NCBI GenBank assembly: GCA_002269645.1
Contig: NIVC01003617.1
Location: 1-64,000 of the forward strand
DNA length: 64,000 bases
Source of the DNA: Macrostomum lignano
Taxonomy: Eukaryota
Reading direction: 5' to 3'
Below are positions 1 to 64,000 of this stretch, piece after piece. The notes beneath the pieces are model-generated. The model was not told where the DNA came from. It saw nothing but the letters and a program-made list of their open reading frames with translations, and made no database searches. A program made the position numbers and the translations under genes. Within the stretch, counting starts at the first letter, position 1; every line of letters starts with the position of its first letter.

Positions 1-3000
1 ATGACGCTTCTATGATTTTTACATGACGCTTCTATGATTGTTGTACATGACGCTTCTATGATTTTTACACAATTATGAGCGCTGACGCTTTCTATGATTT
101 TTCATGACGCTTTATGATTTTTACATGACGCTTCTATGATGATTTTCATGACGCTTCTATGATTTTTTACATGACGCTTCTATGATTTTTACATGATGCT
201 TCTTGATTTCTGCATGATGCGCTTTCATATGTTTACATGACGCTTCTATGATTTTTACATGACGCTTCTATGATTGTTTACATGACGCTTCTATGATTTT
301 ACATGACGCTTCTATGATTTTTCATGACGCTTCTATGATTTTACATGACGCTTCATGATTGTTTACATGACGCTTCTATGATTTTACATGACGCTTCTAT
401 GATTTGTTTACATGACGCTTCTATGATTTTTACATGACGCTTCTATGATTGTTTACATGACGCTCTATGATTGTTTACATGACGCTTCTATGATTTTTTA
501 TGACGCTTCTATGATTTTTACATGACGCTTCTATGATTGTTTACATGACGCTTCTATGATTTTTTACATGACGCTTCTATGATTGTTTACATGACACTTC
601 TATGATTTTTACATGACGCTTCTATGATTTTTCATGACGCTTCTATGATTTTTATATGACGCTTCTATGATTTTTCATGACGCTTCTACGATTTTTACAT
701 GACGCTTCTATGATTTTTTACATGAGCTTCTATGATTTTCATGACGCTTCTATGATGTTTTACATGACGCTTCTATGATTTTACATGACGCTTCTATGAT
801 TTTTACATGATGGCTTCTATGATTTTTTACATGACGCTTCTATGATTTTACATAACTTCTACGATTTTTCTGAGGACGCTTCTATGCTTTTTAGATGACG
901 CTTCTATGATTTTTTACATGACGCTTCTATGATTTTTACATGACGCTTCTATGATTTTTTATATGACGCTTCTATGATTTTTACATGACGCTTCTATGAT
1001 TTTTCATGACGCTTCCAGATTTTTACATGACGCTTCTATGATTTTTACATGATGCTTCTACGATTTCTGCAGGACGCTTCTATGATGTTTTACATGACGC
1101 TTCTATGATTTTTTACATGACGCTTCTATGATTTGTTACATGACGCTTCTATGATTTTTACATGACGCTTCTATGATTTTTTATGACGCTTCTATGATTT
1201 TTACATGACGCTTCTATGAATTTCATGACGCTTCTAGCGATTTTTTAATGACGCTTCTATGATTTTTACATGATGCTTCTATGATTTTTGCATGACGCTT
1301 CTATGATGTTTTACATGACGCTTCTATGATTTTTTACATGACGCTTCTATGATTTTTTACATGCACGCTTCTATGATTTTTTACATGACGCTTTATGATT
1401 TTTATGACGCTTCTATGATTTTTACATGACGCTTCTATGATTTTTAATGACGCTTCTATGATTTTTACCATGACGCTTCTATGATTGTTTAATGACGCTT
1501 CTATGATTTTTTACATGACGCTTCTATGATTGTTTACATGACGCTTCTATGATTTTTTACAATGACGCTTCTATGATTTTTACATGACGCTTCTATGATT
1601 TTTACATGACGCTTCTATGATTGTTTACATGACGCTTCTTATGATTTTTTACATGACGCTTCTATGATTTTTACATGAACACTTTTATGATTTTTTACAT
1701 GACGCTTCTATGATTTTTCATGACGGCTTCTATGATTTTTTAGTATGACGTTCGATGATATTGTTCATGACGCTTCTAATTTTTTACATGACGCTTCTAT
1801 GATTTTTACATGACGCTTCTATGATTTTGCATGACGCTTCTATGATTGTTTACATGACGCTTCTATGATTTTTTACATGACGCTTCTATGATTTTTACAT
1901 GACGCTTCTATGATTTTTACATGACGCTTCTATGATTTTTACATAATGCTTCTACGATCTGCATTCTATGTTTTATAATGACGCTTCTATGATTTTTACA
2001 TGACGCTTCTATGATTTTTACATGACGCTTCTATGATTTTTACATGACGCTTCTATGATTTTTACATGACGCTTCTATGATTTTTACATGACGCTTCCAT
2101 GATTTTTTACATGACGCTTCTATGATTTTTTGCATGACGCTTCTATGATTTTTTATGACGCTTCTATGATTGTTTATATGACGCTTCTATGTTTGTTACA
2201 TGACGCTTTCTATGATTGTTTACATGACGCTTCTATGATTTTTATATGACGCTTCTATGATTTTTACATGACGCTTCTATGATTTTTACATGACGCTTCT
2301 ATGATTTTTACATGACGCCTTCTATGATTTTTCATAGACGCTTCTATGATTTTTAACATGATGCTTTAATGATTTTTTTAATGACGCTTCTATGATTTTT
2401 AGCATGACGCTTCTATGATTTTTTCATGACGCTTCTATGATTTTTACATGACGCTTCTATGATTTTTACATGACGATTCTATGATTTTTACATGACGTTC
2501 ATTATGATTTTTCATGACGCTTCTATTTTTTTTCATGACGCTTCTATGATTTTTTTCATGACGCTTCTATGATTTTTACATGACGCTTCTATGATTTTTA
2601 CATGACGCTTCTATGATTTTTCATGACGCTTCTACGATATTGCAGACGCTTCTATGATTGTTTACATGACGCTTCTATGATTTTTACATGACGCTTTTAT
2701 GATTTTTTCATGACGCTTCTATGATTTTTTTCATGACGCTTCTATGATTTACATGACGCTTCTATGATTTTTTACATGACGCTTATGATTTTTACATGAC
2801 GCTTCTATGATTTTTACATGAGCTTCTATGATTTTTTACATGACGCTTATGATTTTTTCATGACGCTTCTATGATTTTTACATGACGCTTCTATGATTTT
2901 TACATGACGCTTCTATGATTTTTACATGACGCTTTCATGATTTTTACCATGACACTTCTATGATTTTTTCATGACGCTTATATGATTTTTAATGACGCTT

Positions 3001-6000
3001 CTATGATTTTTACATGACGCTTCTATGATTTTTTACACATGACGCTTCTATGATTTTTACATGACGCTTCTATGATTTTTACATGACGCTTCTATGATTT
3101 TTAATGACGCTTCTATGATTTTTTACATGACGCTTCTATGATTGTTTACATGACGCTTCTATGATTTTTTACATGACGCTTCTATGATTGTTTTACATGA
3201 CGCTTCTATGATTTTACATGACGCTTCTTATGATTGTTTACATGACGCTTCTATGATTTTTCATGACGTTCTATGATTTTTACATGACGCTTCTATGATT
3301 TTTTAGCTACGCTTCTATGATTGTTTCATGACCCTTCTATGATTTTTTACATGACGCTTCTATGATTTTTACATGATGCTTCTATGATTTTTCAGGACGC
3401 TTCTATGATTTTTACATGACGCTTCTATGATTTTTTACATGACGCTTCTATGATTTTTACATGACGCTTCTATGATTTTTACATGACGCTTCTATGATTT
3501 TTACATGACGCTTCTATGATTTTTACATGACGCTTCTATGATTTTTTACATGACGCTTCTATGATTTTTTACATGACGCTTCTATGATTTTTACATGACG
3601 CTTCTATGATTTTTACATGACGCTTCTATGATTTTTACATGACGCTTCTATGATTTTTACATGACGCTTCTATGATTTTTACATGACGCTTCTATGATTT
3701 TTACATGACGCTTCTATGATTTTTACATGACGCTTCTATGATTTTTACATGACGCTTCTATGATTTTTACATGACGCTTCTATGATTTTTTCATGACGCT
3801 TCTATGATTTTTACATGACGCTTCTATGATTTTTTACATGACGCTTCTATGATTTTTACATGACGCTTCTATGATTTTTACATGACGCTTCTATGATTTT
3901 TTACATGACGCTTCTATGATTTTTACATGACGCTTCTATGATTTTTACATGACGCTTCTATGATTGTTTACATGACGCTTCTATGATTTTTACATGACGC
4001 TTCTATGATTGTTTACATGACGCTTCTATGATTTTTTACATGACGCTTCTATGATTGTTTACATGACGCTTCTATGATTTTTACATGACGCTTCTATGAT
4101 TTTTACATGACGCTTCTATGATTTTTACATGACGCTTCTATGATTTTTACATGACGCTTCTATGATTTTTTACATGACGCTTCTATGATTTTTACATGAC
4201 GCTTCTATGATTTTTACATGACGCTTCTATGATTTTTACATGACGCTTCTATGATTTTTACATGACGCTTCTATGATTTTTACATGACGCTTCTATGATT
4301 TTTACATGACGCTTCTATGATTTTTACATGACGCTTCTATGATTTTTACATGACGCTTCTATGATTTTTACATGACGCTTCTATGATTTTTACATGACGC
4401 TTCTATGATTTTTACATGACGCTTCTATGATTTTTACATGACGCTTCTATGATTTTTACATGACGCTTCTATGATTTTTACATGACGCTTCTATGATTTT
4501 TACATGACGCTTCTATGATTTTTACATGACGCTTCTATGATTTTTACATGACGCTTCTATGATTTTTACATGACGCTTCTATGATTTTTACATGACGCTT
4601 CTATGATTTTTACATGACGCTTCTATGATTTTTACATGACGCTTCTATGATTTTTACATGACGCTTCTATGATTTTTACATGACGCTTCTATGATTTTTA
4701 CATGACGCTTCTATGATTTTTACATGACGCTTCTATGATTTTTACATGACGCTTCTATGATTTTTACATGACGCTTCTATGATTTTTACATGACGCTTCT
4801 ATGATTTTTACATGACGCTTCTATGATTTTTACATGACGCTTCTATGATTTTTTACATGACGCTTCTATGATTTTTACATGACGCTTCTATGATTTTTAC
4901 ATGACGCTTCTATGATTTTTACATGACGCTTCTATGATTTTTACATGACGCTTCTATGATTTTTACATGACGCTTCTATGATTTTTACATGACGCTTCTA
5001 TGATTTTTACATGACGCTTCTATGATTTTTACATGACGCTTCTATGATTTTTACATGACGCTTCTATGATTTTTACATGACGCTTCTATGATTTTTACAT
5101 GACGCTTCTATGATTTTTACATGACGCTTCTATGATTTTTACATGACGCTTCTATGATTTTTACATGACGCTTCTATGATTTTTACATGACGCTTCTATG
5201 ATTTTTACATGACGCTTCTATGATTTTTACATGACGCTTCTATGATTTTTACATGACGCTTCTATGATTTTTACATGACGCTTCTATGATTTTTACATGA
5301 CGCTTCTATGATTTTTACATGACGCTTCTATGATTTTTACATGACGCTTCTATGATTTTTACATGACGCTTCTATGATTTTTACATGACGCTTCTATGAT
5401 TTTTACATGACGCTTCTATGATTTTTACATGACGCTTCTATGATTTTTACATGACGCTTCTATGATTTTTACATGACGCTTCTATGATTTTTACATGACG
5501 CTTCTATGATTTTTACATGACGCTTCTATGATTTTTACATGACGCTTCTATGATTTTTACATGACGCTTCTATGATTTTTACATGACGCTTCTATGATTT
5601 TTACATGACGCTTCTATGATTTTTACATGACGCTTCTATGATTTTTACATGACGCTTCTATGATTTTTACATGACGCTTCTATGATTTTTACATGACGCT
5701 TCTATGATTTTTACATGACGCTTCTATGATTTTTACATGACGCTTCTATGATTTTTACATGACGCTTCTATGATTTTTACATGACGCTTCTATGATTTTT
5801 ACATGACGCTTCTATGATTTTTACATGACGCTTCTATGATTTTTACATGACGCTTCTATGATTTTTACATGACGCTTCTATGATTTTTACATGACGCTTC
5901 TATGATTTTTACATGACGCTTCTATGATTTTTACATGACGCTTCTATGATTTTTACATGACGCTTCTATGATTTTTACATGACGCTTCTATGATTTTTAC

Positions 6001-9000
6001 ATGACGCTTCTATGATTTTTACATGACGCTTCTATGATTTTTACATGACGCTTCTATGATTTTTACATGACGCTTCTATGATTTTTACATGACGCTTCTA
6101 TGATTTTTACATGACGCTTCTATGATTTTTACATGACGCTTCTATGATTTTTACATGACGCTTCTATGATTTTTACATGACGCTTCTATGATTTTTACAT
6201 GACGCTTCTATGATTTTTACATGACGCTTCTATGATTTTTACATGACGCTTCTATGATTTTTACATGACGCTTCTATGATTTTTACATGACGCTTCTATG
6301 ATTTTTACATGACGCTTCTATGATTTTTACATGACGCTTCTATGATTTTTACATGACGCTTCTATGATTTTTACATGACGCTTCTATGATTTTTACATGA
6401 CGCTTCTATGATTTTTACATGACGCTTCTATGATTTTTACATGACGCTTCTATGATTTTTACATGACGCTTCTATGATTTTTACATGACGCTTCTATGAT
6501 TTTTACATGACGCTTCTATGATTTTTACATGACGCTTCTATGATTTTTACATGACGCTTCTATGATTTTTACATGACGCTTCTATGATTTTTACATGACG
6601 CTTCTATGATTTTTACATGACGCTTCTATGATTTTTACATGACGCTTCTATGATTTTTTACATGACGCTTCTATGATTTTTACATGACGCTTCTATGATT
6701 TTTACATGACGCTTCTATGATTTTTACATGACGCTTCTATGATTTTTACATGACGCTTCTATGATTTTTACATGACGCTTCTATGATTTTTACATGACGC
6801 TTCTATGATTTTTACATGACGCTTCTATGATTTTTACATGACGCTTCTATGATTTTTACATGACGCTTCTATGATTTTTACATGACGCTTCTATGATTTT
6901 TACATGACGCTTCTATGATTTTTACATGACGCTTCTATGATTTTTACATGACGCTTCTATGATTTTTACATGACGCTTCTATGATTTTTACATGACGCTT
7001 CTATGATTTTTACATGACGCTTCTATGATTTTTACATGACGCTTCTATGATTTTTACATGACGCTTCTATGATTTTTACATGACGCTTCTATGATTTTTA
7101 CATGACGCTTCTATGATTTTTACATGACGCTTCTATGATTTTTACATGACGCTTCTATGATTTTTACATGACGCTTCTATGATTTTTACATGACGCTTCT
7201 ATGATTTTTACATGACGCTTCTATGATTTTTACATGACGCTTCTATGATTTTTACATGACGCTTCTATGATTTTTACATGACGCTTCTATGATTTTTACA
7301 TGACGCTTCTATGATTTTTACATGACGCTTCTATGATTTTTACATGACGCTTCTATGATTTTTACATGACGCTTCTATGATTTTTACATGACGCTTCTAT
7401 GATTTTTACATGACGCTTCTATGATTTTTACATGACGCTTCTATGATTTTTACATGACGCTTCTATGATTTTTACATGACGCTTCTATGATTTTTACATG
7501 ACGCTTCTATGATTTTTACATGACGCTTCTATGATTTTTACATGACGCTTCTATGATTTTTACATGACGCTTCTATGATTTTTACATGACGCTTCTATGA
7601 TTTTTACATGACGCTTCTATGATTTTTACATGACGCTTCTATGATTTTTACATGACGCTTCTATGATTTTTACATGACGCTTCTATGATTTTTACATGAC
7701 GCTTCTATGATTTTTACATGACGCTTCTATGATTTTTACATGACGCTTCTATGATTTTTACATGACGCTTCTATGATTTTTACATGACGCTTCTATGATT
7801 TTTTACATGACGCTTCTATGATTTTTACATGACGCTTCTATGATTTTTACATGACGCTTCTATGATTTTTACATGACGCTTCTATGATTTTTACATGACG
7901 CTTCTATGATTTTTACATGACGCTTCTATGATTTTTACATGACGCTTCTATGATTTTTACATGACGCTTCTATGATTTTTACATGACGCTTCTATGATTT
8001 TTACATGACGCTTCTATGATTTTTACATGACGCTTCTATGATTTTTACATGACGCTTCTATGATTTTTACATGACGCTTCTATGATTTTTACATGACGCT
8101 TCTATGATTTTTACATGACGCTTCTATGATTTTTACATGACGCTTCTATGATTTTTACATGACGCTTCTATGATTTTTACATGACGCTTCTATGATTTTT
8201 ACATGACGCTTCTATGATTTTTACATGACGCTTCTATGATTTTTACATGACGCTTCTATGATTTTTACATGACGCTTCTATGATTTTTACATGACGCTTC
8301 TATGATTTTTACATGACGCTTCTATGATTTTTTACATGACGCTTCTATGATTTTTACATGACGCTTCTATGATTTTTACATGACGCTTCTATGATTTTTA
8401 CATGACGCTTCTATGATTTTTACATGACGCTTCTATGATTTTTACATGACGCTTCTATGATTTTTACATGACGCTTCTATGATTTTTACATGACGCTTCT
8501 ATGATTTTTACATGACGCTTCTATGATTTTTACATGACGCTTCTATGATTTTTACATGACGCTTCTATGATTTTTACATGACGCTTCTATGATTTTTACA
8601 TGACGCTTCTATGATTTTTACATGACGCTTCTATGATTTTTACATGACGCTTCTATGATTTTTACATGACGCTTCTATGATTTTTACATGACGCTTCTAT
8701 GATTTTTACATGACGCTTCTATGATTTTTACATGACGCTTCTATGATTTTTACATGACGCTTCTATGATTTTTACATGACGCTTCTATGATTTTTACATG
8801 ACGCTTCTATGATTTTTACATGACGCTTCTATGATTTTTACATGACGCTTCTATGATTTTTACATGACGCTTCTATGATTTTTACATGACGCTTCTATGA
8901 TTTTTACATGACGCTTCTATGATTTTTACATGACGCTTCTATGATTTTTATATGACGCTTCTATGATTTTTACATGACGCTTCTATGATTTTTACATGAC

Positions 9001-12000
9001 GCTTCTATGATTTTTACATGACGCTTCTATGATTTTTTCATGACGCTTCTATGATTTTTACATGACGCTTCTATGATTTTTACATGACGCTTCTATGATT
9101 TTTACATGACGCTTCTATGATTTTTACATGACGCTTCTATGATTTTTACATGACGCTTCTATGATTTTTACATGACGCTTCTATGATTTTTACATGACGC
9201 TTCTATGATTTTTACATGACGCTTCTATGATTTTTACATGACGCTTCTATGATTTTTACATGACGCTTCTATGATTTTTACATGACGCTTCTATGATTTT
9301 TACATGACGCTTCTATGATTTTTACATGACGCTTCTATGATTTTTACATGACGCTTCTATGATTTTTACATGACGCTTCTATGATTTTTACATGACGCTT
9401 CTATGATTTTTACATGACGCTTCTATGATTTTTACATGACGCTTCTATGATTTTTACATGACGCTTCTATGATTTTTTACATGACGCTTCTATGATTTTT
9501 ACATGACGCTTCTATGATTTTTACATGACGCTTCTATGATTTTTACATGACGCTTCTATGATTTTTACATGACGCTTCTATGATTTTTACATGACGCTTC
9601 TATGATTTTTACATGACGCTTCTATGATTTTTACATGACGCTTCTATGATTTTTACATGACGCTTCTATGATTTTTACATGACGCTTCTATGATTTTTAC
9701 ATGACGCTTCTATGATTTTTACATGACGCTTCTATGATTTTTACATGACGCTTCTATGATTTTTACATGACGCTTCTATGATTTTTACATGACGCTTCTA
9801 TGATTTTTACATGACGCTTCTATGATTTTTACATGACGCTTCTATGATTTTTACATGACGCTTCTATGATTTTTACATGACGCTTCTATGATTTTTACAT
9901 GACGCTTCTATGATTTTTACATGACGCTTCTATGATTTTTACATGACGCTTCTATGATTTTTACATGACGCTTCTATGATTTTTACATGACGCTTCTATG
10001 ATTTTTACATGACGCTTCTATGATTTTTACATGACGCTTCTATGATTTTTACATGACGCTTCTATGATTTTTTCATGACGCTTCTATGATTTTTACATGA
10101 CGCTTCTATGATTTTTACATGACGCTTCTATGATTTTTACATGACGCTTCTATGATTTTTACATGACGCTTCTATGATTTTTACATGACGCTTCTATGAT
10201 TTTTACATGACGCTTCTATGATTTTTACATGACGCTTCTATGATTTTTATATGACGCTTCTATGATTTTTACATGACGCTTCTATGATTTTTACATGACG
10301 CTTCTATGATTTTTACATGACGCTTCTATGATTTTTTACATGACGCTTCTATGATTTTTACATGACGCTTCTATGATTTTTACATGACGCTTCTATGATT
10401 TTTACATGACGCTTCTATGATTTTTACATGACGCTTCTATGATTTTTACATGACGCTTCTATGATTTTTATGACGCTTCTATGATTTTTACATGACGCTT
10501 CTATGATTTTTCATGACGCTTCTATGATTTTTTCATGACGCTTCTATGATTTTTACATGACGCTTCTATGATTTTTTACATGACGCTTCTATGATTTTTA
10601 CATGACGCTTCTATGATTTTTACATGACGCTTCTATGATTTTTACATGACGCTTCTATGATTGTTTACATGACGCTTCTATGATTTTTACATGACGCTTC
10701 TATGATTTTTACATGACGCTTCTATGATTTTTACATGACGCTTCTATGATTTTTACATGACGCTTCTATGATTTTTACATGACGCTTCTATGATTTTTAC
10801 ATGACGCTTCTATGATTTTTACATGACGCTTCTATGATTTTTACATGACGCTTCTATGATTTTTACATGACGCTTCTATGATTTTTACATGACGCTTCTA
10901 TGATTTTTACATGACGCTTCTATGATTTTTACATGACGCTTCTATGATTTTTACATGACGCTTCTATGATTTTTACATGACGCTTCTATGATTTTTACAT
11001 GACGCTTCTATGATTTTTACATGACGCTTCTATGATTTTTACATGACGCTTCTATGATTTTTACATGACGCTTCTATGATTTTTACATGACGCTTCTATG
11101 ATTTTTACATGACGCTTCTATGATTTTTCATGACGCTTCTATGATTTTTACATGACGCTTCTATGATTTTTACATGACGCTTCTATGATTTTTACATGAC
11201 GCTTCTATGATTTTTACATGACGCTTCTATGATTTTTACATGACGCTTCTATGATTTTTACATGACGCTTCTATGATTTTTTACATGACGCTTCTATGAT
11301 TTTTACATGACGCTTCTATGATTTTTACATGACGCTTCTATGATTTTTTCATGACGCTTCTATGATTTTTACATGACGCTTCTATGATTTTTTACATGAC
11401 GCTTCTATGATTTTTACATGACGCTTCTATGATTTTTTACATGACGCTTCTATGATTTTTACATGACGCTTCTATGATTTTTACATGACGCTTCTATGAT
11501 TTTTACATGACGCTTCTATGATTTTTACATGACGCTTCTATGATTTTTACATGACGCTTCTATGATTTTTACATGACGCTTCTATGATTTTTACATGACG
11601 CTTCTATGATTTTTACATGACGCTTCTATGATTTTTACATGACGCTTCTATGATTTTTACATGACGCTTCTATGATTTTTACATGACGCTTCTATGATTT
11701 TTACATGACGCTTCTATGATTTTTTACATGACGCTTCTATGATTTTTACATGACGCTTCTATGATTTTTACATGACGCTTCTATGATTTTTACATGACGC
11801 TTCTATGATTTTTACATGACGCTTCTATGATTTTTACATGACGCTTCTATGATTTTGCATGACGCTTCTATGATTTTTACATGACGCTTCTATGATTTTT
11901 ACATGACGCTTCTATGATTTTTTACATGACGCTTCTATGATTTTTACATGACGCTTCTATGATTGTTTACATGACGCTTCTATGATTTTTACATGACGCT

Positions 12001-15000
12001 TCTATGATTTTTTACATGACGCTTCTATGATTTTTACATGACGCTTCTATGATTTTTACATGACGCTTCTATGATTTTTACATGACGCTTCTATGATTTT
12101 TACATGACGCTTCTATGATTTTTACATGACGCTTCTATGATTTTTTACATGACGCTTCTATGATTTTTACATGACGCTTCTATGATTTTGCATGACGCTT
12201 CTATGATTTTTACATGACGCTTCTATGATTTTTTACATGACGCTTCTATGATTTTTACATGACGCTTCTATGATTTTTCATGACGCTTCTATGATTTTTA
12301 CATGACGCTTCTATGATTTTTACATGACGCTTCTATGATTTTTATGACGCTTCTATGATTTTTACATGACGCTTCTATGATTTTTTACATGACGCTTCTA
12401 TGATTTTTTACATGACGCTTCTATGATTTTTACATGACGCTTCTATGATTTTTACATGACGCTTCTATGATTTTTTACATGACGCTTCTATGATTTTTAC
12501 ATGACGCTTCTATGATTTTTACATGACGCTTCTATGATTTTTACATGACGCTTCTATGATTTTTACATGACGCTTCTATGATTTTTACATGACGCTTCTA
12601 TGATTTTTACATGACGCTTCTATGATTTTTACATGACGCTTCTATGATTTTACATGACGCTTCTATGATTTTTACATGACGCTTCTATGATTTTTACATG
12701 ACGCTTCTATGATTTTTACATGACGCTTCTATGATTTTTCATGACGCTTCTATGATTTTTTACATGACGCTTCTATGATTTTTCATGACGCTTCTATGAT
12801 TTTTACATGACGCTTCTATGATTTTTACATGATGCTTCTATGATTTTGCAGACGCTTCTATGATTTTTTACATGACGCTTCTATGATTTTTACATGACGC
12901 TTCTATGATTTTTACATGACGCTTCTATGATTTTTACATGACGCTTCTATGATTTTTACATGCTTCTATATTTTGCATGACGCTTCTATGATTTTTTCAT
13001 GACGCTTCTATGATTTTTTCATGACGCTTCTGATTTTTTACATGACGCTTCTATGATTTTTTACATGACGCTTCTATGATTTTTTACATGACGCTTCTAT
13101 GATTTTTCATGACGCTTCTATGATTTTTACATGACGCTTCTATGATTTTTTACATGACGCTTCTATGATTTTTTGCATGACGCTTCTATGATTTTTACAT
13201 GACGCTTCTATGATTTTTTACATGACGCTTCTATGATTGTTTACATGACGCTTCTATGATTTTTACATGACGCTTCTATGATTTTTTACATGACGCTTCT
13301 ATGATTTTTACATGACGCTTCTATGATTTTTTCATGACGCTTCTATGATTTTTACATGACGCTTCTATGATTTTTCATGACGCTTCCACGATTTTTTACA
13401 TGACGCTTCTATGATTTTTACATGATGCTTCTACGATTTCTGCAGACGCTTCTATGATTTTTACATGACGCTTCTATGATTTTTTACATGACGCTTCTAT
13501 GATTTTTTACATGACGCTTCTATGATTTTTTACATGACACTTCTATGATTTTTTCATGACGCTTCTATGATTTTTACATGACGCTTCCATGATTTTTTAC
13601 ATGACACTTCTATGATTTTTGCATGACGCTTCTATGATTGTTTACATGACGCTTCTATGATTTTTTACATGACGCTTCTATGATTGTTTACATGACGCTT
13701 CTATGATTTTTTACATGACGCTTCTATGATTGTTTACATGACGCTTCTATGATTTTTTACATGACGCTTCTATGATTGTTTACATGACGCTTCTATGATT
13801 TTTTACATGACGCTTCTATGATTGTTTACATGACGCTTCTATGATTTTTTACATGACGCTTCTATGATTTTTCATGACGCTTCTATGATTTTTTACATGA
13901 CGCTTCTATGATTTTTCATGACGCTTCCACGATTTTTTACATGACGCTTCTATGATTTTTACATGATGCTTCTACATTTCTGCAGGACGCTTCTATGATT
14001 TTTACATGACGCTTCTATGATTTTTTACATGACGCTTCTATGATTTTTACATGATGCTTCTATGACTTTTTACATGACGCTTCTATGATTTTTACATAAT
14101 GCTTCTACGATTTCTGCAGGACGCTTCTATGCTTTTTATATGACGATTCTATGATTTTTACATGACACTTCTATGATTTTTACATGACGTTTCTATGATT
14201 TTTACATGACGCTTCTATGATTTTTTTATGACGCTTCTATGATTTTTACATGACGCTTCCATGATTTTTTACATGACATTTCTATGATTTTTTGCATGAC
14301 GCTTCCATGATTTTTTTATGACGCTTCTGTGATTGTTTATATGACGCTTCTATGCTTTTTATATGACGCTTCTATGATTGTTTACATGACGCTTCTATGC
14401 TTTTTATATGACGATTCTATGATTTTTACATGACGCTTCTATGATTTTTTACATGACGCTTCCATGATTTTTTACATGACACTTCTATGATTTTTTCATG
14501 ACGCTTCTATGATTTTTACATGACGCTTCCATGATTTTTTACATGACACTTATATGATTTTTTGCATGACGCTTCCATGATTTTTTCATGACGCTTCTAT
14601 GATTGTTTACATGACGCTTCTATGCTTTTTATATGACGATTCTATGATTTTTACATGACGTTTCTATGATTTTTCCATGACGCTCCTATGTTTTTTTCAT
14701 GACGCTTCTATGATTTTTTCATGACGCTTCTATGATTTTTTACATGACGCTTCTATGCTTTTTACATGACGCTTCTATGATTATTTCATGACGCTTCTAC
14801 GATATCTGCAGGACGCTTCTATGATTGTTTACATGACGCTTCTATGATTTTTACATGACGCTTCTATGATTTTTTCATGACGCTCCTATGTTTTTTTCAT
14901 GACGCTTCTATGATTTTTTCATGACGCTTCTATGATTTTTTACATGACGCTTCCATGATTTTTTACATGACACTTTTATCATTTTTTCATGACGCTTCTA

Positions 15001-18000
15001 TGATTTTTACATGACGCTTCTATGATTTTTACATGACGCTTCTATGATTTTTACATGACGCTTCTATGATTTTTTACATGACGCTTCCATGTTTTTTTAC
15101 ATGACACTTCTATGATTTTTTCATGACGCTTCTATGATTTTTACATGACGCTTCCATGATTTTTTACATGACACTTCTATGATTTTTACATGACGCTTCT
15201 ATGATTTTTACATGATGCTTCTATGATTTTTTACATGACGCTTCTATGATTGTTTACATGACGCTTCTATGATTGTTTACATGACGCTTCTATGATTTTT
15301 TACATGACGCTTCTATGATTGTTTACATGACGCTTCTATGATTTTTTACATGACGCTTCTATGATTGTTTACATGACGCTTCTATGATTTTTTACATGAC
15401 GCTTCTATGATATTTTCATGACGCTTCTATGATTTTTTATATGACGCTTCTATGATATTTTCATGACGCTTCCACGATTTTTTACATGACGCTTCTATGA
15501 TTTTTACATGATGCTTCTACAATTTCTGCAGTACGCTTCTATGATGTTTTACATGACGCTTCTATGATTTTTTACATGACGCTTCTATGATTTTTACATG
15601 ATGCTTCTATGACTTTTTACATGACGCTTCTATGATTTATACATAATGCTTCTACGATTTCTGCAGGACGCTTCTATGCTTTTTATATGACGATTCTATG
15701 ATTTTTACATGACACTTCTATGATTTTTACATGACGTTTCTATGATTTTTACATGACGCTTCTATGATTTTTTCATGACGCTTCTATGATTTTTACATGA
15801 CGCTTCCATGATTTTTTACATGACACTTCTATGATTTTTTGCATGACGCTTCCATGATTTTTTTATGACGCTTCTGTGATTGTTTATATGACGCTTCTAT
15901 GCTTTTTATATGACGCTTCTATGATTGTTTACATGACGCTTCTATGCTTTTTATATGACGATTCTATGATTTTTACATGACGCTTCTATGATTTTTTACA
16001 TGACGCTTCCATGATTTTTTACATGACACTTCTATGATTTTTTCATGACGCTTCTATGATTTTTACATGACGCTTCCATGATTTTTTACATGACACTTAT
16101 ATGATTTTTTGCATGACGCTTCCATGATTTTTTCATGACGCTTCTATGATTGTTTACATGACGCTTCTATGCTTTTTATATGACGATTCTATGATTTTTA
16201 CATGACGTTTCTATGATTTTTCCATGACGCTCCTATGTTTTTTTCATGACGCTTCTATGATTTTTTTCATGACGCTTCTATGATTTTTTACATGACGCTT
16301 CTATGCTTTTTACATGACGCTTCTATGATTATTTCATGACGCTTCTACGATATCTGCAGGACGCTTCTATGATTGTTTACATGACGCTTCTATGATTTTT
16401 ACATGACGCTTCTATGATTTTTTCATGACGCTTCTATGATTTTTTACATGACGCTTCCATGATTTTTTACATGACACTTTTATCATTTTTTCATGACGCT
16501 TCTATGATTTTTACATGACGCTTCTATGATTTTTACATGACGCTTCTATGATTTTTACATGACGCTTCTATGATTTTTACATGACGCTTCTATGTTTTTT
16601 ACATGACACTTCTATGATTTTTTCATGACGCTTCTATGATTTTTACATGACGCTTCCATGATTTTTTACATGACACTTCTATGATTTTTACATGACGCTT
16701 CTATGATTTTTACATGATGCTTCTATGATTTTTTACATGACGCTTCTATGATTGTTTACATGACGCTTCTATGATTTTTTACATGACGCTTCTATGATTG
16801 TTTACATGACGCTTCTATGATTTTTTACATGACGCTTCTATGATATTTTCATGACGCTTCTACGATTTTTTACATGACGCTTCTATGATTTTTACATGAC
16901 TTCTACGATTTTGCAGACGCTTCTATGATTTTTTACATGACGCTTCTATGATTTTTTACATGACGCTTCTATGATTTTTACATGATGCTTCTATGATTTT
17001 TTACATGACGCTTCTATGATTTTTACATAATGCTTCTACATTTCTGCAGGACGCTTCTATGATTTTTTCATGACGCTCCTATGATTTTTTCATGACGCTT
17101 CCATGATTTTTTACATGACGCTTCTATGATTTTTTACATGACGCTTCTATGATTTTTTACATGACACTTCTATGATTTTTCATGACGCTTCTATGATTTT
17201 TACATGACGCTTCCATGATTTTTTACATGACACTTCTATGATTTTTTGCATGACGCTTCTATGATTGTTTACATGACGCTCCTATGATTGTTTACATGAC
17301 GCTTCTATGATTTTTACATGATGCTTCTATGATTGTTTACATGACGCTTCTATGATTTTTTACATGACGCTTCTATGATTGTTTACATGACGCTTCTATG
17401 ATTTTTTACATGACGCTTCTATGATTGTTTACATGACGCTTCTATGATTTTTTACACGACGCTTCTATGATATTTTCATGACGCTTCTATGAATTTTTAC
17501 ATGACGCTTCTATGATATTTTCATGACGCTTCCACGATTTTTTACATGACGCTTCTATGATTTTTACATGATGCTTCTACGATTTCTGCAGGACGCTTCT
17601 ATGATGTTTTACATGACGCTTTTATGATGTTTTACATGACGCTTCTATGATTTTTTACATGACGCTTCTATGATTTTTTACATGACGCTTCTATGATTGT
17701 TTACATGACGCTTCTATGATATTTTCATGACGCTTCCACGATTTTTTACATGACGCTTCTATGATTTTTACATGATGCTTCTACGATTTCTGCAGGACGC
17801 TTCTATGATTTTTTACATGACACTTCTATGATTTTTTACATGACGCTTCTATGATTTTTACATGATGCTTCTATGATTTTTTACATGACGCTTCTATGAT
17901 TTTTACATAATGCTTCTACAATTTCTGCAGGACGCTTCTATGATTTTTTCATGACGCTTCTATGATTTTTTACATGACGCTTCTATGATTTTTTACATGA

Positions 18001-18947
18001 CACTTCTATGATTTTTTCATGACGCTTCTATGATTTTTACATGACGCTTCCATGATTTTTTACATGACACTTCTATGATTTTTTGCATGACGCTTCTATG
18101 ATTTTTACATGATGCTTCTATGATTTTTTACATGACGCTTCTATGATTGTTTACATGACGCTTCTATGATTTTTTACATGATGCTTCTATGATTGTTTAC
18201 ATGACGCTTCTATGATTTTTTACATGACGCTTCTATGATTGTTTACATGATGCTTCTATGATTTTTTACATGACGCTTCTATGATTTTTACATAATGCTT
18301 CTACAATTTCTGCAGGACGCTTCTATGATTTTTTCATGACGCTCCTATGATTTTTTCATGACGCTTTTATGATTTTTTACATGACGCTTCTATGATTTTT
18401 TACATGACGCTTCTATGATTTTTTACATGACACTTCTATGATTTTTTCATGACGCTTCTATGATTTTTACATGACGCTTCCATGATTTTTTACATGACAC
18501 TTCTATGATTTTTTGCATGACGCTTCTATGATTTTTACATGACGCTTCTATGATTTTTTACATGACGCTTCTATGATTGTTTACATGACGCTTCTATGAT
18601 TTTTTACATGATGCTTCTATGATTGTTTACATGACGCTTCTATGATTTTTTACATGACGCTTCTATGATTGTTTACATGACGCTTCTATGATTTTTTACA
18701 TGACGCTTCTATGATTGTTTACATGACGCTTCTATGATTTTTTACATGACGCTTCTATGATATTTTCATGACGCTTCCACGATTTTTTACATGACGCTTC
18801 TATGATTTTTACATGATGCTTCTACGATTTCTGCAGGACGCTTCTATGATTTTTTACATGACGCTTCTATGATTTTTTACATGACGCTTCTATGATTTTT
18901 ACATGATGCTTCTATGATTTTTTACATGACGCTTCTATGATTTTTTA
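1..18947. repeat. Satellite array, 22-bp monomer ATGACGCTTCTATGATTTTTAC (roughly 850 copies; continues beyond window start)
   Basis: Direct reading: period 22 (e.g. 3661 atgacgcttctatgatttttac|atgacg...). Almost invariant at ~4150-10050, variant monomers on both flanks, abrupt end at ~18947 into unique AT-rich DNA. Confidence 0.99.
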
Positions 18948-19434
18948 GTTTTCTTCTTGGTGTTAAAAAGCTTTAATTAAAAAAATTCCACTCTCTCAAA
19001 ATTCGAACCATCGTCCCTGCATTTAGCAGTCAGTCTGTTTACCTCTAGGCTAGCTCTCATCGTTTTGATAACATGAATTTTAGCACTTATAATTATAAGT
19101 TTCAAAACTCCAAGCATGGAGTAAATCACACGAGGCAGTTATTACATAATCAATTTCTCAGTCAGTCAGTATCAGTTAACAATATGGTTACGCAATTTAA
19201 ATCAAGTCTGGTGCTACGCTTCCACACTGCATTTTCAATTCAAGTCAGAGTTACAATTCAGTTATGATGCAATCTATTTCAGAATCAGAATTCAACCAGT
19301 CAGTTTTTTCTCTAGCATTCTTACAATGCATTTCAAGTCGAAAAGTTTGCTTGACCTTTGCAAAAAAGCATGTTTTTCGAATATTTAATGCCTTTAGCAT
19401 CGAGCAATTTCTTAGCCACGATGAATGTACAGTC

Positions 19435-19552
19435 ACGGGAAAATTTCTGATCGAACAGTGCAAGTTCGAACAAAATCGGTCCAGCCATTTTTTCTCTAAT
19501 CGATCACATAGATAGATAGATAGACACAGACAGACCATTTTTAGTATATTGG
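19435..19552 (+). mobile_element. Possible 3' part of a non-autonomous Helitron/Helentron-like (HINE/DINE-type) element
   Basis: aaaatcggtccagccatt followed by a (GATA)n/(GACA)n microsatellite and tttagtatat, an arrangement I associate with such elements. 5' end not located. Confidence 0.35.
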
Positions 19553-21345
19553 AAGTAGTGGCATTTCCCAGGGACCAAGGGTGTCTAGCTGTAGGTTTCT
19601 AGTTAGTTCATACTTCCTTTTTACTTTTGTGCCTATTACCTAGGCATAATTCTATTTGAGCTTGTACAGCTTCTTAATATTTCTATTCCTAGACCTTTAT
19701 GACCTTGGTAATTCCCTATTCCAAATTCATATTCTGGGCCTTAACAACCTTGGTAACTCCCTATTACCTAAAATAAATAAAATTCTAAAGCTTGAATTTT
19801 AAAAATCAATTGACTGCCTAACTAGCAGGGTTGGGAATAGTTATAATTTGAGCTCTTCTAGTTAGTTACTTAGTTAATGACAGCTAAACAATAAAAAATA
19901 ACCGCACAACAAATATAATAAATACTTTATAAAACATTTTATCTTTCTAATATCTATTTTGTTAATTAGGCCCTAGGCATATATCCTTAATTTTGAAAAA
20001 TCAATTTAATTTAATTGCTGTATAGAGATGCCCTACATAAGAATTTTGTCTGTGGATTGCTCTAGGCAATGAGTCATCAGCTTCATAGGAATTTTTGTGT
20101 TACATTGGATGTTTTTTGTCATTTAGGACATCTCTGAAAACAATCAAAGCATTTCAATGAAGATTTCAAGAAATTGGGCTACTTTTCCATAGACAAACCT
20201 CACTTATTTTCTTACTTAAATTTACCATAGGCTTAGGCCTAGTAAAGATACCTTCTTTTCTTACTGTGAATAAAGCAAACTTTTTTCTAATGAGGCTATA
20301 TTTGCACTGACGAACTTCACTTACTTAGATGAATTTGAAGTCACATTCTCTAAAAATTTATTATAGGCCTACCTAGACACTCATTCTCTTCCCCTTGAAT
20401 GCTATATAGTTTTGCATATGCTGGCAAATGAATTTGAACTCACTTTTGATGAATCCAAAGTTAAAAAGGTATATTAACTACAGTATAATACATATTAATA
20501 TACATTTTCAAATGCAACAATTGGTAAGATCAGACATAGTAGATATTTCAACCATAGGCCTAGAGTACACTTTTATATTTATGAATATTTGCTTGGTTTT
20601 TAATAAAGATAAGGCCAACAAAACTATAGATAATAATAAAATGCCTGTGGCTAGGGTCAGATAAAATTTTGATTGATAATTTGTCATCAAGATCTTGGCC
20701 ATTTTCTCAATCTCGAACTTGGTTTTGAAATCTAAAGAAACAAGTCAAGATTTCTAACTATAATCTAAGTAACTATTTGTGACTATGATTATTATATTTA
20801 TGTTTGATAATTATCAAGTTATTAACAAGGTCAATATTAGGCCTAAATAATCACTGCACATTTCCTTTCATCATCATTGGCATTGTACACATATAACAAA
20901 TAACATTATTATTTATTATCATTGAATTGAAAGCAGATAGAGTAGGCCCCTGTTGCAGGCGTGTCGGGGAAGTCGAGGAAATCCCACACATTTAAGCCAC
21001 AGTTGGGGTCGGACAATTTTCAAGATTGTCAAGACTCGATAGATATCTATTACTGTCAAGTGGGCCTATTTATTTACAACGTATTCATTTCAAGGTCGAT
21101 TGACATTCAGATTCACATTCAAATTTTAACAAGATTACTTAGATTATTTCTCAACGGAGGGTCTCCCTAAAACACGCCCCGCACCGCCCTGCAGCGCTAC
21201 ACATTAAAACAAATTGGACTATAACTGAAGACACTTCAAAATGCGTTTTCTGTTAAGCTTTAAAGTTTTTATTAAATTTAGTTTCTTAAATTCGAAATAT
21301 AAAATTCGGTGACTAATAAGTGATATTAATAGTAATATTACAGCC

Positions 21346-21390
21346 CAAGGACGACTTAAGTAGTTAAGTCGTCCACTTAAGTCGTCCTTG
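21346..21390. mobile_element. 45-bp hairpin mini-insertion with 15-bp perfect TIRs and 9-bp TSD
   Basis: CAAGGACGACTTAAG (21346-21360) / CTTAAGTCGTCCTTG (21376-21390), flanked by ATTACAGCC at 21337-21345 and 21391-21399. Confidence 0.75.
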
Positions 21391-21410
21391 ATTACAGCCC
21401 TGTTGACACG

Positions 21411-21671
21411 GAGCCTCTTCACGGCAATCGATTCCAGAACCAGAATCGGTTCGGATTTCCAAGAAAAAAAGCAGTATAACTATTTAACTTTGTTGAATGT
21501 TTGACTGCCTTAACAGCCTCACTTTGCACAATTTTTCACTTTTTTTTGGCTATTGCCATTCAATAATCACAATTTTAAAGCACTAATATCCCTCTAGTTT
21601 AGGAGACAAAAAGTTTTACTTTACAAATTGGTTCTGGTTCTAGAACCAGAACAAGCAATATGAAGAGCCTC
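21411..21671. mobile_element. ~260-bp MITE-like insertion
   Basis: Imperfect 11-bp TIRs GAGCCTCTTCA / TGAAGAGCCTC, candidate 3-bp TSD ACG, subterminal AGAACCAGAA motifs at both ends. Absent from the corresponding position near the right end of the large element. Confidence 0.55.
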
Positions 21672-22899
21672 ACGGATAAAGCCAAATTGAACATGATCGC
21701 TGACCGCCTTTAAGGCTGTTGCGAACAAGTTCTGTGTTCAAAGATTATGTTCGCAAGGCCTACTAAAGCCAACTAATATATTCAATCGGCTGGTAAAATT
21801 GCCGTCGATTTAAAATGAGCTAGGGGCCTAGACTATTATAGTTTTAGGCTAGGGTAAGGTTAAGTACAAGAGTCGTTACAGTTTAATACTAAGCCATTTC
21901 ATTATTGTTAAGCATTAGCAAGTAGTTAATATTTACTAGGCTTAGACACAACTGGACTAATTGACTAATAGGCCTAGTTCAAAAAGCTACCTTTGATATC
22001 AAGCAACTAGGCCTATTTCATTGTTAGAATTGAATTGCACTGTAAAATATAGTAAATATAGGCCAATGCAATTGACTTGTTCTGGTCTACTTTAGAATGA
22101 CAGGGATATATTATCTTTAGTTAAAAAGCTAGGATAGGCTATTAATGACTAGATATAAGTTGATAAGTTCTTTCTAATCTATATCTGGGCTTCTTGCCAT
22201 TTTGGTTGAAATTTATAGAGCCTAGGCCTATATAGCATATGCTAGGCCTATGACTAGTATAGCCTATTGGTTTTTATTGTAGCCATATAAAGGTAGGACA
22301 GACTAGGTCTAATCAAGTGTTATATATTATATGGACATATAGCTCATAGTCATATAGCTAGGTAGCTACTTTAGGCTATAAAAAGTTTAAATGTTATTAA
22401 TATTAGTGCTAGTAAATTATTTGTAGGGCCTATATTAAACAATTATAGTTCTAATTCTAGTATACCATATAATAAACATTTAAAATATTTTTTCGGTATA
22501 AGCCTAGTCTATTACTTTGTCTTTCATTAAAAAATTGAATAAAAAAGTTTTGCCTACTAAGCCCAAGGCTTAGCTAGGCTAGGCCCTATTATTCTTTTGA
22601 AATAATCTTTTATGACTATCTTACCTAGTTAGACTAGGCTAGTTTACCCCACTCAGTCTACTCTAATAAGGCTTCTCTATCTAGGTTATTTTTCTTTGGC
22701 TAGCCTTTATAATTATCCCTTAGGCTTAAGGGTGGATCTAAAAAAATTGTAGGAGACAAACTATACTAAGAAACTATAACCTAAAATTAGAAAATAGACC
22801 TTGGCCAAAATATATGACCTAGAGTTTTTTATCCATAGTTAAGGGAGATATCATGGCTATGGCCCCTTGGGACCCTTGGATCTATCCTTGCTATCTCTT

Positions 22900-24545
22900 C
22901 TAGGTAGCCTTTCTAGGCACTCCCCTCTAGACTATCTAGGCCATCTATTCTAGGCTATTCTTCTTAGGTAGTCCTTCTAGGCTGTCTTTCCTAGGTAGCC
23001 CTCCTAGACAGCTCCTCTAGGCTATCTCTCCTACTTTACCTTTCCCAGACAGCCCTATTAGGCTATCCCTCTATGGCTACCCTTCCTATTCAACCCCTTA
23101 GGCTTCCTCTTATTCTACCTCTCCCATTCTACTACTCCCAGACTATCCCTCCCAGACTACCCCTCCCGTTCTACCCTTCCCAGGCAGCCCTCCCATTCTA
23201 CCCCTCCCAGGCTACCTTTCCTAGGCTACCCTTCCCAGGCTACCTTTCCTAGGCTACCCTTCCCAGGCTACCTCTCCAATTCTACCCTTCCCAGGCTACC
23301 TCTCCCATTCTACCCTTCCCAGGCTACCTTCCCATTCTACCCCTCCCATGCTACCCTTCCCAGGCTACCCCTCCCAGGCTACCCTTCCCAGGCTACCCCT
23401 CCCAGGTTACCCTTCCCAGGCTACCCTTCCAATTCTACCCTTCCCAGGCTACCTCTCCCATTCTACCCTTCCCAGGCTACCTCTCCCATTCTACCCTTCC
23501 CAGGCTACCCTCCCATTCTACCCCTCCCATGCTACCCTTCCCAGGCTACCCCTCCCAGGCTACCCTTCCCAGGCTACCCCTCCCAGGCTACCCTTCCCAG
23601 GCTACCCTTCCAATTCTACCCTTCCCAGGCTACCTCTCCCATTCTACCCTTCCCAGGCTACCTCTCCCATTCTACCCTTCCCAGGCTACCCTCCCATTCT
23701 ACTCCTCCCATGCTACCCTTCCCAGGCTACCCCTCCCAGGCTACCCTTCCCAGGCTACCCCTCCCAGGCTACCCTTCCCAGGCTACCCTTCCAATTCTAC
23801 CCTTCCCAGGCTACCTCTCCCATTCTACCCCTCCCAGGCTACCCTTCCCAGGCTACCTCTCCCAGGCAATCCTTCCTGGCTACCCTTCCCAGGCTAGCCC
23901 TCCCAGGATAACCATCCGAGGATACCCTTCCCAGTGAGCTCTCAGCTCTCCCAAGCTACCCCGTCCAGTTTACCCCTCCCACTATACCCTTCCCAAGCTA
24001 CTTCTCCTATGCAACCCTCCCAGGCTATCCCCTCCTATGCAACTCTCCCAGGCTACCCCTTCCATCACAACCTCTTCCAGGCTCTCTCCCAGGCTACCCG
24101 TCCTAATCAAACCATCAGGCTCCTCTTTCCTACTCTTCCCCTCCTACTCTTCCCCTTCTACTCTACCCCTCCCAGGCGAACCTTCCCAGGCAGCCCTCCC
24201 AGCCTACCCCTCCTAGGCAGCCCTCCCTGCCTACCCCTCCCAGGCAGCGCTCCGAGACTACCCACCCCTCCCAGGCAGCCCTCCCAGCCTACCCCTCCCA
24301 GCCTACCCCTCCCAGCGTACCCCTCCCAGCGTACGCCTCCCAGCCAACCCCTCCTAGGCAGCCCTCCCTGCCTACCCCTCCCAGGCAGCGCTCCGAGACT
24401 ACCCCTCCTACTCTACCACTCCCAGGCAGCCCTTCAAGGCTACTCCTCCCAGGCTATCCTTCCCAGGCTACCTCTCCCAAAACCCCTTCCTGACTACTCC
24501 TCCCAGGCTACCCCTTCCATGGCAACCACTTCCAGGCTATCTCCC
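22900..24545 (+). repeat. C/T-rich minisatellite, 14-bp basic unit (CCCAGGCTACCCTT) with a 181-bp higher-order repeat
   Basis: Direct reading; identical ORF starts recur at 23348, 23529 and 23710 (181-bp spacing). Confidence 0.93.
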
Positions 24546-24807
24546 ACTGTGCCCCTGTGTACTGTCTCCATTTATGTTCGAAACTGAGAAGATTGTTTCG
24601 TTTTGGTATTATTTAAAAAGATAATGCATCATTATTTACTTCAGACGCTTCACTCTCATTATTTCTGGTGCGTACATGCGAGTCAGCTAACGCTGACGCC
24701 GCACTTAGTATTCGGCTTTCCAACGGGGAACTGTGCGTTTATGAAAGCCATTTAGGATTTGGGATGCCAGAAAAGAAATTCTATTTTGCAAGGATCCGAT
24801 GAATGCT

Positions 24808-24977
24808 GCCGCTTCGGCTGCAGTGACCACCGGCTCAAGCGGAGGCGATCGCAGGACTGTTTGCTGCCTGCCGCTTCGGCTGAAGTGACCGCCGGCTCAA
24901 GCGGAGGACGATCGCAGGACTGTTTGCTGCCTGCCGCTTCGGCTGAAGTGACCGCCGGCTCAAGCGGAGGACGATCG
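24808..24977 (+). repeat. 63-bp GC-rich tandem repeat, ~3 copies (inner end of left arm)
   Basis: gccgcttcggc recurs at 24808, 24870 and 24933. Confidence 0.95.
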
Positions 24978-25779
24978 CTGCTCGCGTGCTGTCATCCGGT
25001 TCCGCGAGGACCTTAACGAACAGTGGCATAGTGAGGGTTATTTAATAAACTATGGTTATGACCTGAACGATTGTCTGAAGTGATGCGTGTTTGTGTGACT
25101 CACACCCTGGCGATGCGCAGTCCTGTACCAGCAGCGGTTTGTAGTTGCTGTGTAGCTGCAGTTTCTGCGGGCAGCTCTATGTTGCGCGCATTACTTCAGT
25201 TGGTTTTGCGTAGCTGCATAAAGTTATTCTATCCAAGCGGCTCATCACCTTTGCGTTTATTGAGAGCTGTAAGTTTTTTGTCCTAATAGCAAATAAAAAA
25301 AGCATTTTTCTCGATCGATGTCACCCCGGTAATTTGGCTGTTGCGCCACGCATTTTCGCGCATATTTGGAAGTGTCCGAAGTCGCCCAAGTATTTTTCAC
25401 TTCGCGTTACACTTATTTCAGAAATTTCGCTCGCGCAAAAGAATTGACCAGATCGCAAGTCGCAGAGTTTGAAGTTTGGATCGCGGCGGCCTGAAAATTC
25501 TCTTATTCTGCTCAAAATGTTAAACTATCCTTAGCTAATGGCAAACTATCCACATAGTCTGGCTTATTTGCTACCTCAAGTAAGCTAGGTTTAAAAATAT
25601 CATTAAAGTTGGGTTGCATGAACAAGCGCGCACTAGCAAAAGCAAGCACGGCTAGAATGGAGATTAGCACAAGAGCGTATTGACACTGACGCAAGTATTT
25701 CACCTACATGTACATGTATGCTCAATCATGAATAAGTGCCAGTATGCACACGAGTATGTTTGACTTAGCTGCAGAGGGC

Positions 25780-26390
25780 ATCACCGAGGCGCAGGGGTGG
25801 GGGCCCCAGCTGGGCCCGGTCCAGAAGCGCGCCGGCGGAGCCAGCCTTGCCGAGATGGAAACCATAACATCGTGGGCCGGGATCCGCTTGAGCTCCACCT
25901 GGTTGCCCAGCGCAAGCCCATGGAGCCGGGCGTTGCAGTCCAGGGACAGATCTGGAGTTGGTGGTGCTGCAGCAGACGGCCAGAATGGTTGCTTGGCTGT
26001 CGGAGTGAAAAATAAATTTCTGACTGCAAGCTAAACTGCCTTCGACGCAGCTCTGCCACACAGAAGCTGATGGCAAGCACCTCGCTCTGAAAAACACTGT
26101 AATTGAGTCCCAGTGTGCTGCCATTAGGTAGTGATGTAACCGCACTTGTCGCCTGTCCGCTCCGTTGAGGGACGAACGCATGACTAGAGGGGGGCAATGA
26201 CCGTAGGCTGCCTTGACCGGGCAATGACCTGACGGACCTCCAGCACCAGACTGTCCCGCCCACATGCAGATTGATAGCTTTGGTAGCGCTTCGTGACCAG
26301 AGGGCCAAGGACCCACATGGACCCCACCTGTAGCCAAGGTGCAATAGTTGGTCTCTCGGTCATAGTATGACCGAGTGGCTGCCACCACTC
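25780..26390 (-). pseudogene. Frameshifted RNase H domain remnant of a non-LTR retrotransposon (R1/LOA/I-like)
   Basis: Motifs split over frames: GQSGAG, VFQSEVLAI (cf. VFQAEVxAI), IFHSDSQATILAV (cf. IFSDSQAAL). Confidence 0.75.
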
Positions 26391-26539
26391 TATGTGACCT
26401 GGCGCACCTGGATCTTACTACCAGACCTCTCGAGGCTAGAGCCCCGCCTTGGTTGGTTACCAGGGGATTTAGGCTAACAGGGGAGACACATGCAGCCGAG
26501 TTACAGGGAACTCTGCTTGGGGCATGATCGGGAAATCTG

Positions 26540-26880
26540 GGCTCAATCTGGAGGATTTCTCAGCAGGGGATCCTTTTGTGGCTGTGAGCGAGGCTGACTT
26601 GCGACTTTGATTACTATCGAGTAGTATGAGGCGAACATGTACTGTCTATGGTTTAGATTGCTCAGGGCGAAGGGACGCGTCAGCATGGGGTTGCAACCTT
26701 CCTACTGCCATTCTGTGCCAAGACTCGCTGATTCCCTCTATACTGCATGCAACACACGGACCCGCAGCACGCACTCACAGGCGGACTTTGCACGGGGAGA
26801 GGCCATTAGCTTACCCAAACTTCCTTATGCTTCGCCACCCCGGGAGAAAGGCTTAGCAAGCCATGGGTGAAATGATGGTG
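26540..26880 (+). pseudogene. Degenerate APE-endonuclease remnant of an RTE-like LINE
   Basis: VAVSEADLR, then CSGRRD / QHGVATFLL across a frameshift, resembling the GLSEVRW ... SGRED..HxHGVG motifs. Confidence 0.4.
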
Positions 26881-29590
26881 AAAGAGTGAATAATGATGAG
26901 GTTAGTTAATAATTAATAATTAGGCCCTTAGGCAAATAATCAGGCAATTAGGCGGCTTCACTATTGAGTAAAAGTACAGCAAAAGATACGGTATCACAAT
27001 TGGCTCAGCTCTCTAATCAAGCAATGGAAAATAGGCAAACCCCGGATAAGCAAAGGCAATTAGAGCACAAAATAGTAACAGAAACTTACCGGCAGCTGCA
27101 CAGAGAGAGAGAGAGCGATGGAGTGACCGAGGACGGCTGTAGGCTGCAGTCAGGCAGACAGTGAAGCGGCGATGCGCTGAAGCGACGAGGCGCTGATGTA
27201 GATCAGGCGATGCTGATGTTGCTGGGCGGTATCAGACCGTTGGCCGATAGGCGAGCTCATTTTGGGAGCTAAGGTGACTTGGCGGTATCAGACAGCGGGC
27301 CGGCAGGGATTCGCCCTATAGACGAATAGGTCAGAGCTACGTCTGACAGCAAGTCTAAAGAAAGACGAGGAGCCCGAAGGTTGAGGATTCTCATGCCGAA
27401 ATCGCTTCCTTATATAGCCTTCCCAGCCGCCGCTCCAAGGTCGTTACCATGACTCCCTCTCTCTGATTGGCTGCCGGCAGAATGACGTCAGAATGAGTCA
27501 TGATGAGAAGCATGAGACCGGCATAGCAACATGAGAAATGGGAGAATTGCGCAATCCGGAGGCGGCGTGGGGGATAATTGGCGCAGCGGGAGGCCGCGAA
27601 AGTGTTGCGCAATCAAACATTGAGAACAATGGGGCGGGGGTCGAGAACAAAGGAATTGGAAATCGGGGATAATTGGGGAGAACCGAGAACAATAGAAAAG
27701 CAAACATTGGAGAAAGGTGATAATTGCGAAAGGTGCGAAAATGAGAACAATAGAAAGAGAAAATCGGAGAAAATGTGATAATTGGTGGGGATAAAGAGAA
27801 CAAAAGAATAAAAAACGAGAACAATAGAAGCGGAGGTGGGGTGGGTGTCGCATGAGAAATTTGGGGAGGAGAACAATAGCATAAGAAAAGGTTGCGCAAG
27901 AGAGGGGAATAAGTCGTCGATGAGTCATCGAGGGGATAGAGGGGTCACACGACCTGCGTCACCGTTTGGGAGTTTGAGAAGGGATGGGGGCGGTGAGCAC
28001 ACAAAATACTGTAAGTAGACGCAGGGAAAGGGGGACAGCGCAGGAAAATAGTGCAGAAAGAGACAAAAAGAGAGAAGGCAGGAAAATTACACGAAGAATA
28101 GAGGGAAGCGCAGAGGAGATAGGGTAGAAGGGGAGGTACAGAGAGGGGTAGGGAGCTCCGGAAAGGCAAGTGTGGCGGCAGGGGAGACGGAGCCAAGGCA
28201 GCAGGAGGTGCAGCAGAGCGGTAGTCTGCAGGCCTGGTCGAAGACCTTAGCCCAGTCTCGACGGCTCTGCGCAGGGGGTGCACGGCGATGAGCGGGACCC
28301 TTCGAAAAAGTTTCCCTACCAGAGCGTGGTTACATCAGTAGTTAATAATACATGTACCTTTGCACGCTTAATATTTAACAACAAAACTTATCTCTACTTT
28401 TGCCACTTTAATTTACTGATTGCAAGTGGATCCACACGCAGCCGTGGAGTGGATTGGAGCATAAGAAAACTCCAGCGTTGGAGCGAGTACTGGAGCTGAT
28501 ATAAACGTCCAGTACTGGAGTTTCGGTTTTGGCACTGGAAAAGTGCAGATAACTCTTTTGGATGACCTTCTGGCGCTCTGGGACCGGCGCCAATCGACTC
28601 AGGGAGCCGAAATCTATCAGAAAATGTTGGGCGCATAGGCGCTAAAGCCACTCTGCAAAATGCCAAAATGTTGTATCCTCCCCGCCGGCCTAGGTGCACT
28701 TGTCAAATCTGCACCTGATCAACCTGCTGTCAGTAAAGATTCTGCAAGTAAACCGTCTGTCCTGCAACTTGCAACTAATCAAAACTACGCAAGCCGCTGA
28801 GCAGTGTCGCACTAAACTGCACGCTAAAATCGACCATCAATCTAGTATTGGAGTCTGCAAGGCTCTAATGCTGGAGTTTCCTTTATATTCCACTACTGGA
28901 GTTACGCCAAAATGCACTTCTTTCCGAGCCATACGACTGTAAGATATATATGCTAGTATCAGAGAACTCCGTATAAACTGTAAAAGGCAAACATAGATGG
29001 CTATAACAAAGTTAGCATATATACAGGCCAGGTGTTTGAAAGAAACATTCAGCTACGGCTTCAGTTTGCGAAGTCGGTGAGAGCAAACGGGGGTTAATTG
29101 CCTGGACGTCTCGGGAATCTCACCATGCCTTTATACATGTAGATGAAGTTGGCCAGCCTTCGAGACACTTGCACAGCCGATCTGCATGGGTCCAGTTGAA
29201 CATGGAAAATTTTTTCAAGGATCTTCTCAAATGCAAGCACGGAAGTGTTAGCGCAACGCTGCCCAGAATCAAGAGAATGGGCATGACAGAAGCAGCTGCA
29301 AAGAACTCTCTATAGTAGTGAATTCTCTACAAGCAGTGGAAGTATGACCAGGCAAGTTTGTTTCAATGATTCGACCAGTCTGACAAATTTTATTTGTGTG
29401 AACGTAGTCACTGTAATAAATAAAGGCTTTTCCTCGGTAGAAAATCGAGCAACGTGGATAAACTTACATGTAGCTCGTCAAAACTGACATTCTCTTCAAT
29501 TCATCGGTGACATCATGCTGACAACATGCGGATGGCGAAGCTTGAAGTTGTAGTCGTGAAGTTGAAAAGGCAATTAACGGGAGCACGAGA

Positions 29591-29806
29591 ATTTCCCGCA
29601 GGAATTTTTCCCGCCGAGCTTTCTCCGCAGGAGCTTTCCCGCAAGAGATTCTCCCGCAGCGAGTTTTTACCGCAGCGAGAGTTTCCCGCAGGAAATTTCC
29701 CCGTCGAGATTTTCCCGCCGAGCTTTTACCGCCCAGATTTTCCCGCACGAATTTTCCCCGCAGACTTTTTCCAGCAGAAAGATTTTCCCGCAAGAAATTT
29801 CTCGTG
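29591..29806 (+). repeat. Degenerate ~15-bp tandem repeat built on a TTTCCCGC core (~14 copies), followed by a (CTGT/CTGC)n microsatellite
   Basis: atttcccgca, ttttcccgcc, ctttcccgca, gtttcccgca, etc., read directly. Confidence 0.85.
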
Positions 29807-31472
29807 ATTGCCTGTTTACCTTCCTACCTTCCTACCTGTCTGTCTGTCTGTCTGCCTGCCTGCCTGGCTGCCTGTGTCGAATTTATCAAAAGAAAATCGC
29901 GTCTCTGCTAGCTTTCCTTTTTATAATTTCTTTCTTAAGGTAAACTTATTCTTATTCTTCTTATTCTCATAGACCCGCAATTAACGCCTCCTCGCTGCGT
30001 CCGGATGCCTGGAACCCCTGCAGCTAAGTCAAGTAACCCTCTACTACTGTACACAACTCTCAAATCTGCTCAATAACTTGCATGTAGATAGTGCATGTGC
30101 ACTTGCCAAGCAGAGAGAAGGCTAAACACTTCTACCCGGTATTGTGCTTCTCAGTTCAAATACGTATTTAAGAAATTAATAACATGCAATCCGTGTTTCC
30201 CATTCAAGTTATTTTCAGCAGTACAGCATTTTTGCGCCCCCTCATAATTGGTACCCCTCATACTCATGTTGGCCTCCCAAACTTGGACCGCCCCCTCCCA
30301 AAATGAAATTCTAGATCCGCCATTGCTCGTGCATGATAAGACTAACTGAATTTACTATTACTAATATACCTATACAGTGTTTAACCAACAGGTGCTGCAG
30401 AGACAGAGGGCGAGAAGGAGAAAGGGAGGCCAAGAGGGGTAGACAAACTATTGAGACTACTGTAATGTAAAATCATATACTTTATACCTCTCGCCCTATG
30501 GCTCTACCTCCAACTATTCTTTGTGACCGTCGTGTGACCATATTTGTGTCATCAAAGAGAATTCGATAAAACAGGAATGTTTCAGAACAGGACAGAGTGA
30601 ATTATCGTAAAAAGCATAGGTAAAAGCAGTGCAGCCTGTTTTATTTTAGAGTCACATGTTTATAATACCAGGTTTGGCGAAAAAACGCGCTGCATAGTTC
30701 TCTCAAAGTTTGATTAGCAAAACTCGACAGGGGGGACAAAAACTGGTTACAGCAGTACAGAGCGAGAGAAAGAGGGTCACCGTTTGATGGTAGTGAAATA
30801 TTGCAAAGAGGTCACGGATTAAATGTTCTACATGCCACAGTCACAGAGAAGTGTGACCAAACATATTTAAACGGCTAACAGCTAATTTCTGTCCAATGTG
30901 GCTGAATAGTCATACATGTCGTAGTCGTCACTGTCGTCTTCTTTCTGAGATCCTTCTACGAGGATCCTGCGTGCACTCTGCGTTCTGTGCATCGGCAGCA
31001 GCGTAATGCACATTGCTTTGTCTCATCTCGACACCTGCCAAGAATGAGAGAAAAATTCCTTGTATTTAAAATGCAAATGCATGGTGAAAAGCATTCCAAT
31101 ACAGTTCATAGCTAATCTGTATTGTTAGCACTTGATGCTGGAGTGACTATGAGCGGAGAAGCTGAATAGGTTATGTACGCGACCAAAACAATTCACTGAT
31201 TTCACTAGGAAGAAGCTAAATACATGCCATCTTACCATCTACGTACTCTTTTTGTTTCAAACGACCTCATTTAACGAATTCTGCTGATGATATTGTAGAG
31301 TGTATAAGCGGCAGCACATAATACTCATATTTTTTACTCACTGCTAATTCCACGCGAAGATAAATAACTGGCAAAGATTTCCTCTGAAGGAAATCTGATA
31401 ATATGCTCCTTCATTAGTCCTTCGTTCGCCCTTAGCACTCGCAACACTCGTAGATGATAGCACGCGGAGCAG

Positions 31473-31770
31473 CGATCGTCCTCCGCTTGAGCCGGTGGTC
31501 ACTGCGACAAGCGGCAGGCAGCAAACAGTCCTGCGATCGTCCTCCGCTTGAGCCGGTGGTCACTGCAGCCGAAGCGGCAGGCAGCAAACATTCCTGCGAT
31601 CGTCCTCCGCTTGAGCCGGTGGTCACTTCAGCCGAAGCGGCAGGCAGCAAACAGTCCTGCGATCGTCCTCCGCTTGAGCCGGCGGTCACTTCAGCCGAAG
31701 CGGCAGGCAGCAAACAGTCCTGCGATCGCCTCCGCTTGAGCCGGTGGTCACTGCAGCCGAAGCGGCAGCA
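31473..31770 (-). repeat. 63-bp tandem repeat, ~5 copies (inner end of right arm)
   Basis: cgatcg(t)cctccgcttgagccgg at 31473, 31534, 31597, 31660 and 31723. Confidence 0.95.
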
Positions 31771-32029
31771 TTCATCGGATCCTTGCAAAATAGAATTTCT
31801 TTTCTGGCATCCCAAATCCTAAATGGCTTTCATAAACGCACAGTTCCCCGTTGGAAAGCCGAATACTAAGTGCGGCGTCAGCGTTAGCTGACTCGCATGT
31901 ACGCACCTGAAATAATGAGAGTGAAGCGTCTGAAGTAAATAATGATGCATTATCTTTTTAAATAATACCAAAACGAAACAATCTTCTCAGTTTCGAACAT
32001 AAATGGAGACAGTACGCAGGGGCACAGTG

Positions 32030-33930
32030 GGAGATAGCCTGGAAGTGGTTGCCATGGAAGGGGTAGCCTGGGAGGAGTAGTCAGGAAGGGGTTTTGGGAG
32101 AGGTAGCCTGGGAAGGATAGCCTGGGAGGAGTAGCCTTGAAGGGCTGCCTGGGAAGGGTAGCCTGGGAGGAGTAGTCAGGAAGGGGTTTTGGGAGAGGTA
32201 GCCTGGGAAGGATAGCCTGGGAGGGGTAGAATGGGAGGGCTGCCTGGGAGGGGTAACCAGGAAGGATTGCCTGGGAAGGGTAGCCTGGGAGGGGTAGAAT
32301 GGGAGAGCTGCCTGGGAAGGGTAGCCTGGGAAAGGTAGCCTAGGAGGGGTAGAATGGGAGGGCTGCCTGGGAAGGTCAGCCTGGGAGGGGTATAATGGGA
32401 GGGGTAGAATTGTAGGGCTGCCGGGGAAGGATAGCCAGGAAGGATTGCCTGGGAAAGGTAGCCTGGGAAGGGTAGCCTGGGAGGGCTGCCTAGGAAGGGT
32501 AGCCTGGGAGGGGTAGAATGGGAGGGCTGCCGGGGAAGGATAGCTTGGGAGAGGTAGCCTGGGAAGGGTAGCCTGGGAGGGGTAGCCAGGAAGTATTGAC
32601 TGGAAGGAGTCTGGGAGGGCCTGGGAGGGCTGCGGCTGCCTAGGAAGGGTAGCCTGGGAAGGGTAGCCTGGGAAGGGTAGCCTGGGAAGGGTAGCCTGGG
32701 AAGGGTAGCCTGGGAGGGGTAGCCTGGGAAGGGTAGCCTGGGAGGGGTATAAAGGGATGGGTAGAATTGTAGGGCTGCCGGGGAAGGATAGCCAGGAAGG
32801 ATTGCCTGGGAAAGGTAGCCTGGGAAGGGTAGCCTGGGAGGGCTGCCTAGGAAGGGTAGCCTGGGAGGGGTAGAATGGGAGGGCTGCCGGGGAAGGATAG
32901 CTTGGGAGAGGTAGCCTGGGAAGGGTAGCCTGGGAGGGGTAGCCAGGAAGTATTGACTGGAAGGAGTCTGGGAGGGCCTGGGAGGGCTGCGGCTGCCTAG
33001 GAAGGGTAGCCTGGGAAGGGTAGCCTGGGAAGGGTAGCCTGGGAAGGGTAGCCTGGGAAGGGTAGCCGGGGAAGGATTGCCTGGGAAAGGTAGCCTGGGA
33101 AGGGTAGCCTGGGAAGGGTAGCCTGGGAGGGGTAGAATGGGAGGGCTGCCTAGGTGCCTAGGAAGGGTAGCCTGGGAGGGGTAGAATGGGAGAGCCGCAA
33201 GGAAAGGGTAGCCTGGGAGGGGTAGAATGGGAGGGCTGCCTAGGAAGGGTAGCCTGGGAGGGGTAGAATGGGAGGGCTGCCTAGGAAGGGTAGCCTGGAA
33301 GGGGTAGAATGGGAGAGCTGCCTGGGAAGGGTAGGCTGGGAAGGCCGAAGGGTAGCCAGGAAGGATTGACTGGAAGAGGTAGCCTGGGAAGGATAGCCTG
33401 GGAGGGGTAGAATGGGAGAGCTGCCTGGGAAGGGTAGCCTGGGAGGGGTAGCCAGGAAGGATTGCTTGGAAGAGGTAGCCTGGGAAAGGTAGCCTGGGAG
33501 GGGTAGAATTGGAGGGCTGCCTGGGAAAGGTAGCCAGGAAGGATTGCCTGGGAGAGGTAGCCTGGAAGAGTAGCCTGGGAGAGGTAGAATGGGAGAGCTG
33601 CCTAGGAAGGGTAGCCAGGAAGTATTGCCTGGGAGAAGTAGCCTAGGAAGGGTAGCCATAGAGAAGTAGCCTAATAGGGCTGTCTGGGAAGGGTAGCAGC
33701 CTAGGAGAGATTGAATGGGAAGGATAGCCTAGGAAGGCTACTTGGGAGAGGTAGAGTAAGAAAGGTAGCCTAGAGGGGCTGTCTAAGAGGGCTGCCTTGA
33801 GGGTTTGCTTAGAAGGGCTACCTAAGAAAGATAGCTTAGAAGGACTACCTGGGAGGAATAGCCTAAAATAGAGAGCCTAGATGTCCTGGAAGGGGAACCT
33901 AGAAGGGCTACCTAGAAGAGGTAGCAAGGG
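32030..33930 (-). repeat. G/A-rich minisatellite, 14-bp unit GGGAAGGGTAGCCT, with a ~357-bp internal duplication
   Basis: Pure units at 32641-32730; marker aagtattgactggaaggagtctggg at 32591 and 32948. Confidence 0.93.
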
Positions 33931-36900
33931 AGATCCAAGGGTCCCAAGGGGGCATAGCCATGATATCCTTCTTAACTATGGTTAAAAAACTTTGGATCAT
34001 ATTTTTGGCCTATAACTATATAAGTGCAAGGTCTATTTTCTAATTTTAGGTTATAGTTGCTTTGTATAGTTTGCCCTTTTCAAATTTCTCTAGATATTTC
34101 CTTGAAAGATAATTATAAAGGCTAGCCAAAGAAAAATAGCTTAGAATAAAGAAGCCTAGCTAGAATAAACTAGATTAGGTAGACTAAGTGAGGTAGACTA
34201 GCCTAGTCTAACTAGGTAAGGTAGTCATAAAGGTTGTTTAAAAAAGAATAATAGCCTAGCTAAGCCTTGGTAAGCTATAGTATAGGCAAAACTTTTTTAT
34301 TTACTTTTTTAACTTTAACAACAAAGTAATAGGCTAGGCCTATACTAACAAAATATATTTGTTAAATGTTCATAGTAGTATAGTAGGCTCTATACTAGAA
34401 TTAGAACTAGAAATGTTTATGTTTAATATAGGCTTTACAAATAATTTACTTGTCTAGGCCTAATATTAATAACAAAAACTTTTTTATACTTATAGTCTAA
34501 AGACAAAGTAGCTACCTAGCTATATGAGCTATATGTCCATATAATATATAACACTTGATTAGACCTAGCCCTACCTTTAGATGGCTACAATAAAAACCTA
34601 TACTAGCCATAGATAAGCCTAGCATATGCTATATATAGGCCTAGGGCTGGGGCTAGGCTCTAAAATTTCAACCAAGAAGCCCAGATATAGATTAGAAAGA
34701 ACTTATCTTATCAACTCATATCTAGTCATTATTAGCCTATCCTAGCCTTCTAACTAAAGATAATATATCCCTGTTATTTTAAAGTAGACCAGAAAATGTG
34801 AATTGGCCTATACTATAGTACAATTAAATTCCAACAATGAAATAGTTGCTTGATATCAAAGGTAGCTTTTTGAACTAGGCCTAGTCAATTAGTCCAGTTG
34901 TGTCTAAGCCTAGTAAAGGTAAAGATTAACTACTTGCTAATGCTTAACAATAATGAAATGGCTTAGTATTAAACTGTAACGACTCTTGTACTTAACCATT
35001 ACCCTAGCCTAAAACTATTAGTACTTAGGACTTTCTATCTAGGCCCCTAGCTCATTTTAAATCGACGGAAATTTTACCAGCCGATTGAATATATTCGTTG
35101 GCTTTAGTAGGCCTTGCGAACATGATCTTTGAACACAGAACTTGTTCGCAACAGCCTTAAAGGCGGTCAGCGATCATGTTCAATTTGGCTTTATAAAGCG
35201 GCGTATCTGTCAACACGGGTGAATATTAATAAAATAATAATAATATAATTTAGTAATGAAAACGAGAATATAAAAAATAATAATAATATTTAAAATAATA
35301 ATTAAAGATATTTATTACAGTACTCTTACAACAAATTGTTTTCTTTGAAATCAAATTCTGCATTGACAAAAAATGTTATAATGTGTAGCGGTTCGGGGCG
35401 GTGCGGTGCGTGTTTTAGGGAGACCCCTCAACGGATATTTTTTTCTTCAAACAGATAATTAAAACAAAAATGAATTCATGTTTCAGAAATCGAATCATGA
35501 GGCATTCTCTACTCTGACGCCATATTCAGCTTTAAAATAATATAAGTGGAAATTTTTTGTCCTAAAGAAAAAACATTGGCACGAATACAAATTGTGTGTT
35601 TAAAGAGATGAATTTTAGTAGTAGTAAATTTGGCTCAGGCTTAAGGAGCCTGTTATGCCAGTATGATCCGATTTATTTATTCAAAAGGTTAAATTTTACA
35701 CGGTCGCTGAAAACGAGTACTACACGATATTTGTATTAAGTAAGGTATTTGAAAGGGCGTCAAGAATTTTTTTACGGTTTTTTTAGCCGATTAACGACTA
35801 AAGACGGAAGCAGCAAGAATCTAAGCAGGGAAAAATAGAAAATCGATGTTGTATATATATGACCTTAATGCAAAACGATTCTTCTAAAATGCGATTCAGA
35901 AAAGGTAGTTAAATATTATTTTGTCAATATAACAAATATCTAGTATAATTGAGGATTATAATTGAGGGGAAAAAAAGAATTTTAGTGAATTTAGAAGTAT
36001 TTGTTTGACAGAATAATATTTAACTACTCTTTTTGAATCGCATTATAGAATAATCGCTTTGCATCGATCAAGGTCATACGGTATCGGTTTTTTATAATTT
36101 CCTACTTAAAATCTTGTTGTTCTGTTGTTAGTCGTTAGTCGTTCGAAAATACCGTAAAAATTCCAGACGCTCTTTCAAATACCTTACTTATACAGATCAT
36201 TTTTAGAAAGCTCTTGAGGTTTACATTGCAGATAATCAGCGTGATAAATAGTTCAATTTTTACTTTACATCAGCGGCCTGGCTAAACAAAAGAATCATTT
36301 TGTCAATCATAAAAGACTCGTCATGTAAATCATAAAATGAATTGTCATATGTCAGCTAGCCATAAAAGACTTTCTAAAGATGCCAATTAAGGTTAATAGG
36401 AGGGAATTGCTGAGTTGCCAACGCTCATGGGGAAATCGCTAAAATTCTGTGGCTAAATGCTCATGAAGAATCGCTGAGATGTCAACGGCTTTCGGAGGAG
36501 GTTTGGTGCAATGTACGTTGCACATGGCTTTTGATTATGAGATGTCAAGGTTCATTTGGGAAAGGAAGAATTTGTTTCAGAATAACCTACACTTGTGGGT
36601 TTTGAACAATTTTACAGCCACAACTGTTAGTAATTAAGGAAAATAATGTTGAAAGCAAAAAAGCATCCTAAGCTCCCATAGCAAATCACCCTTTGAGCTT
36701 TGGCTGAGCATCTGAGCAACCTCTCCAAGAGCCACAGCGTTTTAGGAATCCCCATGCACGAGACTTTTACATTTCAGAAATCCCCTTCGAGACTTTTCCC
36801 AAACAAAAATGTGACAACGCAAAACTGCCGTCAAAAAGAAACGCACCAGCTCAGCTACTGTGTAATTACAAAGCGTGCATCACACACCGTACTCAACAGC

Positions 36901-37251
36901 CTCTCACACTACGACGCCTGATATTCTGACGTAAGGAGCCTTGAAGGAAGATGCGCCTCAGAAGCCTACATCAGCAGGAGATTTCCGCGCTGTCGATGCA
37001 CAACGATCGAGGGTCAAGTAAGAGCTAACAAGAGAGTGACCCTAAGTGACCCAGTCGATGTTCACCTAGTGGGAGGGAACTGAAGTCTCAGTCGTTCTCA
37101 AGCGAGTCCACCAACAGTCCGACAGGTTCTGCGGGGTGAGGGCTCAGTGGGCTGACTTATAGAAGGCTGCGTGCCAACACCGCACTCCACAAACTCAGCA
37201 AAGCCTCAAGGAGCGGGAAAACAGACGGACGCCCGCCCGCTCGCCGCGACA

Positions 37252-38735
37252 GATGGCTCGCTCACAGACAACACACCAGATGGCTCGCTCACAGAAACAA
37301 CACACCAGATGGCTCGCTCACAGACAACACACTAGATGGCTCGCTCACAGACAACACACTAGATGGCTCGCTCACAGACAACACACTAGATGGCTCGCTC
37401 ACAGACGACACACTAGATGGCTCGCTCACAGACAACACACTAGATTGCTCGCTCACAGACAACACACTAGATGGCTCGCTCACAAACAACACACCAGATG
37501 GCTCGCTCACAGAAACAACACACTAGATGGCTCGCTCAACAGACAAGACACCAGATGGCTCGCTCACAGACAACACACTAGATGGCTCGCTCACACACAA
37601 CACACCAGATGGCTCGCTCACAGACACAACACACTAGATGGCTCGCTCACAGACACAACACACTAGATGGCTCGCTCACACACAACACACCAGATGGCTC
37701 GCTCACAGACACAACACACTAGATGGCTCGCTCACACACAACACACCAGATGGCTCGCTCACAGACACAACACACCAGATGGCTCGCTCACAGACACAAC
37801 ACACCAGATGGCTCGCTCACAGACACAACACACCAGATGGCTCGCTCACAGAAACAACACACCAGATGGCTCGCTCACAGAAACAACACACCAGATGGCT
37901 CGCTCACAGACAACACACCAGATGGCTCGCTCACAGACACAACACACTAGATGGCTCGCTCACAGACACAACACACTAGATGGCTCGCTCACAGAAACAA
38001 CACAACAGATGGCTCGCTCACAGAAACAACACACCAGATGGCTCGCTCACAGAAACAACACACCAGATGGCTCGCTCACAGACACAACACACTAGATGGC
38101 TCGCTCACAGAAACAACACACTAGATGGCTCGCTCACAGAAACAACACACTAGATGGCTCGCTCACAGACAACACACTAGATGGCTCGCTCGCAGACACA
38201 ACACACTAGATGGCTCGCTCACAGACACAACACACCAGATGGCTCGCTCACAGACACAACACACTAGATGGCTCGCTCACAGACACAACACACTAGATGG
38301 CTCGCTCACACACAACACACCAGATGGCTCGCTCACAGACACAACACACCAGATGGCTCGCTCACAGAAACAACACAACAGATGGCTCGCTCACAGACAC
38401 AACACAACAGATGGCTCGCTCACAGAAACAACACACTAGATGGCTCGCTCACAGACACAACACACTAGATGGCTCGCTCACAGAAACAACACAACAGATG
38501 GCTCGCTCACAGAAACAACACACCAGATGGCTCGCTCACAGACACAACACACCAGATGGCTCGCTCACAGAAACAACACACCAGATGGCTCGCTCACAGA
38601 CACAACACACCAGATGGCTCGCTCACAGACACAACACACTAGATGGCTCGCTCACAGACACAACACACTAGATGGCTCGCTCACAGAAACAACACAACAG
38701 ATGGCTCGCTCACAGACACAACACAACAGATGGCT
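37252..38735 (+). repeat. Minisatellite of 27/29-bp units (GATGGCTCGCTCACAGACACAACACACCA), ~52 copies
   Basis: Direct reading; the overlapping periodic ORFs are by-products. Confidence 0.97.
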
Positions 38736-39650
38736 GTCAAGTGTTGTCAAGTCGCTGAAGAATCCCAGAATTTATGACTTTATGTGCTCAGCTCCAATTT
38801 TGTTGTCCAGCACAGAAAACACTTATAAACTTCAAGTAATTTACAGGCCAGTAATCTCAGTTGTAGGTATGCAGATATTTCTCTTCCCGACACAGCCGAT
38901 CAATAGTGCTACCTTCATAAAGCGAAGTTAATTACGTAAAAATACCCACAGGGAAGTCAAGTCATAAGCTAACATTGGAGCGAAATTCATTGCTTTCACA
39001 GATTGATTCAATTCAGGGAGTGGCGACAATAAACAGTTCCCAGCCTTCTTGCATTGCCACTCAGTTGAGATGTAGCAGGCAATTAACAAATTGCAAGGCT
39101 GGTCTGCTCCCAGATTTCTGCTTAGATCCTATATGCCAAAACTGGTTTGTTTATTCCTGGAAATGTTTCATTTGGCACCGTATATGAAAATGTAGATTTA
39201 CGTGCAACCGATAAAAGATTTAATTTTAATTCAATCAAATTTCAGTCACTTTCCAATCTTTTTCCCATCCTTTTCCCGTCTTTTTCATCCTTTCCCCAAA
39301 TTTTTCCCCGCCTTTTCCCATTCTTTCCCCATCTTATTACCATTCGAATGACTCTTATTTTATTTTACTAATTTTAGCGTTTGCATTAAGCTCTGCCGGC
39401 TTCTTAAGATTTCATTATAAATATAATTCTTTCAAACAACTCATTCGGCGAAAAGCAATAGTCTATGGCCAACAAATTTATGATCATCAATAAACCCGTT
39501 GGGATATCGAAGATGAAAATTATTCAGCATTTGAGCACCCAAATCGTTTGGGCAGCAACTAAAAATTTGTCGAATCCTGTTGCGGTAACGCCTAAAAGCA
39601 AATCGTGAGATCGGTTAAATAATTGTCCAAGTCAACAGTACCGACTCAAA

Positions 39651-42152
39651 ATGGCGTCGGCAAGCACCTGCGGCAGGCAGCATGCTCCAATGGGCACGCC
39701 AACCAGCGATGGATTCGAACCCAAGCAGCCTGACTTAGAGAAGAAAAAGGTTGTCATCGACTACTCACCTGGTCCGGATTCCATTAGCAAAGTGATGCGG
39801 AAGCGAACCCTGTCGATGATGGAACTCCTAGGTGACAATTTTGACGGCAAAGAAGCTCGGCCTACGGATTTTCCTAAGTTTTCTGCATCCAGCAGAGGAT
39901 TTTCAATTGAAAAGCACTCATGCAAACCGCCTGTAGCATCGAAACCTGATATTAACTGTGAGGCTAAGCAGGTGGAAGATCGCAAAAGTGCAAAAAGATC
40001 GCAGTGCGGCATGCGCCAGGAAGATGACGTCCAACCGGATCAGCAGTTTTCCATACAGCAGTCCGACCACCGATGCCGCAGAGTGGCGCCCGGACAAGAA
40101 TGCAAGCCTAAGCCAAAGACGAAGCCTTGCACATTTCCGCAACTATCGTTAGCACTGTTCCCAATGCCTATGCCTATGGACGATATGCAACAAGTTCGAC
40201 AACCAAAAAGTGGTAAGCGAGCAGATCAAACCACCAGACACAGTGCTTCCACACGGTTCCCACAATTTGAGGATAGCAAAGGTAAGAAGAAACTTCGGGT
40301 TTCCTTCGCTCAAGAAGCTGAAGAAGACATCACAGCAATGTACACGCGATGTGATCCGAAATGGCAGGAGAGACTAGCCAACGAAACAGCCAAAAAGGGG
40401 CGAAAAACAGCTGCAAAAGAAAACCAAAGCCGAGAACAGATCAATCCAGACATTGGTAAGATGCCAAACTACACTGAGCAGTCGGGGAAACACCAGACGG
40501 TGCAACAAAAGCAGCCGAGTGTCAAAATTCAGCAGGAAACAAAGCGTAACATCACGGAAACGCAACTGAATGAGCTCCAAAGGTGCGTAGGCATGTATGA
40601 TGATGGCAACTATCCTCAGGAAACAAACGCTGAACCAGAACTACCGGAAGCACCCCAGTATAGAACTCCAAAAAAATACCGCGGTTCATGCTGGGACATG
40701 TACCAGCAAGAAAGTCCGGGAGGCAGCAAGGAAAGTGAGCAAATGGAGCAGCTGCAATGTACAGAAAGTTCTCTGGGCGATGAGAAGCAGCAAAGTGGAA
40801 GCGAGACGCTTCAGGATGCTGAACGACTGCATCAGTGTAGCGGCAAAATTTACAGCGAATATAATCGTGTAGAATTTGAGGCAAATAGGGATGAAGAAGA
40901 CGAAGACGACACCGAGTCCAGAAAGCCTATAGGGAACGAAAATTTCGAAAAACAAGCAACCGATAAACAAAGACCTCGCTCAAGTGTTCTAGCAGAACTT
41001 GAAGTTAGTCGAATGGAACCAATCCCTATCCAGCAAACAAAGCGCGTTAGTCAGGACTACACGCTTCAAATTGGTGTAAGAAATTCCACTACAGGAGAGA
41101 GTTTTGCAGAAAACCAGCAAAGCACGACAAGAGACCAAGCTGTCGACAAGACACGTATTCAAGCCAGTCCAGAAGACCAACAGCAGCGAGTTCGGAGATG
41201 TAATTCTCAACATAGACCACAAGCACTGGCAAATCAAAAGTCAGTTCAACGACAGAGTCGCGCTGAAAAGCCACCTTGCATTGGCTTCCAACGGACTGGA
41301 GGAGTAAATCAGCATCGGCGCAGCGAGAGCGAACCGAGTATGCAGCGAGACCGTCGGATTTCTCCGTCCGGTCAGCGGCCTGAACGAAGTGACGCACTCA
41401 GACAAAATACCTGGAAACGTGACGACAACAAAGTCGACCCGCCGCCTCAAATAGTAACCAAGTGCTTGGAGCAAACGGTGCAGCAACGACCAAAAGAATC
41501 GACAGATATTTCAGATGCATGCAATGAAGCTCTTCGACAAGACTCCGAGCGCAAAAGAAGGCGAGAGCAAGCTGAAAGAGCCCAGGAGATCGCTTTACTA
41601 GAAGCTCTAAAGCCGAAGCGCAAAGCTGCCCCGGAGCAAAACCAGCCAGCAACGACCTGCCCCAAGGTTGAATGCCATTGCTCGCTGCACTCGGAGCAGA
41701 CCTGTAAAGGACCAGCTAAGAAGCGGCCAGTGGCCAAGCCAATAGCAGATTCTGACTGCAATAAACAAACAAAAGAGAGCACTAGCGACAGAATCAATCC
41801 GGAATCCGCCTGCTCAGAGGACGCAGGCAAAGTGGAATGGGTTCGAGAGGGCCACCTCCTCGTGAAGCTCAACAACGGCAAGCCGAGCGGTGCAAAGGTT
41901 GTGAGCAAAGGTAGCCTCTCCGACGACATATACAGTAGCGGCGATCAGCCGGTAAAGGCGGAGTCCAGTGAGGCAACGACGCCGGAACAGAAAACGCTAG
42001 AAGAAGAGACAATGGAAGATTCATCAATGGTGGAGACTGTTCCTCAGCCTCCTCGAAACGATTTGCTGTGGGGCGCCGGCGAGGGCGAAAATACATTAGA
42101 GACCACTGATGATGACCCAGTCGCGGGATCTAAAAAGAAGTGCTGCTGCTGA
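39651..42152 (+). CDS. Intronless 833-aa hydrophilic, probably disordered protein of unknown family; RVxF motif (KKLRVSF), C-terminal KKKCCC
   Basis: 2.5-kb uninterrupted non-repetitive ORF, good start context (caaaATGG), candidate ATTAAA poly(A) signal at ~42403. No recognisable folded domain. Confidence 0.8.
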   Translation: MASASTCGRQHAPMGTPTSDGFEPKQPDLEKKKVVIDYSPGPDSISKVMRKRTLSMMELLGDNFDGKEARPTDFPKFSASSRGFSIEKHSCKPPVASKPDINCEAKQVEDRKSAKRSQCGMRQEDDVQPDQQFSIQQSDHRCRRVAPGQECKPKPKTKPCTFPQLSLALFPMPMPMDDMQQVRQPKSGKRADQTTRHSASTRFPQFEDSKGKKKLRVSFAQEAEEDITAMYTRCDPKWQERLANETAKKGRKTAAKENQSREQINPDIGKMPNYTEQSGKHQTVQQKQPSVKIQQETKRNITETQLNELQRCVGMYDDGNYPQETNAEPELPEAPQYRTPKKYRGSCWDMYQQESPGGSKESEQMEQLQCTESSLGDEKQQSGSETLQDAERLHQCSGKIYSEYNRVEFEANRDEEDEDDTESRKPIGNENFEKQATDKQRPRSSVLAELEVSRMEPIPIQQTKRVSQDYTLQIGVRNSTTGESFAENQQSTTRDQAVDKTRIQASPEDQQQRVRRCNSQHRPQALANQKSVQRQSRAEKPPCIGFQRTGGVNQHRRSESEPSMQRDRRISPSGQRPERSDALRQNTWKRDDNKVDPPPQIVTKCLEQTVQQRPKESTDISDACNEALRQDSERKRRREQAERAQEIALLEALKPKRKAAPEQNQPATTCPKVECHCSLHSEQTCKGPAKKRPVAKPIADSDCNKQTKESTSDRINPESACSEDAGKVEWVREGHLLVKLNNGKPSGAKVVSKGSLSDDIYSSGDQPVKAESSEATTPEQKTLEEETMEDSSMVETVPQPPRNDLLWGAGEGENTLETTDDDPVAGSKKKCCC

Positions 42153-43967
42153 TTTACTGCTCACCGTTTTGTTTCCCATTCGGGCAAAATGCATATAAGC
42201 CTTGCAAATTTAATTTCTCAACAGCGTTAAAACCTTTTTCCCCCGACATGGCGTCAAACTGCTACTGAAATGCAATTTATCTCCTGTGACATTTAATGCT
42301 TGCGAAGCATTTGGTCACGATAGAAATTTTCTTTTTGCAAAACTGTCTATTGATTTTGTTTTTTTCTCTGGGAAACAAGAAATTGTTTTAAGTGTTGCAC
42401 TTATTAAAAGGAGCCGCGAAATCACGCCAGACTTTCGTGATTAGTCCAGATGGGACCATATAATCAATCTAGTCACGAGATAAAAGATCGCAACTCATTA
42501 ATCTTTCCCTTTTCATAGGGCGAGGGCTTAGGAGTAGTTGGGTGGAAAAATCTAGGTACGGTCAAAACTCACGACTTGAAAGCGTGATCCGGCCTGAAGG
42601 CAGGAGGGAAAGAAGCAATCATTTTTTCATGAATTTCGTAAATCAGTCAGGCCCTGCTAAGGCTTTTCCCGAAAGCAGAAAATTGCAGGCATGTTTGCGT
42701 TAGCCGCTAATATTAGCAAGGAAAAGATAAATTACATGATGCGGGAAGCTGAGACCCTGCAGACCCGGGATGAGGAGCAATTACTTGCGCGGGCTACCCT
42801 GCAAAATGATTTGATAGAGGAGCCCCGGCAAAGCAGCGGGGATATGGATGCATATTCAAAGAGGTTGTAAATCAAAATTTTGTAAATGGTACAATTAAAT
42901 CGACGATAATTTTTTGTTTTACTATACTGAATATAATTTTGAAAACATACTTTCTGGTCTGATGAAACCTGAACTGAAGGGCTGTATAAAATCGATGAAA
43001 CGGAGAATCAGCTCCTAAAATCTACGAGCGTACCACTCAACGTTGCTGTGCTAGCTTGCCCGTTATTTTCGAATATTTGGCTTCTTCTACCAGTCATTAG
43101 TCATTTGCTGCCCCGCTGACCGAATCTCTCAATCTGACTATATCCGACGAATCTTCTCCTGCTCTCAAGGTGCCTTTCGCCAGGCAAAGAGAGTAGAGAA
43201 AGTGATCTATAAAAACAATTATATTCTTCTTTTATTAGCCGGCACAACTCTCCAGTTGCATTCCCCTTTCTCAGCGCATTCTCAAAACGGAGTATGAGAA
43301 AACCAATCGATCTGAAGTCTCTTGGTTCCAGTCACAGTGCTTGAGTGCAATTCCATTGTCTATTTCAGTGGTAAATTTAGAACAGTTTCACTAGGAGAGA
43401 TGGCAGATTAAAAAAACCATTCATACATATTTGATACGGTGCTGAAAAGTACAAAACGGATGAAGCCGCTTCGCAGTGATTCGATTTTTCGGTGCATAGG
43501 TTGAGCCTATTGACAAACATCATACAGTCAAGCAGATACATTTATACATAGAATTAACCTACAGTTAGATATACCTTTAAATTATTATATGCACTTATAA
43601 TTGGCTAGTACAGTAACATTCAAAGCCCCACTCAATTATAGGTTTGGTTGCACCAAGGCAATGCAAATTGGTTTCATGATTTAACACGCTTTGAAACAAG
43701 ATGAAACACGTTTTGAGAGAAAGAAAAAGAAAATTAGCAAAAAGTCATCTACTATTAATTATGGAACACCTGCTGACCAATGCTGACCACTGCAAACAGG
43801 TAACACAAAGAAAGCAAGATAAATTGCATTGCCAGGTAGGTATCGATTTTTGATTCAACGGGATGCAATTTTGAAGGAGGGGCCATGACTGACAGAGGTG
43901 ACGCTGGGCTTTCATGACAACCAGACGGGACGCTCCTTAGCTACAATTCTTGACTTGATTAGCCCAG

Positions 43968-44280
43968 TTATTGTCTCTTGACTGCCGTGAGAATCGCGGG
44001 CGCCGCCTCTTCCTCGTCGATGCTATCCTTTGCGGAGCACCGACTCAACTTCAATGGCGCGCGCTTCTGCTTCGGCTGCTGATGTCGAAGGCCACGCTCG
44101 CTCTCGTGCCGGCGCAGCAGTCCGCAGGCCGGTGGCTTCAGGAACTGGTTGAACAGGGCGCTACTTCTCTCGTCAATGCTGTAGTCGCGACGTAGCCGGT
44201 GGCGGCGGGCCTCAGACGAGGCTGCGGATCCGCTGCCGCCGCTACCGGATAGGGAGGCTGCTGACGCGGAGACTTGGGAT
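43968..44280 (-). CDS. CBARP: CBARP/BARP-like gene, last coding exon (...RRDYSIDERSSALFNQFLK...KDSIDEEE...KRQ*)
   Basis: Acceptor ccctgcag| at 44281-44282, stop TAA at 43970-43968. The motif matches my recollection of human CBARP RDYSIDEKTDALFHEFL. In frame with the preceding exon. Confidence 0.8.
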
Positions 44281-45546
44281 CTGCAGGGTTTGAGATCGAG
44301 GCTAAGCGATGAGGACGAGATTAGGGTATCCGCGGATGTTGTAGATTAAAGCATCAGTACTTTATGCTAGTAGCTTGAAAGGTCCGCACAGCGGAGTTGA
44401 GCTGTCTCATGGAGCTATTAGCTTTGAACGCTGTTTGGAGGAACTATAAATGCTTCAGATGTGAAAAAATAAATCCAGATAACTTCGAGCAGAGTTATAT
44501 TAGGATACATTTCTGTACAGTGTTAACAAGGGGAGGCTCCCACAATTAATCCAGATTCGATTCTGTTCGGAGACTCATCGATTTGCTACTGTGTTGTAAT
44601 AATTAACATTACACGCTCGTAACAGGTGAATGGCGTGTGCGATTCACGCCAATGACAGCCAACGCCATAGGCGCAGACATGCCTGACGATGAGAAAATAC
44701 ATGCTGTTTGTTTGCCTGCTTACGTGTCCGCGTGCGTGCCTAAGGCGGGTCAGTGGACCAGCGAACTGCTTTCCACCTCTCTGGCAACCTGACAGTGCTC
44801 AAAACTGATAAACTAATACTAATATACGAGATACATGCAGCTGCAGCGTTAGCAAGTGGGTCTTCAAAATTTTGTTTGATAAAATCGATTGCTGCGTCCT
44901 GATACAACGATAGCTTCTCGGGAGTACCGTAGTGTTTGGGTTGTCTCCGTGCGAAATAGCTATTCAAACGGATGATGCTTTGGCGTAAAATTAATGGGTT
45001 GTAACTACAAATTCAAGCGCTTTTTGTGCTAAACTTTGAAGTACGCTCGTAAGTTAACCAGACTCATAAGAGCATCTATTTAGACGAGAGCTTCAACGCG
45101 CAGGGTCAGCTGCTGAAGATCGAGCTCAGGAGAGCGAATCATGATCAAGAACAGTTTATCATGCTGTTGGGCAGCCATCATAGGTGAAGATTGAACAATT
45201 CCAAGTGCATATAATAGTGGACACTTGTCACTATCATATACCATTATAGAGCATTACAAAAGTTTCTGTAAGGAATAAGGTAGTGAAAGTTTTTTTTTAA
45301 AAACGCTTGAAACTTTTGTTACCATTAACCGTAGTTCCCTAAGAAAAGACCCCAAGTGGGTGACGTACAGTGGCAAAGCTGTAACGCTGTAACCCTCTAA
45401 TTAAATTTTACATCTCCTGTAAACTGACTAAGCTGTTAATGAAACGCTCGGTACCTTCTCTATTTGTACAAGTTTATTACGCCTTATTTCGCCTGGCCTC
45501 GTTTAATCCAGGGCAAGTACGAGCTCGAAAAAGATTTGTTACGCAC

Positions 45547-46065
45547 CTGAGAAACCTAGCAACCAGGGGATTCTCGTGGCAGCCGTAGAAGACGCCACTA
45601 AAGCTTTCTTCCGGACCAAATGCTTCATCGCTTCCGTCGCCTTCGCAGGTTTCGTCCTCGAAGACGCCGTCGCCATCGGTCGCCGACGCTTGAAGACAAC
45701 TGCGACGCTCAACACTGCGGTAGCCGGAATCCCGCTGCAGCAGGCGGAGCTGGCCACGCTTCGCTGAAGAGACGCAGTCACTGACGTCCTCTGCTATCTC
45801 GATGCTGTCCTTACTGTCCTCGGCTTCATCCTCATCGTCGTCGAGCTCGTCCTCGAAGCTGGAGCGCAGTCGCCAGAGGTCGCGCAGCTCGACTATAGTC
45901 AGCCTCGCCTTGTCGGAGTTGTCGCTGGTGTTAATGACGATCTCAGTCAGTGAATTCGGTGTCGCTTTGTTGCCTTGTTGGGCTGTCACTTCCGGGGGAT
46001 TTTTTGGTCTGGTGGTTTCCGGTGTGGGTACGTGTGCTTCGTGTGAGGCCTGGGTTTGACCCCAT
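45547..46065 (-). CDS. CBARP: CBARP/BARP-like gene, 519-bp exon (LRDLWRLRSSFE; RLLQRDSGYRSVE)
   Basis: Acceptor ccgcag|, donor ag|gtgcgt. Motifs parallel human CBARP YRDLWSLRASLE and RLLQMDSGYASIE (recalled, not searched). Confidence 0.82.
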
Positions 46066-46173
46066 CTGCGGAGGGCAGATTTTTATCAACTGTAATACGA
46101 GCTAAACGCTTGCAATTACAAAAAGTGGCAAGCGGAACAAGGCCATAAGATAAATTGTGCAGAACTCACTCAC

Positions 46174-46246
46174 TTCTTTGTGAAATTAATTTTGTGCTGG
46201 CAGACGGGCGCTTGCGGTAAAGTTGATACAGTAATAACAGCGGAGG
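46174..46246 (-). CDS. CBARP: CBARP-like gene, 73-bp exon (SAVITVSTLPQAPVCQHKINFTK)
   Basis: Acceptor catttcag|, donor |gtgagt; phases join the neighbouring exons without stops. Confidence 0.7.
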
Positions 46247-46997
46247 CTGAAATGGATGAAAAATTAATATGAATAGGTAGGTATGCTTTTGTCATGACAT
46301 TTTCTAGAGTTAAGCCTTACTTGGTTGAAAACTTAAAAAGATTGTAAAAATCGATTCAACACGTAATCGGCTGGCCCTTTTTGGTTAGTCGTATGGTTGG
46401 TTATGTAATAAAAATACCCTACAAGGTCATATTCATAGGGAAAGGTTTGCGGTAATGACAATAAAACTTATTGGGTAGTAGAGGAAAGCAGAATTATTTT
46501 AGAATTCGCTGGAATCAGCTACAGACAGCAAGCATGAGTGGAAGTGCACGCACATTTATTCGCCGCTGACTCAATTACATTCGACAGCTCGACTAGACTA
46601 AATAACCAAGATAGATTATCCCGTGACGAGATCAGACGGCATATTCCATTCCCGCAGTCAGACAGCACCATAATTGCACCCGACAGCCGAAATGGTAAAT
46701 CGCTATATTTTAGCAAGGGGGAAATTTCAAACTGCAAATACCGGTTCCGCACTAGCGATTTTTCGAACTACTATCGGATCCAGGAGACGAATTATTCAAA
46801 TGATCTGGGACCGTATAAATCGAACTGAATTTTTCATCTGATTTCCAATTCCAGCCACTGTATAAGCTCTCTAATAAATGAAAATAGTCCTAAATACACC
46901 ATAAAAATGAAATGTCATTAAAATTGAATCGGTTTCAAAATGTAGCTTTTTGTAGACGGCTCACTAAACACCCCCTGTGTAGATCAGATGTAACTAT

Positions 46998-47190
46998 GGG
47001 CCGTATGCAGAAAGCTCTGTCTAGGGTAGTCTGGTCTTGAAAAGCTAGTCTAGACTTGGATTTGGTATGCAGAAACGCAAAGTTAGACCGGTCTTCTATA
47101 GCAGAACTAGGCTAGCTAGACCATAGACCATAGACTGAACTACCCAAGCCCGGACTAGCTAGTCTGGACTAGGCTTTCTGCATACGGCCC
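46998..47190. mobile_element. 193-bp MITE (PIF/Harbinger- or MULE-like) in a CBARP intron
   Basis: Perfect 18-bp TIRs GGGCCGTATGCAGAAAGC / GCTTTCTGCATACGGCCC, with TAT on both flanks. Confidence 0.8.
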
Positions 47191-48099
47191 TATGTAACTA
47201 CCGCTCTATTGTAACGGACGCTACTGGTGCTACAAGCGTACGCATTTGACAATTAAAGAATACCAACGACAAGACCGGGTACAAGTACTTTCAAAATTAT
47301 GCAGCTGATAACTACCTTAACGATTGTGCTTTTGTGCGCCTCGGAAAACTCTAATTGCGACTAAGAAGCGCTAGCTTTTAAAGCGTCTCAACAACGCGGC
47401 ACTTAAGTATGTACTAACTATAACAAAAAGGACATCCGTGTTAACTTAGATTCTGAGTGTTTTGCCTCAGGAAGCCGATCAAGGCTAAAAAATCAGGCAA
47501 GGATAAAAGCTGCTCTAGCTATAGTTAAAGAGGCTGGTTTGCCCAGCAAAAGCAGTTATTGTTTATGCCAAGAAAAGCGTGGAAAGAACTTTGCATTTGC
47601 CTCTACGTGTGTATGCGGGTACATTGACGGAAAATAGCCAGTAACAACACTGAAAATACGTAACGCTGGGTGTTCTAAATGGATCGATCTGCGATGGCGT
47701 TTCTATACTTTTAATTGTTCGAATGACGCAGTACAGAGAGTCAACAAACAGCACCATATACGAGTGTAGCTTCACTATACCACTTGAATGAATGTATCGA
47801 TCACGATGGTCTCTGCATTACTCTATCAGTCTCTCTTTCATTGCACTCCGCAATTATTTGCGGACTATTGTGATGACTCTCGATCTGGAAGGTGAAATCA
47901 ACGATCAACCAAAATAAGCAAAACTTTATTGGGATGAAAGCCACAAAATATTCGGTATTGCCTGGCGCAAACTGTTAAATCGAAGCTGTTTCAAAGCAGC
48001 TTACGAGCAAGTAGATTCTGTTTGCATTCACCGATTGACACATTTACGAGTATGCCAATTACATTCTCGGAAAAATGTACTTCAAGTCACTGAGTGGGG

Positions 48100-48950
48100 C
48101 TCATTTTTCACACACCGAATCTATTGTTTTAGAAATTCTCAACATAATTCCAGTCAAATTCCCATTAATCCTCCGGTAGAATCACGCATCGAAGCACTCC
48201 CTAAGGATTGTTTTTTTCCCAATCGGTGCAGCTCATTCCGCAGAGCATCGACAAGCTCCTCCTTTTTAAAGTCAAAGATCCTCCGCTTAAATTTCTCCTT
48301 CATTCTGAAGAATAGAAGGAAACAGAAAAGCGCCAGGTCAAGGGCAGCAGAGCATGGTGACTGTTGAAACGCCTATTTTATTCTTTGACTTTGAGAGCTA
48401 GAGAGCCCATCAGCAGCTCCAGAAACAACTGTGGTAAGCACACCGTACTGTACCATTCAGCCGGCACAGTCGCCACCTGATTGAGCACAACGGGCAAAAG
48501 GAAAGTTTGCCAATGTTTGAAGCATCCTTTGCGAAACTTGATTGAAGCATCCTCGGCATCGCTGACCCATTGACGGCTCTGCTGTTTAGCCTCAGGGTCA
48601 TAGTAGTACCCAAGTTTCGCCACCTGTGGAAATTTAATCCACCAAGTTCGATTGCCCTCCATTGAACTTGGCAAGCATGAACTGGGCGAACTCGAAATTC
48701 ACTCTGCATTTGGCTGATGTAGCACCCAGCTAAGATTTTTGTGTAGGATCTTAATAACTGTTGAGTCCTACACCCCAAAAAGGTGCTATAGTCAAAGAAT
48801 TTCCATACGCTGATCTATGCCCTGTACTTTCCGCACAGCTTTAGCCACTACGGTGCATCATAACGTTAGGACGATTGCGGAGAATTCAACTTGATGGCTT
48901 TGGTTGAAATTTGATCAATGCCACACAATGCGACAAAGACTATCGCACAT
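48100..48950 (-). pseudogene. Decayed mariner (Tc1/mariner) transposase in a CBARP intron
   Basis: Frameshifted motifs: ILHKNL..WVLH, TGGETW (TGDETW), YYDPEAKQQSRQW, AEWYSTVCLPQ, DLALFCFLLFFRMKEK (cf. SPDLAPCDFFLFPRMKEK). Confidence 0.88.
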
Positions 48951-49158
48951 AATACTAGCATATAATTAAATCTTTAGAAATGCAAGAACTTTATTTGGAT
49001 CGAAAATTTGATTCCATAATTAGTGCCCATAGCCCTGAGGCAGCCATCGTCTTGAAACTGAAGACATGCAACGCTTGAAAGTTCATTTAGATAAAAGTAC
49101 ACCGCACGCATGCAGTGCTGCAGCAGACAGCACCTGAAATCTATCTGCACAGACTTAC

Positions 49159-49337
49159 CATAGGCCTCTTGTTGATTGCTGAATGATTCGAACAGAGTCG
49201 AATTGCCGACGCCACCGACCAGGTCTACTGCACTCGGCGGCTCGCGCTGCGGGCCCTGCAGCTCGGCCTCTTCGGCTTTCCTCTCCTCTCTCGGACTGTC
49301 CGTCAGGCCGCACTCCTCTTCTTCAATAAGCGATTGG
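49159..49337 (-). CDS. CBARP: CBARP-like gene, 179-bp exon (QSLIEEEECG...QQEAY)
   Basis: Acceptor ttttcccag|, donor |gtaagt, open frame; phase fits the 46174-46246 exon. Confidence 0.72.
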
Positions 49338-52333
49338 CTGGGAAAACAGAATTTTTCCGTCTGATTAGCAGCTATTACTTTTAGGAGATCGAATCTGCTT
49401 TTTGGCGTCGGTAATAATGCCTACTTACTTGAACCGCCCCATCTGTATATTAATTTCTATATACGCTCGCATGGATGGACGGATATTTGAAATAAGTGCA
49501 CGGCCAGCAGTGGGAGACTCAACAGTGGAGTACAAGCTATAGGCTGCAGAAGCAGCAATTAATTCCTCCCTAAAGGCAAAAAATTTGTCTCGCTTAGCTA
49601 ACTCCCCGCCGAAGCCCGCTGGCCGCTGTAATTAAAGAGAAAGGCAAAGCAGGAAAGAAGAGAGCGGGAAAAAGAGAAAGTGAGGACGAGTTACTGAGCC
49701 GCCGAATTTGTCAGCTTTTCTCACTCTCGCAGGTCGGACTCGCGCGAAAGGGAGCAGGATTTAGAAAGGAGAGTGGCAGGTATTTACAAATTACGGGCAC
49801 GCTGGGCTTGGCACCTGGCGCTGGCCTGGCCTAGACAACTCGGCACGCTCGGCAAGATTTATCTCCAGATGAAATTCAACACAAAGCCGACAAAAATAGT
49901 TCGGAAATTGTTTTGGATGTTTTATTTTAGGGATCTTTACAGAAACATATTTACCTGAGGCAAGCCGAGATAAAGTTAGTTGTCGGCCAATCTTCAGCCA
50001 GTGCATCCACGTGGATGTACAACAAGTAACTTACGAGCGTAGAAGCCGCTACACTCGCAATTCGTGCGATTGTCTTTTCGACAACTGTGTTTTGCTTGTT
50101 GCCAGATCTATAGACAGCTGAGATATTGTTAATTTTCTGGTGAACGAAAAAATTTCTGTCCTGTTTAAGCAGCTTCAGCGAAAACTGGCCTTTCAGTTAA
50201 AAAAATTTCACGACTTGCGAGTGTAGCGAACTCCTACCTCAATGGTTCATGGTATGCCCGCCTGTAGTTCTGCCCAAGTACCCATCTCCCCCAAGTACCC
50301 AGCTGCTCCGATCTGTAAGCAGCAATTGTATCTGCATAGTGTAGGACTGATAACCCCCCCCCCCTCTCCATGAACCTGAATGCGTAGAATCCTATTTTTA
50401 GGGTTTCAAAAGAAAACGCAATGATGCGATTTGACAAGTCTGTCTCGTAGCAAATTGACTGTATTGCAGCAGCAGGTTTGCCAGCTCTTTGCATCCGTCA
50501 TCCTGAGAGCCCCCTGACTGTTCCCATCAACTCGGTTCTGCAAACGTACTCATTTTGACTGTAGTAAAGAATATTCCTCAAGGCACGCAAGTGGGACGTT
50601 TTCATGCCAGGAAAAATTTTGACAGATAGGAGCAGAGACGCGGCAAGTGCGGGGTCGGGGCGGGGCATCAGCTGCTGCAGAAATTCAGGTACAGCGCGAG
50701 GCTCCCCGCGCCTCATTTCCTGATTCATTCGTGTTGAAAAAGCAACCTCAGACCTTTCTCTACTCAGTTCCACCCTTGCGTCTGCCGGCCTTTCCCTCGG
50801 CTGCCATTCTCTTTGTTCTTTTTCTTTATAGACACAAAATCAAGCCAGAGCATCAGTAGCCGCGCTAACAACCTATCCTTTCTTTCTCGGACTGCTAAGA
50901 CTGACCGAACAGCTCAGTCAGACGGAAACATCACATTTTGCATTCATTATACTAGACTGTACAATCTTCAGGTACTCATGTGAAACACCCAGTCGATTCT
51001 TTTTGAGCCTGATGTCTCATCCAATTCATTGATCTAATCTTAATTACAAGCCGTGCATGGCTGCTCCTCTCATGTCAGCAACATCCGTGATCTTCTATCT
51101 TATTATTTTCAGCTAGCAGCAGAGTGGGGGTTGTTTTATTTAAATAAATTTTCAAAAAGCAAGTATTGCGTCGCATCATTTCGAGCGCTACCATCAGTAA
51201 AAGTATCTGAGAACGGACGAACTAACCAGCTGCAGTAGGTATTGGAGAGCTAAAATTCTAACAAGATTACAGTAGACATCAAATTGTCAGTTTTACTGTG
51301 CATATTTTCTGTTCTGTAGCTCGTATTGATTAGCCTTCCAGCCAAAATGCGAAGGCGTTTTACGGCTGGGTAGCAATAAACTAAGGGCTCGGAGCTACGA
51401 AATTCCTTCCTAATGCGTCGTCTTAATTTCTACGGCTGGCTTCTACCCTGATAACTGGCAGGGTTCCTTCAAAGCCAAGGAAAAGGAAGCAACGAGAGAG
51501 AGGAGACGGAAAACTATGGGAAATCTTCCCCTTAACTGGGCTGCGACAGATGGCCGACGTTCTTAGTTAAGCCTCGTCATCCTCGCAGAGTTGAGGCAAC
51601 GGAAGGAACGTAAAAAATCAGCATCTATCTCTCATGCGGCCTGTAAAAGTTAATTAACAACAGGAACCGTGGGACCGATTTTTGCCCAGTTCAAGGAAAC
51701 CTTGCAGGCGGGAGTTTTCTATTTTCAACTTCGAAAACTCCCAGCTAGTAGGTCAGTTGCGTCAGTTCCGCGGCCCCCTGAACGCACTTGCGTGCCCGAA
51801 CTCTAGCCGGTAAACAGTCAATACGAGTTTGGAAAGTTCATCTTACATGGGAAACTCAATTTTCATTGATGCTAACCACATTTAATGCCTCTTAAACTGT
51901 ATTTATAAACTTTGCTACCCTTCAATTCTCTTAGAGTCTTAGAGGTCCCACAGTGTTCCAGCTAGCTGCGAAGGCGTAATCAATACAGCTGTAACATTAA
52001 AAGTTAAAAGTTCATACACTTCCTTGACAGTTTTCATTTCCTTCTCAAAACGTGTCTGCGCACCTTACCTACACTCGTAGCTATCCTAACTGCTTGAACT
52101 TTCGTATTGATCCAGCTACCCCATGACTCTCCTTTTAAGTGTAACTATTGCTCCTTGTTTCACCTTTTCTGTCTTTCTCTCTCTCCAGTTCAATCAATAG
52201 CTAATCTTTTTTTAAAAAACGTGACCAAATATTACAGATCAGGTGCCTTTCTGGCTCGTACACTTGGAAATCATACAGTTCTTTATCAGGTACTCTGATT
52301 GAAGTTGATTTTTGAAACAAAAATTGTTCTTAC

Positions 52334-52498
52334 CCTCTTTGGTAGGGCTCCATGGTTGAGCAGTCCATCCAGCTTGGTGTCTCGGAGCACGAGAAGCTGT
52401 CCAGCTCCTGCGGGATCGCGGCCGAACTGCCGTAGGCGTACGTACCGCTGTGTTTGCGACTGGAATTGTGTTCGGGAGTTCGGAGACCGGTTGTGAGG
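52334..52498 (-). CDS. CBARP: CBARP-like gene, candidate symmetric 165-bp exon 2
   Basis: Donor gg|gtaag is strong; acceptor ttgaccgcag| is weaker. 3n length, phase 2-2, open frame. Confidence 0.5.
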
Positions 52499-53971
52499 CT
52501 GCGGTCAAGCTGAGTACCCGGAGCTCTCTAGACTGCTCAGAGCTGACTTCCTGTCCCAGCTGACAGCTCTTCCTGCCTCCGCTCGCAATTGCTCAATTCG
52601 GATGCATACAGGGATCGTGGCACGTGACTCGGGGGGGGGGACTTATGCCCTCAGTTCAGACTGTCACCACTGTCTCTAGCGGCCAGTTAAACCTCAAGCC
52701 AAGCCATTCATTACATTCAATAAATATCCATACACTTGTCTTCCAAGTAAGCTCTCCTGAGAAGTGCACTGCCAACAAGACAAATGAGGGACAGAGTTAA
52801 ACCCTTTATCTCGAGCGCAGGCGCGCGTACAAGAGAAGCGAGCTGAAGGGAAAGTCATTTTGCGCGCGAGAGAAGCAGCCCCCCTACCCGCGGCATATGT
52901 CTGCAAACATGAATACTTCATATTTTCCCCGGAGGCTCAAGCTGCTGATTAAAGAGAGTTTCTACCCAACTGTGCATAATTAATCGCCTATCCATCAATT
53001 ATCAACAGAGCGCGCGCTTACTGAAGGTTATGAATGATCCCGAAATCCCCCAAAATAAAGGGGATAAAAATAAATTTCTAAGAAACAGCATACAATGACG
53101 GCGAAGGCGAGTCGCACTTGCAGTCCCAAACTTAGTGAAGCTGTCAGGCATATCGATAGCAGCTTCCTGCATTTCTGAGCCCAGAGAGACTGGCTTCAGT
53201 TGGATGAATTGAATTTTCTGATTTTCTCCCAGAAGATTTTCTGCGCAATTTCTGTAGCGTCTGTCTGAGCGGGCTTAAAAGCTCGCTAATCTCTCGAATT
53301 CTTTCGTCTTGGCAGTTGATTTCTTTTGCAAGCACAATGCTCCGGGAAATATTCTGAGCAAATATTTATCGTCTAAAATTAATAAATTCTGTCTTGGCCA
53401 AGCTAAACTGCAAACCTTGGATAACATTACTGAAAAGTGCCGGCAAAGTTAAGCAGCATTGGCCGCGGTTAGCACACAGAGAGGCAGATAAAGCTGAGCC
53501 TCACAGTTTATCTGCTGCGGTAGGGTGGGTTGCAGCTCTGAGCAATGGGTCCTTTACGAGTGAAATTAGATAAGTTACCAAAATCTACTAGCAAAATTTT
53601 AGCATGGATCCTTTTTATTAGATCATAATAAAAAATGAGTGGCAATTAGGATAAAAGAATGAGGGTAGCAATTAGACAAACTTTGATTATAGACGAATCA
53701 AATAATTGATTTGCGGACAAAGTTCTGACTGAGTCCAGCTTATTTAATTTTTCATTTTATTTACCTACTTTTTTACAATTCGTACCTAATACCGGAAACT
53801 GAAGATCGTTAATTTTTATTTCATTTTATGCCTTTTATGCAAAGAAGCCCCCCCCCCCCCAACCGCGGCTGTTCATCACTTCAGAGTGTATATTTTTGGT
53901 GAATTTAGATTGTATCCATATTGAAAGAAAAATCAACTTCAGCTTATGGAGATATTTGAAAGCAGTATGTA

Positions 53972-54734
53972 GGGATATGGGATCTTGGAATATGGGATAT
54001 GGGATGTTAGGATATGGATATGGGATATGAGATATTGGGATATGGGATATTGGGATATGGATATGGGATGTTAGGATATGGGATATGGGATATGGGATAT
54101 TGGGATAAGGGATATTGGGATATAGGATATTGGGATATTGGGATATGGGATGTTAGAATATTTGATATGGGATATTGGGATATGGGATATGGGATATGGG
54201 ATATGGGATATGGGATATAGGATATTGGGATATGGGATATGAGATATAGGATATGGGATATTAGGATTTGGGATATTGGGGTATGGGATATTGGGATATG
54301 GGATAATGGGATATGGGATATTGGGATATGGGATATTGGGATATAGGATATTGGGATATGGGATATTGGGATATGGGATATGGGATATGGGATATTGGGA
54401 TATGGGATATTCGGATATAGGATATTGGGATATTGGGATATGGGATGTTAGAATATTTGATATGGGATATTGGGATATGGGATATGGGATATGGGATATG
54501 GGATATGGGATATTGGGATATAGGATATTGGGATATGGGATATTGGGATATGGGATATTGGGATATGGGATATTGGGATATGGGATATGGGATATGGGAT
54601 ATAGGATATTGGGATATGGGATATGGGATATTGGGATATGGGATATTGGGATATGGGATATTGGGATATGGGATATGAGATGTTAGGATATGGGATATGG
54701 GATATGGGATATGGGATATGGGATGTGGGATATT
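53972..54734 (+). repeat. Simple repeat (GGGATAT/GGGATATT)n in CBARP intron 1
   Basis: Direct reading; 7- and 8-bp units intermixed, with a locally duplicated variant block (gatgttagaatatttgat near 54140 and 54445). Confidence 0.97.
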
Positions 54735-54796
54735 GGCTATTTAAACATGGTGGATCTGCAGTGCTGAGGCCTGACGCAGCAGGACTCCCCACTCAC

Positions 54797-54939
54797 CCAT
54801 TCTGGCTGTGGCTTTGGCTGTTAAAGCAGAACTTGCAGACCAGCAGGACGCCCACCACCATGAGGACACCGCCGAGCACGCCGCCAGCTAGGAACAGCAC
54901 CATCAGCCAGGGGGTCACGCTGCCTTCCTGAGTGGCCAT
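54797..54939 (-). CDS. CBARP: CBARP-like gene, first coding exon: N-terminal single TM helix plus juxtamembrane Cys (MATQEGSVTPWLMVLFLAGGVLGGVLMVVGVLLVCKFCF...)
   Basis: ATG at 54939, donor gg|gtgagt, 143 bp. The six-exon join gives 1392 nt = 463 aa plus stop. Topology matches CBARP. Confidence 0.75.
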
Positions 54940-55299
54940 ATTTGGAGATTGAGAGACAGAAATCGGGAGTCAGGCCTGTCCTGGTAGGCGGCAGCTCAAA
55001 GCTTGGTTAAGAGCTCAGCTTCTCTCTGTGAGCAGCTTTTCTACTCCCAAAAGTGCAGAGAGGCAGAGAGAGAGAGAAGGGAAGCGACTGTCCAGTGGAT
55101 AGCTGCCTAGTGTTCTGCTCGTGGGATCTGGATCCCCATTGGCTGGATTAGGAGCGGAGCGTTTGCAAGCAGATAAAGTGCTCAAGCTCGGTAGCTACGT
55201 GTTTGAAATTTTGCCCATCCGTCAGACACAGAGCGAGAAAAGATCTACTCAGTCTTAATCCGAGTAAGATTTTGCGAAGCTTTGAGTAGCCTCTGAAAG

Positions 55300-55660
55300 G
55301 ATGGCTGCTTTGAAGATGGGACTTGCACCAGAATCAGATAATAATTATTTACGAATGCTGGGTGCTGAAGATCCCCTGATTGTTTTGTTGAGGTGCTCTC
55401 TTGGGCACTTGGTTTTTTTCAATGGGTCAGCTGACCTCCTTGACCCCTCCTTGATAAAGGGGCAGAGCAGTTCAGCGGTAAACTCGTCCAAATATCCTTC
55501 TAAGATTCCTGACTCGATCCCGTGCTGAGCCACGTCTATTTGGGCTTTTTGGCCTGGGGTTGTCCTGCCATTGTCCATGACGGCCAACCCTGACAATTAC
55601 TCGTAGAAAGTCTGGGCCGTTGTACACCCTGTGTGAGCGTACGTAAGCTCGTACTAGTGG
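55300..55660 (-). pseudogene. Highly degenerate LINE (RTE-like) RT N-terminal remnant
   Basis: DEFTAELL (cf. DGITAELL) followed by PLKK...RGSSAPSI (cf. KKGD...RGISLLSI); DNA similarity to 56905-57080. Confidence 0.35.
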
Positions 55661-56879
55661 GTGCCTGTGCTCAGGAGTCAACGGAATGGGTACTGAATAT
55701 TTATTTTTTTATTTGACCACCGATTGTGTCGATGGGTCAACTAACCCCATTTTAGCCTAGGCCCTCTTAGCGAAGCCTATTTATTTGAGCTTTGCATTCT
55801 TCTCTTTCATAAAAGCTAAATATTGGCAGTTGGCCAAGTTAGAAGCATAAACAAGTGTGCATCATCCAAGTCGACAGAAACGGTTCAACTTACGCTGCCA
55901 GCGGAGCGGAGAAAAAACGGCCGTGACGAATGCGTCCGAAATCCTGCATGCGGTGCACGGGCCTGAATTTTCGCAGCGCTTCTATACGGCTCGGTTCCGC
56001 GTTGGGGAAGAGAGGCTCGGAAGCGCTGCAAGCTGGGTGAGGGATCCGAAGGCACGTTCTGGCGGACCCATGCAGCCCAGCGGCCCTGGTAGGAGGCCTC
56101 TAAAGCATCCCATCAATGCCTGCGCGCGTCCATGGGAGATTCCCAGAAACCAGTCCGGGCGCTTCCTCGATCCCCCAAATTCACTTCCTGCTTTTTCAGC
56201 CCCCTCTCATCCCCTGAACGCTCCAAAGCTTGCCCGAAATTTTCTTTCCTCATTTTGATACGCGCTCAGGCCGTGCACTATTCCAATGGAGCAGCGGCTG
56301 CAGATGCCTCCGCGTCTTCATGTCCCGCGGCCTTATTTGTGAACCTTTCCTTAGCGAATTCCTCCAACCAGCTGCCTCTCTGCGACGCCCCGCTAAGAGG
56401 GCGTGGGAAAGTCAGGCCTGCCGCTCCTGCGTCATCAAAGCTGGCACCTTTTCTGTTCTTTTTCTGCTAATAATAAAAAAGACAAAATTGATTTTAGCCC
56501 ATATTTTTTCTGTCGGCAAAAGATCAATACAATAATTTCTATAGGGCCTTTTTTAGCAGCTCTTCAATAGACAGCTGAACTGGTAACAAATAGGCCTCTA
56601 GTTCCTATTTTTAGGGGGGGATAGAAAAAGAGTCTGGTTGAGCTCCATCATCAGCTAAGGGAAATAATACAGGAACTGAGCCCCTTTGGCGGCTCCTGCA
56701 AATTGTATTGAAGGTTGCGATTGCCTCTGGATGGGGGCGTTTCACTTCTTGCTCGACGCAAATTTCGTACAAAGGAGTTCCATCTAGATCTTTGATTTCT
56801 TATCGTCAAAAGACTGAATCTTTCACAAACTGATCTATTATGGATTGGATGTGAAACATTGAGTTGGTGAAAGCAGTCA

Positions 56880-57130
56880 TGCCTGCTGATCACTGAGCCC
56901 GCAAACGCTCACACAGGTTGCACAACGGCCCTAACTTCCCCATCGTCAGACATGTACACTTTCTGTGCCTTGGCCGTTGGCCCTCGTGGTCGAAGAATCG
57001 CACAAACCTCGGGCCAATTTTTGTCCACGGGCACCAAAGAAATCGCCGGAGTCGGACGCATTTACCGCTGAGCTCTGCAAGTGAGTTTCTTGTGCTTGTG
57101 CCCGCGATGCTCTTCATCCTTGGAAATAAT
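56880..57130 (+). pseudogene. Second degenerate LINE-like remnant, inverted relative to 55300-55660
   Basis: KKSPESDAFTAELCK...ARDALH (cf. KSPGPDGITAELLK). Shares cgctcacacagg.tg.acaacggccc with 55614-55641 (reverse complement) and similar sequence with ~61670-61745. Confidence 0.35.
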
Positions 57131-58300
57131 TGAGAAATTGAAGAATAGACAGTTTTCATTTCCTTCGAATAGAACCGATTGAAATTAAATAACAAGGGTG
57201 AGCGAGTGCGACAGACAGGGAAGTCAGAGAGAGTGACAGCAATTATGAAAATCAAACAGCGGGATGTTTCCCACAGCGAGAAGACAGAAAACCGCTTAGC
57301 AACCGGGAAGGCCGGGAAGGCGGCTTTCCATTGTGCGCAGAGGGGAGAGCTGGCAAGAGTTCCAGCGCGGAGGTGGATAAAAGCGGGGAGGTGGAGAGCA
57401 ATTTGCAGCAGACAGGAGGTAAGAATGCCAGAGACTCAACATGAGGAAGGCGTTTTGCTTCTTCTCAGCTGAAAATTAGTCATGCTGAGAATCTGGGATC
57501 CAAGGGGAATCATTTCCCACCGAGACCTGTTCGCATCGACCTCTTATAATCTTCTTTTTTTCTCATCGTACTCACGAAAACAGGCGCTATCTTCTAATGC
57601 CTTCTCAGAGTGACGACAGCTCGCCCGAGGCCCGCTGACGACATCAATTTTCCACAGCGCAGTGCAAAGCGGCATTTCCCAGTCGCCGAGGAAAAGAGAG
57701 AAGATCTTGCCTCTAATTGCGCTTCTGCTGCTGCTTCTGCGTCGCTGCCTTTTTATTCACCATCAACGCACTGCTCAAATAACAGACTGCCGATAGAGTG
57801 ACTACATCGGATTCTGGCGTCTCCGCATGAATAGCGAAAATACATCTACTGCCGCACTCTTCCACGGATGTAGAATAGTAGAAATCTCAGGCTCACCTAT
57901 TGTGCCTGGACAATGCCTAACCTGCTCAGCCTTGTCTCGTTCAAACGAAAGACTTTTACAGACAGCATTCAGCTTTGCGGATGCTGGGGCAGATTACTAA
58001 GCAGAGATCTAGACCGAGATTTAAAACTCTTGCAGTGTATGCTCTTCGATTTTACTGCCACTATTAGGCTTGGGGAAAGAAAAAACTTGAATAGTGTAAA
58101 CTTAAATAGTTAGGCAACATTTCAGAGTCAAATTTCTTCATCAGTAGTTAGTGTTTTTTAATACTGTATAATGTCGTGCAGTTCAACAAATCAAATCTGG
58201 CCCTCTTTCTTTTGCCTAGCCAATCAACGAAAACATTTGCGGATGATATTACAGTCAGAATCTTAATCTTCCGGCTATGCATTGATTCTGCCGCTGCCAA

Positions 58301-59181
58301 TGATTGTACATTCTGCTTAAACCCACCCCACTCCCTGATTGTACATTCTGCTTAAACCCATCCCACTCCCTGATTGTACATCCTGCTTAAACCCACCTAA
58401 CTCCCTGATTGTAAATCCTGCTTAAACCCACCTCACTCCCTGATTGTAAATCCTGCTTAGACCCACGTCACTCCCTGATTGTACATTCTGCTTAAAACCA
58501 CCCACTCCCTGATTGTACATCCTGCTTAAACCCACCTCACTCCCTGATTGTAAATCCTGCTTAGACCCACGTCACTCCCTGATTGTACATTCTGCTTAAA
58601 CCCATCCCATTCCCTGATTGTACATCCTGCTTAAACCCACCTCACTCCCTGATTGTAAATCCTGCTTAGACCCACGTCACTCCCTGATTGTACATTCTGC
58701 TTAAACCCACCCCACTCCCTGATTGTACATCCTGCTTAAACCCACCTAACTCCCTGATTGTAAATCCTGCTTAGACCCACGTCACTCCCTGATTGTACAT
58801 TCTGCTTAAAACCACCCACTCCCTGATTGTACATCCTGCTTAAACCCACCTCACTCCCTGATTGTAAATCCTGCTTAGACCCACGTCACTCCCTGATTGT
58901 ACATTCTGCTTAAAACCACCCACTCCCTGATTGTACATCCTGCTTAAACCCACCTCACTCCCTGATTGTAAATCCTGCTTAGACCCACGTCACTCCCTGA
59001 TTGTACATTCTGCTTAAACCCATCCCACTCCCTGATTGTACATTCTGCTTAAACCCATCCCACTCCCTGATTGTACATCCTGCTTAAACCCACGTCACTC
59101 CCTGATTGTAAATCCTGCTTAAAGCCACCTCACTCCCTGATTGTAAATCCTGCTTAAAGCCACCTCACTTCCTAATTGTAC
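58301..59181 (+). repeat. 35-bp minisatellite (CTCCCTGATTGTACATTCTGCTTAAACCCATCCCA), ~25 copies, trimeric 104-105-bp higher-order repeat
   Basis: Variant ttagacccacgtca recurs at 58457, 58561, 58666, 58771, 58875 and 58979. Confidence 0.97.
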
Positions 59182-59305
59182 TCTGAACATGGCTGCAATT
59201 TCATTCATACTTAATAATTTATTTCAGAAATTCAACAAAAATTATCACACGAGTCCAACAGCAACCCAGTCATTTTAAAGAAAAATTCCAGATAAGGACC
59301 GGCGG

Positions 59306-59398
59306 TCAGGATTTGTGGTAGCGGGTGTACTTTCTGCTGTTCTTATGAACTGGCATCTCCTTGGACTTGAACGCATTGAGCTCCTTCCTTATCTTCTC
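59306..59398 (-). CDS. PHACTR: PHACTR-like gene, last exon (EKIRKELNAFKSKEMPVHKNSRKYTRYHKS*)
   Basis: Acceptor cattgcag|, 31 codons ending in TGA; classic PHACTR C-terminus (IRKELNEFKSTEMEVH...TRFHRP). Confidence 0.93.
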   Translation of the reverse strand, partial: EKIRKELNAFKSKEMPVHKNSRKYTRYHKS

Positions 59399-59960
59399 CT
59401 GCAATGGGTTTGGGGAGAATTTTCCCGGCTTAGCACAGCAGACTCCATAATCTTGAGGATTATTAATCTTCTGGCGTAATCTATTGACAGTTCAATGTCA
59501 CCGTTTAATCCCAGATAGAAGGATAATCTTATTTGATACTAAAATGATTAAAATCTGCACTGTAATTTAGGAAATCATCTCCACACTCATATAAATGCGA
59601 ATGCTAGCATCAAAATTTTTAATAAGACGCGTTTTGACCGACGCGAACTATTTTTGAAAAACAATGACGAGCATGAACTTATACGTCGAACCAAACGGTT
59701 GAGCAAATATGTATGATGTATGAAATTCAATATTCAAGCCAAGGACTGAAGCTTAAGAATGTACAAATGGACACTAGCTAATAAAGAAAGGGCAGGGACA
59801 AAATTTAGAATAGAATGCAGTTTTAAGGCTTCAAGTAAATCACTCCCGTTTCATACAATCGAGTTCCATATTGTTTATACTTGCACATGTACATGCTCAA
59901 TCGTTAGGTCTAAGTAATTGAAGGGGAACACTTTACCGCAGGTAATCTTCAGTTTCTCAC

Positions 59961-60751
59961 CTTGTCCACCTCCGAGAGGCAGGTCCAAGGCTTGTCAGTC
60001 ACCCTGTCGTAGTCCTCAGTGCGGGTGACCTCGACGTAGTCGCTGAACTTGATTATCTGCCGGTCGCGGAGCTCCTCGACAGTCGGCCGGTAGCTCAGCT
60101 TCCTGGCTAGCAGGCGGATCTGCTGTCGCCGCTCGGACTCCAGCTGCTGGCTGCCGGTGGAGTGCAGGATGTTGCGCTCCAGCAGCTGCTCGCTGGTTGG
60201 CCTCAGGCTGAGCCGCCGCTCCAGCACAGCGCCGATTCTGTCCCGCTCCGACGGTGGCAGCTGCGAGCGAAGCCGCTGCAGGCCGGCCCGGCGCTCCTGA
60301 CGGCCGTTTTCCAGGAAACGCGAGAACGGATCGCGACGTTTGAGAGAATCGAAGTTCTGCCGCTGCTGCTGCTGGCCCTGATGGGGCTGCTGCTTTGAAG
60401 CAAGCTGACCGCTACTGCTGCACTTTTTAATGATGCCCTTGGCTGGCTGGCGACCAAAGTCGGGCTCCTTCGAAGGGACCTGCTCATAGCCTTCAGGCAC
60501 CGGCTCCTCTGATTCGGCAGGTTTGCAGGCTTCAACAGCGGTGACAGCCGTTGAGAACTCGGTCTGCCGCTGCTGGCCCTCGGGGATGAACTGAGACAGC
60601 GTCGCGAGCTCTCTCGGGTCCTTGCTTGGTTCGCATTCCACGGCGAGTCTAGAGGTGCAATTTTCTGTGGCTGTGAAGGCCAAGTCCGCACTGCTGACAG
60701 TCTGGACTATCGTTGCCGGGAGAGCCACGGCAACTGTTCCATTCTGTGCGG
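59961..60751 (-). CDS. PHACTR: PHACTR-like gene (phosphatase and actin regulator), main exon with RPEL repeats and PP1-binding region
   Basis: LERRLSLRPTSEQLLERNIL, LARKLSYRPTVEELRDRQIIKFSDYVEV, YDRVTDKPW. Donor aag|gtgaga. Acceptor ctcattag| (alternative cacag| at 60743). Confidence 0.93.
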
Positions 60752-62313
60752 CTAATGAGATGGGTTAGATAGATTAGCAATCCATTCATTCGTGATAGCT
60801 AATGTAGACCTATATACGAGCAATATTAAGAAAAATAAAGATCGCAGCAGCTTCCGCAATGTTGATAATTGCAGCGAAACAGTCAGGCACGCAAGAACTG
60901 GTCGGATGCTTCCATCTCAAAAGTGACTCTGAAAACCGCTGAAGTAGTGAAAGAGCCCCAGGGAAAAGTTAGCCAAACGCCTTAAGCCCAGACTTCAGCC
61001 CTGTGCACGCATGAAATGTTGCCACTTCGTCAAGTGCTAATAGTTCCCGAGGCCCCTGCGGCCCCTCCAATCAATATTGACCGGCCGTTAGTCCGTCCAT
61101 TAGCAAAGCGAAAGCACTGCAGCTCATGAATTATTGATGAGCGGAGGGCAAGAATCAACTGCTAAACTGGGGACGGCTCTTGAGAAAGCAGTCTTGCCCG
61201 AACTGTTTCTTTGTGGAGTTGAGCGTTCTAGAAATTCATCTTTCTTGCTTTATTGACTTGGTTTCAAACTTAGAAAGTACTCGCCCTCTGGGGGGAATAC
61301 TGTACAAAAAATACACAAAAGCATTTAAATTCCTCTCAACTGAAAGCCCTCCCTGTTAATACAATACCGCACCCAGTCCCTTCTGCTAAAATTTCACTTA
61401 ATGAAGTTTCATCTCAAGCATTGGAGTCTTGGGGGTTACAAGTCGAATTTAAAGTCGGATCTACCGCGGGATGAAATAGATAATTTTTTAGGAAGGGTAC
61501 ATGAAAAAGGAAATATTTGCTTATTAGGGAATTATCATTAGGGTTTGTGTGCACCCTGGCGCACTGCACTTTAAGCGACATTGTCACACAACCGGCAAGA
61601 GGCACAACTGCCCATTCCGCCGACTCCCCTGAGCAGGTACACGAGCGCGTGGATACGTACACAGGCACACACGCACACTGGAGTGTACAGCGGCCCTAAC
61701 TTTATTTATCGTTAGGCATGTACATTTCACTGTGCCTTGGGCGTTGACTCTCAAGAGCGTTAATTGCACGAGCAGAGCCAAGCCGAGATTCCAATTTAGC
61801 CCCAAATTAATGTGACTGTACTTGGGACCGAGCCTGGACCGCTGGGACATCAGAGCGCCGCGCCAGACCACTGGGCGACGGCCTCCCTAATGACCTTAGT
61901 AATTTTTTGAACGAATTAAAATATGAATCACACAAAAATGATAATAATTTTCGTTCAACTAAGAAAGTGCGACTGCTGTAAATCGGAGCATTCCAATAAA
62001 ACTATTCGTCCCATCACCGATGCGCTCCCTGCGTACTCAAGTAGAAGGATGCTGAACTCTCAAACTGTTGTATCTTAATTCACCAGAACGTGGAAAGCTA
62101 CCTGGGACGATTTGGAAGTCTAAAAGGTAAGATACTTGTTAGTCACTTGCTAAGAAGGTTGACCTTTCCTACCGCTATTAATTCAAGAACAACTTTAGTC
62201 AGCCATTGTGGTGAAAAAGTCCTTTTCCTAGTGAACTTCTCAGGACTTGAGAGTGCTTCTATTGAGTAGTCCATGGCCTGTCCTCTATTCCCAAGAAATC
62301 CAAGAGGCTTCAC

Positions 62314-62560
62314 CCGCTAAGCGACCTCCGCTGTTTCCACGCGTCCTGGCCTCCTGTTCGGACAGCCGAAGCAGTGATTCCGCGCCGAACTCCGAGCCAA
62401 TGCGCCGAGTGTAGCGCCGGGCGGTCACCGAGGACAGCGTCGTGACGCTGTCGGATAGATGGCGCCGGCAGCCGCGTCCGGCTTGCTGCTGGCTCCTGTG
62501 GTGCAGCCGCAGTGACTCGCTGCGCCGGCTGGACAGAGGCGTGGACTGGCAGCTGCCCAT
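62314..62560 (-). CDS. PHACTR: PHACTR-like gene, probable first coding exon beginning MGSCQS (myristoylation/palmitoylation-type N-terminus)
   Basis: ATG at 62560; phase-1 donor g|gtgaag fits the acceptor at 60751; the join gives 376 aa. The donor is non-ideal and intermediate exons are not excluded. Confidence 0.6.
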
Positions 62561-63006
62561 CGCTGGACAGAACAAGTTGGTAGGAGAGAAAATCTCTGTG
62601 TCTGTTCTGTAATGTAAGTTCGCGACAAGTCAGAAGTCTCAATCATTTAAGCCCGTCGGTTCGTCCAGTTCCGCTCCGTTGCTCAGACAGAATGAACGGG
62701 AAGCAAAAACTCTTTGCGGTGTCAATTTTTTTGCTTCTGTTCGTGCGCCATGAATTGAATTCACTTGGCTTCGTTGGACCCTTCCTGCTGCTGTTCCTGT
62801 TAACTTATGACCTGAGCAACGCAGAGAGAAAATGTTTGAATAAACCAAAGGACACAATCGTGCAACATTCCTACACTAATTAAACAGGTAGGAATGTGTT
62901 TCTTAATTTATGCTCTGCTTATTACTTATAGTACCATATGCATGGCTTTAAGCAAGTGAGTGATTTTAATGTTTCTAAGTGTGTTTCACGCATTCACATG
63001 TAAACA

Positions 63007-63309
63007 GGGACTGTAGCCTAGTGGTTAGTGTCGGACACCGGACTAAAAGGTCGCGGATTGGATTCTGGATCCACTCGGAACAATTTGTGTCCTTAAGCAA
63101 GACACTTACCAGTAACTCTGCATTGCTTCAGTTCACCCAGCTGTAAAATGGGTGCCAGCATCAGCTGGGGTAATTAAGGCTGTGTGTGGCGACCCCCCGT
63201 CCTTGGATTGAACAGTCGTACGCCTCCTTCAGATGCGCCACGCAATAGCTGCGGCTGAGCTGTCGGTTGCACATCTGCCCATAGGCGCAGGTGCAATCAA
63301 TTATTATAA
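63007..63309 (+). mobile_element. tRNA-derived SINE
   Basis: A-box-like TAGCCTAGTGG and a degenerate B box, then GTGTCCTTAAGCAAGACACTT and CACCCAGCTGTAAAATGGGT blocks typical of conserved invertebrate SINE central domains; short AT-rich tail. Confidence 0.8.
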
Positions 63310-63942
63310 CTGTTATCATCATTCACGCATACATACAGAGAGCTATTGTGAAGATAGACAAAGAGCGCACGTATTATTGAGATACAATTTTATATCAAAA
63401 TTATTCCGGAAAACGTTGACACAAGAAACTATCTCTTTCCTGTGTGCAGTGTTCTTACTGTCTTTTTTGAATTTGAAATCGTTTTTTCCTTGCTTAAAAT
63501 CTGTAAACTAGTATCTAAACACGGAAAATCTAATGAGCCAGGGCCAGCAACGAGGCAGATCATCAGTAAAAAGTATAATACTGGGGTAGAGTTGCTCTCT
63601 TAGTAAATAGAATGACAAAGAGAACGACAATGCAAGCATTAGTTTTAATAGCCAACGCGTTTTGTCAAAGCTGTGGTCAGGATTCTTGAGGCTACGTACA
63701 TTCGTTTGCACAAGCCATCGTTGAATGTGCAGCTGGCTGGCATGGCAGGGGCATATTATATTCATTTTAAAAGTTCACAAATAGGTCTTATACTAGCAAT
63801 CTTCGCCCCCCGATGGGGGACATCTGGATAGAATCTCTGTTTTCTACAAGTAACAAAAAGACAGCCAAAAATCCTTCAAAAAGACAACAGACAAACTGCT
63901 CAAATGAAGCGCAGTGCAAAAAGAAATCATCCCAAGACTGCA

Positions 63943-64000
63943 AGCATCCCCCAGATAGCAAGCATCCCCTAGATAGCAAGCATCCCCCAGATAGCAAGCA
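63943..64000 (+). repeat. Start of an 18-bp tandem repeat (AGCATCCCCCAGATAGCA), running off the window end
   Basis: Three full copies plus a partial copy, read directly. Confidence 0.85.

Follow-up and report, generated by a model that had tools for sequence, protein, structure and literature searches.

A 14.3-kb non-autonomous element of foldback type, probably transposed as a single unit, in one homeologous copy of a Macrostomum lignano locus

How did a 14.3-kb segment built around two long inverted arms come to lie in the genome of Macrostomum lignano, and did it arrive there whole? The question has some weight in a regeneration and stem-cell model whose genome is neopolyploid and rich in repeats, and we have addressed it in a window of 64,000 nucleotides (contig NIVC01003617.1, positions 1 to 64,000). 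The reading that we favor, with some reserve, is that 21159-35426 is one non-autonomous foldback-type class II transposon, most likely Mutator-like/Foldback, that was inserted as a whole after the homeologous subgenomes had split. The features of the locus are collected in Table 1.

Table 1. Features of the insertion and of its target site, in window coordinates
Feature	Position	Strand	Remarks
Left target-site duplication (TSD) copy, CTCAACGGA, 9 bp	21150..21158	.	adjoins element end directly; homeolog holds a single copy
Left terminal inverted repeat (TIR), 47 bp, begins GGGTCTCCCTAAAACACGC	21159..21205	+	43/47 against reverse complement of 35380-35426
Left subterminal segment, AT-rich, 131 bp	21206..21336	.	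no detectable match to right counterpart
Left inverted arm	21332..24983	+	AT-rich outer part, 14-bp minisatellite, unique inner part, 63-bp repeats
Nested 45-bp palindromic insert	21346-21390 (with repeats, 21337..21399)	.	left arm only; read from sequence
Nested 261-bp MITE	21411..21671	.	left arm only; ACG on both sides (21408-21410, 21672-21674)
Left-arm 14-bp minisatellite, CTACCCCTCCCAGG	23115-24539		higher-order period 181 bp
63-bp repeats, inner end of left arm	24806-24978		
Central region, about 6.5 kb	24984..31466	.	no protein domain in six frames; rightmost ~500 bp (30961-31458) found together with arm in other genomic copies
Decayed, frameshifted repeat fragment	25822..26110	-	about 61-65% protein identity with segments of other M. 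lignano gene models
Right inverted arm	31467..35232	-	63-bp repeats, 14-bp minisatellite, AT-rich outer part
63-bp repeats, inner end of right arm	31472-31768		
Right-arm 14-bp minisatellite	32035-33657		higher-order period 357 bp
Right subterminal segment, AT-rich, 147 bp	35233..35379	.	no detectable homology to left counterpart
Right TIR, 47 bp	35380..35426	-	pairs with 21159-21205
Right TSD copy, CTCAACGGA, 9 bp	35427..35435	.	adjoins element end directly

The two 9-bp repeats that bracket the segment are identical (9/9), as a first-pass annotation had noticed, and the 9-mer occurs three times in the window against an expectation of 0.41. That annotation had also proposed a search for an allele with a single copy, and such a site is present in the homeologous contig NIVC01000445.1 (locus L002), which holds one CTCAACGGA, at 2731-2739, reads ...ttagattatttCTCAACGGAtattttt... 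across it and aligns colinearly with the window to either side. Removing the element in silico restores the homeolog sequence exactly. Substitution identity between the filled and empty flanks is 98.5% on the left and 97.6% and 99.4% on the right, a divergence of about 1.5% with roughly 2 gaps per kb; judged from these alignments, the level matches that known between the M. lignano subgenomes, for which an SNP divergence of 1.9-2.4% has been reported (PMC10733133). Because the homeolog carries an exact empty site, the whole of 21159-35426 was, on this comparison, inserted after the subgenomes had split.

The termini are those expected of a DNA transposon. The first bases of the element are GGG, and the pairing of the two 47-bp TIRs extends to 48 of 53 positions, in agreement with the 53-bp repeats first described. 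Within the window the 19-nt tip of the TIR is found at these two sites only, even when three mismatches are allowed (0.01 expected). A scan of JGI metagenome contigs for exact copies of the tip returned one match (L005), which we attribute to chance, the contig being GC-rich and bacterial-looking and the similarity ending at the 19-mer. Inside the TIRs lie the short AT-rich segments already described as non-matching; an alignment of left with right is no better than that of shuffled sequences (global z = 1.6, with 37 of 500 shuffles reaching the observed score). In a foldback element of the strict kind the arms are themselves the termini, and here segments of 131 and 147 bp separate the arms from the TIRs.

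The multi-kilobase inverted arms and the 6.5-kb middle reported at the outset are borne out. Each arm is 3.6-3.8 kb long, and blastn together with repeat finding pairs 21676-24978 with 35194-31596; once two small nested insertions are taken out of the left arm, homology extends to about 21332 and 35232. Long inverted arms made largely of short tandem repeats are typical of foldback elements, and both a 14-bp minisatellite, which accounts for 1.4-1.6 kb of each arm, and 63-bp repeats are present. The arms had been called minisatellite-built, and this description holds for those arrays and repeats; recognizable tandem repeat makes up only about 40% of each arm, and the outer 1.5 kb or so is not recognizable as such. 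Toward the subterminal segments the homology fades gradually into AT-rich sequence with no sharp edge, and a search for a TSD at every plausible outer boundary of the arms found none. Of the two nested insertions, the palindromic one is bracketed by a 9-bp direct repeat, ATTACAGCC (21337-21345 and 21391-21399), and the MITE has independent copies, 88.5% identical, elsewhere in M. lignano (locus L003, 6748-6981; locus L004, 1648-1881).

Nothing in the center suggests that the element could move itself. A six-frame Pfam scan of 24900-31700 returned nothing at E≤0.1, in keeping with the initial statement that there is no transposase, and because the six frames of the center yield no protein domain the element is, as far as its sequence tells, non-autonomous. 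Over the whole window Rfam found nothing, as did a tRNA scan of 19000-37000. The decayed fragment at 25822-26110 resembles gene models in which we recognize, by eye, retroelement RNase H-like motifs (P0008, P0011 and P0014). After manual frameshift repair, 25.8-26.4 kb gave a weak RT_RNaseH match (E = 0.042); Pfam found nothing in the raw frames of this interval, and the homologous segments of P0008 and P0011 had no Pfam match at E≤0.001, so that we take a retroelement RNase H fragment here as a hint only.

The center had also been described as a captured spacer, a description that goes further than the sequence shows. At least five other distinct M. lignano UniRef gene models hold the arm/center junction; in five of them, 63-bp arm repeats are joined to center sequence from 31340-31453 and 30961-31056. 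We take these gene models (A0A1I8... entries in UniProt) to derive from an earlier M. lignano assembly. Because the junction recurs in this way, the element would be one of a multi-copy family, and the rightmost 500 bp or so of the center, which travel with the arm, are to be read as family sequence rather than cargo. Another piece of the center is the decayed repeat. Elements of the Pack-MULE type carry recognizable host-gene fragments, and none was found in the center, by Pfam in six frames or among protein similarities, all of which fell in portions of M. lignano gene models that derive from repeats. In the remainder of the window and loci L002-L004, about 130 kb of M. lignano sequence, only the nested MITE recurred among the pieces of the element, and a second full copy bounded by TIRs was not seen. 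Exact-sequence look-ups of the element's open reading frames and of the UniRef matches gave no contigs; a 4,290-aa concatenation of open arm and center segments, used as one homology query, gave no matches and missed the known gene-model matches too, so that it is uninformative.

Did the structure move as it now stands? The middles of the arms (21833-22890 against 35037-33925) share 93.5% substitution identity, with 45 gap events (45 indels per kb), and on the premise that the AT-rich, indel-prone arm and the flanks mutate at similar rates, their 6.5% divergence, some four times the roughly 1.5% of the flanks, places the inverted duplication before the insertion. Because the arms are far more diverged than the flanks and the periods of their arrays differ (181 and 357 bp), the inverted structure is probably older than the insertion, and the pattern of divergence suggests that the 14.3-kb structure probably moved as a single unit, as the first-pass annotation had proposed. 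The strongest competing account has two steps: a TIR element of about 0.4 kb (the 47-bp TIRs plus the subterminal segments) entered CTCAACGGA, and then gained an inverted-repeat structure of about 13.9 kb, either when a separate foldback element inserted within it or when the repair of a gap brought the structure in, so that the 14.3-kb unit never transposed whole. The lack of homology between 21206-21336 and 35233-35379 sets the arms structurally apart from the TIRs, and the arms stop some 130-150 bp short of them, as might be expected had a short TIR element acquired a large interior; if the arms had come as an element of their own, however, their outer ends should bear a TSD or a sharp boundary, and they have neither. 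The arm/center junction in other gene models, known there from coding models without termini, is compatible with separate origins. Nevertheless, the homeolog is wholly empty, so that both events must fit into the short time since the subgenome split, and arms already 6.5% diverged make an in situ inverted duplication after insertion unlikely. We therefore regard an origin in two steps as possible but rather unlikely.

If the segment did insert whole, the following course of events seems plausible. A transposase acting in trans would have recognized the 47-bp TIRs of a donor copy that already possessed long inverted arms, already diverged from each other; the entire 14.27-kb segment would have been integrated at CTCAACGGA through 9-bp staggered cuts, the repair of which would have produced the 9-bp duplication, and all of this would have happened after the homeologous subgenomes diverged. 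Later, the two minisatellite arrays may have changed independently of each other, parts of the arms may have been homogenized, probably by intramolecular gene conversion, and two small elements would have entered the left arm.

Which enzyme was involved is a separate matter. Mutator-like elements have TSDs of about 9 bp (range 8-11), as does this insertion, and the TIRs that the superfamily should possess are present in the sequence, their recognition by a transposase being putative. Mutator/Foldback-like is the most likely assignment, one drawn only from TSD length and architecture, both of which also fit Merlin. Transposition of the single unit by a Merlin (IS1016-like) enzyme, or by one of another DDE superfamily, strikes us as improbable. 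Merlin elements, which are present in flatworms, duplicate 8 or 9 bp of target sequence and bear TIRs of 24-462 bp whose terminal 5′-GG is conserved (PMC8101967), and the GGG start and 9-bp TSD found here are what one would expect of them; yet that survey describes nothing similar to this element and no multi-kilobase tandem-repeat arms, whereas in animals the combination of a 9-bp TSD with long arms built of short tandem repeats is documented as characteristic of MULE/Foldback/Rehavkus elements (PMC5225508; PMC3169594; bioRxiv 10.1101/2024.12.02.626372), and the TIRs of Schmidtea MULEs are of nearly equal length, 42-46 bp (PMC6446971). The six-frame Pfam scan found no DDE_Tnp_IS1595 domain, that of the Merlin transposase, within the element. 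An assembly artefact, in which the inverted structure would stem from a mis-join of long reads, chimeric or palindromic, can be dismissed as highly improbable even in a draft of which 36% by length is classed as chimeric scaffolds with regard to subgenome (PMC10733133), since PacBio palindromes left by missed adapters give near-identical arms without a spacer, whereas these arms enclose 6.5 kb and are set apart by substitutions at 6.5%, indels by the dozen, array organization and arm-specific nested insertions, the TIRs and TSD are precise, excision restores the homeolog exactly, and the arm/center junction also occurs in gene models that reached UniProt as a separate deposit.

Long insertions make up most of the difference between the homeologous subgenomes of M. 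lignano (PMC10733133), and the present locus offers a clean, dated case, with a 14.3-kb transposon filling one copy of a duplicated locus while its exact site in a sister copy stands empty. A filled copy beside a precisely empty one implies that a cut-and-paste transposase with a capacity for very large substrates would have been active after the subgenomes diverged. More tentatively, and as a possibility on which we would not rely, we suggest that the element represents a giant non-autonomous foldback family, recently active (after the genome duplication), whose 47-bp ends would allow a resident transposase to mobilize upward of 14 kb at a time, including several kilobases of unrelated internal DNA. 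Such a family would drive large homeolog-specific insertions in this neopolyploid and might serve as a natural vector system of high capacity in an animal for which transgenesis already exists. Because long inverted arms are recombinogenic, its copies may also be hot spots of rearrangement. Identification of the family and its transposase would improve annotation of the genome, help to explain structural divergence and perhaps yield a transposon tool native to the animal.

As a class, the element is already known, and this copy is a well-documented new example. Arms of this length had seemed unusual at first sight, and tandem-repeat arms are in fact on record for foldback-type elements, inverted termini of more than 11 kb among them (bioRxiv 10.1101/2024.12.02.626372; PMC3169594; PMC5225508). 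It is close in plan to the animal Mutator-like "type 2 Foldback" elements, among them Muta1 and other Aedes aegypti MULEs, with 8-9-bp TSDs, 9-15-bp subterminal tandem repeats and non-autonomous derivatives of heterogeneous interior (PMC5225508), and Tm1 of Meloidogyne, with 9-bp TSDs and TIRs of 14-bp repeats (PMC3169594), the unit length found here too. Further points in common are short, unique motifs at the tips, beyond the repeats, and non-coding, heterogeneous interiors in non-autonomous copies. Those elements, however, are about 1-3.5 kb long, with TIRs of about 0.1-0.5 kb and repeats that start within a few bases of the tip, whereas the M. lignano element is 14.3 kb long, with 3.6-3.8-kb arms, arrays about 2 kb from the tips and a non-homologous gap of 130-150 bp between TIR and arm.

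In Drosophila, Foldback (FB, including FB-NOF) combines a 9-bp TSD with multi-kilobase inverted arms of tandem repeats and a variable central loop able to carry unrelated DNA. FB-bounded composite "TE" units are also on record (PMC6431247). The M. lignano element shares the TSD length, the tandem-repeat arms of several kilobases and the variable center, but in FB the repeats run right to the termini, and here there are discrete 47-bp TIRs and unique subterminal segments. Rehavkus and Rehavkus-like foldback elements, as in Tribolium, likewise have a 9-bp TSD, and their termini of more than 11 kb are a precedent for multi-kilobase arms (bioRxiv 10.1101/2024.12.02.626372; PMC6446971); Rehavkus is defined by a PHD-finger DDE transposase and known from arthropods and annelids, so that our element, which has no transposase, is likened to it by description, and the Rehavkus minisatellite lies before the 3′ TIR, whereas ours has minisatellites in both arms, about 2 kb from the ends. 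Within the phylum, the flatworm MULEs (group 16 of Schmidtea mediterranea, and Curupira of Schistosoma) lack long arms and are autonomous, each with a single ORF and with SWIM/FLYWCH fingers; compared by description, they nonetheless share the 9-bp TSD, and the 47-bp TIR of the M. lignano element stands beside the 42-46 bp of S. mediterranea (PMC6446971, Table 1).

Compared with a sister locus, 21159-35426 proves to be an insertion, precisely bounded by its terminal inverted repeats (TIRs). The homeologous contig NIVC01000445.1 (L002) aligns with window 19553-21158 and resumes at 35427, the two alignments overlapping by exactly 9 bp, CTCAACGGA; its empty site thus joins 21158 directly to 35427 (...cttagattatttCTCAACGGAtattttt...). 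Substitution identity between the loci is 98.5% in the left flank, 97.6% and 99.4% in the right; the 6.3 kb of 38736-45002, which include an 833-aa ORF, likewise reach 98.5%. M. lignano is a neopolyploid whose three homeologous subgenomes differ by SNPs at 1.9-2.4% and by many long insertions (PMC10733133), and the flanks have diverged to that published level. Measured in sequence divergence, the insertion is younger than ~1.5%. Two other M. lignano copies of the locus, L003 and L004, are uninformative on the empty site, since a ~350-bp element and a MITE, unrelated to the insertion, replace window 21138-21158 and 35427-35991 and the target is deleted. The ~350-bp element (L003 ~6366-6713, L004 ~1266-1613) has ~60-bp TIRs (AACATTCGCCGACACTTATTCAGACACTTCTACAGACAC...). 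L002 carries its own 3.3-kb insertion (2941-6212; ends CCCGC...GCGGG) 200 bp downstream of the empty site, at a point corresponding to window 35637; absent from the window, it is another homeolog-specific insertion.

The perfect 9-bp target-site duplication (TSD) and 53-bp TIRs of the first-pass annotation are both borne out (see table), and the 19-nt TIR tip occurs window-wide only at these two sites with up to three mismatches allowed (expected, 0.01). Between the TIRs, 21676-24978 pairs with 35194-31596. When a MITE and a 45-bp palindrome confined to the left arm are removed, arm homology extends to ~21332 and ~35232 and then fades; alignment of the TIR-adjoining segments of 131 and 147 bp detected no significant similarity between them. 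These two insertions account for part of what had been called a non-matching left segment, of which 131 bp stays unmatched. The palindrome has a 9-bp direct repeat, ATTACAGCC, on either side and resembles a second element, one that likewise makes 9-bp TSDs, reduced to its TIRs alone. Independent copies of the MITE (L003 6748-6981 and L004 1648-1881; 88.5% identity) adjoin the site homologous to the insertion site, so its family seems to have inserted repeatedly around this locus.

Features of the insertion and of its surroundings
Feature	Position	Strand	Description
TSD	21150-21158 and 35427-35435		CTCAACGGA; directly outside element on both sides
TIRs	21159-21205 vs 35426-35380		identity 43/47; 48/53 when extended
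Palindrome, 45 bp, perfect-ended	21346-21390 (with repeats, 21337-21399)		left arm only; ends CAAGGACGACTTAAGT...ACTTAAGTCGTCCTTG
MITE, 261 bp	21411-21671		left arm only; ACG on both sides; ends GAGCCTCTTCA.../...TGAAGAGCCTC
Outermost arm, 157 bp	21676-21832		substitution identity 98.1%; 0 gap events
AT-rich arm middle	21833-22890 vs 35037-33925		substitution identity 93.5%; 45 gap events
14-bp minisatellite, left arm	23115-24539		unit CTACCCCTCCCAGG; higher-order period 181 bp
Inner arm, 582 bp	24397-24978		substitution identity 98.5%; 0 gap events
63-bp repeats	inner end of each arm		2.8 copies left, 4.8 right
Unique centre	~24984-31466
Decayed fragment, frameshifted	25822-26110	-	resembles RNase H region of retroelement
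14-bp minisatellite, right arm	32035-33657		complement of CTACCCCTCCCAGG; higher-order period 357 bp
833-aa single-exon ORF	39651-42152	+	Mlig018065 family; no Pfam domain
(GGGATAT)n array	53972-54736		~104 copies
35-bp tandem repeat	58301-59181		25 copies
Exon-like ORF	59949-60728	-	two RPEL repeats (Pfam PF02755, E = 4e-13)

Compared with each other, the arms form a mosaic of near-identical and diverged segments. The arm middle is ~4 times as diverged as the flanks of the filled and empty sites and has far more indels, and the minisatellites of the two arms have unlike higher-order structures, all of which suggests that the inverted duplication is older than the insertion, provided that arms and flanks change at comparable rates. 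The near-identical patches we infer to be best explained by gene conversion between arms. It had been proposed that the element moved, or grew, as one unit; the arm divergence favors movement, and we think it probable that the whole structure transposed together. That a ready-made inverted structure inserted secondarily into a short TIR element is unlikely, since inspection of the outer arm ends revealed neither a TSD nor a crisp boundary and nesting would require two events within a short time. Growth by inverted duplication in situ after insertion is excluded by the older arms if rates are comparable, and a palindromic-read assembly artefact is very unlikely given the diverged arms, their arm-specific insertions and the 6.5-kb centre.

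The element is non-autonomous. As the first-pass annotation held, there is no sign of a transposase: Pfam gave no match at E<=0.1 in all six frames of 24900-31700 (stops masked); Rfam (whole window) and a tRNA scan (19000-37000) found nothing. An inner-arm ORF (31432-31815, minus strand) matches three M. lignano UniRef clusters representing five distinct sequences, placed by tblastn at 31728-31340 and 31056-30961. Because these gene models have the 63-bp repeats of the arm joined to ~500 bp from the right edge of the centre, several other genomic copies of the arm/centre junction exist, and this part of the supposed captured spacer is family sequence, not cargo. No host-gene fragment was detected in the centre by six-frame Pfam or protein-level similarity. 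The decayed fragment shares 61-65% identity with parts of three further M. lignano gene models; these parts have RNase H-like motifs typical of retroelements, with marginal Pfam support. Pieces homologous to the fragment are fused into unrelated M. lignano models annotated as sodium-dependent multivitamin transporter and ANK-repeat proteins, which points to contamination of those models by repeats.

Elsewhere, a ~19-kb satellite of 22-bp units (TTCTATGATTTTTACATGACGC; 6-18945, ~765-855 copies, 94% matches) runs from the contig start and stops 2.2 kb short of the insertion site; among the matches listed for L002, L003 and L004, none of 150 bp or more falls in it. A 29-bp minisatellite (37250-38735, 52 copies) lies just upstream of the 833-aa ORF and is partly open (163-aa repeat ORF, 38440-38931); it also occurs in L002, L003 and L004, apparently shorter in the last two, though lengths were not compared directly. 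The 833-aa ORF is annotated with identical sequence and coordinates on NIVC01003617.1 (assembly Mlig_3_7). Its 90% cluster holds four M. lignano proteins from four contigs (Mlig018065.g1, g3, g4 and the window copy, to which the representative is 99% identical). Proteins with RPEL repeats include actin-binding regulators.

DDE cut-and-paste transposition is recognizable by the set of features seen here, namely precise TIRs, a clean empty site and a 9-bp TSD. Integration would involve 9-bp staggered target cleavage and a transposase acting in trans. Foldback-type transposons with tandem-repeat arms are already well known, and Rehavkus-like inverted termini exceed 11 kb (bioRxiv 10.1101/2024.12.02.626372), so the arms are not, as had been thought, exceptionally long. 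Somewhat unusual are the discrete short TIRs with non-homologous subterminal segments outside the arms, and the large size for a non-autonomous element with an apparently recent move. A limited literature search turned up no report of foldback or Mutator elements from Macrostomum. The 9-bp TSD limits the candidate superfamilies, and Mutator-like elements (including Foldback, Phantom and Rehavkus types) fit. The Merlin superfamily fits as well, having 8-9-bp TSDs (9 bp here), 5'-GG termini and members in flatworms (PMC8101967), but the tandem-repeat arms would favor the Mutator/Foldback group. Among Mutator-like elements (MULEs), those of Schmidtea share the 9-bp TSD and have TIRs of 42-46 bp, against 47 bp here (PMC6446971); those of Aedes combine 8-9-bp TSDs with subterminal repeats of 9-15 bp, compared with our 14-bp minisatellite (PMC5225508); and Tm1 shares both the 9-bp TSD and 14-bp repeats, its own lying within the TIRs (PMC3169594).
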